From Spirulina sp. (GTDB taxonomy: Bacteria > Cyanobacteriota > Cyanobacteriia > Phormidesmidales > Phormidesmidaceae): a stretch of 64,000 nucleotides of DNA. Numbering within the stretch: position 1 is the first letter of the stretch; the number at the start of each line of letters is the position of its first letter. Position numbers and translations under genes: made by a program. This document shows positions 1 to 64,000 of this stretch, piece after piece. The notes beneath the pieces are model-generated. The model made no database searches. It was not told where the DNA came from and saw only the letters and a list, made by a program, of their open reading frames with translations. Location: assembly GCA_044070495.1 (NCBI GenBank), contig JBIPSI010000028.1, forward strand, positions 1 to 64,000. The letters are read 5' to 3'.

Positions 1-186
1 TTGACCAAGTGCGGGATGCCATTCGGCTAAAGCACTATTCTTCCTGCACAGAGCAAACCTACGTGCAATGGATCCGTCGGTACATCCTGTTCCGCAACAA
101 GCGCCACCCGAATCAAATGGGGGTGCCGGAGATAGAGGCGTCTTTAAACCCGTCTGGCGGTGCAGGAGCACGTAGCGGCCTCTACA
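1..186 (+). pseudogene. Integron-integrase (IntI-like tyrosine recombinase) N-terminal fragment, frameshifted and truncated; begins before the window
   Basis: Reads DQVRDAIRLKHYSSCTEQTYVQWIRRYILFRNKRHPNQMGVPEIEA. After an extra A near 148 it continues LAVQEHVAAST, matching the IntI N-terminal SAM-like domain, and then similarity stops. Confidence 0.8.
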
Positions 187-194
187 CTTCAGAG

Positions 195-438
195 CTAGTC
201 GGCCAACTGTTGGGCCAGGGCTTGGTGACGGTGTAGAAGATCGGTGCCATCCAGGGTTAGCAGGCCGTCGGGGCTGAGGACGGTTTTGCCGTGGATGACG
301 CTGTAGTCTACCCGGTCGATGGGGCAGAAAATGAGGGCGGCAACGGGGGGCATAGGCGCTGCCGGAGAGGGTGGGGCGATCTAGGTTAACGGCGACAAAA
401 TCAGCGGCCATGCCGGGGGCCAAGGCCCCAATATCACC
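195..438 (-). pseudogene. C-terminal remnant of an amidohydrolase (8-oxoguanine deaminase/AtzB-like), frameshifted
   Basis: Minus strand reads GDIGALAPGMAADFVAVNLDRPTLSGSAY, then a +1 shift in the G run near 345-350, then PVAALIFCPIDRVDYSVIHGKTVLSPDGLLTLDGTDLLHRHQALAQQLAD*. No 5' part is present. Confidence 0.7.
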
Positions 439-684
439 ACCCACCGCTCTGGGTTTCAGCGGGTTCCGTATCGTCGCAGAAGGTGCGGAGGCCAATTTTG
501 AGAATCCACAGCACCACCACCGTCGCAATCGCCGGACTCATCCAGGGCAGCGCAATTAGTTCTATCACGTAGACAATTAGCCCCGCCCGCCTCACGACAT
601 GCTGAGAGGCTGCCCCGGCTCCCAAGATCGACCGCTCCAGGGCGAGGCCGGACAACGGCACCTCAACCTTGAGAATTAGCTCAA

Positions 685-815
685 GAGGGCGTTTGAAAAG
701 GGTTGTCTCCGGTGCGATTGGCCCCTAGAGCGATGTAAATCTACCGGATTTTTGACGACCGAGGCTGACCTCATCGGGAGAACTTGGGACAGGCTTCGGC
801 TTTTCAAACGTCCTC
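685..815. mobile_element. 131-bp MITE-like element
   Basis: Terminal inverted repeats GAGGGCGTTTGAAAAG (685-700) and CTTTTCAAACGTCCTC (800-815) match at 15/16; no coding capacity. Confidence 0.65.
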
Positions 816-949
816 ATAACTCCGTGATGCGGAACTATCGGCGGAATTATCGTTTTAGCTAAGCCTGGCTCGGTTAGGCTAGAGGAGAGGCCGTTATCCT
901 AACGCTAAGGTGGCCTGGGTGAATTCTTCTCGACGCTAAGGATGCCAGT

Positions 950-2347
950 ATGCCAGCAGCCTACGATTGCATTGTGGTTGGAGCCGGATTATCTGGGCTA
1001 GTTGCGGCCCGCAATCTCCAGCGTGGGGGGCACAGCGTCTTGGTGATTGAAGCGCAGGCCAGCCTGGGCGGTCGCATGGTGGGTAAGCGATTGCCCTCAG
1101 GACAGTGGATTGATTTGGGTGGGCAATGGGTTGGCCCCACCCAGGATCGGTTTCTGGCCTTGCTAGACGAGTATGGTATCCGTCGATTTCCCTTTCACAC
1201 GGAGGGCAAGAAAGTCCTGGTGTTTGACGGGAAGCGCTATGAGTTTGACGGCTTCTTTGAGGGCTTTCCCGAAGGGGAACCTCCCCAGGTTAGCCCGGCG
1301 GAATGGCAGGATGCCATGGCCGCCTGGGATCGGTTTGAAGCGCTGGCTAAAACCTTAGCCCCCGGCCATCCCCGCCGCAATGATCACACCCTAGCCCTAG
1401 ACCGTCAGACCTTTGCCCAATGGATTGACGCCAATACCACTACGGCCTTTGGGAACTGGTACTTTGCCTACATGGTGCGGACGGTGGGCTTCCTTGGCCC
1501 CGCCGAACCCAGCCAGGTCTCGCTGCTCCATGTGCTGTGGGGACACACCTGCGCCTCCCAAGCCGAGTATCCAGAGGCCGAGTTGATCCACGGGGGGGCG
1601 GGCCAGATCCCCGTCAAGCTAGCGGCGGAGTTGGGTCAAAACCTGCGGCTGGGGGAACCCGTCCTGCGCATCCACCAATCTGAGACCGGGGTTGAGGTTG
1701 AAACCACCCAAGCACGCATTACCGGACAGTATGCCGTGGTGGCCATGCCGCCCCATCTGGCGGGCCGCATTGGTTACGATCCGCCGATGCCTGCCCGCCG
1801 CGCCCAACTCACCCAGCGAGTGCCGATGGGCTGCTGCGCCAAGGTGCTGGTCTCCTACGACCGTCCCTTTTGGCGAGATCGGGGGCTGGCGGGCCTAGGC
1901 ATCGGCAATGCCCCGTGGATTGAACTCTGTGCCGATAGCTCTGACCCCGAAACCGGGGTGGGGGTGATCGCGGCCTTCATCGTGGGGGATCGCTACGGCG
2001 TTTGGCAGGCCCTGGGGGAGGGATCGGATCCTGCGGAGCGGCGGCGTCAACGGCGGGAAGCGGTGCTGAGCGATTTAGCGGATTACTTTGGGCCAGCCGC
2101 CCTTTCCCCGGTCTCCTACGAGGAGGCGGACTGGCCCAGTAACCCCTGGATTGGGGGCGGCTATGCGGCCTTCATGCCCCCTGGGGTTTGGACCAGCTAT
2201 GGGGAAGCCCTCGCCGCCCCGGTGGGGCGCATTTACTGGGCGGGTACCGAAATGTCCGAGCGCTGGCCCGGTTTCTTTGATGGGGCCGTGCGCACCGGAG
2301 AAGCCGCCGCCGCCGCCATTCATACCCAACTCAGGGCACTTGAATAG
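950..2347 (+). CDS. Flavin monoamine oxidase family protein
   Basis: FAD-binding motif VVGAGLSGL, GGR and DLGGQW motifs, C-terminal WAGTE...GFFDGAVRTGE. Confidence 0.92.
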   Translation: MPAAYDCIVVGAGLSGLVAARNLQRGGHSVLVIEAQASLGGRMVGKRLPSGQWIDLGGQWVGPTQDRFLALLDEYGIRRFPFHTEGKKVLVFDGKRYEFDGFFEGFPEGEPPQVSPAEWQDAMAAWDRFEALAKTLAPGHPRRNDHTLALDRQTFAQWIDANTTTAFGNWYFAYMVRTVGFLGPAEPSQVSLLHVLWGHTCASQAEYPEAELIHGGAGQIPVKLAAELGQNLRLGEPVLRIHQSETGVEVETTQARITGQYAVVAMPPHLAGRIGYDPPMPARRAQLTQRVPMGCCAKVLVSYDRPFWRDRGLAGLGIGNAPWIELCADSSDPETGVGVIAAFIVGDRYGVWQALGEGSDPAERRRQRREAVLSDLADYFGPAALSPVSYEEADWPSNPWIGGGYAAFMPPGVWTSYGEALAAPVGRIYWAGTEMSERWPGFFDGAVRTGEAAAAAIHTQLRALE

Positions 2348-2353
2348 CCACCG

Positions 2354-2376
2354 CTAGGGGCGCGGTTTCCGCGTCC
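2354..2376. repeat. REP-like palindrome (GTAG family variant)
   Basis: CTAGGGGCGCGGTTTCCGCGTCC just after the stop codon; similar to copies at 24551, 53603 and 56349. Confidence 0.55.
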
Positions 2377-2653
2377 GGCACAGGATCTTTTGTCAGTCAA
2401 CCAGGGGCTATTGATACTATGACTTTGACAATTTTCGTGCCCACCTGTTAGCCTGCTCTCCTTACTATCTAGACTTATCACCAGAAAGTCAGAAGGGTTG
2501 GCTTCAAGATACCTGGCAAATCCATATTGACAATTGCTGTGCCCATGCAGGTCGGGGAGAGTAGGAGAAGAACTGCTAAGATTTAGCTGACAGTCTGGCA
2601 GATAAGGTTTTAGCAAATTCCCTGCCCTGCCAGAGATTGGGCTAATTAAGCTG

Positions 2654-3118
2654 ATGCCTAGAAAAGAACAAGGTTGGATCACGTTTCAAGCTTCCCCAGA
2701 AGAGCGAGACATGCTTGAAACCTATTGCCAGCAGACCCAGCGCTCGAAGACAGAGGTGTTGCGTGAGCTCATTAGGTGCCTAGAGGTATCGAAGCCACTG
2801 CCATCGTCTAAGCCCTCCGCAACGGTTCCTGAAGCAGCGGTAAATGGAGACGGGGCAGGGGTAGCAGTGCCGTTTCAAGTTAGTGCTCGCAACCTTTTTA
2901 GGGGGAGTATCACTAAGCTTTTCAAAGACGGAGTGAATACCGAAGTCACTCTAGAGATTGCTCCACACGTAGAAATCACCTCAGTCATCACGACCTCCTC
3001 AGCCCAGCGGCTTGGGCTAAAGGTTGGTAAGGTTGTCTTTGCCATGATTAAGTCGAGCAATGTAATGATCGCCGTCAGCGATTCTCTAGAGTTCTTTGCA
3101 GAAGGCCCTTTGGCTTGA
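2654..3118 (+). CDS. Ribbon-helix-helix + TOBE/Mop domain molybdate-responsive regulator (cyanobacterial ModE-like)
   Basis: N-terminal WITFQASPEERDMLE...SKTEVLRELIR (CopG/RHH-like); C-terminal Mop domain SARN...EITSVIT...LGL...AMIKSSNV. Confidence 0.85.
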   Translation: MPRKEQGWITFQASPEERDMLETYCQQTQRSKTEVLRELIRCLEVSKPLPSSKPSATVPEAAVNGDGAGVAVPFQVSARNLFRGSITKLFKDGVNTEVTLEIAPHVEITSVITTSSAQRLGLKVGKVVFAMIKSSNVMIAVSDSLEFFAEGPLA

Positions 3119-3432
3119 GTCTGGCCATGGATCAGGCCGCTGGAATCAGCTGATGTCATGGCTTCCAAGGGGCTACAGTGGTTATTACTCTAAGCTCAAT
3201 ACCGAGGAAGCATTGACTGCGATCCAGGTTGCCGTGTGCCAATTGTTACTTCGAAAATATCCTCTTAGCTACATTTAAATTCAATACTCATCCCCGTTGT
3301 TCAGAAAGCTAGGCCCCTGATCCTGAAGAAATTCGAAGTGCTTTCTGGGCAACAGACATGACCTATGAGTACATCCCTAATGACCTAAGTAGTCCTAACT
3401 TAAACAACTCAAATTGGGCGCTGTGCTATCTA

Positions 3433-3449
3433 TACCAATATAGTTGGTA
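3433..3449. promoter_or_regulatory. Candidate operator TACCAA-N5-TTGGTA
   Basis: TACCAATATAGTTGGTA upstream of the 3678 ORF; the same palindrome occurs at 6032 and (variant) 11352. Confidence 0.55.
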
Positions 3450-3488
3450 AGCAAAGGGATTTGGCGGTAAGACCCCTGGCCTTAACTG

Positions 3489-3622
3489 CCTGACACAAGT
3501 CCGAAAACCCTTGATATAGACTAGGTCGGGTGGCGCGATAGCAGAACCCAACAAGTCTCAACACCTCAGTGAGCGTCGGGTTTTGCTTCGCTGCACCCAA
3601 CCTATTTTAGAGATGTGTCAGG
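3489..3622. mobile_element. REP-doublet (REPIN-like) element inside 9-bp terminal inverted repeats
   Basis: Ends CCTGACACA and TGTGTCAGG. Internal TAGGTCGGGTGGCGCGATAGCAGAACCCAAC...CACCCAACCTA (3522-3604) has a related inverted copy at 55048-55124. Confidence 0.6.
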
Positions 3623-3677
3623 TAACCAATCCCTGGCCTTTCTATCGTTGATAAACTAACCTCTCTTCAACAAAGTC

Positions 3678-4538
3678 ATGGTCAATATGACTAGTCTTGC
3701 TGCACAAAAATGCCGTTCTGAGATTTTTGGTGACACTATAGAGCAGATTTTATTTCTTTTTGAAAGCTTGAAGTATACGACATTGTTGCAGTCGGATATC
3801 GTGTCGGGGCGGCATCAACCTATTTTGCAGAGCCATTATAACTATATCCTTGGGGATCGATTTTGTCAGGCGATGCAGCGGATTAATCCAAACATTTCTT
3901 TGGAACAAGTTGAGACCATTCTTCATCAGCTCAGATGGCCTCAGACTATGCCAGGATTAAAGCGTAATTACCAGTGGCACAGGCAATTATTGCACGGGAT
4001 TGCAGTTAAGCCTTCTTTAAAGAATCCCGAAAAACAAACTATTTTGCACCTTTTGGATTTCTCTGACGTAGCTAAAAATGATTGGCTAGTAATTTACTCC
4101 TTTCCTGTGATTGAAGCAGACTATCAGCATTGTCTTGACTTAGTTGTTTTTATCAACGGCTTACCTTTAGTCGTATTCCATGGTCTACATGGCCAGGGAG
4201 AATCTTGGTCTTTACGGGCGGCTTATTTACAGCTTCGAGAGTATCAAGCCCATCTTCCTAAATTTTTCTCATTTAATGAATTTTTGGTATTCTCGACTGG
4301 GGAAGATTACCAAATTGGAACACTAACATCTTCATGGAAGCAATTAGTTGCATTGAAATCCAGTCATAAAAAGAGAACTGCCTTGTCAGAAGAGACGCCA
4401 ACAGAATTATTCATAAAGAATGTCTTTAGTCAGCAAAACCTTCTTGAAATACTTCGACGTTCAATTACATTTACAGTCAGACGAACATTGCTAAATAAAA
4501 AAATAACGGATTACTCCTTTGGTCAATTTTATTTCTAA
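3678..4538 (+). CDS. Stand-alone type I restriction HsdR N-terminal (nuclease) domain, catalytic motif degenerate
   Basis: RINPNI, LLDFSDVAKNDWLV, DLVVFINGLPLVV, AAYLQLREY and FSFNEFLVFSTG match HsdR_N. The canonical IELK reads FHGL, and there is no helicase domain. Confidence 0.75.
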   Translation: MVNMTSLAAQKCRSEIFGDTIEQILFLFESLKYTTLLQSDIVSGRHQPILQSHYNYILGDRFCQAMQRINPNISLEQVETILHQLRWPQTMPGLKRNYQWHRQLLHGIAVKPSLKNPEKQTILHLLDFSDVAKNDWLVIYSFPVIEADYQHCLDLVVFINGLPLVVFHGLHGQGESWSLRAAYLQLREYQAHLPKFFSFNEFLVFSTGEDYQIGTLTSSWKQLVALKSSHKKRTALSEETPTELFIKNVFSQQNLLEILRRSITFTVRRTLLNKKITDYSFGQFYF

Positions 4539-4551
4539 AGCCTGAGAAATC

Positions 4552-5556
4552 ATGAAAGCGGGACTCTTCTGTACCTACGAAAATAATTATCAAGATTCTC
4601 ACCGAGCCATCGTTGAGCAGACCGCGTTAATTCAACATGCGGAAGCATTGCAATTCGAAGAAGCGTGGATTGCGGAACACCATTTTAATAGCTCTTATGT
4701 TAACCCTTCGATTCTGTTGCTGATGGCATATCTAGCAGGGATAACCTCTCGAATTCAGATAGGATCTGCTGCTATTCTTCTGGCATTTCATGACCCTGTT
4801 AAAATGGCAGAAGAAATTGCTACTCTAGATCATTTATGCAACGGAAGATTCCTGTTAGGGGTAGCTAAAGGTGGTCCTTTCCCTGACCAGAATAAACACT
4901 TTGGTGTTGCCATGGATGAAGCTCGTCCTCGCATGATAGAAGCCCTGAAACTGGTTGAGAAACTACTGTATAGTTCGAACGTTACTTTTTCCGGAAAGTA
5001 TTACCACTGTAATTCCTTAACTGTTCAACCCCAGCCATTACAGGATAAAATCCCAGTTTATATTGCGACGAGTGATCGAGATGCGATTGAATTAGCGGCA
5101 TTATATTCCTACGGTTTAATGGGAGGTGCTCCATTTTCGATTAGCCGTTTGAAGATGAACCAAGCTCAGTATCACGCGATTAACTCTAGTGGTTCTGACA
5201 AACTAGTCTTAACCCGTTTCTTCTTTGTTGCTCAGACTGACGAAGAAGCGATTCAAGAGTCTTTACCCTTCATTCAATCTTTCGCAGAACGGATGAAGAA
5301 GAATATTAGTCATATAAAAAATGATGGAAATACTCAACACCTAAAGCCTTCTTCTCAGCAAAAAACATGTTTTGATGAAGCTTATTTACTGGAAAATTCT
5401 ATCATTGGTAGCACAGCAACTTGTCGGGACAAGATTAAACGATTTCGAGATGATTTAAATATAGGTACACTGGCACTAAAGCCCTGCTCCTTCAATCTAC
5501 ATAAGAACATTAGAAGCTTAACCGAATACGCAGAGCACTTGCGTGATTTGTCATGA
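4552..5556 (+). CDS. LLM-class (luciferase-like) flavin-dependent oxidoreductase
   Basis: EAWIAEHHF, HDPVKMAEEIATLDHLCNGRFLLGV and PQPLQ motifs. Confidence 0.92.
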   Translation: MKAGLFCTYENNYQDSHRAIVEQTALIQHAEALQFEEAWIAEHHFNSSYVNPSILLLMAYLAGITSRIQIGSAAILLAFHDPVKMAEEIATLDHLCNGRFLLGVAKGGPFPDQNKHFGVAMDEARPRMIEALKLVEKLLYSSNVTFSGKYYHCNSLTVQPQPLQDKIPVYIATSDRDAIELAALYSYGLMGGAPFSISRLKMNQAQYHAINSSGSDKLVLTRFFFVAQTDEEAIQESLPFIQSFAERMKKNISHIKNDGNTQHLKPSSQQKTCFDEAYLLENSIIGSTATCRDKIKRFRDDLNIGTLALKPCSFNLHKNIRSLTEYAEHLRDLS

Positions 5557-6030
5557 TCTCTAAAAGGTCTCGCATAACTATATCTGTGAATCGAGCAAGC
5601 CTCTTATCTGTGGTTCAAAATATTCTAATACCATTCAAAATCTCCACCCATAATTGATTTTTTTCACAAACAGCCCAACGTTTTAGCATGCTTGTCAGCA
5701 GATATTCTTTTGAATATCGATAGCTCCTGCAATAATGGGTCTGCAACGATGTTCAAAAAGCAGGAATGGCTTCTAAAGATATAATTTTAATTTATTTTTA
5801 TACAAGATTATTGTGCAGAAAGCATCTAACACTAGCAGTTCAGTGCCCTAAAGGAAGAGTATTTTTATACTAGAGGGCAAGGAGATTGTCCTAACTCATC
5901 CTATATTTATCCTTTTACCTAAAAATGTTATAAATTCAGTGAATTTAATCACAGGCTTAGCATCTCTGACAGTAATCAACAGACTCAATGATTGCCTTAA
6001 ATCTTTTAAATTAGGAGGATAAAAGTCCGT

Positions 6031-6049
6031 ATACCAACATTATTGGTAT
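6031..6049. promoter_or_regulatory. Candidate operator ATACCAA-N5-TTGGTAT
   Basis: ATACCAACATTATTGGTAT, with perfect 7-bp arms, in an AT-rich intergenic region upstream of the 6341 ORF. Confidence 0.55.
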
Positions 6050-6340
6050 CAAGTTTAGCATTTTTTTGAGTTTGAGTCTGTCATTATACTAATAGGAAGA
6101 AAAAGGTGGCATTAGCCTTTAAACTCTCTTCCTAGATCTGGCTCTCTTGGATGGGATTTAATATGGTTGGCAGTGTCGGGACAGTCTTGGTTACTCATTA
6201 AATTTTCATTCCTCCTCTTTTGGAAGGTCAATTAACAGCATTTTAGCTTGCTTGTGATTGCTTGTTGTATGACGTTCTTTCTGCTAAGAGGTTTGCTAAT
6301 GGGGAAGCATAGCTGTAGTCACTGCCAACTTTTTTAATAG

Positions 6341-6883
6341 ATGCTTTGGCATAGGATCGTCTTAGCTATCAATTTAATGTTTTGCAACCCTCTACCCGAT
6401 TTTGGGATTATGGAAATACCTGAGCTCTGCTACGTTTCAGAAGCAAATATAGTGTTTTCAATCAGTGGAAATATCCGTAGGCCGAGGGAATTCTCTGCAA
6501 CTGATCTAGCTCAATTGTCTAGAACGAAATTGACCGTTGATGATAAGAAATGTGGTTCGATAACCTATGAAGGTGTATGGTTGAGAACTATTTTTGAGCA
6601 AGCTGAAGTACCTCAGGGAAAGAAGTTGAAAGGAGAGAAGCTGGCTTTTTTTCTCCTAATTGAAGCCCTTGATGGACACCAGATTGTCTACGCTCTGGCA
6701 GAATTTGATTCCGACTTTGGCAATCGCAATCCATTGCTGGCAGATTATCGCGACGGTCAACCTTTGAGGGAAGATGAAGCTCCCCTAAGACTGATAATTC
6801 CAGGAGAACGACGGCACTCTCGATGGATTCGAAAGATTGCTCACATGAAAGTCCTCAGTGGATTGCCTGACCAAAGTAGGTAA
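6341..6883 (+). CDS. Small molybdopterin-dependent oxidoreductase-like (Oxidored_molyb fold) protein; start uncertain
   Basis: YEGVWLRTIF, EALDGHQIVYALAE, LLADYRDGQPL...PLRLIIPGE...RWIRKI. Confidence 0.75.
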   Translation: MLWHRIVLAINLMFCNPLPDFGIMEIPELCYVSEANIVFSISGNIRRPREFSATDLAQLSRTKLTVDDKKCGSITYEGVWLRTIFEQAEVPQGKKLKGEKLAFFLLIEALDGHQIVYALAEFDSDFGNRNPLLADYRDGQPLREDEAPLRLIIPGERRHSRWIRKIAHMKVLSGLPDQSR

Positions 6884-7177
6884 GTGACTTCTAGCCTGAA
6901 TATGAGATCATATTGTTTAGTCAAGTCCTCTAAAGGATGGCTTACTCATAATCGAGATGCAAGAACTTGTCGAGCGAACGAATCTTAATAAAACCAATTT
7001 CTGGAGCAGGAAAACAATGGATGATAACGCTGTATAATAATCAGGTCAATGTTCAGTCCATGACAAGCAAAACTAAAGCAGGTAGTAGACCTCCCATGAA
7101 TGTTCCTATTTCAATTTGTCAACACCTGTCTTTATCACTTTGAGCCTGTCGCAAAAGTTGTATTTGAGGAGAGTATC

Positions 7178-7387
7178 ATGAAGCTGAGTGCTCGCAACCT
7201 ATTGAAGGGAACTGTAAAGTCTGTCATTACCGGAGTTGTTAACGATGAAGTGGTTTTAGAAATAGCTCCCGGCGTGGAAATTACAGCGGTAATTACTAAA
7301 AACTCATCGGAAAGCCTAGGTCTGTCGGTCGGTAAAGAAGCCTATGCTATCGTCAAGGCCTCGAACGTGATGGTTGCGGTTGACTAA
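7178..7387 (+). CDS. mop: Molbindin / molybdenum-pterin-binding protein Mop
   Basis: 69-aa single Mop domain MKLSARNLLKG...ITAVIT...LGL...AIVKASNV, with GAGGAG RBS before ATG 7178. Confidence 0.9.
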   Translation: MKLSARNLLKGTVKSVITGVVNDEVVLEIAPGVEITAVITKNSSESLGLSVGKEAYAIVKASNVMVAVD

Positions 7388-7455
7388 TCACAGTGCTTTT
7401 CGCGTTCGTAAGATGCAATTTTTCTAAGCTCAACTTCCCCAAAATTTAGTTCATT

Positions 7456-7505
7456 AATATCCCCCTTCTCCTCCCTTATTAAGAAGGTTGCAGGGGGATA
7501 TTTTT
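7456..7505 (+). terminator. Probable intrinsic terminator
   Basis: AATATCCCCCT...AGGGGGATATT stem followed by a T run downstream of mop. Confidence 0.55.
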
Positions 7506-7688
7506 ATGTAGTATTTTAACGATCAAACTCACTTTGTCTGGGTGTGACTATGCTGTCACAAGATATCAGTTTGACCTATCATTGCGAACATGGAAGATCC
7601 GACCTATGTAGGCCAGAAGAACCCTGTATTCTGGTCAGAAAATGCTTTCTCATTCCCTGATTTTTACAGGATCTTTTGAGTGAAAAGT

Positions 7689-8528
7689 TTATACCGTCGG
7701 TAAACGGCTTGGGTCTTGTTTCCACACGACAATGATGGTGCCATTGCCATTGGCAGTAGGCACTAAATTTAAATACCAGGTGGTTTCTCCCTGGGTAACT
7801 TCATAGACGCTTCCTCCTCCATAGTTGTTTTTTTGAATGGTTTGGAAACTGCTGTTTTGTAGCTGAGAATTAAGCACCGAAAGATATATTTGTTCAGGGG
7901 TCCTGCCATCGATCCAAACGGCTTTGAGAATCTCTGAATTCAGAGTTGGTGGTGTTTCTAGCAGATCGAAGTACAGACTGGCGTCGGAAAATACTTCGGG
8001 AGAAGGTAGATTGGTGGGTAAGCCTGTGGTTACGGCCAGTTGATCAACAAAGGTTTGAGCTGTGTTTGCATTTCCCTCGGATTGAGAAATCGGCTGATCT
8101 CCCGTCAATATATCTGGATCAGAGGATGGTCTTAGGGCCGGTGCAGGCTCTGGAGTTAGGGTAGCGTTTCCCGTTGGTTCTGGTGAAGCCGTTGAAATGG
8201 TGTCCGGAGGTGGAACGGCATCCTGCAAAAGAGGGGGGCTGAGTTGAGCCGATCTATTCCCTGGTGGGGGACTAATGACCGTATCAACTGGCGATTCCAG
8301 CGGAGAACTTGCTGATGGTGGAAGGGCCAGTAAGTCAGCCAGTGTAACGGTTTGTATGGGCTTCTCCGGGGCTTGAAGCGAGTCGTCTAACTCAGCTTTG
8401 GATGGTTCGGAGATGGGAATGAGTAGCAGCGCCCCGTGTAAGGCGAGGGCAACCCAGACCATCGGTTGGTAGAAGGCCGATAGCAGGAACCGTAAAACCT
8501 GGAGTTTTAGGCTGGGACGATTCGTCAT
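7689..8528 (-). CDS. Hypothetical membrane-anchored, proline-rich protein in the modABC operon
   Basis: ATG at 8528 lies 2 nt after the modBC stop. TM segment MVWVALALHGALLLIP, then a Pro/Ser/Thr-rich linker and a globular C-terminus. Confidence 0.7.
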   Translation of the reverse strand: MTNRPSLKLQVLRFLLSAFYQPMVWVALALHGALLLIPISEPSKAELDDSLQAPEKPIQTVTLADLLALPPSASSPLESPVDTVISPPPGNRSAQLSPPLLQDAVPPPDTISTASPEPTGNATLTPEPAPALRPSSDPDILTGDQPISQSEGNANTAQTFVDQLAVTTGLPTNLPSPEVFSDASLYFDLLETPPTLNSEILKAVWIDGRTPEQIYLSVLNSQLQNSSFQTIQKNNYGGGSVYEVTQGETTWYLNLVPTANGNGTIIVVWKQDPSRLPTV

Positions 8529-8530
8529 GG

Positions 8531-10381
8531 TTATCCGACCATCAGCATGAGTCTCAGGGGATCCAATCGTACGTACCAGGGAAAGGGGCATTCTTTCATC
8601 GTTTCCCACTTCTCCTTAAAGATTTCGGCCTGCAGATGGTAATCTTGCCACCCTTTAGGCTCAGCGTTCAGTTTTAAAAACAGCGTCATCCGGTGGGGGG
8701 TTTCACTGGTCGAGGCTAACCAACAGGGAAAGGTGTTGATCTGCTGAGGGTTGGGCTTGGGCAAAAGGCTGATTTGATGGGCTCGAATGCCAATGTCGGA
8801 AAGCTCCTCAGGAATGGCTTCGGCTACCTCTAAGGTGATTCCCCAATCGCTGGCTTCCACCGTATTTTTGCTCAGGGCTACGGCCTGAGAGAAGTTTTTG
8901 CAGCCGGTTAGTTGAGCCACGCGAATGATTTTGGGAGACTCAAAAATCTGATGCTTAGCGTCAAAGGCGATGGGCCTACCCGCTGACATAACCATCAGGT
9001 TTTCGCACACTCGATAGGCTTCTTCCAGGTTATGGGTGACAAATAAAGTGACGCCGGGATAGGCTGCTAGGGTTTCAACCAGTTGGCGTTCCATCTGGCT
9101 ACGCAGGTGGGTATCTAGGGCTGAAAAGGGCTCATCTAGCAAAAGGGTTTCGGGTTCGGTGGCCAAGGCACGGGCTAGGGCTACCCGCTGCTGCTGCCCC
9201 CCAGAAAGCTGATGGGGATAGCGATCACCCATTTCCTGGAGTTTGACTAGGGCAAGTTGCTGCTTAGTGCGCTGTGATCGCAACTCCTTCGGCCACTTCT
9301 GCAAGCCAAAGGCAATATTCTGGGCCACCGTCATGTGGGGAAATAGAGCGTAGTTTTGAAATACCAGACTGACTTTGCGCTGATGGCTGGGCAGATTGAT
9401 CCCTTTCTGGGCATCGAATAGGGTTTGGCCATTCAGCACAATTCTTCCGTGAGTAGGCGTTTCTACCCCGGCAATGCAGCGCAGGGTCATACTCTTGCCT
9501 GACCCCGACCCACCCAAAATGCCCAGGGTTTCGCCTTTGGTGGCAAAGGTCGTGGCTAGGGTGAAACTGGCCAACTCCTTTTCAATATCCACGAATAACC
9601 CGTCCTGGTGGTCGGAAAATTGTGCCCCGCTCCACGGCAGCCCCTTGGCTGGCTCTGACCCTTGCCCTCCCCGTGCCACCGGCTCCTCCGACTCAACCAG
9701 TCCTGGCTTCGCCCTGACTTGCCGTTCGTAGTGCTTTTGCCAAAGGTTAACAGAAACAATCCCCGACAGGGAGATCGTCATAATCACCATGACCCACAGC
9801 CAGGCTTCTTGCATCGCCCCGGCTTCGACCGCAAAGTAAATAGCCATGGGAATCGTTTGAGTCTGGCCCGGAATGTTTCCTGCCAGCATCAGGGTGGCAC
9901 CGAACTCCCCCAGGGCGCGGGCAAAGGCCAGGATGGTTCCCGCCAAAATTCCTGGGATGGAAAGCGGCAAGAGCACCCGCCAGAAGATGCGCCACTTGGG
10001 TGCGCCAAGGGTTTGAGCCACTTGCAGCAGATTGCTATCCACCTGCTCAAAGGCCCCTAATGCCGTTTTATACATCAAGGGAAAGGACACGACGGTCGCT
10101 GCAATGACGGCGGCATACCAAGTGAAGATAACAGTGAAATCAAAATGGGCCATGAACTGCCCCAGTGGCCCATGTTTGCCAAACACCATGAGCAACAAAA
10201 AGCCCACTACCGTTGGCGGTAAAATCAACGGCGAAACAAACAGGCCCTCAATGGCAGATTTCCAACGCCCCCGATAACCCAACATCCAATAGGCCGCTGC
10301 AATGCCTGTAAAGAATGTCACAAGGGTGGCCAGTCCTGCTGTTTTGAGTGAAATCCACAGCGGGGAAAAATCGGCGGTCAT
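8531..10381 (-). CDS. modBC: Fused molybdate ABC permease + ATPase ModBC
   Basis: Permease motifs PLILPPTVVGF and FARALGEFGAT; ATPase motifs GGSGSGKS, LSGGQQQR, LLLDEPFSALD. Confidence 0.93.
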   Translation of the reverse strand: MTADFSPLWISLKTAGLATLVTFFTGIAAAYWMLGYRGRWKSAIEGLFVSPLILPPTVVGFLLLMVFGKHGPLGQFMAHFDFTVIFTWYAAVIAATVVSFPLMYKTALGAFEQVDSNLLQVAQTLGAPKWRIFWRVLLPLSIPGILAGTILAFARALGEFGATLMLAGNIPGQTQTIPMAIYFAVEAGAMQEAWLWVMVIMTISLSGIVSVNLWQKHYERQVRAKPGLVESEEPVARGGQGSEPAKGLPWSGAQFSDHQDGLFVDIEKELASFTLATTFATKGETLGILGGSGSGKSMTLRCIAGVETPTHGRIVLNGQTLFDAQKGINLPSHQRKVSLVFQNYALFPHMTVAQNIAFGLQKWPKELRSQRTKQQLALVKLQEMGDRYPHQLSGGQQQRVALARALATEPETLLLDEPFSALDTHLRSQMERQLVETLAAYPGVTLFVTHNLEEAYRVCENLMVMSAGRPIAFDAKHQIFESPKIIRVAQLTGCKNFSQAVALSKNTVEASDWGITLEVAEAIPEELSDIGIRAHQISLLPKPNPQQINTFPCWLASTSETPHRMTLFLKLNAEPKGWQDYHLQAEIFKEKWETMKECPFPWYVRLDPLRLMLMVG

Positions 10382-10443
10382 GGGGGTGAGGTCAGAAAAA
10401 CGTGTGAGCAGAGAACACGGTTGGTTGCCATCCGCATCAACGG

Positions 10444-11241
10444 CTATGGGGCGATGCCAAAGCCGTACTTTCTAAAGATGGTCTGGGCTTGGGAACTCCT
10501 GAGAAATTGGGCATAGGTACGGGTAGCGGGTTGATTGCGACTGGCTGAGATCACGGCCATGGGATAAACAATGGGTGAATGCATATGCTCAGGGGCTGTG
10601 GCAACCTGGGTTACCTGGTCTGAGATTTTGGCATCGGTTCTGTAGACAATTCCAGCATCGGCATTGCCACTCTCAACCGTGCCTAAAACATTGCGCACCG
10701 AGTTGCCAAACACAAACTTGGGCTGCAATTGGTCCCAGAGGCCAAGGTATCTAAATAACTCCTCGGCATACTGTCCAGCGGGTACACTGCGGGGCTCCCC
10801 CATGGAAATTTTTTGAACTCTGGGATCGGTCAACTGCCGGAAGCCCGTTAGGCCCAGGGTGGAGTTACGGGGTACTACCAGCACCAGACGATTGGTCAAT
10901 AGGTTGCGTCGAGTATTGGCGACGATCAAGTTTTTCTCCTGTAGAGCATCCATCTGGCGGGCGGCGGCAGAAATGAACAGGTCTACGGGTGCCCCTTGTT
11001 CAATTTGCTGTTGTAGGGGGCCAGAGGCGGCAAAGTTGTAATTGACGGTGATGCCCCGGTTGGCCGCTTCAAACAATGGGTCAATTTCTTCCAAAGCATT
11101 TTGTAAACTGGCGGCGGCGGCGACCAGCAGGGTGGCCGATTGAGCGTTGGCTGGAGCTGGCATAACCACCCTGAAACCCACGGTCAAGAGCAGCGTGGCC
11201 ATTAATCCACCGAGAAAAGCAAGCAGGCGTCTTCGTTTCAT
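10444..11241 (-). CDS. modA: Molybdate ABC transporter substrate-binding protein
   Basis: Signal peptide MKRRRLL; AAAASL, NFAASG, SVPAGQYA and ADAGIVY motifs. Confidence 0.95.
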   Translation of the reverse strand: MKRRRLLAFLGGLMATLLLTVGFRVVMPAPANAQSATLLVAAAASLQNALEEIDPLFEAANRGITVNYNFAASGPLQQQIEQGAPVDLFISAAARQMDALQEKNLIVANTRRNLLTNRLVLVVPRNSTLGLTGFRQLTDPRVQKISMGEPRSVPAGQYAEELFRYLGLWDQLQPKFVFGNSVRNVLGTVESGNADAGIVYRTDAKISDQVTQVATAPEHMHSPIVYPMAVISASRNQPATRTYAQFLRSSQAQTIFRKYGFGIAP

Positions 11242-11340
11242 AGGGTTCAAGTTTTAAAGACAAGTGAGTTGGGCATGGTGAAGTGCAATGGAATTTAGTT
11301 CAGTGATTTACCCCTGAACGATATAACCATGGCGGCATTT

Positions 11341-11368
11341 TACCAACCTTTAGCCAACTTTTTTGGTA
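11341..11368. promoter_or_regulatory. Candidate operator(s) in the divergent modA/regulator promoter
   Basis: TACCAA half-site at 11341 plus AGCCAA-CTTTT-TTGGTA at 11352-11368. Confidence 0.45.
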
Positions 11369-11410
11369 TAAGCCTCTACACTGACTGCAATAGGTTGTTC
11401 GGGTAACGCT

Positions 11411-12583
11411 GTGAAAGATGAGCTACGCAATGGCTTAAGAGAAACCCGCCTGCACCTGGGGTTGAGTCAGCAGGAGCTAGCAACCCTGGTGGGGGTTAGT
11501 CGCCAAACCATCGGTGGAGTTGAGTCGGGGCAAACGGCCCTATCGATTACCCTTGCCCTGCGGCTGGCGAAGGCACTGGGCTGCCGGGTTGAAGACCTAT
11601 TCTGGCTCGATCACAAGATCACCGTTGTGGAGGCAACGCCGATTGCTTCGATGACCGTGGGAGAGCCTCAACGGGTTAGCCTGTCCAGTGTTGGAGGACG
11701 GTGGATCGCCCATCCGCTGGTGGGTGCCGATGCCTTTCGCCTGGAGATGATACCCGCCGATGGCGAAGCTACCCGACAGCCACACCAAGACACCCTCACC
11801 GTGACGCTGTTCAATGACTTGGGCAATCTCCTGAAAACGGTCGTGGTGGCTGGAGGTGCTCCAGCCCTTTCGCTCTGGGCCCGCGCCGCCGAACGTTGGT
11901 ATCCAGACCTAAGGATGCATCTCACCTTCGCCAACAGCACGACTGCCCTGGAGCAATTGCTACGCGGAGAAGTACACCTTGCCGGGATGCATTTGTTCTG
12001 CCCCCAAACCCAGACATTCAACGTGCCCTTTGTGCGACAGGCGCTACAGGACGAAACGGCAGTGCTGATTAATTTGGGGGTCTGGGAAGAAGGACTGCTG
12101 GTAGCCCCCGGTAATCCTAAGGGCATTCATACTGTTGCGGATTTGGCTCGCCTGGATGTTACCCTGATCAACCGCGAACCAGGGGCAGGTAGCCGCAAAC
12201 TGCTGGAGCAGGCTTTGATCGAGGCCGATATTTCCCTGCCATCAGTCATGGGAGACCATGACCCTGATGAATCTGTTTTTTCCCATCGACTCGCTTTCTC
12301 CCACCAGGCCGTGGCCGCAGCCATTGTTACTGGAGAGGCCGATGTTGGGGTCAGTGTGGCCTCCATGGCGACCCTCTTTAACTTGGGGTTTGTGCCCCTG
12401 CGGCAAACTCACTATGACCTAGTTACCCTTAAGCCCTATTTAGATGAAGTGCCAGTGCAGCAGGCGCTAAACGCGCTAAGCCATCGCTGGGTACTTTCTC
12501 AGCTTGAGGTTTTAGGAGGCTACGACACCCGCTTGACCGGGGAAGTAGTGGCAACGGTTCAAGCCCCGCCCAGAGGCGGTTAA
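11411..12583 (+). CDS. XRE-HTH transcriptional regulator with C-terminal molybdate-binding PBP-like domain
   Basis: HTH LSQQELATLVGVSRQTIGGVESG...LAKALGCRVEDLF; PBP_like motifs NSTTAL...GEVHLAGMHL and NREPGAGSR. Confidence 0.88.
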   Translation: MKDELRNGLRETRLHLGLSQQELATLVGVSRQTIGGVESGQTALSITLALRLAKALGCRVEDLFWLDHKITVVEATPIASMTVGEPQRVSLSSVGGRWIAHPLVGADAFRLEMIPADGEATRQPHQDTLTVTLFNDLGNLLKTVVVAGGAPALSLWARAAERWYPDLRMHLTFANSTTALEQLLRGEVHLAGMHLFCPQTQTFNVPFVRQALQDETAVLINLGVWEEGLLVAPGNPKGIHTVADLARLDVTLINREPGAGSRKLLEQALIEADISLPSVMGDHDPDESVFSHRLAFSHQAVAAAIVTGEADVGVSVASMATLFNLGFVPLRQTHYDLVTLKPYLDEVPVQQALNALSHRWVLSQLEVLGGYDTRLTGEVVATVQAPPRGG

Positions 12584-12679
12584 CTGGGCTAGGGCGACCA
12601 GGGAAGACAATAAACATGGGCCTTAGGATAATCTCAAAGGCCTTGGGCTTCCGTCAGTACTCGTTGTTGATGACCCGCC

Positions 12680-13372
12680 CTAGGGCTCTGTAGGCTTCAT
12701 GAGGCCGAACATTGGCCCCAGCACCAGCCCAAACACAAAGCCGCCGGAATGGGCCCAGTAGGCGATGTGGGAGGAGTCTAATCCCGCCTGGTCGCCCAGG
12801 GAAGCTAGGCTGAAAAAGGCCTGCTGGGCAAACCAAAGGCCCAGAAAGAAAAGAGCCGAAATGCGAACGACGGGAAACACCACAATTAGCGGCAGCAGGG
12901 TAAGAATTTCGGCCTTGGGGAACCGCCGCACATAGGCTCCCATCACCCCGGCAATGGCCCCACTCGCGCCGATGGTGGGCACCATGGAGGCGGGGTCGAA
13001 GGCCCACTGGGTGAGCCCTGCTAGCAGCCCACAGAGTAAATAAAAGACGAGAAACCTAAGGTGGCCAAGCTGATCTTCGATGTTGTTGCCGAAGATCCAA
13101 AGGTAGAGCAGATTGCCGCCGATGTGGAAAAAACCACCATGGAGAAACTGCGAGGATAGCAGGGTAATCCACTCGTAGAGGGGATTTTCGATCTGTCCAC
13201 GCAGGCTGGCGCTGAGTTGGTCGGGCACCATGGCCCACTGGTCGAAGAACAGATTGAGCGCCTGGGGAGAAAGGCTGAGTTGCTGCAAAAATACGACCAG
13301 GTTTAGGGCAATGATTCCATAGACAACAATGGGGGCGCGGCGGGTGGGAATGTTGTCGCGGAGGGGAACCAC
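12680..13372 (-). CDS. Rhomboid family intramembrane serine protease (probable GTG start 13372; frame open to 13471)
   Basis: VPLRDNIP N-terminus, FLHGGFFHIGGNLLYL, IGASGAIAG, AYWAHSGG. Confidence 0.9.
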   Translation of the reverse strand: MVPLRDNIPTRRAPIVVYGIIALNLVVFLQQLSLSPQALNLFFDQWAMVPDQLSASLRGQIENPLYEWITLLSSQFLHGGFFHIGGNLLYLWIFGNNIEDQLGHLRFLVFYLLCGLLAGLTQWAFDPASMVPTIGASGAIAGVMGAYVRRFPKAEILTLLPLIVVFPVVRISALFFLGLWFAQQAFFSLASLGDQAGLDSSHIAYWAHSGGFVFGLVLGPMFGLMKPTEP

Positions 13373-13595
13373 GGGGACAGCAGAATAAACAGCCTCTCCA
13401 TTGTAGTCATCCCCACCGTCATCCCCGCCCCACCGAGATCGTGGGAGGTTCCTCAGCCTGTCATGGGTCAACCAGCCAGGGCTAGAACATCGGCGTTATG
13501 GTGGCGTTCTGTCTCGATTTGATGCGAAACGCGGCCTGAGGTTGGGGCGGGGGCGTTATCATCGGCATGTGATCGCCTAGATGGAAGGTTGTGTG

Positions 13596-14066
13596 ATGAC
13601 TGCCAATACCGTAGAACTCGATCTGTCGGCCCCTAACCTGGAAGACGCCATGGAAAGTACCTCCTACGTTGAGACTATTGAGGCGGTGCTGTCGAGCCTC
13701 GATCAGGGGGATGGGCCACGGGTGCAAAAAAATTCCGAGGGGCACCTCTGGACGTTTAAGTACGGCAGTGTCAATGTCTATGTGCAGCTAACGGGGGAAA
13801 CGGTCTCCGATACGCTGACCGTGTGGTCGCCGGTGCTGACCCTGCCCGCCAAGGACGAACCCCGGCTGATGAAGCACCTGCTAGAGAAGAATTGCTACGA
13901 AACCCTGGAGGCCCGCTTTGGCCTATCCGGCAATCAGGTACTCGTGATTTCTAGCCGCATTTTGCAGGATATTTCCGCCACCGAAATCTCTCGTTTGATG
14001 ACCATCGTGGCCACCATTGCCGATGATGCCGACGACGCACTACAGGCCGAATTTGGTCAAAACTAG
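13596..14066 (+). CDS. YbjN / T3SS-chaperone-like domain protein
   Basis: WTFKYGSVNVYVQLTG...LMKHLLEKN...IATIADD pattern typical of cyanobacterial YbjN proteins. Confidence 0.75.
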   Translation: MTANTVELDLSAPNLEDAMESTSYVETIEAVLSSLDQGDGPRVQKNSEGHLWTFKYGSVNVYVQLTGETVSDTLTVWSPVLTLPAKDEPRLMKHLLEKNCYETLEARFGLSGNQVLVISSRILQDISATEISRLMTIVATIADDADDALQAEFGQN

Positions 14067-14522
14067 CCCCTCGCATGGTGCCTAGCCCGAAATTCTCGGC
14101 GAGTGTAGGAGTTCGCATTACAGCCCCGATAAAAGGGGCGGAATGGGGCGATGTCGCAGGAAATTTGGGCGAATTTCGGTGACTATAGGGCGGATTTTAC
14201 TTGAATGGGGTGCACCATGAAGATCCCCCATCTCCCTGATTAAGGGGGGTAAGGCAAATATTAGGGGAGTGTAAGGTAACTCTACTACCGATAGAGTCTG
14301 GGGGATCTGAAGCCTCGAAGTTCATCCCTCACTAAAGCGAAAAACGCTATGAATCCCTAGTGTTTTGGGCTACTTCATAGATAGATCCTATGAAAAATAT
14401 GGAGAAATCCGCAATGATCTGAAAAGATCTGTAGGAAATTACACCTTAGCGAGCCGTAGCCCATATTCTGAAAGAAGGATTCCTAAATCGTCGCCCCTTT
14501 GCCTGGGTTTATCGTGTTGTCT

Positions 14523-17500
14523 ATGGTTGGTTCTAGCGTCCCGGTTACGGCGGATCGTTTTCCTGAAGCCCCTAGCATCTTTCCCTTAACTGATACCCTA
14601 GGGCTAGCGTCCACCGATCTGCGTGCCGCCATTATTCGGGATCTCCTCACCGTTCATCCCCAAGCTGTGGTCCTAGAGGCGGTGGCGCAAATGGGAGGAT
14701 CGGAGCTGTCTTGCCATCTTGCTGCCGAAGGAAACCGAGGATTACGCCCTCCCTATCAACCGCCGTCGAGTTGTGTGGTGGTGGATGGGGATCGGCAGGT
14801 GGTGGGAATTTTGACGGATCGGGATTTAGTGCGGCTGGGGGCACAGCAGCAGCCGTTAGACCAATTGCGGGTGGATCAGGCGATGGCCAGCCCTGTCGTG
14901 ACGCTACGGGAAGCTGAGCTGACGGATTTATTTACCGTGGTAGGGCTGTTGCAGCAGCACCATATTCGCCATTTGCCCATTGTGGATGACCACAAACGCC
15001 TGGTGGGCCTGCTGACCCACGACAGCCTGCGTCGGGTGACTCGGCCTGTGGATCTGCTGCGGCTGCGGTCGGTATCGGAGGTGATGAGCCGTAATGTGGT
15101 GTGTGCCACCCCCACCGATACCCTGCTGCACATTGCCCAGCGCATGGCCCATCACCGCATTAGCTCGGTGATCATTACCCTGCCCCAAACGCCAGAGTCG
15201 TCTGCTCCGGCCATCCCCGTGGGCATTGTTACCGAGCGGGATATTGTGCAATTTCAGGCCCTAGGGCTGACCCTATCCGCCCATCCAGCCGAGGCGGTGA
15301 TGAGCACCCCGGTGTTTACCGTCAGCCCCGATGACTCCCTCTGGGCAGTGCAGCAGATGATGGGCCAGCACTGGATTCGGCGGGTGGCGGTGACGGGGGA
15401 ACGGGGGGAACTGCTGGGCATTGTTACCCAAACCAGCTTGCTCCAGGCCCTCAACCCCCTAGAGCTTTATAACCTAGCCGCTGTGTTAGAGGAAAAGGTG
15501 GCTCAGTTGGAGGTCGAGAAAAGCCAACTGGCCGCCATTGTTGAATCCTCCCAGGAGGCCATTATCAGCTTTGACTTAGATGGCCTGATTACCAGTTGGA
15601 ACCCGGCGGCAACGCAAGTCTACGGCTACCCCGCCGAGGCCATCCTAGGCCAGCCCATTACCCGCCTAATTCCGCCCGATCTACGCGCCAATGAGGACGA
15701 GAAACTTGCCCGCTTAAATGCTGGGGAAACCATCGCCCCCTACGAAACCCAACGGCTACACCGCGACGGACACCGCATTGAGGTGGCCCTGACGATCTCG
15801 GCCCTCCGCAACCGCGACGGCGTGGTGGTGGGAGCCTCTAAAATTGTGCGGGACATCAGCGAACGCAAGCGCCACGAGACCGAACGACAGCAGGCGGAAC
15901 AGGCGCTTCAAGAAAAAACTGCCGAAATTGACCAATTCTTTTCCGTTGCCCTCGACCTGCTCTGCATTGCCGATACCCAATGCTACTTTCGTCGAATGAA
16001 CCAGCAGTGGACTAAGGTGCTGGGCTACACCCTCGCGGAATTGGAGGGATCGTGCTTTTTAGACTATGTTCATCCCGACGACCAGGCCAACACCAAGGCC
16101 CAAGTCATCCGCCTGATCAACCAAGAAGCAGTGACGGGCTTCATTAACCGCATGCGCTGCGCCGATGGCAACTATCGCTGGTTTGAGTGGCAGTCTACGC
16201 CCGTCGGCCATTTAATCTATGCCGCTGCCCGCGATATTACCGACCGTCAGGCCGCCGACCTCATTCTCCGCGCCAGCGAAGCCCGCTATCGCAATGTGAT
16301 TGAAACTACCCTAGAGGGGGTCTGGATCTTAGACCTCCAGGGTAAAACCACCTTTGTGAACCAGCGCATGGCGGATATGCTGGGCTACTCCCCTGCCGAA
16401 ATGGAAGGTCGCGCTTTCACCGACTTCATGGCGGCGGTTAGTCAGTCCCAGTCCCAGACTTACCTCGTCCAACAGCAGAGCATTGAGGAACAGCATCCCT
16501 TCCAATTCAAATGCCGCGATGGTCGCTCCCTATGGGCAATTGTGTCGGCCTCGGTGCTGCGGGATGAGGCGGGGCGGTGTAGTGGATGCATTAGCCTGGT
16601 GACCGACATTACCCAACTGGTGCAAACCCAGAACGCCCTGCGGGAGTCGGAACTGCGGCTCAGCAGCGTTTTAGATAGCTCCCTCGATGGCATCATGGCC
16701 TTTCGCTCGGTGCGGGATGACCAGGGACAGATTGTGGATTTTGAGTATACAATCTGCAACCCGGTTGCCTGCCAGGTGGTGGGGCGTTCCCAGGCAGAAC
16801 TCATCGGCCAGCGCTTGCTAGAACGCATGCCGGGGCACCGAGAGGAGGGCTTGTTTGACAGCTATGTGCAGGTGGTGGAAACCGGGGAACCCAGCCACCG
16901 CGAGTTTTACTACAACCGCGATGGCCTAGAGTCTTGGTTTGAGCATGTGGCGGTGAAGCTAGAGGACGGGTTTGCCGTCACCTTCCGCGACATCAGCAGC
17001 CTAAAACGCTCGGAACAAGCGCTACAACGGGCCAACCAAGAGCTAGAAGCCCGCATTTCAGACCTCAACCAGCGCCACGCCGAGCAAATTTTGCTAAGCC
17101 AACTCAGCGATTTTTTGCAGGTTTGCCTCACCGTAGGCGAGGTCTGCGCGGCCTTGGGTGGGTTGGTAGCGCCGCTGTTTCCCCACTGTTTTGGGCGTCT
17201 ATTTTTGACCCAGGCCCGCCCAGATCAGATGATCGGTGTGGCCCAATGGGGCGAGATGGCCTCACCGCCAGAACCTCTGACGGAACCCCTACACACCCAA
17301 GACTGCTGGGCCTTGCGCTGGGGCCACCCCCACCTATGGACTCAGGCCCAACCGGGTCTCATCTGCGCCCATACTCAGCACGCCTATGATGGGGAAACCC
17401 TCCCCAAATTAGGGCTTTGTGTTCCCCTCATTGCCCAGGGCGAAACCCTAGGGGTACTCAGCCTTGCCTCCCACAAAGGCGATGTTCTGCCTGAGGCCAA

Positions 17501-18077
17501 ACAACACCTGGCCCGCACCGTGGCCGAACAAATTGCCCTCGCCATTGCCAACCTCAACCTGCGGGCCACCCTTCACCTGCAAAGCATCCGCGATCCCCTC
17601 ACGGGCCTGTTCAACCGCCGCTATTTAGAAGAAGCCCTCGCCCAGGAAATGGCCCGCGCCCTGCGCCATCGCCGCCCGCTCAGCGTCATCATGCTGGATA
17701 TCGACCATTTCAAACGCTTCAACGATACCTACGGCCATGAAGCCGGAGATTACGTCCTCAAAACCGTCAGCACCGCCCTCCAAGAAAGCGTGCGCGGCTC
17801 CGATATCGTCTGTCGCTACGGCGGCGAAGAACTCACCATTTTGCTGCCCGACCTAGCCCTCAGCCTCGCCAAGGACAAAGCCGAACGGCTGCGAGCCATC
17901 GTTGAAAACCTCTGTCTAGCCTTCCATGGGCAAAACCTTGGCCCCATCACCGCCTCCCTGGGTGTCGCCAGTTTCCCAGAGCACGGCACCAACGGCACCA
18001 CCCTCGTGCAAACCGCCGATGCCGCCCTCTACCGCGCCAAAGCCGCCGGACGCAATCGGGTGATTGTCGCTCCCTAG
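14523..18077 (+). CDS. Diguanylate cyclase (CBS pairs - 4 PAS - GAF - GGDEF)
   Basis: CBS motifs (GILTDRD, GIVTERD), repeated PAS/PAC (RDIS/T), DPLTGLFNRRY, RGSD I-site, GGEEL. Start between 14499 and 14523. Confidence 0.92.
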   Translation: MVGSSVPVTADRFPEAPSIFPLTDTLGLASTDLRAAIIRDLLTVHPQAVVLEAVAQMGGSELSCHLAAEGNRGLRPPYQPPSSCVVVDGDRQVVGILTDRDLVRLGAQQQPLDQLRVDQAMASPVVTLREAELTDLFTVVGLLQQHHIRHLPIVDDHKRLVGLLTHDSLRRVTRPVDLLRLRSVSEVMSRNVVCATPTDTLLHIAQRMAHHRISSVIITLPQTPESSAPAIPVGIVTERDIVQFQALGLTLSAHPAEAVMSTPVFTVSPDDSLWAVQQMMGQHWIRRVAVTGERGELLGIVTQTSLLQALNPLELYNLAAVLEEKVAQLEVEKSQLAAIVESSQEAIISFDLDGLITSWNPAATQVYGYPAEAILGQPITRLIPPDLRANEDEKLARLNAGETIAPYETQRLHRDGHRIEVALTISALRNRDGVVVGASKIVRDISERKRHETERQQAEQALQEKTAEIDQFFSVALDLLCIADTQCYFRRMNQQWTKVLGYTLAELEGSCFLDYVHPDDQANTKAQVIRLINQEAVTGFINRMRCADGNYRWFEWQSTPVGHLIYAAARDITDRQAADLILRASEARYRNVIETTLEGVWILDLQGKTTFVNQRMADMLGYSPAEMEGRAFTDFMAAVSQSQSQTYLVQQQSIEEQHPFQFKCRDGRSLWAIVSASVLRDEAGRCSGCISLVTDITQLVQTQNALRESELRLSSVLDSSLDGIMAFRSVRDDQGQIVDFEYTICNPVACQVVGRSQAELIGQRLLERMPGHREEGLFDSYVQVVETGEPSHREFYYNRDGLESWFEHVAVKLEDGFAVTFRDISSLKRSEQALQRANQELEARISDLNQRHAEQILLSQLSDFLQVCLTVGEVCAALGGLVAPLFPHCFGRLFLTQARPDQMIGVAQWGEMASPPEPLTEPLHTQDCWALRWGHPHLWTQAQPGLICAHTQHAYDGETLPKLGLCVPLIAQGETLGVLSLASHKGDVLPEAKQHLARTVAEQIALAIANLNLRATLHLQSIRDPLTGLFNRRYLEEALAQEMARALRHRRPLSVIMLDIDHFKRFNDTYGHEAGDYVLKTVSTALQESVRGSDIVCRYGGEELTILLPDLALSLAKDKAERLRAIVENLCLAFHGQNLGPITASLGVASFPEHGTNGTTLVQTADAALYRAKAAGRNRVIVAP

Positions 18078-18105
18078 GGCCAGGGGTTAGCCACAGTTTT
18101 CAGCG

Positions 18106-18534
18106 TTAGCCGCGCTTTTCAAGGACATCCGCCAGTCGGGCTAGGGTTTCGTTGAGCTTTTCTTCGGTGGTGGGTTCGGCGTTGGCGGCGGCTTCCACTT
18201 CTTCCTTGCGCTTCATCCGCTCAACGGCCCGCACCACCAGGAATAGAACGAAGGCAATAATCGCAAAATCGATCACCGTTCCCAAAAAGCTGCCCAGCCG
18301 AATGCCGGGGCCAACCACCGCCTCGCGCCAATCCGTCCCCGCCTGGGCCAGCAGCGGATTGAGCACCGCAGGCATGATGACGTCCTCCACAAAGGAGGTG
18401 ATGATGGATCCAAACGCTCCACCAATGATCACCGCCACCGCCAGATCTACCACATTGCCCTTGAGCGCAAAGGCCCGAAAGTCGCTCCAGAAGCTACGTG
18501 CCCTCGCCTGGGCGCGTTGAGTGCTGTTTGCCAT
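18106..18534 (-). CDS. mscL: Large-conductance mechanosensitive channel
   Basis: FRAFALKGNVVDLAVAVIIGGAFGSII; GSFLGTVIDFAIIAFVLF. Confidence 0.95.
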   Translation of the reverse strand: MANSTQRAQARARSFWSDFRAFALKGNVVDLAVAVIIGGAFGSIITSFVEDVIMPAVLNPLLAQAGTDWREAVVGPGIRLGSFLGTVIDFAIIAFVLFLVVRAVERMKRKEEVEAAANAEPTTEEKLNETLARLADVLEKRG

Positions 18535-18678
18535 GGCTATTCTGTCTTTTACTACGAACAATACATTAAGGCACTTTTTCCCAACGGCAACACCCAATTC
18601 GAAGCGCTGCCCTCGCACCCCAAGCACCGTCTGTCATACTAGATAGGCAAAAATAGGCAACCCTTTATCCCCGGCTCC

Positions 18679-21057
18679 ATGACCAACTTCCTCGCTCCCC
18701 TCAACCCCGCCCAACGCCAAGCCGTCGAGCACTTCTGCGGCCCGCTGCTGGTGGTGGCCGGAGCCGGATCGGGCAAAACCCGCGCCCTGACGTACCGTAT
18801 CGCCAACCTGGTGCTCACCCACCGCATCGACCCAGAAAGCATCTTGGCCGTTACCTTCACCAACAAAGCCGCCAAGGAAATGAAGGAGCGGATTGAGGTT
18901 CTTTTCGCCGAACAGGATGCCCAGGCCAAACACGGTAAGTCCCTGTCCGCTCTGTCAGACTACGAACAAACCAAACTCAAATCCCAGGTCTACAAAAACA
19001 TCACCAAACACCTGTGGATTGGCACCTTCCATGCCCTATGCGCCCGCATTTTGCGGTTTGATATCGAAAAATATCAGCACCCCGCAGGCTATCGCTGGAC
19101 AAAAAGCTTTTCCATTTTTGACGAATCCGACGCCCAAAGCTTAGTCAAAACCATCGTTACCCAAACCCTAAATTTGGACGACAAAAAATTCAACCCGCGC
19201 TCCGTGCGCTTCGCCATCAGCAACGCCAAAAATCAAAAGCTCTCCCCCGATGAATTGGAACAGGAACAACCTAACTATCGCGGACGGGTGATTGCCGATG
19301 TCTATCGCCACTACCAAAAAGCTCTGGCTGAAAATAATGCTCTGGATTTTGATGATCTCATTTTAATGCCCGTTTACCTGTTTCAGCAAAACGAGCAGGT
19401 ACTCGCCTACTGGCACAAACGGTTCCGCCATGTCTTAGTAGACGAATATCAAGACACCAACCGCACCCAGTACGAACTCATTCGTCTTTTAGCCACCAAC
19501 GGCGCAGAGATTTCTGATTATAAAAACTGGGATTATCGGTCTGTTTTTGTAGTTGGAGATGCCGATCAATCAATTTATTCCTTTAGAGCGGCTGACTTTA
19601 CTATTCTGATGAATTTTCAGGATGATTTTGGCGATGGTTTGCCCGATGACGATACCCGCACGATGGTCAAGCTAGAGGAAAACTATCGCTCTACCTCTAA
19701 TATTTTAGAAGTTGCAAACTATCTGATTGAAAATAATACTGAGCGCATTGATAAAGTGCTGCGTCCTACCCGTGGCGAGGGGGAAAGTATTTTTATCTAC
19801 CATGCCGACGATGAAATTGCCGAAGCGAATTTTGTGATTAGCCAAATTCGCCATCTAGAAACCCAGCACCCCGAACTTAACTGGGGTGATTTTGCCATTC
19901 TCTACCGCACCAATGCCCAGTCCCGCGCCTTTGAGGAAATGTTGACCCGCTACGGCATTCCCTACCAAGTGGTGGGCGGAATGCGGTTCTATGATCGCCG
20001 CGAAATTAAGGATGTGTTGGCCTATTTGCGATTGATTGCTAATCCCTCGGATACGGTGAGCCTAAAGCGGGTTATTAACGTCCCAAAACGAGGAGTCGGC
20101 AAAGGCACTTTGGATAAATTAGAACAAGCCGCCCAAACCCTGGGCGTTCCCCTGTGGGAAATTTTGTCTGACGAAACTTCGGTCAAAACCTTGGCCGGAC
20201 GCTCGGCTAGGGGGGTATTGGAATTTGCGGCCTTGGTCAAAAACTATCAGGAAGATATTGCCAACCAAAAGGCATCCACCATCATTCAGGGTGTACTCGA
20301 TGATAGCGGATACTTAGCGGCCCTAAAAGCTGAAGGCACCGACGAAGCCGAGGATCGTTTTGGCAACGTGCAGGAACTTTACAATGCCGTGCTGCAATTT
20401 GAAGAAGAAAACGTCGATGATCCGTCCCTAGAAGCTTTCTTAGCCAATGCCTCCTTGGCTTCAGATTTAGACGATACCAAGGACGGCAAAAATGCCGTTT
20501 CACTGATGACGCTCCATTCTTCTAAGGGTCTAGAGTTTCCAGTCGTCTTCTTAGTGGGACTGGAAGAGGGTCTATTCCCTAACTATCGGTCAATGGAAGA
20601 CCCCGCAGCCCTAGAGGAAGAACGCCGCCTTTGCTACGTGGGCATCACCCGCGCCCAGGAAAGACTATTTATTTCCCACGCCAGGGAACGTCGCCTCTAT
20701 GGTCAGCGAGAAATGGCAAGTCCATCGATTTTCCTATCCGAATTACCCGCCGATTTGGTCAGCGGCAACAGTCCCCATCGTCGCCCAGGACAGGCTAAGG
20801 CAGGGCACGCTACGCCGAGGATTAGTACTCCCATGCGTGAGGCCCGCAAACAGCGAGAATCTGCCGCCAAACCGGGCAGTGGTGCCCACGAACGCGACTG
20901 GAACGTGGGCGATGTGGTGGTTCACAAAGCCTACGGGGCAGGGCAAGTTACCCACATTTTTGGAGCGGGCAATAAAATTTGTTTGGCCATTCAATTCCAG
21001 GGTCAAGGGCGCAAGATTATTGACCCTAAACTCTCGCCTTTACAACGGGCGGAGTAG
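18679..21057 (+). CDS. pcrA: ATP-dependent DNA helicase PcrA/UvrD
   Basis: AGAGSGKT, DEYQDTN, GDADQSIYSFRAA, LYRTNAQSR, HSSKGLEF, EERRLCYVGITRA. Confidence 0.96.
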   Translation: MTNFLAPLNPAQRQAVEHFCGPLLVVAGAGSGKTRALTYRIANLVLTHRIDPESILAVTFTNKAAKEMKERIEVLFAEQDAQAKHGKSLSALSDYEQTKLKSQVYKNITKHLWIGTFHALCARILRFDIEKYQHPAGYRWTKSFSIFDESDAQSLVKTIVTQTLNLDDKKFNPRSVRFAISNAKNQKLSPDELEQEQPNYRGRVIADVYRHYQKALAENNALDFDDLILMPVYLFQQNEQVLAYWHKRFRHVLVDEYQDTNRTQYELIRLLATNGAEISDYKNWDYRSVFVVGDADQSIYSFRAADFTILMNFQDDFGDGLPDDDTRTMVKLEENYRSTSNILEVANYLIENNTERIDKVLRPTRGEGESIFIYHADDEIAEANFVISQIRHLETQHPELNWGDFAILYRTNAQSRAFEEMLTRYGIPYQVVGGMRFYDRREIKDVLAYLRLIANPSDTVSLKRVINVPKRGVGKGTLDKLEQAAQTLGVPLWEILSDETSVKTLAGRSARGVLEFAALVKNYQEDIANQKASTIIQGVLDDSGYLAALKAEGTDEAEDRFGNVQELYNAVLQFEEENVDDPSLEAFLANASLASDLDDTKDGKNAVSLMTLHSSKGLEFPVVFLVGLEEGLFPNYRSMEDPAALEEERRLCYVGITRAQERLFISHARERRLYGQREMASPSIFLSELPADLVSGNSPHRRPGQAKAGHATPRISTPMREARKQRESAAKPGSGAHERDWNVGDVVVHKAYGAGQVTHIFGAGNKICLAIQFQGQGRKIIDPKLSPLQRAE

Positions 21058-21076
21058 AATCTATCGAGTCGGGATA

Positions 21077-21140
21077 AAAACCCGGTTTCTTCTTTGCGGT
21101 CCCAGGGGCGGCTTGTTTTCCAGGCCAGAAACCGGGTTTT
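21077..21140. repeat. Inverted repeat AAAACCCGGTTTCT...AGAAACCGGGTTTT
   Basis: Perfect 14-bp arms downstream of pcrA; a related single copy lies near 36311. Confidence 0.6.
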
Positions 21141-21225
21141 CGATTAGGTTATCCCGATGCTCTAGACCGTCGGAGTTTGAGGTTAAGATGGCTAACGTTG
21201 CTCCACCGATGTCCTTTGTGTTGCT

Positions 21226-22737
21226 ATGGGTTTTACCGAGGATTTAGGGCTGCTGCTCCGCGCCCGCTACCCGATTATCTACGTGGCCACCGCCGAAGAG
21301 GAACGGGCCGAAGCGGAAATTACCGCCAGCGCCAAGGCCCAGGGAGATCGGGCGGTATATCTGTGGGACTTTGTAGACGGCTACCAGGGCAACCTCAACG
21401 ATGCGGGCTTTGGGCGGCGTAATCCATTGCAGGCACTAGAACTGGTGGAAAAGCTGCCCGCTGGTGCTCCGGCGGTGTTTATTTTGCGGGATTTTCAGCG
21501 CTTTTTGGATGACATCGCCATTTCCCGCAAGCTGCGAAACCTGGCGCGGTTACTCAAATCTCAGCCCAAAAACATCGTCATTCTGTCGCCCCAGTTGGCC
21601 ATCCCGGAGGAACTGGGGGAGAGTATCACGGTGATTGAGTTCACCCTGCCCTCGGCGGCGGCGATTCGTCAGGAGGTGCAGCAGCTCTTGGGGGACACGG
21701 GCACCAACCTGTCGCCGACCATGCTGGATGAGGTGGTGCGGTCTTGTCAGGGGCTTTCCCTAGAGCGAATTCGGCGGGTATTGGGCCGAGCCATCGCCAG
21801 CCATGGGGCCTTTGACGACCGCGATTTGGATTTGATCCTAGAGGAAAAGCGCCAAACCATTCGCCAAACCCAAATTTTGGACTACTACCCCGCCACCGAG
21901 CAAATTTCCGACATCGGCGGCCTGGATAACCTGAAGGACTGGCTGCTGAAACGGGGAACCGCCTTCTCCGAAAAAGCCCGTCAGTACGGCCTGCCCTACC
22001 CCCGTGGGCTGCTGCTGATCGGCATCCAGGGCACCGGGAAATCCCTCACCGCCAAGGCCATTGCCCACCACTGGCACCTGCCCCTGCTGCGGCTGGATGT
22101 GGGGCGGCTGTTTGGCGGACTCGTCGGCGAATCGGAATCCCGCACTCGGCAGATGATCCAACTGGCCGAAGCCCTGGCCCCCTGTGTGCTGTGGATCGAC
22201 GAAATTGACAAAGCCTTTGCCGGGGTAGAAGGCCGCAGCGATGGCGGCACCACCAGCCGGGTGTTTGGTACCTTCATCACCTGGATGGCGGAAAAAAGCT
22301 CCCCGGTGTTTGTGGTGGCCACCGCCAACAACATTCAAGCCCTGCCGCCGGAAATGCTGCGTCGGGGACGGTTCGATGAAATTTTCTTTGTGGGTTTGCC
22401 CAGCCAAAGTGAACGGCAAGCCATCTTTGAAGTCCACCTCGCCCGTCTGCGACCCCACAGTTTGGCGAATTACGACATTCCCCGACTGGCCGAAGAAACC
22501 CCCGATTTTTCTGGGGCCGAAATTGAGCAGATGATCGTGGAAGCGATGCACCTCGGCTTTAGCCAAAACCGCGACTTCACCACCAACGACATCCTCGAAG
22601 CCGCCAGCCAAATTGTGCCCCTGGCCCGCACCGCCCAGGAACAAATCGAAGCCCTACAGGCCTGGGCCAACTCTGGCAAAGCCCGCCTCGCCTCCCGCAG
22701 CGACCTAGGCCAACGACTGAAATCCACCAACAATTAA
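21226..22737 (+). CDS. Ycf46-like AAA+ ATPase
   Basis: RARYPIIY...EEER N-terminus, [28 protein letters not shown]. Confidence 0.9.
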
Positions 22738-22770
22738 TGTCAAATCCTGGTTGATGACCTCCGGTTTAGG

Positions 22771-22791
22771 GGGACGAGGAGACCTCGCCCC
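22771..22791. repeat. REP-like palindrome
   Basis: GGGACGAGGAGACCTCGCCCC between convergent genes; same family as 33250. Confidence 0.55.
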
Positions 22792-22792
22792 A

Positions 22793-23023
22793 TCAGGGCG
22801 CACCACCCCGATTGCCTCGGTCGGGTTCTGCTCCCATGGAATAGTGAATGAAAACCCGGCCTGCGTGGAGGGCTTCGCCGCTAGTGCTGTAGATTTCGCC
22901 ATCATTGAGCACCACTAAATCGGGGTTAATCACCCAGCAGCGATACCCCTGCCCCGAATCGTAGGTGATGGCGGCAATCCAGCCAGGAAAGGTTAGGACA
23001 TGGGTGAGCTTACTGGTCGCCAT
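22793..23023 (-). CDS. Small hypothetical protein
   Basis: 76-aa ORF with protein-like composition (PGWIAAI...GYRCWVINP), divergent from recA. Confidence 0.6.
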   Translation of the reverse strand: MATSKLTHVLTFPGWIAAITYDSGQGYRCWVINPDLVVLNDGEIYSTSGEALHAGRVFIHYSMGAEPDRGNRGGAP

Positions 23024-23248
23024 GGGGATTCACCTGCGGTTGGCGGGGGGAGAGGGTAGGATAGGGGAGCCAATCAAGGCCATCGAACAGGTTGGGGTAG
23101 ATTTGGCCCCAGGGATTTTGCCAGCCAGAACAGCGATCTGGGGCGGCAAGCTGGGCAGACTGACCTTAGGGGGCCGAACGATCAACCCTTGTCGGGCTGG
23201 GCCTTCTAGGATCTGGATCTGGCTCAACCTTCTAAATATTTGTAATTT

Positions 23249-23267
23249 GGTTCAAGTGTACTATGAT
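23249..23267 (+). promoter_or_regulatory. Putative LexA box abutting a -10 element upstream of recA
   Basis: GGTTC-AAG-TGTACT has one mismatch to the cyanobacterial consensus RGTAC-N3-DGTWCB and overlaps TATGAT at 23262-23267. Confidence 0.5.
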
Positions 23268-23445
23268 AGCATTGTTGGGCGCAATGCCTTCTCGGTTGGC
23301 CCTTGGGCTAGGCCCGATGTTTGGCCCAAAGGTAGAGCTTTTGGCCCAGAGAAATTACACTTCATTGAGTTCATTGGGGTTGGCCTTGTTCCTAGGCTTG
23401 ACCGCAACCCCACCCCCTGCGACCCGTTACCCCCCTTAGGCAGCT

Positions 23446-24519
23446 ATGGCACCTAAAAACAGCGACGTTTCCGAAAAGCAAAAAGCCCTAACCATGGTGC
23501 TCAACCAGATTGAGCGCAACTTTGGCAAAGGGTCTATCATGCGTCTGGGCGAAGCCAGCCGGATGCAGATCGAAACCATCCCCACCGGGGCACTCACCCT
23601 GGATTTGGCCCTGGGGGGTGGCCTGCCCAAGGGGCGAATCATCGAAATCTACGGCCCTGAGAGTTCCGGTAAAACCACCGTCGCCCTCCATGCCCTCGCC
23701 GAGGTTCAGAAATCTGGCGGCGTGGCGGCCTTTGTGGATGCGGAGCACGCCCTGGATCCGGTCTATGCCAAGGCCGTAGGGGTCAATATTGACGAATTAC
23801 TGGTTTCCCAGCCGGATACCGGGGAAATGGGCCTGGAAGTGGTCGATCAACTGGTGCGTTCCTCCGCCATTGACGTGGTGGTGGTAGACTCGGTGGCGGC
23901 CCTGGTACCCCGCGCCGAAATTGAAGGGGAAATGGGCGATGCCCACGTTGGCTTGCAGGCCCGCCTGATGAGCCAAGCCCTGCGCAAGATCACCGGCAGC
24001 ATTGGCAAATCCCAATGTACGGTGATTTTTCTGAACCAACTGCGCCAAAAGATCGGCATCTCCTACGGCAACCCCGAAACCACCACCGGGGGCAACGCCC
24101 TCAAGTTCTATGCCTCAGTACGGCTAGATATTCGCCGCATCCAAACCCTGAAAAAGGGCACTGAAGAATACGGGATCCGCGCCAAGGTGAAGGTGGCCAA
24201 AAACAAAGTGGCTCCCCCCTTCCGCATCGCTGAGTTTGACATTCTCTTTGGCCAGGGCATTTCCACCATGGGCTGCCTGGTAGACTTGGCGGAACAAACC
24301 GGGGTGATCACCCGCAAAGGAGCCTGGTACAGCTACGAGGGCGACAACATCGGCCAAGGGCGCGACAACACCGTCACCCGCCTGCTGGAGGACAGCGCCT
24401 TTGCCGCCAAGGTAGAAGCCCAGGTGCGCGAAAAACTCGCCATCAACGGCAACCCCACCGCCATCGAAGAACCCGACGAGGAGACGGAAGACGACCTCCT
24501 TGAAGAAGAGGACGTCTAG
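23446..24519 (+). CDS. recA: Recombinase A
   Basis: [44 protein letters not shown]. Confidence 0.99.
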
Positions 24520-24550
24520 CATCCAGCCCTGATCCCCAACCCAACCATCC

Positions 24551-24574
24551 GTAGGGGCGAGGTCTCCTTGCCCT
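24551..24574. repeat. GTAG-type REP
   Basis: GTAGGGGCGAGGTCTCCTTGCCCT after recA. Confidence 0.6.
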
Positions 24575-24615
24575 CACCCAGGTATCGTCGTCACCCCCAG
24601 CCCCCCTTCGATGGA

Positions 24616-24784
24616 GGCTACCGCCTATACACAAGGCTCTATTCCGTTGGGTTCCTAGGGTTGATCCCCCCCGGCCCCCCTTAAAAAGGGGAGAACCGGA
24701 TTCAAAGTCCCCCTTGACAAGGGGGATTTAGGGGGATCTCCCAGGCATGACGGCATGAGCAAAAGATATGTATAAGCAGTAGCC
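24616..24784. mobile_element. MITE-like element carrying an internal CCCCC...AAAAAGGGG palindromic repeat
   Basis: Imperfect TIRs GGCTACCGCCTATACACA / TATGTATAAGCAGTAGCC; interior homologous to the element at 31090-31254. Confidence 0.65.
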
Positions 24785-24864
24785 CAGAAAAGAGCGAGGG
24801 CCAGAAGCCTCTGTCAAATTGGGGACGGGTTAGGCTCACCCTAGATGGCTAGCCCAGCGATGAG

Positions 24865-25503
24865 TTACGCTTGCCCAGCCAAGGAGAGGGCGGTGGAGAT
24901 CGTCCACCCATCAATCAACAGCAGCAGCAGGGTAAACACCAGCAGAACGCCATACATCCAGGGCTGGGCCAGGGGCTTCACATCCTGGGTGTCGATATTG
25001 GTGTAGCGCTCTACTAAACCGACAAGGCGAGAAAACCCCGCCACCCGCATGGGCAACAGATAGGCTTTTGTGTCGTTTCCTGCGGTATTAGAACCAACGA
25101 AGTAATAGACAATCCCCCCCTGCCCCGTAGATCGCGGTTTGAGCGCCTGGGCCTGATCCCAAGGCAGCCGCCAGCCGCCCCGGAATAGCCAGCGAATCCA
25201 GCCCGGATAGGTGACTTCGATAGCTTGGTCATCCACCACCACCCGCTGCCCCAAGGCACCATACAGCCCCAGCCAGCCTAGACCGATCCCCACCGTTAAA
25301 ATGAGCGGCGACACCGGGGCATCGGTGGCCTGGGCCAAAAAGGGCAATGGCCCCATCAGCGCCAGGTACAACAGCAGCAACGTTAGGCGGATGAAGGGCG
25401 CGATGGGAAAGACTTGGCGGCTTTCTCCAGAGGCTACCTCAGACTGGGCGGAGGGGGATGCGACACCGGTGGAGTCGGTCGGATGGGAGGATCGGAAATC
25501 CAT
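24865..25503 (-). CDS. Hypothetical membrane protein (cyanobacterial, PH-like central domain)
   Basis: Three hydrophobic segments; LKPRSTGQGGIVYYF and LLPMRVAGF motifs. Probable ATG at 25503. Confidence 0.7.
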   Translation of the reverse strand: MDFRSSHPTDSTGVASPSAQSEVASGESRQVFPIAPFIRLTLLLLYLALMGPLPFLAQATDAPVSPLILTVGIGLGWLGLYGALGQRVVVDDQAIEVTYPGWIRWLFRGGWRLPWDQAQALKPRSTGQGGIVYYFVGSNTAGNDTKAYLLPMRVAGFSRLVGLVERYTNIDTQDVKPLAQPWMYGVLLVFTLLLLLIDGWTISTALSLAGQA

Positions 25504-25532
25504 GGTGGACGTAGGAATGGGGTGGGCTTCCC

Positions 25533-25967
25533 CTAAGGTAAATACTTTTGCACCACCTGCCAACCCGACAACCCCACCCCCGCCAAAGCCAGGGCCAAGC
25601 CGCCGTTCAGCGCTAGGTGAAGTTTTCTAGCCCAAGGCCGATCCACACTAATGCGGCTGGCACTCCAGGCGGAGGCCAACACCAAACCCACCACCAGCAA
25701 CCCCAGGGGCAGGTGCACAGAATGCCCTAGGCGACCATACTCGCCCAGGGTGCCGACAATGCCGATGGACAGCAGCAGTAACACCAGAACCACGAGGGTG
25801 ATGCCCAGGGTGAGGTGGAGAATCCGCAACCAAGCAGGGGGATCTGGCTGACGACGACGATAGGCCCAGTAGCCCCCTGTCGCGGCCAACAGCCCGTAAC
25901 CCGTGAGAGTTAGCCCCATGGACCAGGCCGCAATCCGCCATAGCCATAAAAAAGAAGGTAAGTCCAA
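25533..25967 (-). CDS. DUF4079-like membrane protein
   Basis: MDLPSFLWLWRIAAWSMG start and four TM helices with conserved His residues. Confidence 0.75.
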   Translation of the reverse strand: MDLPSFLWLWRIAAWSMGLTLTGYGLLAATGGYWAYRRRQPDPPAWLRILHLTLGITLVVLVLLLLSIGIVGTLGEYGRLGHSVHLPLGLLVVGLVLASAWSASRISVDRPWARKLHLALNGGLALALAGVGLSGWQVVQKYLP

Positions 25968-26095
25968 AGTTTGAATCCAAACGCAGGAAGACTTACCTTT
26001 TCAATAGCATGACCTCGACCCTAGGGCGCGATCAATGGCACGGGATGTTACAACGGGATGCGTCCCACCTAGGGCGACGGGAAGGGTGCGTGTCC

Positions 26096-26428
26096 CTAAC
26101 TCACCACAACCGCAGGCTGTTCAGCGCTGGACTCGGTGGAAGGATCCGAGATGGCCTCCCCTTCCTCCTCATCCTGATCGATGGCAAGCCGTTCGCAGGG
26201 AATGGTATCGGACAGAATGGCGCTGGCCATCATGCCTGTGTGAATTTCCAGCATGGCCTTGGGTACCGTTTCAAACATCAACCGTTGGCCTGGAAAGACG
26301 ACCCGTTCAAAATACCAATCGGGGACGTTTGTAATCCGAGCAATCTGAATCTTACTGGTGGCGTTGACATAGCAACAGAGCACCTGCCTGGAGCTATCGG
26401 AGGGGATGGGATCAAGAATTTGTGCCAT
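26096..26428 (-). CDS. DUF1830 domain protein
   Basis: MAQILDP...CCYVNATSKIQIARITN...YFERVVFPGQRLMFE. Confidence 0.85.
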   Translation of the reverse strand: MAQILDPIPSDSSRQVLCCYVNATSKIQIARITNVPDWYFERVVFPGQRLMFETVPKAMLEIHTGMMASAILSDTIPCERLAIDQDEEEGEAISDPSTESSAEQPAVVVS

Positions 26429-27114
26429 TGATGCTGCGGACATAACTGCATGAATCACTAGGGAGACCCTAACACTTGGCGATCCCCAATGGCTGTAAAG
26501 GCGACTACCAACCCCCGTGAAACTGTAACGAAATGGTACAGAGGGCAAGATTTCTTAGGGAGACTTCATTAATCCCTAGGGGTTTGGCCGCTAAAGTTTA
26601 CCCGCGATAAATACCTGCTTCTATCAATCTTTCAATCTTTTTGGAGACCTATTCTATTGCTCAAATCCAATCCTCAGATCCCAGGATTAGAGATCATTTA
26701 GTTTTCACAGGGGGGCGCACTTTAGCAAAAACCTTAATGCTTTCTTTAGATTTGGGTTACGGGGCACCAGGGTCGAAATCCTACGCAGACGGTGCGCCAG
26801 CCCTAGGCAACCCCTCCCTGGTAGGTTCTCAGAAGGGCGGCCTAGACCATGTCCCTGGGCCAGATTGGCCCAAGATCGTGGATGAATGGTCAGGGATGAA
26901 TGATCAGGGATAGATGGCCAATGATCTACCAGCAAGCCATTGATGGATCTATTGATCCCGGTCTATTGCGATGGGGTTAGAAGCGAATCCCCTAGGGCCA
27001 CCGCTGCCGGGGGACAATGTTATTGTAAAGATAGGTGAACCGTTCTCAGGGTTAGCGTTCCCCGGTCAGGGGGTTGTTCTACCCAGATCACCTTGCCCGT
27101 CTCTCCGCGTGCGA

Positions 27115-28713
27115 ATGATGACCCCTCAATCCGCCGATCTGCCCCGTGTGCTCTACGTTCGGTTGCCCTGCAACCCGATTTTTCCCATCGGGGTGGTGTA
27201 CCTGGCCGATCATCTTCACAAGCTGTTCCCCCATGTAGAGCAGCGTATTTTTGACTTGGGAGCCGTGCCTCCGCTGGACTACGGTGCCGCCCTAGATCGC
27301 TGTATCGACGAATTTCGGCCCACGCTGCTGGTCTTCTCCTGGCGAGACATCCAAATTTTTGCGCCCGTGGGTGGACGGGGCGGCAACCCGCTGCAAAACG
27401 CCTTTGAATTCTTCTACGCCCGCAATCCCTTCCTCAAACTGCGGGGGGCGATGGGTGGTCTGCGGATGGCGACCACCTACCTAGCGGAACTGTGGCGCAA
27501 TCAGGGTCTGATTAAACGCGGTCTGAAACGGGCCAAGCGCCATCGCGATCAGGTGACCGTGGTCGTGGGCGGCGGGGCCGTCAGTGTGTTCTACGAACAA
27601 CTCAATCAGCGTCTGCCCAAGGGCACCATTATTTCCGTAGGCGAAGGGGAAACCCTGCTAGAGCGGCTGCTGCGGGGGCAAGATTTTTCAGACCAGCGCT
27701 GCTACATTGCCGGGGAAACCACCCCTCGCCAGCGACTGATCCACGAAGAACCCGACCCCATCGAAAAAACCGCCTGTAACTACGGCTATATCGAGCAAAT
27801 TTGGCCGGAATTTGATTATTATCTGCAAGATCAAGACTTTTACATTGGCGTACAAACCAAGCGTGGCTGTCCCCACAATTGCTGCTACTGTGTCTACACC
27901 GTGGTCGAAGGCAAGCAGGTTCGCATCAATCCCGCCGATGAAGTGGTGGCGGAAATGCGCCAGCTTTACGATCGGGGGGTGCGCAACTTCTGGTTCACCG
28001 ATGCCCAGTTCATCCCGGCTCGCCGCTTTATGCAGGATGCCGAGGAACTGCTGCAAAAAATCCTCGATGCGGGCATGGAGGACATCCACTGGGCCGCCTA
28101 CATCCGGGCCGACAACATCACGCCCAAGCTGGCCGACCTGATGGTGGCCACGGGCATGAACTACTTTGAAATCGGCATCACCAGCGGTTCCCAAGAACTG
28201 GTTCGCAAAATGCGGATGGGCTACAACCTGCGGACGGTACTGCAAAACTGCAAAGACCTGAAGGCCGCTGGGTTCAACGACCTGGTGTCCGTCAACTATT
28301 CCTTTAATGTGATTGACGAACGTCCCGAAACCATCCGCCAAACCCTGGCCTACCACCGCGCCCTAGAGGAAGTCTTTGGCCGCGACAAGGTGGAACCCGC
28401 CATCTTCTTCATCGGCCTGCAACCCCACACCCACCTAGAGGAATACGCCTTCGAGAAGGACATCCTCAAGCGCGACTACAACCCCCTGGATATTCACCTG
28501 CCCTGGGTATCTAAGAAATTGCTGTGGAACCCCGAACCCCTAGGTTCCTTCTTTGGGGAAATTTGCCTAGAGGCTTGGCAGCGCAACCCCGACGACTTTG
28601 GCCGCGAGGTGATGGACATCCTAGAAGAGCGCCTAGGCCGCGCCCCCCTAGAGGAAGCCCTCAGCGCCCCGATCCCCGAAGAAAAGCGATCCCTGGCCTC
28701 CCTGTCAGCCTAG
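27115..28713 (+). CDS. B12-binding radical SAM protein, Slr0320-like (PSII high-light acclimation)
   Basis: YVRLPCNPIFPIGVVYLADH N-terminus and RGCPHNCCYC CxxxCxxC motif. Confidence 0.9.
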   Translation: MMTPQSADLPRVLYVRLPCNPIFPIGVVYLADHLHKLFPHVEQRIFDLGAVPPLDYGAALDRCIDEFRPTLLVFSWRDIQIFAPVGGRGGNPLQNAFEFFYARNPFLKLRGAMGGLRMATTYLAELWRNQGLIKRGLKRAKRHRDQVTVVVGGGAVSVFYEQLNQRLPKGTIISVGEGETLLERLLRGQDFSDQRCYIAGETTPRQRLIHEEPDPIEKTACNYGYIEQIWPEFDYYLQDQDFYIGVQTKRGCPHNCCYCVYTVVEGKQVRINPADEVVAEMRQLYDRGVRNFWFTDAQFIPARRFMQDAEELLQKILDAGMEDIHWAAYIRADNITPKLADLMVATGMNYFEIGITSGSQELVRKMRMGYNLRTVLQNCKDLKAAGFNDLVSVNYSFNVIDERPETIRQTLAYHRALEEVFGRDKVEPAIFFIGLQPHTHLEEYAFEKDILKRDYNPLDIHLPWVSKKLLWNPEPLGSFFGEICLEAWQRNPDDFGREVMDILEERLGRAPLEEALSAPIPEEKRSLASLSA

Positions 28714-28773
28714 GGGTTGGGATAGATGAAGCGGATTGATTGACAAAACTTGCCAGAATTCAAATCGGTCAAA

Positions 28774-28796
28774 GGGTCAGGAGACCTGACCCCTAC
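28774..28796. repeat. REP-like palindrome
   Basis: GGGTCAGGAGACCTGACCCCTAC between convergent genes; compensatory stem changes relative to 33250. Confidence 0.6.
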
Positions 28797-28833
28797 AATG
28801 TCCTGGATCCTGGGGTTTACTGACCCCTAAGAT

Positions 28834-29982
28834 TTACAGGGGCGCTTTGGCTTCGTCGCAGGTGCCCCCCAAGGCGTTGACGATGGTGCAAGTGTTGACC
28901 ACAAGCATCGCCTGGGTGTTGGGGGCAACACTGTCCGGCCCCCCTGGGCCTTCGACCATGAGGGGTTGCTCGGCTACGGCTACACCGGCATTGTTAGCCA
29001 CGGTCTGGATGAGGGCCGGATTGGTGGTGGATTCGGCAAAAATGGCGGGCACGGTGGCCGTTTTGATCTGATCCACCAGGGCTGTCAACGCCCTGGGTGA
29101 GGGTTGGGCCTCGGTGCTTAGGCCGCTGAGTGCGCCTTTGATTTCAAAGCCATAGGCCTCGGCAAAATAGCGAAAGGCATCGTGGGTGGTCACCAAACGC
29201 CGATTGGGCTGTGGTACCGTGCTGACCTGGTCTTGAATCCACTGATCGAGGGTGGTGAACTGGGTGGTGAGTTGTTCAGCCTGGGCTTGGTATTGGCTGG
29301 CTAGATCAGGGTTCACCTCGGACAACGCCGTGGCAATGACCTCAACCATGGCCGCACTGTGGCGAGCATTGTGCCAAACATGCGGATCGGGTACGAGACT
29401 TGCCGCCTCGCCCTGGGCCGAGTCGCCGGAGGTCTCTTCGTGGTTGTGGTCGTGGTTGCGGTCGTGGCTGTGGTCGTGGCTGTGGTCGTGGCTGTGGCTG
29501 CCTTGATCGGCCTCACCGTGGCCATGGTCATCGCCATGATCGTGGTCGTCGCTGTGACCGTCGCCATGGTCGTGATCGTGGTCGTGCCCTTGCCCCATCA
29601 GGGGATTCGGCACCGCCATCTCTAGAACCGCAACCTTGGGGGCTGGATTTGGACTGGCCGTCACGATGCTGAGCACCGAGGGGGCAAAGTTGTAGCCGTC
29701 ATAGATCACAAGATCCGCCCCATCCACCATCTGCCGATCCGAGGGGCGGGCCTGGAAGGTGTGGGGATCTTGCCCCGGTGCCATCAGACAGGCTAGGTCG
29801 ATGCTATCTGCGGCAATCTGCTGCGCTAGGTCGCAGATCACGCTGCTGGTAGCCACTACTTGGGGCCGTAGAGCCGGATCCGCCGTTGCCCCGGCGTCGG
29901 TTGTTTCACGACTGGCGCACCCCCCCAGAGCCACTGCCGCCATGGCCAACCCTAGGCTGGCTACATTGTATGGTTTAGCCAT
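28834..29982 (-). CDS. znuA: Zn ABC transporter substrate-binding lipoprotein with His-rich loop (ZnuA-like)
   Basis: Lipobox LGGC, DPHTF, long (HD)n loop, DPHVW, TTHDAFRYF; Zur-like box upstream. Confidence 0.85.
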   Translation of the reverse strand: MAKPYNVASLGLAMAAVALGGCASRETTDAGATADPALRPQVVATSSVICDLAQQIAADSIDLACLMAPGQDPHTFQARPSDRQMVDGADLVIYDGYNFAPSVLSIVTASPNPAPKVAVLEMAVPNPLMGQGHDHDHDHGDGHSDDHDHGDDHGHGEADQGSHSHDHSHDHSHDRNHDHNHEETSGDSAQGEAASLVPDPHVWHNARHSAAMVEVIATALSEVNPDLASQYQAQAEQLTTQFTTLDQWIQDQVSTVPQPNRRLVTTHDAFRYFAEAYGFEIKGALSGLSTEAQPSPRALTALVDQIKTATVPAIFAESTTNPALIQTVANNAGVAVAEQPLMVEGPGGPDSVAPNTQAMLVVNTCTIVNALGGTCDEAKAPL

Positions 29983-29993
29983 TATTTTCAGTG

Positions 29994-30012
29994 AATGATA
30001 ATCGTTATCATT
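29994..30012. promoter_or_regulatory. Zur (Fur-family) box
   Basis: AATGATAATCGTTATCATT matches the 7-1-7 TGATAATNATTATCA consensus with one mismatch, immediately upstream of znuA. Confidence 0.8.
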
Positions 30013-30127
30013 TTAGCTCAAAGTATCGGCTCTAATTGACCTCAACAGACAAGGCTTTTTCCTCAGATTTCCCAGCGTTCTTTCGCTACATTAAGTAAGG
30101 TGAACGGATAGTTGGACGGGGTAAGCG

Positions 30128-30964
30128 GTGGCGGCAATGGCGGGCGGAGTGGCCAACTGGCAAGAGGTGGCGGGCAACTGGATTTTGATCCCCCCCCAAC
30201 CGAGGGCCATGATTCATTTTCTGGGGGGAGCCTTCGTGTCGGCGGCCCCCAGCGTTACCTATCGCTGGCTGCTGGAAAACCTCGCGGCCCAGGGCTACCT
30301 AATTGTGGCCACGCCCTTTATCAATACCTTTGACCACGAGGTGATCGCCGAGGAGGTGCTGATTACCTTTAGCCAAGCCCTGCGCTACCTAGATCAGCGG
30401 GTGGGCATTAACGACCCCTACTTGCCCGTCTATGGTCTAGGACACAGCATGGGCTGTAAGGTACATCTGCTGATTAACAGCCTGTGGGAGGTGGAACGGG
30501 CGGGTAACATTTACCTGAGCTTTAACAACTATCCGGCTAAGCGATCCATTCCCTTTTTGGAACAGGTGGTGCAGTTTAGCCCCGCCCTGGATGTAGAGTT
30601 TACCCCCGGCCCGGAGGCCACCCTAGCCCTAGTGCGGGATCAGTATCCCGTGGCGCGGAATTTGCTGATTAAGTTCCGCAACGACACCCTCGACCAAACC
30701 CGCCCCCTGTCCGAGGTGCTGGTGCCGCGCTTTCCTCAGCAGACCATGGTGCAGATTCTCCAGGGCAGCCACACAACACCCATCGCCCAAGACATTGGCT
30801 GGCAGCCGGGGGAATCCTTCTCGCCCTTAGACGCCCTAGGCCAGTTTGTAAAGCAAGAGTTTTACCGGGATTTGAACCAACTGAAGCAAAGCCTGCTCAC
30901 CTGGCTGGCCCAACCTACGACCGATCCCAACGCCATTCCCATCGCCCTACAGAAGAAGTCCTAG
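30128..30964 (+). CDS. DUF1350 family alpha/beta-hydrolase-like protein
   Basis: IHFLGGAFV, GLGHSMGCKVH, GSHTTP. Confidence 0.85.
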   Translation: MAAMAGGVANWQEVAGNWILIPPQPRAMIHFLGGAFVSAAPSVTYRWLLENLAAQGYLIVATPFINTFDHEVIAEEVLITFSQALRYLDQRVGINDPYLPVYGLGHSMGCKVHLLINSLWEVERAGNIYLSFNNYPAKRSIPFLEQVVQFSPALDVEFTPGPEATLALVRDQYPVARNLLIKFRNDTLDQTRPLSEVLVPRFPQQTMVQILQGSHTTPIAQDIGWQPGESFSPLDALGQFVKQEFYRDLNQLKQSLLTWLAQPTTDPNAIPIALQKKS

Positions 30965-31022
30965 ACACAAGAAGTCCTAGAGTACTCCATGGAAATAACT
31001 ATCCACTTGTCATAACCATCCG

Positions 31023-31083
31023 CCCTCACCCCTGCCCCTCTCCCTCAGGGAGAGGGGTTCTGAATCCGGCTCCCCTTCTCCCT
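31023..31083. repeat. Cyanobacterial palindromic repeat CCCTCACCCC...CCCCTCTCCC...GGGAGAGGGG, cut off at the MITE insertion site
   Basis: Reverse-orientation relative at about 42526-42566. Confidence 0.55.
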
Positions 31084-31089
31084 ATCAAC

Positions 31090-31254
31090 CTACTAAGTAC
31101 ACATAAGTCCTTAACGTAGACGATACAGGGAATCGATCCCCCCTAGCCCCCCTTAAAAAGGGGGGAACCGGAGTCAAAGTCCCCCTTTTTAAGGGGGACT
31201 TAGGGGGATCTCCAAGGACTTGCGACATGAAAGCAAGATGTGTGTACTTAGTAG
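31090..31254. mobile_element. 165-bp MITE with perfect 14-bp TIRs and 10-bp target-site duplication
   Basis: TIR CTACTAAGTACACA / TGTGTACTTAGTAG, flanked by CCCTATCAAC at 31080-31089 and 31255-31264. Confidence 0.85.
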
Positions 31255-31637
31255 CCCTATCAACCCAACGGCCCCTAGATAGCCCTAGGCCCTTGACTGG
31301 GCTACGGCATGGAAGATTAAGGCTAAATAAGTTTTCTTTAGGGATCCAAATACGGTGGTTGAGGCTGTGGCATAGTCAGCATTAGTCTTACCGTTTTGCT
31401 TTGCTATGGTAAGCATTTAGGAGAAAAACAGGTTATAGCCAGCTAAAACCTCGCCTTTGGGGCCTTAAGGATGGTTTTCGTCCTTAAGCTCTGTTTTTTG
31501 CTGGGAACTTGTCAGTTACCCTTGTCCTGATTGATGTTCGCCCGGTGAAGGTGGGAGGAAGGTGCGTTCCTGGATCTGTCCATCGGTACCCATAGATGGA
31601 CGGTAGTGGTTCTTTAACCGGTGTAATCCGTTTTGGG

Positions 31638-31679
31638 TGAGATCTGTTCTTTGAGATCTGTTCTTTGAAATCTGTTTTT
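31638..31679 (+). repeat. 3 x 14-bp tandem repeat just upstream of the porin RBS
   Basis: TGAGATCTGTTCTT TGAGATCTGTTCTT TGAAATCTGTTTTT. Confidence 0.7.
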
Positions 31680-31696
31680 AAGGAGGGATATTGACG

Positions 31697-33214
31697 ATGC
31701 AATGGCTACGTTCTCACTGGGCTATGGTTCCTGCGATCCTGGGGCTGTCTGTGTTGGGGGCTGGGTTAATTCCTGAGGCTGCCGTTGCGGCACAGCCTAG
31801 GATCGCTGAGACAGACCTCCCAGCCCCGACAGAACTGGCCCAGATAACCAGCGTTTCTGAGCTCACGGATGTATCCCCCTCAGACTGGGCCTTTCAGGCG
31901 CTACAAAGCCTGGTGGAAAACTATGGCTGCATCCAGGGCTATCCCGACCGCACCTTTCGAGGGTCGCGTGCCCTCACCCGTTACGAATTTGCCGCCGGAC
32001 TGAATGCCTGTTTGGACGTGATGGCCGCCTTGATCGCCCAGGGAGGGGTTAGTCCCGACGATTTGGAGGCCATTCGGCGTTTGCAGGGAGAGTTTCAGAC
32101 TGAACTCCTGAACCTGGGAAGACAGGTAGCGTTTCTGGAAGCGGAGGCGGCAACCCTGCGATCCCAGCAGTTTTCGACCACCACCAAGCTGCGGGGAGAG
32201 GCGAATATCCACGTAGGGGTTCCCTTCGATACCCTGCAAGCGGCTAATGCCACTGGGACGACGGTGGTTTTGGAGGACAGCACCAGTGTGGCGGGCAGAA
32301 TACGGCTGACCTTCGACTCTAGCTTCAGCGGGGAGGATCGGCTGCGGATTCGATTCCAGTCGCGTAGTGGCACTTTTTTAACCCCCGTCAATGGTCTAAA
32401 CCGAGGGGGAGATAGCTATCCCGTCAGCGAAAACTTCAACGTTGAAATCGACAACCTCTACTACCGTTTTCCCCTAGGGCAGCGGGTGAATGTTACCGCC
32501 TCGGCGCGAGGCATGTCGGGGAGTGACTGGGTAACCAGCACCATTCTGCCCTACCACGGCCCATCGGTGGCAGAGGCCGGTCGGCCCCAGTTCTACCTGG
32601 CGGGCGGCAGTCCCAACAATGGGGCGGGGCTAGGGATGAACATCGCCTTTACCGACCACCTCATCCTTGACCTGGGCTATACCGCTGCTTACCCCGGAGC
32701 CGCTGACCCCGCCGTAGGGATCTTTGCCGCCGCCGGACAAAGCTACATGGCCCAGCTCAATTTCCTCACCGATGGGGTGTTTGATGGGGCCTTGGTCTAC
32801 CTGCACAACGACCGTTCCAGCATCTTTACCGGCGGCGCGGCGGGGGCCGTCGATACCTACGCCGGATTGATGAGCCTCACCTTAGGCCAATTTTTCATCG
32901 CTGGCCATGGGGCTTTTCAGTCCTTCAACGGCGGCGACGACTTTAGCTGGACGGCGGGCCTAGGGGTCAACGATTGGCTAGTACAAGGCTCAAAACTGGG
33001 GCTATACGGCGGCCAACTGCCCCAAACCAACTTCCGAGGACTAGGCCGCACTAGCAATCCTGTGTTGATCGAGGGCTACTACGAAGTTCCCGTCAACCGG
33101 AACCTCACCCTCACCCCCGCCCTGATCTATGGCGATGCCAACCTGGTGAACCCCACGGGCACCAACGACGACACCACCTTCTACGGAGCCTTACGGGCCA
33201 CCTTCCGCTTCTAG
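31697..33214 (+). CDS. Cyanobacterial outer-membrane porin (SLH + OprB-type barrel)
   Basis: QITSVSELTDVSPSDWAFQALQSLVENYGCIQGYPD SLH domain, FSTTTKL, terminal LRATFRF; AAGGAGG RBS. Confidence 0.92.
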   Translation: MQWLRSHWAMVPAILGLSVLGAGLIPEAAVAAQPRIAETDLPAPTELAQITSVSELTDVSPSDWAFQALQSLVENYGCIQGYPDRTFRGSRALTRYEFAAGLNACLDVMAALIAQGGVSPDDLEAIRRLQGEFQTELLNLGRQVAFLEAEAATLRSQQFSTTTKLRGEANIHVGVPFDTLQAANATGTTVVLEDSTSVAGRIRLTFDSSFSGEDRLRIRFQSRSGTFLTPVNGLNRGGDSYPVSENFNVEIDNLYYRFPLGQRVNVTASARGMSGSDWVTSTILPYHGPSVAEAGRPQFYLAGGSPNNGAGLGMNIAFTDHLILDLGYTAAYPGAADPAVGIFAAAGQSYMAQLNFLTDGVFDGALVYLHNDRSSIFTGGAAGAVDTYAGLMSLTLGQFFIAGHGAFQSFNGGDDFSWTAGLGVNDWLVQGSKLGLYGGQLPQTNFRGLGRTSNPVLIEGYYEVPVNRNLTLTPALIYGDANLVNPTGTNDDTTFYGALRATFRF

Positions 33215-33249
33215 GCGATCCGCAGTCCGGCTGGGTTGCCCTGCTCCCA

Positions 33250-33272
33250 GGGCGAGGAGACCTCGCCCCTAC
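33250..33272. repeat. REP palindrome
   Basis: GGGCGAGGAGACCTCGCCCCTAC. Confidence 0.6.
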
Positions 33273-33428
33273 GGTGTGCCAGGTGAAAATTCGGTGTTTT
33301 CTAAGTTGGATGGGGGATTCGCCAAAGGGTTAGACTGCCACTCACCCAAGACAATGGGCTGTCTCCTGTTGGCCCCCTGGCCTCCGTAGATGCCGTTTTG
33401 ACCGCCATAAACGTCTAAGCTAAAGGGA

Positions 33429-35120
33429 ATGAATAGCATTAACCGGCCTATGGATCGCCCTCTCCTCGCTTCCAAATTCCCCCTACGCTGGCCCGATGGC
33501 TGGACGGTGGCGGTGTCGTTGATTGCTCTGGTGATGGTGTCTCCGGTGCTAATCATTCTCGCCAGCGTGCTCACGGGCACCAGCGACGCCTGGGGGCACT
33601 TGGCCTCCACGGTGCTGCCGGAGTATATCCGCAATTCCCTGGTGCTGATGGTGGGGGTGGGGCTGGGGGTGTTGGTGATCGGCGTGGGCACGGCCTGGTT
33701 AGTAAGTGCCTGCCAGTTTCCGGGGCGGCGCGGGTTTGAGTGGCTGCTGCTGCTGCCCCTGGCGGCTCCGGCCTACATCCTGGCCTACGTCTATACCGAC
33801 ACCCTGGAATACTTTGGCCCCGTGCAAACCTTTTGGCGCGGACTGTTTGGCTGGCAGGAGGCTAGTCAGTACTGGTTTCCCAACATTCGTTCCCTGCCGG
33901 GGGCGATTCTGCTGTTTAGCCTCACCCTCTATCCCTACGTCTATTTATTAGCGAAGGTGGCCTTTGCCGAGCAGTCCACCGCCACGTTGGAAGCCAGTCG
34001 TTCCCTGGGCTGTGGCCCCTGGCGTAGTTTTTGGCGGGTAGCCCTGCCCCTGGCCCGTCCGGCCATTGCGGCGGGGGTGGCCCTAGCCCTGATGGAAACC
34101 CTCAACGACTTTGGTACCGTCGCCTACTTCAGTGTGCCCACCTTTACCACGGGCATCTATCGCACCTGGTTTGGCATGGGAGATCGACCCGCCGCCGTGC
34201 AGCTTTCGGCGGTGCTGCTGCTGTTTATCTTCGCCCTGGTGTGGGTTGAACAACGTTCCCGCCGTCGATCTCGCTACTACCAAAGCCTGGCCGCTGCCGC
34301 TCCCTCTCGCTATGGCCTAACCGGAATCCGCACCCTGGGGGCTTGGCTGGCCTGCGGTATTCCGGTACTGCTGGGGTTGGTGGTGCCCGTGGGCCTGCTG
34401 CTGGCCATGACCCTCCGCCATGCCGATGCCACCCTCAACCAAAGCTTTCTCACCCTCAGCATCAACAGCCTGATTTTGGCGACCCTCACCGCTGTCATTG
34501 CCATGGCCCTGGCCCTAGTGATGGCCTACGGACTGCGGCTGAATGGCACCCCCTGGCTACGGCTAGGCGTACAAGGGGCCAACCTGGGCTATGCCGTCCC
34601 CGGTGCGGTGATTGCCGTCGGCACCCTGATTCCCCTAGCCCGGTTTGACAACGCCATCGATAGCTGGATGCGCCAGAACCTAGGTTTTTCCACGGGGCTG
34701 CTGCTCAGCGGTACCATCGTGGCGCTGATTTTGGCCTACCTGGTGCGCTTTCTGGCCGTATCCTTTGGGGCTGTAGAAGCCGGACTGACCAAAATCAAGC
34801 CCTCCCTAGACGATGCCGCCCGCAGCCTGGGCCAAAGCCCCCGCCAAACCCTCACCCAAATCCATCTGCCCCTGCTCAGCAGCAGTCTGCTAACGGCGAT
34901 CATGCTGGTGTTTGTGGATGTGATGAAGGAACTGCCCGCCACCCTGATTATCCGCCCCTTCAACTTCGATACCCTGGCGGTGCGGGTCTACCAATACGCC
35001 GCCGATGAACGCCTGGTGGAAGCCTCCGCCCCAGCTTTGGCGATCATTCTCGTGGGACTGCTGCCCGTCTTTTGGCTCAGCCGCCGCATCGCCCAGGAGA
35101 ATAGCCGCCCTAGCCCATAA
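33429..35120 (+). CDS. futB: Fe(III) ABC transporter permease (FutB/FbpB)
   Basis: Duplicated permease with EASRSLG/DAARSLG loops; METLNDFGTV; KELPATLIIRPFNFDTLA. Confidence 0.88.
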   Translation: MNSINRPMDRPLLASKFPLRWPDGWTVAVSLIALVMVSPVLIILASVLTGTSDAWGHLASTVLPEYIRNSLVLMVGVGLGVLVIGVGTAWLVSACQFPGRRGFEWLLLLPLAAPAYILAYVYTDTLEYFGPVQTFWRGLFGWQEASQYWFPNIRSLPGAILLFSLTLYPYVYLLAKVAFAEQSTATLEASRSLGCGPWRSFWRVALPLARPAIAAGVALALMETLNDFGTVAYFSVPTFTTGIYRTWFGMGDRPAAVQLSAVLLLFIFALVWVEQRSRRRSRYYQSLAAAAPSRYGLTGIRTLGAWLACGIPVLLGLVVPVGLLLAMTLRHADATLNQSFLTLSINSLILATLTAVIAMALALVMAYGLRLNGTPWLRLGVQGANLGYAVPGAVIAVGTLIPLARFDNAIDSWMRQNLGFSTGLLLSGTIVALILAYLVRFLAVSFGAVEAGLTKIKPSLDDAARSLGQSPRQTLTQIHLPLLSSSLLTAIMLVFVDVMKELPATLIIRPFNFDTLAVRVYQYAADERLVEASAPALAIILVGLLPVFWLSRRIAQENSRPSP

Positions 35121-35124
35121 CGCT

Positions 35125-35511
35125 TTACCGAATCCCTTCCAGCCGAGATCGCACGGTCAGAATTTCGTCTGGGCGCAACGGGGCCATCCATGAAATGTAG
35201 TCCGTGAGTCCCCAGTCCTTGTCAGGGCGGGATTGATAGAGATCTAGAGCCGTCATCAGTAAAGCCGTATCAACACTGACGACCTGGATGTTGCTGGTAC
35301 GGTAGCACCGCTGAATGAACTCGGTGGCACCCCGACGATTAACGGCACTGAGGGCATTACCAACCTCTACCAAAACAGCCTCCGTGAGCCAGACTTCCGA
35401 CGCAGAACGGACACGGGGAAACAGTTGTTTGGCCTGCTGATGGTAGTGGTCGCGAGGGTTGAGGAGAGCTTGAATAAAGGCCGTATCCAGGAATAGACGT
35501 TCACGGCTCAT
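35125..35511 (-). CDS. VapC/PIN toxin with aberrant, apparently replaced C-terminus
   Basis: FLDTAF, TEAVLVEVGN, DKDWGLTD, then an unrelated tail MAPLRPDEILTVRSRLEGIR lacking the final T-x-D motif. Confidence 0.75.
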   Translation of the reverse strand: MSRERLFLDTAFIQALLNPRDHYHQQAKQLFPRVRSASEVWLTEAVLVEVGNALSAVNRRGATEFIQRCYRTSNIQVVSVDTALLMTALDLYQSRPDKDWGLTDYISWMAPLRPDEILTVRSRLEGIR

Positions 35512-35744
35512 GGTTCAGGCTGATGCTTGGGAGTGCCATAGAGATAATGATCATGCTCGGCTGACCAATCGGGGGGCGCTTCGATAGTTCCAGTCAGGGA
35601 GTCCAGCACATCCCAGGCATCACCAGAGGGTTCTGCTTGGTATTTTTGGCGCAGGGCTTCAACGAATTGCAAGACTTTTTGCTGTAGGTCTGCGGGCAAC
35701 TCGGCCATCTCTTCGAGAACTTTAGCCGTAATTGAGTTACTCAT
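35508..35744 (-). CDS. Putative antitoxin
   Basis: 78 aa, overlaps the PIN start (ATGA), ends PPDWSAEHDHYLYGTPK. Confidence 0.75.
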   Translation of the reverse strand: MSNSITAKVLEEMAELPADLQQKVLQFVEALRQKYQAEPSGDAWDVLDSLTGTIEAPPDWSAEHDHYLYGTPKHQPEP

Positions 35745-35928
35745 ACTGTCACCAATCGAGGGTTAGGTTACGCATGACCTGCCTAATCTCAGTCTATTGT
35801 GGCAGATGTGCCCTAGATCTGAACCTCCCGCTATCGTCCTAGGGTTGACTCGGTCAATGTCAAAATTGGTATAAATCAATCAATGGCCTAGCCTTGCTCC
35901 TCATTGTTATCCCAAAACCTACCCTGGC

Positions 35929-36231
35929 ATGGACAGTAGCGAAATCAGCCTAGTCGAAGTTTTACAGCGGCTACAGCATCACCAAGCCGATCTACAAACG
36001 CGCTATGCCATAACCCGCATGGGCATTTTTGGCTCGGTTGCCCGTGGCGAGGCGACCCCTAATAGCGACATCGACATCGTAGTTCACATGAAACCCGACC
36101 TGCTCCAGCGCGTGCGCCTCAAGGCTGAACTAGAAACCCTATTAGGTCGATCCGTGGATGTGATCCGCTACCGCCCCACCATGAATCCCTACCTCAAAGC
36201 CCGGATTGATCAAGAGGCTCGGTATGTATAA
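35929..36231 (+). CDS. Minimal nucleotidyltransferase (MNT, MntA-like antitoxin)
   Basis: GIFGSVARGEATPNSDIDIVV; LLGRSVDVI. Confidence 0.9.
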   Translation: MDSSEISLVEVLQRLQHHQADLQTRYAITRMGIFGSVARGEATPNSDIDIVVHMKPDLLQRVRLKAELETLLGRSVDVIRYRPTMNPYLKARIDQEARYV

Positions 36232-36306
36232 CCGTTCGCTTGTAGCCGTGATCTAGGCCATCTAAAGCAGGCGATCTCTCAACTTAGAAAAAATATTTTC
36301 AGCTAG
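36224..36306 (+). pseudogene. Internally deleted HEPN (DUF86-like) toxin remnant
   Basis: ATG overlapping the MNT end reads MYNRSLVA; a shifted frame reads RDLGHLKQAISQLRKNIFS*. These resemble the two ends of a DUF86 protein with the middle missing. Confidence 0.55.
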
Positions 36307-36366
36307 CCTGAGAAACCTGGTTTCTGGCCACCGCTAGGGATCTGGGCTGGGCTACCCCAAGAGCCC

Positions 36367-36406
36367 AATTTTGAACTTTGAATTCTGAATTTTGAATTTT
36401 GAATTC
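36367..36406. repeat. Heptamer tandem repeat (TTTGAAT-type STRR)
   Basis: About five imperfect copies. Confidence 0.7.
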
Positions 36407-36415
36407 TCTCCCGCC

Positions 36416-39400
36416 CTACCGCCAAGCCGACCGCTCACAGGTGCGCCGCGCCGCCCGCGCCGTTTCATCGGTCTTGCTGTTGACGACAAGATAGCTCCGA
36501 ATTCGGTTACAGGTATAGGTCACCCAGCCCTGCTCTGCCAGCCACAATGGCCACAGCCGCACTGTGCCATCGTAGCTCCCACTGACGATGGTCTGCCCAT
36601 CGCTGCTAACCCCTACCGAGCTGACCCCATCCTGATGGCCGACAAAAGGTTCTCCGATAGGCTGACCTGAGCGATCCCAAAGGCGCACTGTGTTATCGAT
36701 CCCCCCACTGACGATGGTCTGCCCATCGCTGCTAACCCCTACCGAACTAACCTCATCCTGGTGGCCGACAAAAGGTTCTCCAATGGGCTGACCTGAGCGA
36801 TCCCACAGTCGCACTGTGTTATCGATGCCCCCACTGACGATGGTCTGCCCATCGCTGCTAACCCCTACCGAACTGACCTCATCCTGATGGCCGACAAAAG
36901 GTTCTCCGATGGGCTGACCTGAGCGATCCCACAGTCGCACTGTGCCATCGTAGCTACCACTGACGATGGTCTGTCCATCGCTGCTAACCCCTACCGAACT
37001 GACCTCGTTCTGATGGCCGACAAAAGGTTCTCCGATGGGCTGACCTGCCCGATCCCACAGTCGCACTGTGTTATCGATGCCCCCACTGACGATGGTCTGT
37101 CCATCAGCGCTAAGTCCTACCGACAAGACCATATCTTGATGACCGAAGGGTTTCCTGAGGGGCTGGCCCGTCCGGTTCCACAGTCGCACCGTACCATCGT
37201 TACTCCCACTGACAATGGTCCGTCCATCCGGGCTAAACCCCACCGACAAGACCATACCTTGATGGCCGAGCAAGGGCTCCCCAACAGGCTGGCCGGATCG
37301 ATCCCAAAGGCGCACCGTGCCATCCCCTCCCCCACTGACGATGATCTGCCCATCGGAGCTAAATCCCACCGATAAGACCCCATTCTGATTGGTAGAAAAA
37401 GGTTCTCCGATGGGCTGGCCCGCCCGGTTCCAAAGCCGCACTGTGCCATTGATGTCCCCACTAACAATGGTCTGCCCATCCGGGCTAAACCCTACCGAGA
37501 CCTCATTCTGATGACCAACGAAGGGTTCTCCGATGGGCTGGCCGGATCGATCCCACAGTCGCACGGTGCCATTGATGTCCCCACTAACAATGGTCTGTCC
37601 ATCTGGGCTAAACTCCACCGAATTGACCCCATCCTGATGGCCGACAAAGGGTTCTCCGATGGGCTGGCCTGCCCGGTTCCAAAGTCGCACTGTGTTATCG
37701 ATGCCCCCACTGACGATGGTCTGTCCATCCGGGCTAAACCCTACCGAAAAGACCGCACTCTGATGACCGAAGGGTTCTCCGATGGGCTGACCGGATCGAT
37801 CCCACAGTCGGACTGTGCCATCCCTGCCCCCACTGACGATGGTCTGGCCATCGACACTAAACTTTACCGAATCGACCCTATCCTGATGGCCAACGAAGGG
37901 TTCTCCGATGGGCTGACCGAACCGATCCCACAGTCGGACTGTGCCATCCCTGCCCCCACTGACGATGGTCTGGCCATCGACGCTAAATTCCACCGACAAA
38001 ACTCCACTTTGATGGCTTCCAGCTACCTGGGCGAATTGAGCATAGCGATTGCCCAAATCTAGAATGTCGGCAGATACTAGTCCCTCTCCTCCGAGGCGAG
38101 GCAGCTTGACCAGGGGGTTCTGTCCCAGGCTGATCGCCGCTAGCCCATTCACCATACTGCGCAGGGGGTCACTCTCGGCTCGGTTTCGAGCCTCGGCGGC
38201 GTAGATTTCGACTTGCCGCCGCTCGGCCCGCCACACCTGGTATCCGGCAAATCCTGTGAGAGTGGTAGTCACTACCAGGCCGGCTGCTAAAGATGTCCTT
38301 ATCCGTTTCTCCCTTTGGCGCTCTCGCTGTGCAGTTTCTCGCTCTCGCAGTGCAGTTTCTCGCTCTCGCTCTCGCTCTTGCTGTTCCGCTTGGTCAGCGG
38401 CACGGAAAAAGTCTATATCCAGGGCCGTCATATCGGCCTGGTGTTGTTCAGCAAAGGTGCGGAGGAGATCCAGGTTTGGCGATCGCCATAGAGAACCAGT
38501 GGGTCGGCCTTGGTGATCCCAATCTCGGGCGGCGGCCTCTATGCGGCGGTGGAAGCGGATATCATCCTGACTGTTTTCTAGCCAATCGCTGAGTTGTCGC
38601 CAATGGCCGAATAGAGCTTCGTGGGTAATCTCCGCCACATCGTAATCCCCCTGGTTAGCGAGGGTGATTAGCCTAGCACCGGAGGCAGAAAACTTGGACA
38701 GAACTTTCTTCACCGTTTCTGGACTATCTTGGCTAGCGATCAGGCTTTTCACCGGGGCGCGGCGGCGGGTGTCGCGGGTGCCGTCTCCTTCTCTTGGTTG
38801 CACTAGGCCCAGAAAAATGCGGCGGGCCGTCTCCTGCTCTGCGGGGCTGAGGTAGTCGTAGATCTCCTGGGCCTTTCCGGCTAGGGCACCGCCCACACCC
38901 CCCATCTGGCGATAGGTCTCCGCCGGGGTCACCCCCTGGGCCAGCCCCTCCCAAATGCGGCTGAGGGCAAACTGAAGCAGCGGCAACGCCCCCTCTCGGC
39001 CCTCGGTATCCGTCACCAACAAATCCACCGTGGCCTCATCCAGGGGATGTCCGGCCCATTTGGCGGGTTCGGCAATGGCGCGGCGCAGTTCCTCCGTGGT
39101 CATGGCGGGCACAATCACGCTTTGGTCAGACCCGATGATTTGGTTCAGCCCTGGGTGGCGCTGGGTTTCGCCCAAAAAGTCGCTGCGTAGAGTAATCACT
39201 ACCGAAACCTGGGCACTGGGGTCTTGGGCAGCGATGAGCAGGTTGTTGATGAAGGCTTGGCGTTCCCCCGCCTCTTTACAGAGGGAATAGACCTCCTCGA
39301 ACTGGTCTACCAGCACCACCAGCGGGGCATCCTGGATTTGAGGAATCAGGCTGGCGATGCGGCGCAGGCCGTCGTAGGTGCCCTCTGGGGTGGCGATGCC

Positions 39401-39925
39401 TAGCTCCGTGGCAAATTCCCGCGTTTTGGTGACGGGCATGGGGTCTTGGGTCGCCGTTTTGGCCAACACCCCCGCCAGCGCCTCTAGGGGATGGCTACCG
39501 GGCACCAGCACCGCCACCCGCATCTGGGCCTTCCCCAACAGGGGCCGCTGGGCCAAGGCCGGAATCAACCCCGCCCTCGCCAAGGAAGACTTGCCAGAAC
39601 CCGACGGCCCCAAAATCGGCAACAACCGGGGCACCGCCGACGGCTCCACCAGCCGTTGAAACCGTTCCCAGAGCCGTTCCACCTGGGCTTCGCGGCCAAA
39701 GTAGCGGTCGCCATCCTGCTCGGTAAAGGCGGCTAGCCCCTTGTAGGGGTTGGGGCCAAGCTGGGCGGGGGTATCGGTGAGGGCTTCCGGATGCGGCTGG
39801 GTGGTTTGGTGAATCACATAGATCGTGTTGCCATCGCCGGAAACAATGGCACTGCCCACCGCACTCTCTTGAATATGAATGCCGCGATTATCGCCCCCAA
39901 GGCTCTGATGGTTGCCCGATGCCAT
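36416..39925 (-). CDS. NLR-like nSTAND1 NTPase - TM - WD40 repeat protein
   Basis: NPYKGLAAF..D..YFGRE, GPSGSGKSSLARAGL, VDQFEE, TLRSDF, LPLLQFAL, HEAL; one hydrophobic helix; 12 WD40 repeats. Start at 39925 or 39931. Confidence 0.92.
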   Translation of the reverse strand: MASGNHQSLGGDNRGIHIQESAVGSAIVSGDGNTIYVIHQTTQPHPEALTDTPAQLGPNPYKGLAAFTEQDGDRYFGREAQVERLWERFQRLVEPSAVPRLLPILGPSGSGKSSLARAGLIPALAQRPLLGKAQMRVAVLVPGSHPLEALAGVLAKTATQDPMPVTKTREFATELGIATPEGTYDGLRRIASLIPQIQDAPLVVLVDQFEEVYSLCKEAGERQAFINNLLIAAQDPSAQVSVVITLRSDFLGETQRHPGLNQIIGSDQSVIVPAMTTEELRRAIAEPAKWAGHPLDEATVDLLVTDTEGREGALPLLQFALSRIWEGLAQGVTPAETYRQMGGVGGALAGKAQEIYDYLSPAEQETARRIFLGLVQPREGDGTRDTRRRAPVKSLIASQDSPETVKKVLSKFSASGARLITLANQGDYDVAEITHEALFGHWRQLSDWLENSQDDIRFHRRIEAAARDWDHQGRPTGSLWRSPNLDLLRTFAEQHQADMTALDIDFFRAADQAEQQERERERETALRERETAQRERQREKRIRTSLAAGLVVTTTLTGFAGYQVWRAERRQVEIYAAEARNRAESDPLRSMVNGLAAISLGQNPLVKLPRLGGEGLVSADILDLGNRYAQFAQVAGSHQSGVLSVEFSVDGQTIVSGGRDGTVRLWDRFGQPIGEPFVGHQDRVDSVKFSVDGQTIVSGGRDGTVRLWDRSGQPIGEPFGHQSAVFSVGFSPDGQTIVSGGIDNTVRLWNRAGQPIGEPFVGHQDGVNSVEFSPDGQTIVSGDINGTVRLWDRSGQPIGEPFVGHQNEVSVGFSPDGQTIVSGDINGTVRLWNRAGQPIGEPFSTNQNGVLSVGFSSDGQIIVSGGGDGTVRLWDRSGQPVGEPLLGHQGMVLSVGFSPDGRTIVSGSNDGTVRLWNRTGQPLRKPFGHQDMVLSVGLSADGQTIVSGGIDNTVRLWDRAGQPIGEPFVGHQNEVSSVGVSSDGQTIVSGSYDGTVRLWDRSGQPIGEPFVGHQDEVSSVGVSSDGQTIVSGGIDNTVRLWDRSGQPIGEPFVGHQDEVSSVGVSSDGQTIVSGGIDNTVRLWDRSGQPIGEPFVGHQDGVSSVGVSSDGQTIVSGSYDGTVRLWPLWLAEQGWVTYTCNRIRSYLVVNSKTDETARAARRTCERSAWR
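36551..38020 (-). repeat. 12 near-identical ~126-bp WD40-encoding tandem repeats
   Basis: Unit GHQxxVxSVxxSxDGQTIVSGxxDxTVRLWDRSGQPIGEPFV; repeats 10 and 11 are identical in protein. Confidence 0.9.
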
Positions 39926-39956
39926 GTGCATACTCCCGAGTGCCTAAAAATAATGG

Positions 39957-40430
39957 CTATCTATATTTTTGAAGTAACTTTTCTAGCAGTGTTGAGGAGG
40001 TCCGAAAATTAGTTTGCCGCAGTTGGTCGATGGCCTTGTGGATATCGATCCAGCCTTGCGCTGCCGCTCGATCTAAGACTCCTAAAACCCCCGTTAAAGC
40101 TAGCCCACGACTAGCCGCAACTCTGCGAGCGGCTAAGTCATCCAGCAGAATGAGGTCGGCGTTGATCGCTTCAGCCAAAGCAATGGCTGCCCGTTCTCCA
40201 GCGTCGAGTTTATGTAGCTCTGGTGCCAAGGTAGTCGGTGCCGACTGTAGGACGAGCCAAGCTGGGGGTGCGTTAATCCACCGCTGGACAACCAAGGGCG
40301 CATTGGGGGAAGTTAGCTCATTTTGGACAGCCTCAGGGATAGTAATGGTACCAAAGAGGCGCGGTAACAGGTCGATGTATCCGATGGTGGTTAGGTAAGC
40401 GATTGGCGAAGTGTTAGAAACAGCGCGCAT
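39957..40430 (-). CDS. DUF3368 PIN-like protein
   Basis: AVSNTSPIAYL, IPEAVQNEL, LDAGERAAIALA, LLDDLAAR, TGVLGVL. Confidence 0.88.
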   Translation of the reverse strand: MRAVSNTSPIAYLTTIGYIDLLPRLFGTITIPEAVQNELTSPNAPLVVQRWINAPPAWLVLQSAPTTLAPELHKLDAGERAAIALAEAINADLILLDDLAARRVAASRGLALTGVLGVLDRAAAQGWIDIHKAIDQLRQTNFRTSSTLLEKLLQKYR

Positions 40431-40431
40431 A

Positions 40432-40695
40432 TTAGGCCAAGAGTGTATCTAGCGTGGCTTGATCCTGTTCTAGATCGGCCTCTCCGTAGGGCGGTTCAGC
40501 CTGTTCTTTCGCCAGAAAATTGTAGGTTTCCCAGCGAGAGGTAAAGCCTAGTAATTGCCCCACCTCTCCAGCCCCAATACGGCCTTTACAGTAGGCTTCG
40601 ATAGCTAGTAGCTCTAAGAAATGACGAGTGAGCGCTTCGCAACTGTCCGCAATTTGGATTGCGATGTTGTCAGGGATATCAAGGGTAATTTTCAT
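40432..40695 (-). CDS. UPF0175 family putative antitoxin
   Basis: MKITLDIPD...LAIEAY..GRI..GEVGQLLG..SRWE, 1 nt upstream of DUF3368. Confidence 0.82.
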   Translation of the reverse strand: MKITLDIPDNIAIQIADSCEALTRHFLELLAIEAYCKGRIGAGEVGQLLGFTSRWETYNFLAKEQAEPPYGEADLEQDQATLDTLLA

Positions 40696-40811
40696 GGGCT
40701 CAACCGGGGGATAAATCACCTCAACCTTGCTCCTATGGTAGGCCATGACTACAAGATGAGTCCCACCAGGGGCAGTCACTTGTGGCCATGCTGACCCTGG
40801 TCGGAAGTGAG

Positions 40812-42371
40812 CTAGCGTCCGGTTTTGAGGCTGTCGATCTTGCGGGTAAACAGGTCGGCGAAGATCATAATCACCCGCTGGGGCCGGGTTTTGATGTTGG
40901 CATTGAGGGACATCCCCGACTGCAACTGGATGGGCTGGCCATTGATGGGAATGAACTGTTGATCGAGGGTGATATCTGCCGGAAAGCGGTATTGGGGGTT
41001 GATTTGGTCGGGGGGTAGGGCATCGGAACCGATGTGGGTGAGGGTGCCCTTCACGTCGCCAAATTCGCTGTAGGGGAAGGAGTCAATCCGCACATCCACC
41101 CGCATTCCTTCCTCCACAAAGCCGATATCCCGGTTGGTGATGAACACTCGCGCCACCAGGGCATCGTTGGGCACAATTTCCATGATGGGCTCCGTGGAGT
41201 TGGTGACAAAGCCCGGTTGGTTGGCCTTGAGGTTAAACACGGTGCCGTTGATGGGAGCACGTAGTTCTTGGTAGACCAGGGTTTGTTGCAGTTCGGTGAT
41301 TTGGCTGCCCACCTCTTGCAGACGCTTCTCGTTTTCTAGGATGGTTTTGGTGATCTGGCTGTCGATGGTGGCGATTTGGTTGTCGTTGGCGGCAATCCGC
41401 TGCTGAAGCTCGTCCTGGGAGGTGGTTTGGGTATTGCGGAATTGCTCCTCGGCCTGGGCAATGGCGATGACTAACCGCTGCTCCTCTTCCACTAGGCGGT
41501 TGACCTCGGTTTGCTTATTTTTGACCTCTTGGCCCTGCTGTAAGAGGGGGATTTCGCCAATGCCGCCCTGGGATTGAAGGGTTTGTACCCGCACTAAGAT
41601 GTCCTGATTGAGGGCCAGATCCTGGCGGGCGTTGGCGAGTTGGGCTTGGGTTTGGGTAAGCTGGCGGCTGAGTTGCTCCACCTCTAGGCGGGCAATGCCC
41701 AACCGAGAAGCCAGATCGGCGTTGGCCGCTTGTAGTCGTTCTCGCTGGGCGGGGGTGAGGCTGTCTCCGGTGGTGTCCCCGACTAGCAGGGCACGGTAGA
41801 GAGCGTTTTCAGCAACCAGGGCCGATCGATTACTGGTGAGTTGCAGCAAACCGGGGGAAATTTCTGCCGGAGCCGCCACCCCCGACCGATCCGCCAGTTG
41901 CGACCGATAGAAGGCATTTTCCTCCAGCAACTTAGACTGAATGGCTTGCAGAGAAGCCAACTGGGCCTGACTGGTTTTTGGATCGAGGCTAACCAGCAAA
42001 TCGCCCTGCTGCACCGCCTGCCCTTCCTCCACATGTACCTGCTGCACCACCCCGCCGACGGGAGCTTGGACGGGCTGCACCGTGGCCTGGGGTTCTAGCT
42101 TGCCCTGGGCAGGAACGGCTTGCTCAAATTTAGCGAGGGATGCCCAGACAATGCTGGCCGTAGTCACGCCAATGATGCTCCACACCACCGCCCGCGACCA
42201 CCGGGGCGACTGACGCAAAATCACAGGCTTATCAAAGGTCTCTAGCTGCCGCGAGGGCGTGGTGGAGAGAACCGCATCCCCCGGCTGGCTGTGGCCGTTA
42301 CCATTGTGTCCGTTGGGGCTGCTGCCGTTGGGGGGCTGTTGTCCGGGGGGGAAGGGTTGGATGCGTACCAT
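40812..42371 (-). CDS. HlyD family type I secretion membrane fusion protein
   Basis: TM helix, GKLEP..VQAPVGG lipoyl half, long coiled coil, LRAPING, VRIDSFPYSEFG, LQSGM. Confidence 0.92.
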   Translation of the reverse strand: MVRIQPFPPGQQPPNGSSPNGHNGNGHSQPGDAVLSTTPSRQLETFDKPVILRQSPRWSRAVVWSIIGVTTASIVWASLAKFEQAVPAQGKLEPQATVQPVQAPVGGVVQQVHVEEGQAVQQGDLLVSLDPKTSQAQLASLQAIQSKLLEENAFYRSQLADRSGVAAPAEISPGLLQLTSNRSALVAENALYRALLVGDTTGDSLTPAQRERLQAANADLASRLGIARLEVEQLSRQLTQTQAQLANARQDLALNQDILVRVQTLQSQGGIGEIPLLQQGQEVKNKQTEVNRLVEEEQRLVIAIAQAEEQFRNTQTTSQDELQQRIAANDNQIATIDSQITKTILENEKRLQEVGSQITELQQTLVYQELRAPINGTVFNLKANQPGFVTNSTEPIMEIVPNDALVARVFITNRDIGFVEEGMRVDVRIDSFPYSEFGDVKGTLTHIGSDALPPDQINPQYRFPADITLDQQFIPINGQPIQLQSGMSLNANIKTRPQRVIMIFADLFTRKIDSLKTGR

Positions 42372-42373
42372 AG

Positions 42374-42405
42374 TTGGTTATTGGTTATTGGTTATTGGTT
42401 ATTGG
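42374..42405. repeat. Heptamer tandem repeat (TTGGTTA)n STRR
   Basis: Four full copies plus a partial. Confidence 0.75.
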
Positions 42406-42565
42406 CGGCTGGTTGGGCGTAGGGTGCATTCGTGAAGCAATGCACCATCTTCGGGATTCGGGATTCGTTGGGGTTGTTGGAATGTCGTGATTGATCGGTA
42501 CTGAAGATTGAGCCTTGAACGTTCGGCCCCCCTCTCCCACTGGGAGAGGGGCTGGGGGTGAGGGC

Positions 42566-45559
42566 TTACATCATGCTGGACTGCTGTTGGTAGAGGGTGT
42601 AGTAGCGGCCCTGAAGTTCCATGAGTTCTTCGTGGGTGCCCTGTTCCACGGCGGAGCCTTGATCCATCACCAGAATTTGGTCGGCCTGTTTGATGGTGTT
42701 CAAGCGGTGGGTGATAAAGAATACGGTGCGGCCCTGAGCCCAGGCGTGCAGGTTGATAGACACCTGGTGTTCGGTGTCGTAGTCGAGGGCGCTGGTGGCC
42801 TCGTCCATAATCAGCAGGCGGGGGTTTTGCAGGATGGTGCGGGCGATGGCGATGCGCTGGCGTTGGCCCCCGGAGAGGCTGGCTCCCCGTTCGCCGATGC
42901 GGGTGTTGTAGCCCAGGGGCAGTTCCATGATGAAGTCGTGGCAGCAGGCAATGCGGGCCGCTTCGAGGATGGCGTTGGCGTCGGCGTTGGGGTTGGTGAG
43001 GGAGATATTTTCCTGGATGGTGCCCTCAAATAGCAGACTATCCTGGGGCACAATGCCAATCTGCCGCCGCAGGGAGTGCAGTTCCACCTTGCTGATGTCG
43101 TACTGATCGATCAGGATGCGGCCCGATTCCACCTCATAGAGGCGGGGCAGCAGTTTCATCAGGGTGCTTTTACCGGAACCGCTTTGGCCGACAATACCGA
43201 TGAAAATCCCCGCCGAAAACTCCAGGTTGATGTTGATCAACTGCATGGGGCCAGAGGGGCCAAATCGAAAGGCCACGTTCTCGAAGGTGACTTGGCCCAC
43301 CAGTTCCGGCATGGGAATTTGCTGGGCGTCGTGGGCGTCGGTTTCCTGGGGATGGTCGATGATGTCGGAGAGCCGCTCTAGGGAGAGGGCGGTTTCCTGG
43401 AAGTTTTGCCACAGCTGGGCGAGGCGCAAAATCGGCGCGGTCACGTAGCCGGAAATAATCCGAAAGGCGATCAGCTGACCGAGGGTGAGTTCGCCCTTTA
43501 GCACCAGGTAGGCCCCTACCCACAGCACCAGCAGTCCTGAGAGTTTGTTCAAAAAGTTGCTGGCACTGTTGGCGGTGGTGGAGGTCAGCACGGTTTTGAA
43601 CCCAGCACTGACGTATTCGGCGTAGCGCTCCTGCCATTTCCAGCGGGTGCGTAGCTCAATATTTTGGGCCTTCACCGTTTGAATACCGGAGAGGGATTCC
43701 ACCAGCAGCGACTGGGTGGCGGCGTTGCGCTCGGCCTTCACCCGCAGTTGCCGCCGCACAATGGGGGCCGCCAACATGGTCACCGCCACAAACAGCGGAA
43801 TCGTGGCCAGGGCTACCAGGGTCAGCAGCCAGCTATAGATGAACATCACCACGATGTAGACCACGGAAAACACCGAGTCCAGCACCACGGTGAGGGCCGT
43901 CCCAGTTAGGAAGGAACGGATATTTTCGAGTTCGTTAATTCGGCTGGAGAGTTCCCCCACGGGCCGTTTGTCGAAGTAGCGCAGGGGCAGACGAAACAGA
44001 TGATCGATAATTTCCGACCCCAGGGTCATGTCGATGCGGTTGGTGGTATCGACAAACAAATAGGTGCGTAAACTGCTGAGCAGGGCCTCGAAAACCGCCA
44101 CAATCACCAGGAAAATACCCAGCACTTGCAGGGTATCAATACTGTTTTGCACGATCACCTTATCGATGATGATCTGCACCATCAGCGGGTTGGCCAAGCC
44201 AAACAACTGCACGAAGAAGGAGGCTACAAACACCTCCACTAGCACCCATTTATATTTGACGATGGAGGGCCAGAACCATTGCAGACCAAACTTTTGCTGG
44301 GGGGTTTCGCGGGTGGGTTCTAATAGCAAGACTTCGCCACTTTGGCCCCAGGCTTCGGCAAAACTTTCCGGGGTGCGGCGGATTAACCCCACCTCAGGAT
44401 CACCCAAAATATAGGCTTTTTCCGAGGTTTCGTAGAGCACCGCAAAGCTCTCGTGCCACTGAATTAGGCAGGGCGTATTCAGCCGACTGAAGGCCGCCGC
44501 AGGCACCCGCACCAACTGGGTTTTCAGCCCCATCATTTCGCTGAGGCCACCCAAAACGGGCATGGATAACCCCACCCGCTCCTGCTGGTTCACCAAAATT
44601 TTGCGGATCACATCCTTGCGGAAGGGCATTTTGAAATGCTGGCTGAGCATATCAAAACAGGCCAAGGCCCCATCCACCTGCCCCCGCCCCCTGGCGTAGG
44701 GATAGCCCCTAGCGCGGCCATCTCCCTTGGCGGTGGCTTCCCTGTCTTGATCGTTAGCCGTTAGTTGGGCCTCGGTGGCGTAGGGAATGCCGTTCACATC
44801 CAGCACTTCCACCGGACGATACTCGGCCTCCGGTTCCGCCTCGGCTTCCATCTGGAAGGTTTCCGCCAGCACCGTGGGCGTGAGGCCAATCAGCCGCGCC
44901 CCCTGGGGGCTGAGAACCTCCACCGTGACCTGGGGATCCACCGCCAACACCGACCCCACGGGCTGGTTCAGAATCGTGCCGCCGCTGAGAATCCAGGTAA
45001 AGTTTGGATCCAAATTCCGCAGGCTGCACACCCCGCTGGGGAAGTTGACAATGGCCGATTCGTCACACACCAGTCGCGCCTTGGCCTTGAGGTCGCCCAA
45101 ATCCAAAGCCCTTTGCTGGGCGTGCTGGCTGAGCAGGTCAAAGGCTTCGATGGGGTAAATGTGGTCGCGAAGGGCGGCCCCAAAGCTGGGATAGTCCTTC
45201 AGGCATTGCAAAAAAGTGTAGGAGGGCAGGTTGAGGGCCACCACCTCCGTCGAGGCAATCACCGTCTCGCAGGGCTGGCCCCGAATCAGGCTGATCGCCC
45301 CCACCAGTTCCCCAGGCCCCAGGCGTTGTAGGGTCACAGGCTGCTGACTGCGCGGATCGTAGCCCAGCAATCGCGCCTGCCCCTCCAGGATGACAATCAC
45401 CTGTTGGCTCAGCACCTCCCGCCGCAGCAGGGGTTGTCCCACCCGATACCGCAGGGGTGTGGCCGTCTGGGTCAGCGACGTCAGCATCGCTTCCGGTAGC
45501 CCATCAAAGGGGGGGAAGGCGCGCAGGGTTTGATGGAGGGACAGGGGCGTTTGGGTCAT
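42566..45559 (-). CDS. Type I secretion ABC transporter HlyB-like (cNMP-binding - C39-like - ABC)
   Basis: N-terminal cNMP-like domain; C39-like domain without the canonical DCG cysteine; GQSGSGKS, LSGGQRQR, DEATSALD. Confidence 0.92.
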   Translation of the reverse strand: MTQTPLSLHQTLRAFPPFDGLPEAMLTSLTQTATPLRYRVGQPLLRREVLSQQVIVILEGQARLLGYDPRSQQPVTLQRLGPGELVGAISLIRGQPCETVIASTEVVALNLPSYTFLQCLKDYPSFGAALRDHIYPIEAFDLLSQHAQQRALDLGDLKAKARLVCDESAIVNFPSGVCSLRNLDPNFTWILSGGTILNQPVGSVLAVDPQVTVEVLSPQGARLIGLTPTVLAETFQMEAEAEPEAEYRPVEVLDVNGIPYATEAQLTANDQDREATAKGDGRARGYPYARGRGQVDGALACFDMLSQHFKMPFRKDVIRKILVNQQERVGLSMPVLGGLSEMMGLKTQLVRVPAAAFSRLNTPCLIQWHESFAVLYETSEKAYILGDPEVGLIRRTPESFAEAWGQSGEVLLLEPTRETPQQKFGLQWFWPSIVKYKWVLVEVFVASFFVQLFGLANPLMVQIIIDKVIVQNSIDTLQVLGIFLVIVAVFEALLSSLRTYLFVDTTNRIDMTLGSEIIDHLFRLPLRYFDKRPVGELSSRINELENIRSFLTGTALTVVLDSVFSVVYIVVMFIYSWLLTLVALATIPLFVAVTMLAAPIVRRQLRVKAERNAATQSLLVESLSGIQTVKAQNIELRTRWKWQERYAEYVSAGFKTVLTSTTANSASNFLNKLSGLLVLWVGAYLVLKGELTLGQLIAFRIISGYVTAPILRLAQLWQNFQETALSLERLSDIIDHPQETDAHDAQQIPMPELVGQVTFENVAFRFGPSGPMQLININLEFSAGIFIGIVGQSGSGKSTLMKLLPRLYEVESGRILIDQYDISKVELHSLRRQIGIVPQDSLLFEGTIQENISLTNPNADANAILEAARIACCHDFIMELPLGYNTRIGERGASLSGGQRQRIAIARTILQNPRLLIMDEATSALDYDTEHQVSINLHAWAQGRTVFFITHRLNTIKQADQILVMDQGSAVEQGTHEELMELQGRYYTLYQQQSSMM

Positions 45560-45839
45560 CGTCAGAGGCAGGTTAGAAACTGCGGTGAGCGTCGTTTGAA
45601 GGGGTTGGGGTGAGGAGCCTAGTCCGTGGCAAAGACGGCATCTAGATCACACACAACCTGATTTCGCACCGAGTCCATCCACCATAGATGGCCCAGGCTC
45701 GAATTTCCTTAACTTCTCCTATTGTTTTCAGATTGGCGGGAATTTTAGTCTGGCGAAAAAGAAGTTAATACTTGGCCGCAAAGGATGTTAACACTCTGGG
45801 GGCGGCGGCATTAGGTGTTGGGGGCGACATTGACGGGAG

Positions 45840-45956
45840 GAGCCTAGGACTAAAAGTCCCAGGCTCAAAGCCAAAATCCTCTGAAGAGGATTGGGAGCCG
45901 AGTTCCCAGTCTGCTTTAGCAGACTTCTGCAATCAGCCAGGGAGTTTACTCCCTGG
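45840..45956. repeat. Four-hairpin composite repeat (REP-like)
   Basis: Stems GAGCCTAGGACT/AGTCCCAGGCTC, AATCCTC/GAGGATT, AGTCTGCT/AGCAGACT and CCAGGGAGT/ACTCCCTGG. Confidence 0.65.
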
Positions 45957-46090
45957 TGGTCGTGGCGAGGGGGCAAGCCCTTAGGATTGTGACAGTCGTG
46001 AAAGCCGACCGATGGTTGAGTCTTAGGCGGTAAAACGGTGTTATTGCTGGGGTATTCCTTGAGTCCCGTTTCCCTACCCACGGCCTAACC

Positions 46091-46648
46091 ATGCTCACCG
46101 TTCCCTCTGCCTGGTTTCCTCGCCTCAGTGCCTTGGCCCTTGCCCTAGGGTTGGCAACGGGGTGCGAAACCTACCCTGCCACGGGCAACACCGTTACCAC
46201 GGGCACCTACGAAGCCATGGCCACCGTCACCTATACCTGGCAGGTGGAGTATGCCCGCAGCTTTGACCAGCAGCGCACCATTCGGCGGGAAACCTTTGAA
46301 TCGACCAGCCTGGTGAACCGCAACGGGGTTCAGCCCGAAGGCGCGGTGACTGGCCCCGATGATGATGGCCTGTGGTGGCCTGCCCTACCGCCCCGACCCA
46401 CCGCCGACGAGCTAGAGGATCGTAAGCAGGAATCCATCGAACAGCGCACCGATCCCCTGCTGCAAAAGGATGTAGACTACGCCATTACCTTTGACTACGA
46501 TGGCCAACGCCGCACCCTGCCCACCAGCCGCAGTGTCTACCGCGAGGCCAGTCGCGCCTTTGCCGACCAGCAGGCCCTCGAACTCACCTTTGGCCCAGCG
46601 GAACAAAGCATTGGAGCCGCCCGCCGCATCGCTAGCTTTGATCGTTGA
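46091..46648 (+). CDS. Hypothetical lipoprotein
   Basis: Lipobox-like LATGC; TYTWQVEY and GPDDDGLWWPALPPRP segments. Confidence 0.72.
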   Translation: MLTVPSAWFPRLSALALALGLATGCETYPATGNTVTTGTYEAMATVTYTWQVEYARSFDQQRTIRRETFESTSLVNRNGVQPEGAVTGPDDDGLWWPALPPRPTADELEDRKQESIEQRTDPLLQKDVDYAITFDYDGQRRTLPTSRSVYREASRAFADQQALELTFGPAEQSIGAARRIASFDR

Positions 46649-46753
46649 GGGCAGGATTCAAGCCATTAGCCCCCATTAATCTCTGCTTAGACCACAGGCT
46701 AATCCGGGTAGTCTAGATAACATAAGGAGCCTAGTGTTAGGGGTTGGGGCCGG

Positions 46754-49084
46754 ATGATTCGAGACGAGTTTGTGTGTCGATTTCGACCAGAAGGGCAGGT
46801 GGTGTATGTCAACAGCGCCTACTGCCAGTACTTTGGCTGCGACGCGGCGAATCTATCTCTTCTAACGGAGCCACCCCACCTCACCCAAAGCCTAGACGGT
46901 TGGCCCGAACTGAACGTGATGACCATCACCACCGACCATGCGCGGCTGAACCACGAAACTCGCATCCAGATCCCCAGCGGCGATGTGCTGTGGCAGCAGT
47001 GGTATAACCAGGGGCATTTTGACGACCAGGGCCAACTGATCGAAATCCAGGCTGTGGGGCGAGACATCACCCGCTATAAACGGGCGGAGGTGCGGTTGCA
47101 GCACCAGATCGAGCGGGAGAAATCCCTGGGGCGGTTGGTGGATCGGCTGCGCCAGAGCTTTGATCTGCAAGACATTTTTGCCATTGCCACCGAGGAACTG
47201 CGGCACCTGCTGGGCTGCGACCGGGCCTCGGTCTACCAGTTTGCGGAGGACTGGAGCGGCCATTTTGTGGCGGAATCGGTGACGGCGGGTTGGCTGCCGC
47301 TGGTGGGGGAGGGGCGCCGCACGGTGTGGGCCGATACCTATCTGCAAGAGCACCAGGGGGGCCGCTACCGAAACCGAGAAACCTTCGCCATTGACGACAT
47401 TTACATGAGTGGCCACACCCCTTGCCACATCGACATTTTGGAGCAGTTTCAGGTGCGGGCCTATGCCATTGTGCCGATTTTTCAGCAGGAGGAACTGTGG
47501 GGATTGCTGAGCGCCTACCAAAACGCTGGCCCCCGTCGCTGGCAACCGCAGGACATCACCCTGATGACCCAGGTGTCGCACCACTTGGGCCTTGCCCTGT
47601 ACCAAATTGGGTTGCTCAACCAGGCCCAGCAGGCCAAGGAATCCGCCGAACGGGCCAACCGCGCCAAGAGCGACTTTTTGGCCCACATGAGCCACGAACT
47701 CCGCACCCCCCTGAATGCCATCCTCGGCTATTCCCAGCTTTTGCGCCGCGATATGCGCCTGCCCGCCGACACCCAGGAACACCTCGCCACCATTGCCCAC
47801 AGCGGCGAATACCTGCTGAATTTGATTAACGACATCCTCAGCCTGTCTAAAATTGAGGCGGGCCAGATGACCCTAGTGCCCAGCGCCTTTAGCCTGCCGG
47901 ACTTGGTGCAGCAGTTGGTGGATATGCTGTTGCCGAGGGCCAATGCCCAGGGACTCAGCCTCACCTTTCACCTCGATCCTGCCCTGCCGCCCTACCTCCG
48001 CAGCGACCAGGGCAAACTTCAGCAAATTCTGCTAAATCTGCTGGATAACGCCCTCAAATTCACCCCCGCTGGAACCATCAGCCTCGCCGTAGATTGGGCC
48101 GATGCGGAGGCCAGTCCTCCCCTATTGCGCTTTTGCGTGGCCGACACTGGCCCCGGCATTGCCCCCCACCAGGTGCAGGATTTATTTCAGCCCTTCTCCC
48201 AAACCGACACAGGCCGCACCCGCCAGGATGGCACCGGGCTGGGGTTGGCCCTCAGTCGGCGGTTTGCCCACCTGCTTGGCGGCGATCTCACCCTGGCGGC
48301 CTCTGGCCCCCAGGGCAGCACCTTTCACCTGCATCTGCCCGTGGTGGTGGTGAATCAGGTGGATCTCAAGCCCCGTCCAGCCACCGATCAGGTTGTGAGC
48401 TTGGCCCCCGATCAGCCCGTGCCGCGTATTTTGGTGGCCGACGACAACGAACCCAACCGACGGCTGTTGATCACCCTGCTGGGAAGCCTCGGCTTTGAGG
48501 TGAGGGGAGCCTGTGATGGCCAGGAGGCGGTGACCCTGACTCAGCAGTGGTCTCCCGATCTGGTGTTGATGGATTTGCGAATGCCAATTTTAGACGGCTA
48601 CCAAGCCACCCGACAAATTCGATCTGACCATGGAGAGAGGCCCGTGATCATCGCCCTCAGTGCCAGCGCCTTTGATGAAGACGAAACCGTGGCCCTAGCG
48701 AGCGGCTGTGATGGTTTTCTTCGCAAGCCCATCCGAGAGAACGACCTGCTGGAGGCCATCCAACAACATCTTGGGGTACGCTATCTCTATGCCGAATCTG
48801 CACCTCAGGATGCCCCCCACGGCCCAGATTCCTACGCTCCAGACTTGCCTCTGGAGCTGGCGGGTCTCCCCGCCGAATGGGTGGATCGGTTATACCAAGG
48901 GGCCTTGGTCGCCAATAGCCAAGCCATCTATACCCTGTTGGACGAGTTGCCCCCCGACCGCCAGCCGCTAGCCCTGGCCCTGCGCCGTTGGGTACAAGAT
49001 TTTCGCTGTGACAAAATTATTGAACTGGTAGAGCAAGGGCGTGACGCAACCGGAAGGGAACCCGATCATTCTGATTGTGGATGA
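46754..49084 (+). CDS. Hybrid histidine kinase with cyanobacteriochrome GAF (PAS-GAF-HisKA-HATPase-REC)
   Basis: GAF with WADTYLQE and PCH chromophore motif; [16 protein letters not shown] boxes, REC LMDLRMP. Confidence 0.92.
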
Positions 49085-51254
49085 CACCACCGAAAATTTG
49101 CGGGTGTTGTCGGCGGCGTTGGCCAACCACGGGTATGACGTGCGCGGGGTAATCAACGGCGAGATGGCGCTGCGGACGGCCCAGGCGGCTCCCCCGGCAT
49201 TGATTTTGTTGGATATTCGGATGCCGGGGATGGATGGCTATGAGGTTTGTCGGCGGCTGAAAGCCATCCCCAAGACCCAGGATATTCCTGTAATTTTCCT
49301 CAGCGCCCTGGGGGATTCCATCGATAAGGTGCAAGCCTTTGGCGTAGGCGGGGTAGACTACATCACCAAGCCCTTTCAGCTCGATGAGGTGCTAGTGCGG
49401 ATTAAAAACCAGCTCGCCCTCCAGGCGGCCCAGCGCACCGTTCAACACATGAACCAAACCCTGGAACAGCAGGTGCAAGATCGCACCGCCGAACTGGCCC
49501 AGGCCAACCACATTCTCAGCCAAGAAATTGAAGAACGAAAGCGCATCGAAAAAGACCTGCGCGATTCGGAGCTACGCTATCGCCTGGTGGCCGACAACAT
49601 TAGCGACCTGGTGGGGCTGCACGACCTAAAGGGGAATTTTATCTACGTCAGCCCCTCCTGCCTGGGGCTGCTGGGCCACACCGCAGACAACCTGCTGGGC
49701 CAAAATTTCTATGACTTCATCCACCCCGACGACCGCGAACGGGTGCGGCTGCAAATCCAAGCCCTGCGTCCGCCCCAAACCCTGGCCCAGTTGCTCTATC
49801 GGGCGGTGCGTTCCTCCGGCGATGACCTTTGGCTAGAAACCTTAGCGAAGCCCATTCTGAATGAACGGGGCCGGGTGGTGCAGGTACAAACGGTGTCGCG
49901 GGACGTGACCGAACGGGTGCAGGTGGAGGCCCAACTGCGTCACCAAGCCTTGTACGACGACCTCACCCAACTGCCCAACCGCACCCTGTTTATGGAGCGG
50001 GTAGACTACGCTCTGCACCAGGGCCAAAGCCCCCGTTCCTTTGCGGTGCTGTTCATCGATATTGACCGCTTTAAGCTGATTAACGACAGCCTCGGCCATG
50101 GGGCGGGGGATCACCTGCTGCGGTCGGTGGTCAACACCCTCAGCCAATATCTGCGCCCCTGCGATACCCTGGCCCGCTGGGGCGGCGATGAATTTGCCCT
50201 GCTGCTGCCCGACCTGGATGACATCACCAGCGCCATTGAGGTGGCCACGGCCATGCAAACCGGACTCGCCCGCCCCATCGACCTAGGGGAACAGTCGGTG
50301 GTGATTAGCGCCAGCATTGGCATTGTGTGGTCGGCGGGCTATTACCAAAGCGGCACCGAAATTTTGCGCGATGCCGACACCGCCATGTATCGGGCCAAAA
50401 GCCGGGGCCGCGCCTGCTACGAAGTGTTTGACCCGGAAATGCACCGGGAAATGCTGCATCGCCTCACCCTAGAACACGACCTGCGGCGGGCCATCGAAAC
50501 CGACCAGTTCCAGGTTTACTACCAGCCCCAGGTTGATCTCGCCACGGGGCAATGGCTGGGGGTCGAGGCGCTGGCCCGCTGGCCCCATCCCGAACGAGGC
50601 ATGATTAGCCCCCAGGTATTTATCCCCATTGCCGAGGAGACTGGACTGATTCAGGCGGTGGGAGAATGGGTGCTGTGGGCCACCTGCTACCAGTTGCAGC
50701 AGTGGCACCGCCAGTTTCCCCAGCAGCCCCTCTATGCCAGCGTGAATGTGGCCAGCCAGCAGCTTCAGCAGTCAGACTTTTTGGAAACCATCGATCAGGT
50801 TCTAGAGGGCACCGCCCTAGATCCCGCCTTTCTGCACCTGGAAATTACCGAACGGGCCTTAATTGAAGACACCCCCCACACCGCCGAAGTGCTGGCCGGA
50901 CTGCGACAGCGGGGCATTCAAGTCAACCTAGACGACTTTGGCACGGGCTATTCTTCCCTCAGCTACCTGCATCGCTTCCCGGTGGATGTGTTGAAAATTG
51001 ACCAGTCCTTTGTCGGCCAAATTCAGCCAGATAATCCCCAGCCCGAAGCCCTCGGCATCATTCGCGCCATCCTCAACCTGGCCCAGGGCATGGGAATGCA
51101 GGTGGTGGCCGAAGGGGTAGAAACCGACTACCAACGGCAACAACTGGCTCAGATGGGTTGCCCCATGGGTCAGGGCTATTATTTCGCCCGTCCCCTCCCC
51201 GCCGAAACCATCACCCAACGCCTGAGTGCCCAATCCACCGCCGAACCGTCCTAG
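49041..51254 (+). CDS. REC-PAS-GGDEF-EAL protein
   Basis: IVDD...[36 protein letters not shown]. Overlaps the upstream kinase by 44 nt. Confidence 0.93.
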
Positions 51255-51448
51255 AGATCAACACTAAAGAAAACCGTAGGGATTTCGCTAAACCGCCACC
51301 GCTCCCTTTAACCTCGTAGATATCACGTCCTCCCCCGTCAAAACGTGGCCGGTCGTTGCTGCTCCTAGGCACTGTATTGGTTGCCATGACTCTTTCCTAC
51401 GGCCCAGATCAACGTCTCTCCCGTGTCTCAACAGCGGGTCATTTTGCC

Positions 51449-54007
51449 ATGGGAATGCCATCCAACCTTCCCGCGCTCCCCCCGTTCCAGCGTGATGCTA
51501 CCCAGCGTGACGCTGCCCATCCGGTGGCCGAGGCCCTGCGGGTGACGGGCACGGTGCAGGGAGTTGGCTTTCGGCCCACGGTCTATCGGCTGGCGGTGGA
51601 GTTGGGGCTGCGTGGCCATGTGCTCAACGATGGCGAGGGTGTCCTGATTCACCTAGCGGGAACCTCGGCCCAGATTAACCAGTTTGTGGCTAATTTGCTG
51701 AAGGAAAAACCTCCCCTGGCCAAAATCGCCTGCATTCAGCGGCAATCCTTACCTTTAGACGCAATTCCTGAATCAGACTTCAGCATTATTGCCAGTACCC
51801 ACACCCCCGCCCGCACCGAAATTCCCCCCGATGCCGCCACCTGCCCCCAGTGTTTGGCGGATATCCTCAACCCCCGCAGCCGCTACTTCCGCTACCCCTT
51901 CACCAACTGTACCCACTGCGGCCCCCGCCTCAGCATCATTCGAGATCTCCCCTACGACCGCCAAAGCACCAGCATGGCCTGGTTTGAGATGTGCCCCTCC
52001 TGCCGCCAGGACTACCAAGACGTGGGCAACCGCCGCTTCCATGCCCAGCCCGTCGCCTGCCCCGTCTGTGGCCCCAAGGTGTGGCTAGAAAAGGCCGACG
52101 GCAAACCCCTAGCCACAAAATCCCTCTCCTTGGTGGATGAAGCCGAAGCCGTTGCCACCCTGATTTTGCGCGGCGAAATCGTGGCCATCAAAGGGCTGGG
52201 CGGCGTTCACCTCGCCTGCGATGCCACCAACGATGCCGCTGTCCAGAAACTCCGCCAACGCAAACACCGCTACCACAAACCCTTCGCCCTGATGGTGAAG
52301 GATCTCGCGGCAATTACGCCCTACTGCCAAGTCGGCCCCCAGGAAGCCGAACTCCTGCAAAGCCCCACCGCCCCCATTGTTTTACTTTCCCTGATCCAAA
52401 ATTCCCCCCCCCCTTCCCCCCTTCCCCCCTCTCCCCCTTCACACCTTCACACCTTCACACATCCCCCCCTCTCCCCCGCCCTTTCTCCTGGACTAGGCAC
52501 CCTCGGCGTGATGTTGCCCTACACGCCTCTGCACCACCTGATCTTGCAGCGGCTAGATCGCCCGATTGTGATGACCAGCGGCAACCGTTCCGACGAACCG
52601 CAATGCATCACCAACGAAGCGGTGCGGGAACAACTGGGCGACATTGCCCCCTACTTTTTGCTGCACAACCGCGACATTGTGAACCGGGTGGATGATTCTG
52701 TGGTGCGGGTCGTGGATGGCCAGCCCCAGATTCTCCGACGGGCGAGGGGCTATGCCCCGGCTCCGATTACCTTGCCTGCTGGGTTTGACGGTGTGCCCCC
52801 AATCCTAGCCCTGGGTGGCGAACTCAAAAGCACCTTCTGCTTGCTGCGACCCGGACAGGCGATTCTCTCTCAGCATTTGGGCGACTTGGAAAATGCAGCG
52901 GCCCACCAGGGCTATCGGCAGGCGTTGGATCTATACCTCAACCTGTTTGAGTACGAACCCACTCACCTGGTGGTGGATGCCCACCCGGAATACCTCTCCA
53001 CCAAACTGGGGCAAGACTGGGTCGAGCGTCAGGATATTGCCCTCACCGCCGTGCAGCACCACCATGCCCACATCGCCGCCTGCATGGCCGACAACGGCTT
53101 GCCCCTGGACACCGCCCCCGTCCTTGGCATTGCGTTGGATGGCCTCGGCTATGGCGACGACGGCACCCTCTGGGGCGGGGAATTTCTGCTGGCCGACTAT
53201 CGCCAATACCGCCGAGTAGCCCACCTCAAACCCGTAGCCATGCTGGGCGGCACCCAAGCCATCCGCCAACCCTGGCGCAACACCTACGCCCACCTCGTCG
53301 CCGCCTTTGGGGATTGGCAAACCGTCCAAAAAGCCTTCCCAAAACTGGCCTTGGTGCGCTTTTTCAAAAACAAACCCCTGGCCCTGCTAGATTCCATGCT
53401 GGCCCAAAACCTCAATGCGCCCCTGGCCTCCTCCGCCGGACGCTTGTTTGATGCCGTCGCCGCCGCCGTGGGCCTCTGCCGCGAAACCGCCACCTACGAA
53501 GGCCAAGGAGCCATCGAACTCGAAGCCCTGATCCAACCCCACCACCTCGAAGAATCCCAGAATTCCGCCTATTCCTTCGCCCTTCATGGGGCATCCGATA
53601 ACGTAGGGGCGCGGTTTCCTCGCCCGCTGATCCTGGAGGCCAACCAGCCAGATTCCGCCTTCAACTCTCAACCCCTAGTGCTCGACCCCACCCCCCTCTG
53701 GCCCAACCTGCTCACGGATTTACAGCAAAGTACGGATCCTTCCCTGATTTCTGCCCGTTTCCATCTGGGATTCGCCAACGCCCTAGCTACCCTCACCCAC
53801 CACCTAGCCCAACGCCATCAAGCGACGACCGTTGCCCTCTCCGGCGGCGTGTTTCAAAATCAAATCCTGACGAGTCACGTTAAACAAAACCTGCAAACCC
53901 TCGGCCTCACGGTGCTCACCCACCACCAAGTACCCCCCAACGATGGCGGCCTTTCCCTTGGCCAAGCGGTGATCGCCGCCGCCCAATCGTCCCAACCACC
54001 GCCCTAA
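51449..54007 (+). CDS. hypF: Carbamoyltransferase HypF (start uncertain)
   Basis: GTVQGVGFRP, two CxxC...CxxC fingers, HHHAH, DGLGYGDDG.WGGE, PPNDGGLSLGQ. Confidence 0.95.
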   Translation: MGMPSNLPALPPFQRDATQRDAAHPVAEALRVTGTVQGVGFRPTVYRLAVELGLRGHVLNDGEGVLIHLAGTSAQINQFVANLLKEKPPLAKIACIQRQSLPLDAIPESDFSIIASTHTPARTEIPPDAATCPQCLADILNPRSRYFRYPFTNCTHCGPRLSIIRDLPYDRQSTSMAWFEMCPSCRQDYQDVGNRRFHAQPVACPVCGPKVWLEKADGKPLATKSLSLVDEAEAVATLILRGEIVAIKGLGGVHLACDATNDAAVQKLRQRKHRYHKPFALMVKDLAAITPYCQVGPQEAELLQSPTAPIVLLSLIQNSPPPSPLPPSPPSHLHTFTHPPLSPALSPGLGTLGVMLPYTPLHHLILQRLDRPIVMTSGNRSDEPQCITNEAVREQLGDIAPYFLLHNRDIVNRVDDSVVRVVDGQPQILRRARGYAPAPITLPAGFDGVPPILALGGELKSTFCLLRPGQAILSQHLGDLENAAAHQGYRQALDLYLNLFEYEPTHLVVDAHPEYLSTKLGQDWVERQDIALTAVQHHHAHIAACMADNGLPLDTAPVLGIALDGLGYGDDGTLWGGEFLLADYRQYRRVAHLKPVAMLGGTQAIRQPWRNTYAHLVAAFGDWQTVQKAFPKLALVRFFKNKPLALLDSMLAQNLNAPLASSAGRLFDAVAAAVGLCRETATYEGQGAIELEALIQPHHLEESQNSAYSFALHGASDNVGARFPRPLILEANQPDSAFNSQPLVLDPTPLWPNLLTDLQQSTDPSLISARFHLGFANALATLTHHLAQRHQATTVALSGGVFQNQILTSHVKQNLQTLGLTVLTHHQVPPNDGGLSLGQAVIAAAQSSQPPP
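53603..53625. repeat. GTAG-type REP inside the hypF coding sequence
   Basis: GTAGGGGCGCGGTTTCCTCGCCC, nearly identical to the intergenic copy at 56349. Confidence 0.7.
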
Positions 54008-54020
54008 TCCCCAATTCCCT

Positions 54021-54048
54021 GTAGGGGCGCACTGCTGTGCGCCCCTAC
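54021..54048. repeat. REP palindrome
   Basis: GTAGGGGCGCACTGCTGTGCGCCCCTAC between hypF and hypC. Confidence 0.7.
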
Positions 54049-54083
54049 CCACCATCCCACCATCCCACTACCCCACCACCCCT

Positions 54084-54359
54084 ATGTGCCTCGGAATTCC
54101 TGGACAAATTCAATCCATCAGCGACCCCGTTAATCAACTCGCCATTGTCGATATCAGCGGTGTGCGGCGTCCTGTCAACATTGCCTGCATTGTGGACGAA
54201 GACCATCCCCTGGAAAGCTGTGTGGGGGAATGGGTTTTGGTTCATGTTGGTTTTGCCCTCAATCGAATTGATCCTGACGAAGCGGCTGCTACCCTTGATT
54301 TGCTGGATCAACTCGCAGAATTTGATGCCAAGGAGTTAGAAATGGCGAACTATCGATGA
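54084..54359 (+). CDS. hypC: Hydrogenase maturation chaperone HypC
   Basis: MCLGIPG; GEWVLVHVGFAL. Confidence 0.95.
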   Translation: MCLGIPGQIQSISDPVNQLAIVDISGVRRPVNIACIVDEDHPLESCVGEWVLVHVGFALNRIDPDEAAATLDLLDQLAEFDAKELEMANYR

Positions 54360-54829
54360 GTGAAACTGTTTATATTGAAACCAGCATTTTAGGCTATCTC
54401 ACGGCTCGTCCAAGCCGAGATTTAGTTGTGGCTGCCAATATTGAGATAACAAAAGAGTGGTGGGAAACTCGTCGTAGCAAGTTTCAGCTATATGCATCAC
54501 AAGCTGTTGTCAAGGAAACTTCACAGGGGGATTCTAAAATCGCAGCACAACGCCTCGAAATCATAAGTCAAATTAAAATGCTTGAGCTAGATTCATCTGT
54601 GCTTAGTCTGGCAGAAAATTTTCTGGCACGTAGTAATCTTCCTGCAAAAGCTGATATTGATGCTGTCCATATCGCTGCTTCGACAATTCATGGAATAGAC
54701 TATCTACTCACGTGGAATTGCAAACATATAGCGAATGCTCAAATCCAGAGGAGGTTAGCACAAATAAGTGCTGATTTCGGATATGAACTGCCAATTCTTT
54801 GCACACCCTATGAATTGCTTGGAGGCTAA
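54356..54829 (+). CDS. PIN-domain (VapC-like) protein
   Basis: VYIETSILGY, DAVHIA, YLLTWNCKHIANA, ILCTP; lower GC than flanks. Confidence 0.88.
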   Translation: MSETVYIETSILGYLTARPSRDLVVAANIEITKEWWETRRSKFQLYASQAVVKETSQGDSKIAAQRLEIISQIKMLELDSSVLSLAENFLARSNLPAKADIDAVHIAASTIHGIDYLLTWNCKHIANAQIQRRLAQISADFGYELPILCTPYELLGG

Positions 54830-54831
54830 TT

Positions 54832-55038
54832 ATGTATCAAGATGAGATTGTGGAAGAGATTCATCGAATTCGAGAAGAATACCTGCGATCATTTAACTAT
54901 GACTTGAAAGCCCTATTTGCTGATTTACAAAAGCAGCAAGCTGAAAGCGGAAGAGAAATGGTCAACTTGTCATCAAAGCGCAGTCAATCAACTCGCTGGA
55001 TCAATCGCGAGAAAGACTCTAAACAAGATGAAAAGTAG
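54832..55038 (+). CDS. Small putative antitoxin downstream of PIN
   Basis: MYQDEIVEEIHRIREEY...DLKALFADL, 2 nt after the PIN stop. Confidence 0.7.
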   Translation: MYQDEIVEEIHRIREEYLRSFNYDLKALFADLQKQQAESGREMVNLSSKRSQSTRWINREKDSKQDEK

Positions 55039-55047
55039 GTTTAGGTT

Positions 55048-55124
55048 TAGGTTGGGTGGAACGAAGTGGAACCCAGAGCTAGAGCCAGCTTTGTTGGGTT
55101 CTGCTGTCGCGCCACCCAACCTAC
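55048..55124. repeat. REP doublet (REPIN-like)
   Basis: TAGGTTGGGTGG...CCACCCAACCTAC; inverted homolog of 3522-3604. Confidence 0.7.
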
Positions 55125-55161
55125 GTTTTTTCAAATATAACTCTTTCCTTAGATTCTACCT

Positions 55162-56301
55162 ATGAAATACGTTGATGAATTTCGCGATCCAGCTAAGGCC
55201 CAGGGTGTTTTGGCGGATATTAGCCAACTGGCAGAAACGTTGACCCAAAATCGACCTGGGCCAATCAAAATTATGGAAGTTTGTGGGGGCCATACCCACG
55301 CCATTTTTAAGTTTGGGTTAGAGCATTTGTTGCCGCCCACCATTGAATTGGTGCATGGGCCAGGGTGTCCAGTTTGCATTATGCCCAAGGGACGTTTGGA
55401 CGATGCCATGGCCATTGCCCAGCAGCCCAACGTGATTTTTACCACCTTTGGCGATGCCATGCGGGTGCCCGGTGCCAAGCTGAATTTGCTGCAAACCAAG
55501 GCGGAGGGGGCGGATATTCGCATGGTCTATTCGCCGCTGGATGCCTTGGCCATGGCCAAGGCGAATCCTGATAAGGAAGTCGTCTTCTTTGCCATTGGGT
55601 TTGAAACGACGGCCCCCAGTACGGCCCTCACGGTGCTGCAAGCACGGGATCAGGGAGTGACGAACTTTAGTTTGTTTAGCAACCACGTCCTAGTAGTTCC
55701 GGCTCTGGAGGCGCTGCTGGATAACCCCGATTTGCAACTGGATGGCTTTGTGGGGCCGGGGCACGTCAGCGCCGTGATTGGCACCGATCCCTACCGGGTG
55801 GTTCCCGATCACTATGGCAAACCCGTGGTGGTGTCGGGGTTTGAGCCGCTGGATATTCTGCAAGCGGTGTGGATGGTGCTGCGGCAGTTGGCGGAGGGCC
55901 GCTGTGAGGTGGAAAACCAGTACACCCGCCTGGTGAACGACCATGGCAATGCCGTGGCCATGGCGGCGATGGCTGAGGTGTTTGAGGTGCGTCCCACCTT
56001 TGAATGGCGCGGGTTGGGGGATATCCCCGCCTCTGGGTTGCGGATGCGCTCGGCTCTGGCGGCGTGGGATGCGGAGGCCAAGTTCACCCTTCCCGGTCGG
56101 CAGGTGGCGGATCATCGGGCCTGTGCCTGTGGCGACATCCTCAAGGGGGTGAAAAAGCCCTGGGATTGCAAGGTGTTTGGCACGGCCTGTACGCCGGAAA
56201 GCCCGCTGGGGGCCTGCATGGTGTCCTCGGAAGGGGCCTGCGCCGCCTATTACAAATATGGGCGACTGGCGACGGAACGGCGACAGGTGAGTCGGGTTTA
56301 G
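55162..56301 (+). CDS. hypD: Hydrogenase maturation protein HypD
   Basis: MEVCGGHTH, GPGCPVC, GFETT, PGHVS, GACMVSSEGACAA. Confidence 0.97.
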   Translation: MKYVDEFRDPAKAQGVLADISQLAETLTQNRPGPIKIMEVCGGHTHAIFKFGLEHLLPPTIELVHGPGCPVCIMPKGRLDDAMAIAQQPNVIFTTFGDAMRVPGAKLNLLQTKAEGADIRMVYSPLDALAMAKANPDKEVVFFAIGFETTAPSTALTVLQARDQGVTNFSLFSNHVLVVPALEALLDNPDLQLDGFVGPGHVSAVIGTDPYRVVPDHYGKPVVVSGFEPLDILQAVWMVLRQLAEGRCEVENQYTRLVNDHGNAVAMAAMAEVFEVRPTFEWRGLGDIPASGLRMRSALAAWDAEAKFTLPGRQVADHRACACGDILKGVKKPWDCKVFGTACTPESPLGACMVSSEGACAAYYKYGRLATERRQVSRV

Positions 56302-56348
56302 GGCGAAGGAATTAGGTCAGAGAACCCCGATTCCCAACCTGACAATCC

Positions 56349-56371
56349 GTAGGGGAGAGGTCTCCTCGCCC
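56349..56371. repeat. GTAG-type REP
   Basis: GTAGGGGAGAGGTCTCCTCGCCC after hypD. Confidence 0.65.
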
Positions 56372-56557
56372 GCTGATACCGGGGGTAGGCAAACCGGGGG
56401 TCAGCCCTTAGAGAACCGTTATAGAGTAGTGGTTCATACACCCTGGCGTACTGGTGATCTAGGGGAAGGTGCTAGACTTTTGGCAATGGTTTTTGCCGTC
56501 CGTCGCTGCTTCCCTGCGGACACAGGTTGGACGGCACCCTTGGAGTAGGACATCCCG

Positions 56558-58246
56558 ATGGCACCCAAACCCAAACCCCCAGAGCTTCCGGTGATTGGCA
56601 CGGTGAAAGGGCCGGGGGACACGGGCAACCAATACCTGTTCATCACCGCCGACCATCGCCAGGTAAAGATTGGCGAGTTTGTCTACTACCGGGTGGATGT
56701 GGTGGACTTACCCCAGGCGGAGATTTTAGGCAAAATTTCGGCGCTGACGTTGATTGACCACCTGCCCGACCGTCTGTTTGCCGACCCGGACATTAACCCG
56801 GAGGCCATCGCCGCCCTGGTGGGGTTTGCCCATCCCAACCCGGAAGTGTACGAGGTGACGGTGGACGTGGTGGGTTATTTCCATCCGGCCCTGGGCTTCA
56901 TTAACCCCCGCATGGCCCCCGATCCGGGCGCGAAGGTCTACTTGGCGGACGATGCCAGTTTGCAGCACATCATCAACAAAAAGCAGCCCCAGGCGGCGGG
57001 TTCGGCCCACATTGGTTCGCTGCTGCTGCGGCCCGGTGGACGGGTGCCCGTGGCGTTGGATGTGAAGGAATTGGTAAGCACCCACATGGCCATATTGGCG
57101 GGGACGGGTTCCGGCAAATCCTACACGGCGGGGGTGTTGATTGAGGAACTGATGAGTCCCTACAACCGGGCAGCGGTGCTCATTTTTGACCCCCACGGCG
57201 AGTACGGCACCCTGACGGATATGCGCGGCCACCCGGCCTTTGCGGCGGACGATGGCTATAGCCCAGCGGTGAAAATCCTCACCCCCGACGACATCCGCAT
57301 TCGCATGTCCTCCCTGGATTACTACGATATTCTCACCCTGCTGCCCGACATGAGCGACCGCCAGCAGGCCATCCTCAACAAAGCCTTTAGCCTGCTGGGC
57401 AAACACAAACTAGGCGACCACCGCTGGGACGTGCAGGATTTAATCGCCGCCTGCTACGAATCTGACCGCAGCACTGACGACGAAGGCAACGAAAAAACGG
57501 GTTCCTCTGCCCCCGCTCTGGAATGGAAATTGGGCAAGCTGGAACGGTCGGATTATTTTCATCGAATGCAGCACCTTGCGCCGAAGGATTTGTTTGCCCC
57601 CGGCCAAGTAACGGTGCTGCAAATGAACGAAATTAGTCAGGAAGAACAGCAGGTGATCTGTGCCGCAGTGCTGCGCCAAAGCTACCAGGCCCGCATGAAC
57701 ACCGCTAAGGAAAAAATCAACCCCGACGACGAAAACTATCTACCCTATCCCGTCTTTATTTTGATTGAAGAAGCCCACCGTTTTGCCCCTGGTCACGAAC
57801 CCTCCCGCTGCAAGCAAATTCTGCGGACGATCCTCAGCGAAGGGCGCAAATTTGGCATGGGTGTGGGCCTAATTACCCAGCGTCCCGGCAAGCTCGATTC
57901 TGACGTGCTCTCCCAGTGTATGAGCCAGTTTCTGATGCGGATTGTCAACCCCGTAGACCAGGAAAGCCTGAAGTATGGCGTGGAAGCGGCGGGGCGTGAC
58001 CTGCTGCAAGAACTTCCCGCCCTCACCAAGGGTCAGGTGATTGTCTCCGGCGCGTGCGTCAACACCCCCGTCCTTTGCCAAGTGCGCCAGCGCAAAACCA
58101 AACACGGCGGCGAAACCATGGATGCCCCCGCCGCCTGGTTGGGCTATTTTCAATCTCACCGAAAACAGGCCCGCCAGATGGAAAAAGCTCCCCTCGCCCA
58201 ACCGGGCAAAGCGGCGGAAACCTTTGGCGGCGTGAGTATTGAATAG
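56558..58246 (+). CDS. HerA/FtsK-family ATPase (HAS-barrel + DUF87)
   Basis: N-terminal barrel (IGTV..., KIGEFV), HMAILAGTGSGKS, FDPHGEY, EEAHRF, EGRKFG..LITQRP. Confidence 0.9.
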   Translation: MAPKPKPPELPVIGTVKGPGDTGNQYLFITADHRQVKIGEFVYYRVDVVDLPQAEILGKISALTLIDHLPDRLFADPDINPEAIAALVGFAHPNPEVYEVTVDVVGYFHPALGFINPRMAPDPGAKVYLADDASLQHIINKKQPQAAGSAHIGSLLLRPGGRVPVALDVKELVSTHMAILAGTGSGKSYTAGVLIEELMSPYNRAAVLIFDPHGEYGTLTDMRGHPAFAADDGYSPAVKILTPDDIRIRMSSLDYYDILTLLPDMSDRQQAILNKAFSLLGKHKLGDHRWDVQDLIAACYESDRSTDDEGNEKTGSSAPALEWKLGKLERSDYFHRMQHLAPKDLFAPGQVTVLQMNEISQEEQQVICAAVLRQSYQARMNTAKEKINPDDENYLPYPVFILIEEAHRFAPGHEPSRCKQILRTILSEGRKFGMGVGLITQRPGKLDSDVLSQCMSQFLMRIVNPVDQESLKYGVEAAGRDLLQELPALTKGQVIVSGACVNTPVLCQVRQRKTKHGGETMDAPAAWLGYFQSHRKQARQMEKAPLAQPGKAAETFGGVSIE

Positions 58247-58308
58247 GCCATCAATTTAGGCTGATTTTTGATGTTTTAGGGCCGTCATTTTTCCGTATTC
58301 CATCGCCC

Positions 58309-59268
58309 CTAGGGATTGGCCGTGGCGCTGTTAATGGCCTGCTGTCCCTGGGGAGAGAGGGCAAAGCCTAAAAAGGCTTGTACCGCTGGGTTATTGCTGT
58401 CTTTGTAGACGTAGTACAGCGAGCGCTGGAAGGGGTAATTGGCGGCTTCCGGGGTTAGGCCCTCAATGGGTACCACCCGCACCGTTTGCTGGTCGGCCAC
58501 TTGGCTGTAGGTGGCATAGCCGATGCCATCGGTGCCCAGTTGTTGCAGCATGGGCGTGGTGGCGTCCCGCGTCATGGTGGTGATGTTGGGGGTGGTGCCA
58601 AAGTCGCCGCCACCGAGGACGATCTCTCGAAAGGCCACATGGGTGCCGCTAACGGCGGGGCGGTTAATCACCCGAATGGGGGTATCGGGGCCGCCGAGGG
58701 TGGCCCAGTTATTCAGGCTACCCTGGAAAATCTGCACCGTTTGCGTGGAGGAAAGCCCCCGCTGGAAAGGATTATCGCGGCCCACCACTAGGGCAATGCG
58801 GTCGGTGGCCACGGGCACGGCGGTTAGCCCCTGGGCTTGCTCTTGGGGGGTGAGGGCACGGGAGGAGGCCGCGATGTCAATGCTGCCCCCTAGCACCGCC
58901 TGAATACCGTTGTCTGACCCCACCGCCGCCGTGTTGACGGTGGTGCCGGGGTATTGCTGTGTAAACCCCGCCTTCAGCGCTTCGTTAATCAGCACCATGC
59001 TAGTGGAGCCATCAATATTCACGGTGGTGCCCGCTGCCACGCTGGGCAGCAAGGTGAAGTTCGCCGTTCCTGCCGGGGGTGTTTGGGGGGCCTGGGGCGG
59101 TGGGGCGCTACCAGACTGGGGGGCTTCTACCCCTGGCGGCGTTGCGACGGGGGCGGCTTTGGGGCGCAGGAAGAAAAACCAGTAGGCTCCGCCCAACAGG
59201 CCCAACAGCATCAGAATAAACACAATGGGAGGGGGGCCACTGCGTTTCGGGGTATTACCGTTACTCAT
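58309..59268 (-). CDS. Membrane-anchored PstS-like phosphate-binding protein
   Basis: TM helix and Pro-rich linker; DGSTS, GSDNG, ASSR, NRPAVSGT, YPFQRSLYYV. Confidence 0.82.
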   Translation of the reverse strand: MSNGNTPKRSGPPPIVFILMLLGLLGGAYWFFFLRPKAAPVATPPGVEAPQSGSAPPPQAPQTPPAGTANFTLLPSVAAGTTVNIDGSTSMVLINEALKAGFTQQYPGTTVNTAAVGSDNGIQAVLGGSIDIAASSRALTPQEQAQGLTAVPVATDRIALVVGRDNPFQRGLSSTQTVQIFQGSLNNWATLGGPDTPIRVINRPAVSGTHVAFREIVLGGGDFGTTPNITTMTRDATTPMLQQLGTDGIGYATYSQVADQQTVRVVPIEGLTPEAANYPFQRSLYYVYKDSNNPAVQAFLGFALSPQGQQAINSATANP

Positions 59269-59277
59269 GGGGTGGGG

Positions 59278-59991
59278 TTACTCCGTGGGGGCTTGGGACG
59301 AGGCACCATCGAGCAGTTGTAGGCGACGGGAAACCTCATCGTCGATGGTGAGTTGATCGAGGTCGGCGGCCAGCTTTTCGTTGGGGTTTTCCGACAGTTC
59401 CGCTAGGGCATTGCTACGCAGGTGGCGACCTTCCACCGCACTCTTGGCCGATTCAAAGGACGACCGGGCCGAGCCAATGTCAAACTCGTTGTTCACCTTG
59501 GCAATGGATTCTAGGGCGCTGTTGATCTCGGCCAAGTCCTTCATGTTGTCCATGTCGGTCTTGTACTGCTCTAGCTTCAGCCGCTCGCGGTTGAGCTTGT
59601 CCTTGGAGGCGGCGACAAACTTTTCGGCCTGCTGTACCTGGGTTTCGAGCTGGGGCAAAAGCTGCTCAATTTGGATGGCCTTCATCATCGCTAGGCGGGC
59701 CGCATCGGCGTTGCCCGATTGTTGCGCCAGGGCAGCCTGTTGCTCGAATTTCCGCAGTTCTCTGGCCTTTTCCTCGTACTTTTTCTTCGCCCGTTCGTAG
59801 GCTCCCACCTGCATGGCCACGGCTTCAGCCAGCTTTTGCACCGAGGTTTGCATCTCTTGCAGCGACTCTTCGGCCACCGCCACCGCCACCTTGCCCCCCG
59901 ACTCTACGGGGATGCCCCAAAGCCAGTTCCAGGTGCCAACAATCGTGCGTCCTGCCTTTTCGCCCATCAACCAATAAATGGCATCTTTCAT
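59278..59991 (-). CDS. PspA/IM30 (ESCRT-III-like) family protein
   Basis: Long coiled coils with A..A...GN.DAARLA and C-terminal DDEVSRRL; atypical Trp-rich N-terminus. Confidence 0.8.
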   Translation of the reverse strand: MKDAIYWLMGEKAGRTIVGTWNWLWGIPVESGGKVAVAVAEESLQEMQTSVQKLAEAVAMQVGAYERAKKKYEEKARELRKFEQQAALAQQSGNADAARLAMMKAIQIEQLLPQLETQVQQAEKFVAASKDKLNRERLKLEQYKTDMDNMKDLAEINSALESIAKVNNEFDIGSARSSFESAKSAVEGRHLRSNALAELSENPNEKLAADLDQLTIDDEVSRRLQLLDGASSQAPTE

Positions 59992-60179
59992 AGCAATTCG
60001 TCCCACCCAATTAAGAGGCCGTATCCTAGCTGCAATTACAGACCCAATCCCAACGATTCCGGATTTTCCCCATGCCGTCAGTGATGATTCAGTAACCTAA
60101 GTTGCCACCCAAAACAGTGCTACCCCCATGGTGCCCGCCCAAGATTAACATCTGGTCAACCCCTTAACCGACCGTTACA

Positions 60180-60227
60180 CAACCGGCCAAAGCCGCCGAA
60201 ACCTTTGGCGGAATCAGCATTGAATGG
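60180..60227 (+). repeat. Diverged duplicate of the herA 3' end
   Basis: 40/48 nt identical to 58199-58246; encodes QPAKAAETFGGISIE versus QPGKAAETFGGVSIE. Confidence 0.85.
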
Positions 60228-60430
60228 TGTTTGTGTTCGCAGGGTAGGCTGTATGACGGCTCAGGGCTTTTGCGCTGGCTCAGGGGCCGATGGGAAGTAA
60301 GCCATTGACGACAAGGCTGGCGCGCTTTATCCCAAATCGCCTTGGCGTCGGCGATAAAGCTGCACAGGGTCGCACTATCCCCTGATAATGGGCCTGTTCG
60401 TGTCCCTCCGATCATCCATTGACCAAGCCC

Positions 60431-62740
60431 ATGCCCCCCTCCGAACCCGCGATCACCACCACATCCCCCAAAGCCTCCGGCCTAGGCACCTTTGGCGGGG
60501 TTTACACTCCCTCCATCCTGACTATTTTGGGGGTGATTATGTACCTCCGGTTTGGCTGGGTGGTGGGTAATGTGGGCCTATGGGGGGCGCTGGCGATTGT
60601 GACGCTGGCCGTTAGCATTACCTTTCTAACGTCGTTGTCCATCAGCGCCATTGCTACGGATCGGATCGTGCGGGTGGGCGGGGCCTACTACATGATCAGC
60701 CGATCCCTCGGCATTGAAACGGGCGGCGCGGTGGGTATTCCCCTTTACTTTGCCCAGGCGCTTTCGGTGGCGCTCTACACCATTGGCTTTGCTGAAAGTG
60801 TGGTTGCCGCCTTTGGCCAGTTCAACCAAACCTATGTGGCGCTGATTGTGACCATTTTGGTGGCGGCCCTGGCCCTCACTTCGGCCCAGGTGGCGATTCG
60901 AGCCCAGTATGGGATCATGGCACTGATTGTGTTGTCGCTGCTGTCCTTGGCGTTGGGGTCGCCCCTGGAGGGGACGGAGGCCGTGCTCTGGCGGGTGACG
61001 GAGGGGGAGTCGTTTTGGCAGGTGTTTGCGGTGTTTTTCCCGGCGGTCACGGGGATTATGGCCGGGGTAAATATGTCGGGGGATTTGAAGGAGCCGACGC
61101 GATCCATTCCCCTGGGTACCCTGGCGGCGGTGGGCACCAGCTATGTCATCTATATGGTGCTGCCAATTGTGTTGGCCATGCGGGCCGATGCCGCCACCCT
61201 GATCGACGACCCCCTGGTGATGCAGCAAATAGCGCTGTGGGGGCCAGCGATTTTGCTGGGCATTTGGGGGGCCACCCTCTCCAGTGCCATTGGCAGTATT
61301 CTCGGTGCGCCCCGGATTTTACAGGCCCTAGCGCGGGACGGGGTGTTGCCAAGCTGGCTGAACTTTTTGGGCCAGGGCAGCGGGCCGAATGACGAACCCC
61401 GTCTGGGTACGACGGTCACGTTGGGGGTGGCGGTGGCGGCGGTAACGGTGGGCGATCTCAACCTGATTGCCCCGGTGCTGACCATGTTTTTTTTGACCAC
61501 CTATCTCGTCCTCAACGTGGCGGCGGGGGTGGAAGGCTTTCTGAACAGTCCCTCCTTTCGGCCCATATTTGCGGTGCATTGGTCATTGTCGGCCCTGGGG
61601 GCCTTAGGCTGTCTGGCGGTGATGTTTTTGATTAACCCCGTGGCCACCCTGGTGGCGGGGATAATTGTGGTTGCCACCTTTTTATGGATTCAGCGTCGCG
61701 AACTCCAAAGCACCTGGGGCGATGCCCGTCGCGGCCTTTGGATGATGTTGTTGAGAACCAGCCTGTTTCAGTTAGATCATGCCCCCGATCCCAAAAACTG
61801 GCGACCCAATATGTTGGTGTTGTCGGGGTCACCGATGCGTCGCTGGGGGCTGATTAAGCTGGCCAATGCCCTGAACCACAACCGGGGGCTGTTTACCGTC
61901 ACCAGCATTTTGCCCAGCGGATCGCGTAGCATTCGGCAGCAGCAGGAAATGGAAGTGAGTATCAGCCGCTTTCTGCAAGAACGGGGAGTGCAAGCCTTGG
62001 TGCGGGTGCTCACCGCCCCGGATCCCTTTGAGGGGGTGGAGCGCATGGTGGAAATTTACGGGCTAGGGCCGCTGGTGCCCGATACCGTGCTGCTGGGCGA
62101 TAACGAAACCCTGGCCAACCGAGATCGCTATTGCCACCTGATTACCCAACTCTATCGGTCGGAGCGCAACGTGATCATTTACTGTGATCGCAACGCCAAA
62201 AATCGTGACCCCGAAAACCGCGATGCCGACAATCGTGAATCGGGAGACCCTGCCGCTGAAAGTCGTCCCCCCGAAGCCAGTCTCTTTGGCCAACGGCCCT
62301 ATCGCCAACGGCCCTATCGGCAAATTGACGTGTGGTGGGGCGGCTTGCGGGGCAATGGAGCGCTAATGCTGATTATTGCTGAGCTACTGCGGGACGGCAT
62401 TGAATGGCGCTACGCCGAGATCCATCTCAAACTGGTGGTGCCCAACGAACAGGCCGCCACCACCGTCAGGGCGAACCTGAAGACCCTCGCCCAAGCCCTC
62501 CGCGTCAACGCCGTAGTAACGGTTCTGGTGGCCGAGGGGCGATCCTTTAACGACATCCTGCACCAGTCCTCCCGCCGCGCCGACATGGTGATTATGGGGC
62601 TAGCCGAACCCCAGGACGACTTCTGTGCCTACTACACCGCCGTTCAACAGCGTGTTGCCGATTTGCCCACCACCCTGCTGGTGTTGGCTGCCCCCAACTT
62701 TGCCTTTAACGCCATCCTCGATAAAGAGGTCGCCGCCTAG
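60431..62740 (+). CDS. Cation-chloride cotransporter (SLC12-like) amino-acid-permease family
   Basis: LGTFGGV...ILGVIMYLRFGWVVG, GGAYYMISRSLG, FFPAVTGIMAG.NMSGDL, KNWRP, IDVWW. Confidence 0.88.
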   Translation: MPPSEPAITTTSPKASGLGTFGGVYTPSILTILGVIMYLRFGWVVGNVGLWGALAIVTLAVSITFLTSLSISAIATDRIVRVGGAYYMISRSLGIETGGAVGIPLYFAQALSVALYTIGFAESVVAAFGQFNQTYVALIVTILVAALALTSAQVAIRAQYGIMALIVLSLLSLALGSPLEGTEAVLWRVTEGESFWQVFAVFFPAVTGIMAGVNMSGDLKEPTRSIPLGTLAAVGTSYVIYMVLPIVLAMRADAATLIDDPLVMQQIALWGPAILLGIWGATLSSAIGSILGAPRILQALARDGVLPSWLNFLGQGSGPNDEPRLGTTVTLGVAVAAVTVGDLNLIAPVLTMFFLTTYLVLNVAAGVEGFLNSPSFRPIFAVHWSLSALGALGCLAVMFLINPVATLVAGIIVVATFLWIQRRELQSTWGDARRGLWMMLLRTSLFQLDHAPDPKNWRPNMLVLSGSPMRRWGLIKLANALNHNRGLFTVTSILPSGSRSIRQQQEMEVSISRFLQERGVQALVRVLTAPDPFEGVERMVEIYGLGPLVPDTVLLGDNETLANRDRYCHLITQLYRSERNVIIYCDRNAKNRDPENRDADNRESGDPAAESRPPEASLFGQRPYRQRPYRQIDVWWGGLRGNGALMLIIAELLRDGIEWRYAEIHLKLVVPNEQAATTVRANLKTLAQALRVNAVVTVLVAEGRSFNDILHQSSRRADMVIMGLAEPQDDFCAYYTAVQQRVADLPTTLLVLAAPNFAFNAILDKEVAA

Positions 62741-62950
62741 CCCATGGCATCGTTCCCAGGAGACACGGCTTTTGCCCCAAAACGCTACCGTTTTGCCCCC
62801 GGACTTGGTATAACAGGGGTCTTGCCCGTACCGTACGACGCGGAGCTACCCTAGGTCAAAGACATCCCCTGGCGTTCTACCCTAGGTTAGGGTTGACCTG
62901 TGCCTTCCGGCCTGCACCCTGTACCCCTATCTATACTTTTGAACCAACCC

Positions 62951-63475
62951 ATGACAGACTCCACCAATCCCAAAGTCTTTTTTGATATCACCATTGGCGG
63001 CACCCCCGCTGGCCGCATTGTGATGGAGCTACGGGCCGATGTCGCCCCCAAAACCGCCGAGAACTTCCGAGCCTTGTGCACCGGAGAAAAGGGCATGGGC
63101 ACCTCCGGCAAGCCCCTGCATTTCAAGGGGTCTAGCTTCCACCGCATCATCCCCGAATTTATGTGCCAAGGGGGCGACTTTACCCGTGGCAACGGCACGG
63201 GTGGCGAGTCCATCTATGGCACAAAATTTGCCGATGAAAACTTTACCCTCAAGCACACAAGCCCTGGTCTGCTGAGCATGGCTAACGCTGGCCCCAACAC
63301 CAACGGTTCCCAGTTTTTCCTCACCACCGTGGCCACCCCCTGGCTAGACGGCAAGCACGTGGTCTTCGGCAGCGTGGTGGAAGGCATGGATGTGGTGGAA
63401 ACCATGGAACAGGTGGGCAGCCGCAGCGGCCAAACCTCCCAACCCGTGGTAATTGCCGACTGTGGCGAACTGTAG
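62951..63475 (+). CDS. Cyclophilin-type peptidyl-prolyl isomerase (CypA-like)
   Basis: [57 protein letters not shown]. Confidence 0.95.
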
Positions 63476-63535
63476 CGATAGACTCGCTGCCAGGACATTC
63501 CTCCGATAATTTCAGTTAATTTCAGTTGCCAAAGT

Positions 63536-63571
63536 AGAGTCCCTAGGGTGCGATGACACTCCAGGGACTCT
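63536..63571. terminator. Hairpin between convergent genes
   Basis: AGAGTCCCT...AGGGACTCT. Confidence 0.45.
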
Positions 63572-63615
63572 GTCGTACAGGGCGTTTATTTGGGGCTAGA
63601 TGACCGACACGGGGC

Positions 63616-64000
63616 TTACTCCGTATCGTCGTGGGCATAGCGGTGGTAGAGGAAGTCGAGGGCTTCGTTACGGAGTTCGTAGAAGCGGGGGTCTTCCATA
63701 ATGCGGCTGCGGTCGCGGGGGCGGGCGAAGGGCACGGTCATCACTTCGCCAATTTGGGCGGCGGGGCCGTTGGTCATCATTACCACCCGGTCGGCCAAAA
63801 ATAGGGCTTCATCGATGTCGTGGGTGATCATCAACACGGTAATTTTGTGGTCTTGCCAAATTTTGAGTAGCTCCTCCTGAAGCTCCTCGCGGGTGATGGG
63901 GTCGAGGGCACCGAAGGGCTCATCCAAAATCAGCACCTTGGGCCGCAGGGCCAGGGCACGGGCAATGCAGACCCGCTGCTTCATACCGCCGGAGAGGGCA
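63616..64000 (-). CDS. Nitrate/bicarbonate ABC ATP-binding subunit (NrtD/CmpD-like), 3' part only
   Basis: [40 protein letters not shown]. Confidence 0.88.

Follow-up and report, generated by a model that had tools for sequence, protein, structure and literature searches.

The closest described relative of the protein analyzed here is the endonuclease domain of HsdR (PF04313; EcoR124I HsdR, PDB 2W00), which in HsdR is joined to an SF2 motor and C-terminal domains. Inactivated PD-(D/E)xK domains are reused as binding modules, as in ERCC1 and the RPB5 N-domain, which belong to complexes for repair or transcription. In many waters and soils, both the fixation of nitrogen and the use of nitrate are limited by how much molybdenum is available. 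NifQ, Mop, and other proteins store Mo or donate it to the synthesis of FeMo-cofactor, and ModE-molybdate represses modABC in Escherichia coli. In Anabaena variabilis, modA and modBC are Mo-repressible, and a "modE homolog upstream of modA" is described (PMC4284476).

The window analyzed here is a stretch of 64,000 nucleotides in which a stand-alone HsdR-N-like gene and a luciferase-like monooxygenase (LLM) gene lie among genes for Mo handling.

3678 to 4538, plus strand: HsdR-N-like gene, a stand-alone PD-(D/E)xK HsdR N-terminal domain lacking E-x-K, 286 aa
4552 to 5556, plus strand: LLM gene, PF00296 E 5e-60, 13 nt past the HsdR-N-like gene

Gene callers may place the start of the HsdR-N-like gene at M4 (position 3687), which gives 283 aa. 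The best overall explanation, with a probability of roughly 0.6, is that a non-catalytic HsdR nuclease domain was exapted into a molybdate-box regulon. That the protein is a functional non-nuclease member of this regulon is very probable.

The earlier note had described a 286-codon frame that tracks the HsdR N-terminal domain, lacks the E-x-K catalytic residues, and stops about where the HsdR motor starts. All three points were confirmed. PF04313 (HSDR_N) matches residues 21–220 against profile positions 7–196 of 198 with an E value of 1.8e-24 and 87.1 bits, above the gathering cut-off of 25.1. The AlphaFold model (pLDDT 68.5, pTM 0.74) matched the EcoR124I HsdR nuclease domain in Foldseek (E 1.9e-9, TMq 0.53–0.60), and an Atlas structure search gave a TM of 0.84. 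Models of the whole subunit are covered in part: TIGR00348 hsdR at model positions 22–245 of 674 only, with 88.6 bits against a cut-off of 284, and PADLOC REase_I at 32–268 of 1029 only. The Pfam scan of the protein returned PF04313 alone and no similarity to NifQ or Mop. At the C terminus (...NKKITDYSFGQFYF), alignment with HsdR rows shows that the protein ends before the YHQ motif, where HsdRs run on through KKxAGYHQFHAV into the helicase; the SF2 helicase/translocase domains are missing. The D...E-x-K site is present in all nine true HsdR rows of the alignment in the pattern RRPDxVVFxNGLPLAVIELK. The same stretch of the window protein reads QHCLDLVVFINGLPLVVFHGL. The aspartate is retained as D154, and the glutamate and lysine are replaced by H168 and L170; by alignment, these positions correspond to D151, E165, and K167 of EcoR124I. 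The protein shares its fold and domain limits with the HsdR endonuclease domain and keeps the PD aspartate, the NGLPL strand, QxxxY, and the FNE motif, but it lacks the motor, the C-terminal domains, E-x-K, and an hsdM/hsdS partner.

The HsdR-N-like protein belongs to a family with two clades. Clade A consists of about 30 homologues of similar length (258–343 aa) at 46–60% identity in filamentous cyanobacteria, with a C-terminal end that is common to the family. Clade B is a sister clade at 31–36% identity in Nostocales-type genomes; seven of its genes translated from their loci encode 296–333 aa, and three further members (P0036–P0038) have 239–313 aa. A representative search took in proteins of every length, and all eight hits at E ≤ 1e-30 were short (147–321 aa), with full-length HsdRs appearing only at ≤32% identity. 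A quick maximum likelihood tree split clades A and B from 32 HsdR N-domains with an SH-aLRT of 100. The E and K are missing in 30/30 clade A and 10/10 clade B sequences. Among the 30 clade A sequences, the Q of QxxxY is found in 28, its Y in 26, and C152 in 28; a C-terminal FCT motif is frequent in both clades. The former active site differs between the clades (HC-x-D is variable, and the D is gone in P0038) and thus gives no ground for proposing a new catalytic or metal site. The idea that His, Cys, and Asp form a metal site where the active center used to be was rejected because these residues vary between clades.

The NG86 dN/dS is 0.16–0.22 for the closest pairs, whose dS of 0.6–0.93 is unsaturated, and 0.08–0.25 across all pairs that could be computed. 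The note had argued against simple decay and proposed a search for homologues of the same length. The approximately 40 length-conserved relatives in two clades, all without E-x-K, the intact frame, and a family dN/dS far from 1 bear this out and are not the features of a pseudogene. Eleven genomes in a sample of 401 carry the gene, all of them with nifH (background 72/401) and with a full-length Mop-domain regulator, and these 11/11 counts overstate independence because the carriers are related. Within the sample, the HsdR-N-like gene is restricted to nifH-bearing genomes. Cylindrospermum stagnale and strains of Planktothrix or Kamptonema are among the carriers.

The regulatory sequence that precedes the gene is a 17-bp palindrome, TACCAA-N5-TTGGTA, termed the Mo box.

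3433 to 3449, no strand: Mo-box 1, TACCAATATAGTTGGTA, an exact palindrome and candidate operator for the HsdR-N-like/LLM operon
3486 to 3628, no strand: dispersed repeat of ~143 bp, an insertion that separates Mo-box 1 from the start codon
6032 to 6048, no strand: Mo-box 2, TACCAACATTATTGGTA, an exact palindrome 293 nt ahead of a molybdopterin-oxidoreductase-like ORF and Mop
11341 to 11368, no strand: Mo-box 3, half-site TACCAAC plus degenerate palindrome AGCCAACTTTTTTGGTA with 2 mismatches

A candidate operator had been noted upstream of the gene, and the case for it proved far stronger than supposed. The window holds two exact palindromes compared to 0.09 expected, and these copies, at 3433 and 6032, are the only two in the 5.3-Mb genome; both fall within this locus. 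The exact box lies upstream of the HsdR-N-like gene in 11/12 other clade A loci. Its 17-mer sits inside an invariant 20-mer upstream of the orthologue in all ten loci L001–L010, and of two further clade A loci, it is exact in L041 and half-lost in L042. The seven clade B loci have the exact box in six cases and one mismatch in the seventh, and there boxes also stand ahead of HTH-PBP-nifH-nifEN and modA-like genes. The box was not found at the 27 real-HsdR loci of the same scan. It does occur ahead of modA and of the Mop-domain regulator, including in genomes without the HsdR-N-like gene, and this sharing makes the HsdR-N-like gene a member of the molybdate-box regulon. Mo-box 3 is intergenic between modA and an HTH-PBP regulator, and its layout of half-site and palindrome matches the modA/regulator sites of L001, L003, and L007, where the divergent modA/regulator arrangement is also found. 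The distance from box end to ATG is 228 nt in the window compared to 31–45 nt in the seven other clade A loci with the ATG inside the examined upstream stretch. The difference arises from the inserted ~143-bp repeat, of which the genome has at least 40 copies at ~80% identity. A promoter consensus scan gave 15 sites versus 10.4 expected and none at Mo-box 1. An Rfam scan of positions 1–14000 at E ≤ 0.1 found no family, so a Moco riboswitch does not explain the regulation. Control of the box genes by molybdate, which the note had raised as a possibility for the two-gene module, is strongly indicated by the comparative genomics of a box common to modA and the Mop-domain regulator and by analogy to E. 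coli ModE.

The candidate sensor is encoded just upstream.

2654 to 3118, plus strand: putative molybdate-sensing regulator with an N-terminal DNA-binding-like domain, a variable linker, and one TOBE/Mop domain

The TOBE/Mop domain is matched by PF03459 TOBE (E 5.4e-16) and TIGR00638 Mop (E 6.9e-21). The N-terminal domain has 44 conserved residues with a possible strand followed by two helices, and its sequence, MPRKEQGWITFQ...TKTEILRELVR, is nearly invariant in an alignment of 20 homologues. The structure model places helices at residues 15–28 and 32–45, followed by the TOBE barrel. A Pfam search with the N-terminal 73 residues gave no match for the window protein and noise only for its L007 counterpart. 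The conserved pattern and the two modeled helices suggest that this domain may be a ribbon-helix-helix (RHH), and no description of an RHH/TOBE regulator was found in the literature. As in ModE systems, a palindromic operator stands before modA and before a regulator with a Mop/TOBE domain. The regulator differs from ModE, which has a winged helix and two Mop domains, in its single TOBE and short N terminus, and the operator TACCAA-N5-TTGGTA also sets it apart. In genomes without the HsdR-N-like gene, the box is 21–41 nt ahead of the regulator start in 15/20 loci, and its presence there disfavors the HsdR-N-like protein as the box-binding factor. The HTH-PBP protein, or some other factor than the Mop-domain regulator, could also be the one that recognizes the box.

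Further features of the locus are as follows.

5855 to 5995, plus strand: cupin gene remnant, 47 aa, 45% identity to the L003 cupin, tblastn E 1.3e-10
6341 to 6883, plus strand: small Oxidored_molyb-like protein, PF00174 E 1.6e-7
7100 to 7387, plus strand: Mop (single TOBE) molybdate-binding protein, PF03459 E 1.5e-16, TIGR00638 E 1.1e-22
8531 to 10381, minus strand: fused ModBC molybdate ABC transporter, PF00528 and PF00005
10444 to 11250, minus strand: ModA periplasmic molybdate-binding protein, PF13531 E 2.8e-63
11411 to 12583, plus strand: HTH_3 + PBP_like regulator, PF01381 and PF12727

No ORF of ≥60 aa is present in 5557–6340. The window ModBC is 76–80% identical to the ModBC proteins of L001, L003, and L007, a homologue of the Oxidored_molyb-like protein is found near the L008 orthologue, and the HTH_3 + PBP_like architecture heads NifH-NifE-NifN clusters beside clade B genes. 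Across the loci, the neighbors of the HsdR-N-like gene are LLM, Mop, ModA, a "nitrogenase-associated" ArsC-like protein, and NifH-NifE-NifN. Mop is directly downstream in L004, L044, and L047, ModA adjoins the gene in L006 and L045, the TIGR01616 "nitrogenase-associated protein" is present in 7/12 other clade A loci, and NifE-NifN is directly upstream in 5/7 clade B loci. An assignment of the clade B genes to vnf (V-nitrogenase) clusters was dropped, as VnfD occurs in only 2 of the 5 genomes tested and lies hundreds of kb away. The Mo and nitrogenase neighbors resemble the company of the NifQ and Mop donors and speak for a role of the protein in Mo or cofactor trafficking. In that role, its old phosphate/metal pocket or conserved cysteines would hold molybdate or a precursor of a cluster, and the protein would hand the Mo to NifEN/NifH cofactor assembly as a functional analogue of NifQ or of Mop partners. 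The diazotrophy of all 11 carriers, C152, and the FCT motif fit such a role. However, shared regulation explains the gene neighborhood equally well, the Cys/His positions vary across clades, the window copy has no FCT cysteine, and the protein has neither sequence nor fold similarity to NifQ or Mop. We consider delivery of this kind unlikely, and a broader role in metal/cofactor trafficking or as a protein scaffold is doubtful.

The LLM gene 13 nt downstream was confirmed and is probably cotranscribed with the HsdR-N-like gene. NCBIfam has no model that reaches its cut-off for the LLM, and PADLOC matched a generic oxidoreductase model. The note had proposed that the two genes form a module, and the HsdR-N-like protein might then be a dedicated partner or subunit of the LLM. 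The short gap (13 nt in the window, 3 nt in L007) is consistent with this idea, as is the presence in both G206 and G284 of a second LLM copy at another site, in addition to the one that follows the HsdR-N-like gene. The window LLM is 59–73% identical to the LLMs adjoining clade A and clade B genes, and these are orthologous, so the pairing is old or recurrent. The pairing is not conserved, however. The LLM is directly downstream in 3/12 other clade A loci, with a 34-aa remnant in one more, and in 2/7 clade B loci, or 5/19 other loci overall. An LLM orthologue is found in 36/401 genomes compared to 11 with the HsdR-N-like gene. Most LLM loci have neither the HsdR-N-like gene nor the box and pair the LLM with a 114-aa protein, whose gene follows in 26 of the 29 LLM loci examined; an exact box lies upstream in 1/29, and that box is the one of the HsdR-N-like gene. 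These data do not support the two-gene module, and a dedicated LLM partnership is very improbable. The interpretation given in the note is supported in part, for its argument against simple decay and for Mo regulation through a box shared with modA and the Mop regulator, but not for the LLM module. What stays constant is the box together with the HsdR-N-like gene; the downstream cargo varies.

The window copy is atypical. Besides the repeat element in the leader, the downstream cupin is a remnant, and the ArsC-like and 114-aa genes are gone. The protein lacks the basic N-terminal tail and the C-terminal FCT motif with its cysteine, 13/91 highly conserved positions are altered, some radically (G32K, G56Y, N133K, and E241P), and the terminal branch is long at 0.64. 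The window copy could be read from this as a decaying relic in a family that is functional as a whole. The 286-codon frame is nonetheless unbroken in 38% GC DNA, 78/91 conserved positions are kept, with similar retention (84–87%) in other outlying members, and branches of equal length occur elsewhere in the family (P0027, 0.65; P0029, 0.58). The downstream LLM is intact and 72–73% identical to its orthologues. The dN/dS of the window copy itself is not estimable because its dS to all relatives is saturated. A relic is decidedly unlikely on this evidence.

The absence of hsdM and hsdS near the gene, also reported in the note, was confirmed. PF01420 (HsdS) has no match in the whole 97%-complete genome, PF02384 (HsdM) has only weak matches of 36 and 29 bits in frames of 918 and 1352 aa that lie on other contigs, and a canonical type I system, a canonical HsdM, or a full-length PF04313 HsdR was not found there. 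A domain derived from HsdR might act on type I restriction-modification as a decoy, a regulator, or an anti-restriction factor, or might be part of an anti-phage system, and in L003 the gene does lie directly behind a type I system that is complete (R, S, zeta toxin, and M). That arrangement occurs in 1/19 other loci, and the gene is linked by its box and its synteny to Mo and nitrogenase genes. PADLOC found no known anti-phage system for the protein beyond the truncated REase_I hit. In the known structures, contact with the methylase is made by the C-terminal part of HsdR and not by the nuclease domain. A type I or anti-phage role is so improbable that we give it almost no weight.

The exaptation of the domain into the molybdate-box regulon would have proceeded as follows. 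In a cyanobacterial ancestor, an HsdR would have lost its motor domains and its E-x-K residues. Selection would then have retained the remaining ~300-aa protein in filamentous cyanobacteria that fix nitrogen, with its gene in first place behind a molybdate box. The same box also stands ahead of modA, the Mop-domain regulator, and an extra regulator-nifH-nifE-nifN cluster in Nostocales-type genomes. The molybdate-loaded Mop-domain regulator would sit on the box, its target here being the candidate operator TGATACCAATATAGTTGGTA, and Mo scarcity would release it. The −10 hexamer (TATAGT) probably falls within the clade A box, and a repressor sitting there would therefore block access to the promoter. 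Upon release, the HsdR-N-like protein would be made together with ModABC for uptake, Mop for storage, and a variable cargo of LLM, the ArsC-like protein, and cupin. The inactive domain is conserved in diazotrophic cyanobacteria and shares the Mo-uptake switch, and therefore it appears to have been recruited to a new role in coping with Mo scarcity.

The HsdR-N-like protein would act by binding rather than cutting, and our guess is that its likeliest ligand is nucleic acid; it would then modulate the expression of Mo-limitation or nitrogenase genes. The median pI is 8.95 in clade A and 7.7 in clade B compared to 5.3 for 20 HsdR N-domains, and the N-terminal tail of the clade B proteins carries a charge of +6 to +9. 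This basic character, in a molybdate-box regulon of diazotrophic cyanobacteria, contrasts with the acidic HsdR N-domains and is only suggestive of nucleic-acid binding, a role that we propose tentatively. A fuller version, in which an HsdR nuclease domain domesticated at an early stage of filamentous cyanobacteria became a Mo-starvation protein of diazotrophs and works under an undescribed Mop-domain repressor and box, either as a nucleic-acid co-regulator of the Mo-limitation/nitrogenase program or as a NifEN/NifH Mo-delivery partner, a part to which these loci have no protein assigned, is rather unlikely to hold in every respect.

Like ERCC1 and the RPB5 N-domain, the HsdR-N-like protein has a nuclease fold that stayed under selection after its catalytic residues were lost. 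No inactivated PD-(D/E)xK domain was found that is tied to metal homeostasis or derived from HsdR. The note knew of no described system like this locus, and our literature search likewise found no account of the HsdR-N-like family or of a Mo link for HSDR_N proteins. If the exaptation is true, it would clearly exemplify how a defense-enzyme domain can be reused in metal homeostasis, a link not found in the literature searched. The database name "type I restriction endonuclease" for these proteins misleads defense-system censuses. The analysis also gives a concrete cyanobacterial molybdate regulon in which a 17-bp box and a one-TOBE protein as candidate regulator are joined by named members, among them modA, Mop, an additional nifH-nifEN set, and the HsdR-N-like protein. 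Cyanobacterial Mo sensing has so far been sketched only in A. variabilis (PMC4284476), and the box and its regulon open it to direct testing.

On the sequence patterns described here, the HsdR-N-like gene is probably (about 80%) a functional, non-nuclease member of a box-controlled regulon. Its open reading frame (3678–4538, plus strand) encodes 286 residues, with M4 a possible alternative start in gene callers' predictions. Pfam HSDR_N (PF04313) matches residues 21–220 over profile positions 7–196 of 198 (E 1.8e-24). The protein aligns only to the first quarter of full HsdR models; the matches span positions 22–245 of 674 in TIGR00348 (88.6 bits, below the cut-off of 284.55) and 32–268 of 1029 in PADLOC REase_I. 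Among solved structures, the family profile picked out EcoR124I HsdR (E 1.6e-8 to 1.1e-7). The AlphaFold model of the window protein (mean pLDDT 68.5, pTM 0.74) superposes on the EcoR124I HsdR nuclease domain (Foldseek E 1.9e-9, TMq 0.53–0.60), and an Atlas structure search gave a TM of 0.84 with HsdR N-domains. The protein ends ...KKITDYSFGQFYF, where HsdRs continue KKxAGYHQ... into the motor. PF04313, TIGR00348, alignment A2, and Foldseek confirm the earlier note's description of an HsdR N-terminal domain that ends before the motor. The D...E-x-K residues are present in 9/9 genuine HsdR rows of alignment A2. The window protein keeps D154, and H168 and L170 replace E and K, so the loss of E-x-K also stands. 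Profile alignment to the solved structure equates D154/H168/L170 with EcoR124I D151/E165/K167. In clade A, the window-type homologues, the catalytic E is replaced by H (20), Q (8), or G (2), and the K is found in 0/30. The former catalytic stretch of clade B, the sister clade in Nostocales-type genomes, is ...NGLPLAVIVSIQ..., likewise without E or K.

Of 34 proteins from a word-indexed search, about 30 are 258–343 aa long and 46–60% identical (alignment A1). The database labels these clade A homologues, from Planktothrix, Kamptonema, Aerosakkonema, Egbenema, and other filamentous cyanobacteria, 'type I restriction endonuclease'. An exhaustive representative search admitted proteins of any length, and 8/8 matches at E <= 1e-30 were short (147–321 aa); therefore, the representative library contains no close full-length or fused form. 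Full-length (~1000 aa) HsdRs in this search reach at most 32% identity to the window protein. Three of the eight short matches (P0036–P0038, 33–36% identity; P0036 is from Cylindrospermum stagnale) belong to clade B, and seven further members of 296–333 aa lie in f7, one coded family of the 401-genome cyanobacterial sample. In a quick ML tree of 72 rows (30 clade A, 10 clade B, and 32 HsdR N-domains; the further clade A loci L041–L043 and the fragment L060 were omitted), one branch with SH-aLRT 100 splits A+B from the HsdR N-domains. Support is 100 for clade A, which has a long stem (0.94), and 95 for clade B. One episode of truncation and inactivation, after which the domain was retained for a long time, would fit this tree. 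Judged by its substitutions, the family is under purifying selection. Nei-Gojobori dN/dS among 11 orthologues is 0.16–0.22 for pairs with unsaturated dS (0.60–0.93) and 0.08–0.25 over every computable pair; dS is saturated in 10/10 window pairs, and the figures hold for the relatives, not for the window branch alone. The length-conserved homologues and these ratios bear out the view that the frame is not simple decay.

Features of the window.
3–236: open-ended frame DQVRDAIRLKHYS..TEQTYVQWIRRYILF, apparently truncated at the window start; presumably resembles the N-terminal part of a tyrosine-recombinase/integrase
2654–3118: small regulator with a conserved N-terminus, a variable linker, and one TOBE/Mop domain
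3433–3449: box 1, perfect palindrome TACCAATATAGTTGGTA, intergenic, upstream of the HsdR-N-like gene
3486–3628: dispersed repeat of ~143 bp, between box 1 and the ATG
5855–5995: cupin remnant, inside the low-GC stretch
6032–6048: second exact box copy, TACCAACATTATTGGTA
7689–8609 (minus strand): proline/serine-rich ORF of 306 aa, unmatched in Pfam and NCBIfam, overlapping the modBC 3' end by about 80 nt; may belong to the modA-modBC operon
11341–11368: degenerate box with half-site plus palindrome architecture, between modA and the HTH-PBP gene

The candidate operator suggested upstream of the gene proved to be a conserved element. The box (TACCAA-N5-TTGGTA) closely precedes the HsdR-N-like gene in 10/10 orthologous clade A loci on genome contigs, and the same scan found it at 0/27 genuine HsdR loci. 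The two exact boxes in the window compare with 0.09 expected and account for every exact copy in the whole 5.3-Mb genome, where a reversed-pattern control gave 0. The site in the 10 clade A loci is an invariant 20-mer, TGATACCAATATAGTTGGTA, and its flanks differ between loci. The distance from 20-mer to ATG is 31–45 nt in L001–L004, L006, L007, and L009 (ATG inside the printed string), and the gene starts farther downstream in L005, L008, and L010. L041 has the box as well, and its right half is lost in L042. Clade B carries an exact box 134–256 nt upstream in 6/7 loci and a box with one mismatch in the seventh. The invariant clade A spacer, TATAG(T), resembles a −10 hexamer inside the operator and would place a candidate promoter in the box. 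The palindrome recurs between modA and the divergent small regulator in L001, L003, and L007, there with different spacers and one more half-site upstream of it. In wider clade B stretches, more boxes precede the HTH-PBP gene (L123, L124) and modA-like genes (L124, L129). The box common to modA and the Mop-domain regulator supports the possible Mo regulation raised in the earlier note. Rfam elements, such as the Moco riboswitch, were not found in window positions 1–14000. L006 (JBLNEP010000172.1), labelled an Actinomycetota MAG, has a member of the family at 55% identity along with the invariant 20-mer and modA, and is likely a misbinned cyanobacterial contig.

The first 44 residues of the regulator are near-invariant (MPRKEQGWITFQ..EER..LE.....RTKTEILRE..R) and have no Pfam match. 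Its model has an unstructured N-terminal stretch, helices at 15–28 and 32–45, and then the TOBE barrel, and we read the predicted N-terminus as ribbon-helix-helix-like. Full-length homologues occur in ~44/401 sampled genomes; the search at E <= 1e-15 found 56 genomes, 12 of these Mop-only or partial, and 37/45 in f7, Mop-only matches included. Exact ACCAA-N5-TTGGT lies <=400 nt upstream of the regulator start in 19 of the best 29 non-own loci. Among genomes without the short HsdR-N-like gene, 15/20 loci keep the box at −21 to −41 of the regulator; thus, the box stays with the regulator whether or not the HsdR-N-like gene is present. In the simplest interpretation, the regulator controls its own expression and counts the HsdR-N-like gene among its targets. 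One review (PMC4284476) summarises ModE of E. coli and, in its wording, places a 'modE homolog upstream of modA' in A. variabilis. By analogy to ModE, the molybdate-loaded regulator would repress through the box.

The LLM gene (PF00296, E 5e-60) does begin 13 nt past the HsdR-N-like gene, as noted earlier. The two-gene module proposed on this basis is not supported in that form, since the directly downstream gene varies and the LLM is mostly paired with a different protein.

Gene directly downstream of the HsdR-N-like gene in clade A loci.
LLM: window, L002, L007, L041, and L010 as a remnant of 34 aa
TIGR01616 'nitrogenase-associated' ArsC-family protein, matched above cut-off at E about 1e-50: L001, L003, L005, L009, L042; in L002 and L007 it comes next after the LLM
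Mop: L004
ModA: L006
Mop-domain regulator: L008

The LLM orthologue is commoner than the HsdR-N-like gene (36 vs 11 of 401 genomes), is followed by a 114-aa protein (114–124 aa, no Pfam or NCBIfam family) in 26/29 loci (L094–L122), and has an exact box upstream in 1/29 loci examined. The LLM is therefore optional cargo, and an obligate partnership with it is unlikely. The constant partner of the HsdR-N-like gene is the DNA box, not the LLM. The LLM stop often overlaps the start of the 114–124-aa protein in what is a conserved pair, and a SAM methyltransferase is near in L120.

The window copy has its own peculiarities. The ~143-bp repeat lengthens its leader to 228 nt. At least 40 copies (~80% identity) are dispersed over the 5.3-Mb genome, and several sit at contig ends; the repeat is probably a miniature mobile element. 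GC is 40% at 3300–7600 vs 57% in the rest of the window, the lowest 4.3-kb value in the 64 kb. This island spans the HsdR-N-like gene, the LLM, the cupin remnant, an Oxidored_molyb-like gene, and Mop. It suggests horizontal acquisition of a box-controlled cassette, of which the window may hold a partly eroded version. Neither the basic N-terminal tail that its relatives carry (clade A, MNRSPQNTANRTR...; clade B, MNPAQLKK...RKLRRRF with net +6 to +9) nor the common C-terminal (S/P)FCT motif is present in the window protein. It retains 78/91 positions that are >=90% conserved in the others, and comparable outliers retain 84–87%. That this copy in particular is decaying on its way out is improbable.

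The short form is found in 11/401 genomes, 4 of clade A (the window's included) and 7 of clade B. The full-length regulator is present in 11/11 carriers, and nifH is above cut-off in 11/11 vs 72/401 overall; because the carriers are related to one another, these numbers serve as description and no more. In the window's genome, nifH (458.6 bits) lies on another contig, with a TIGR01616 gene 13 kb away. A profile search of this genome gave no HsdS match, only weak N6_Mtase matches in very long frames, and no HsdR-sized PF04313 gene. The earlier note saw no hsdM or hsdS nearby, and the genome as a whole has no canonical type I system, which makes it unlikely that the protein serves here to decoy or modulate type I restriction. 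We give a restriction-related role of any kind very little credence. Weak PF04313 matches in short open frames of the same genome, at C27:54532-54918 (29.8 bits, 245 aa) and C26:28284-28487 (24.1 bits, 216 aa), are putative further small stand-alone nuclease-fold proteins. Immediately upstream of the HsdR-N-like gene of Aerosakkonema stands a full type I R-M system (L003:959-7711; ResIII/EcoEI-type R, S, a zeta-toxin-like gene, and M); it is the sole such case in 19 loci, and the adjacency is probably coincidental.

Mo genes (Mop, ModA, ModBC, regulator) lie inside the fetched flanks of 7/12 other clade A loci. The clade B order in G260, G180, G284, and G234 is HTH_3+PBP_like regulator, NifH (TIGR01287, 462 bits), NifE (559), NifN (566), box, and HsdR-N-like gene; G378 has NifE and NifN and no nifH ORF. 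Mop (L044, L047) or the LLM (L046, L049) follows. The extra nifH-nifE-nifN set behind the HTH_3+PBP_like regulator is preceded by a molybdate box in these five genomes (L123–L127), and could be a Mo-starvation-induced cofactor-assembly set. Nostocales-type genomes with it have 2–4 nifH copies, and VnfD is absent in 3/5. A plain vnf cluster was rejected, with VnfD in 2/5 genomes only, and distant. The company of Mop, NifEN, and the ArsC-like protein favors the main rival for the protein's function, Mo or cofactor handling. Our own guess, a tentative one, is a nucleic-acid-binding accessory role in a Mo-limitation/nitrogenase programme. It draws on the basic character of the family (median pI of 8.95 for clade A and of 7.7 for clade B vs 5.3 for 20 HsdR N-domains) and on DNA being the ancestral ligand of the fold.

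Searches of the openly readable literature yielded nothing on the HsdR-N-like family, HSDR_N proteins in Mo regulons, or an RHH/TOBE regulator, and no description of the regulator's DNA-binding domain or its box; descriptions may exist elsewhere. That an inactivated PD-(D/E)xK domain is put to other use is a known principle. The regulon and box around the HsdR-N-like gene seem previously undescribed, and the small regulator looks like a cyanobacterial molybdate repressor.
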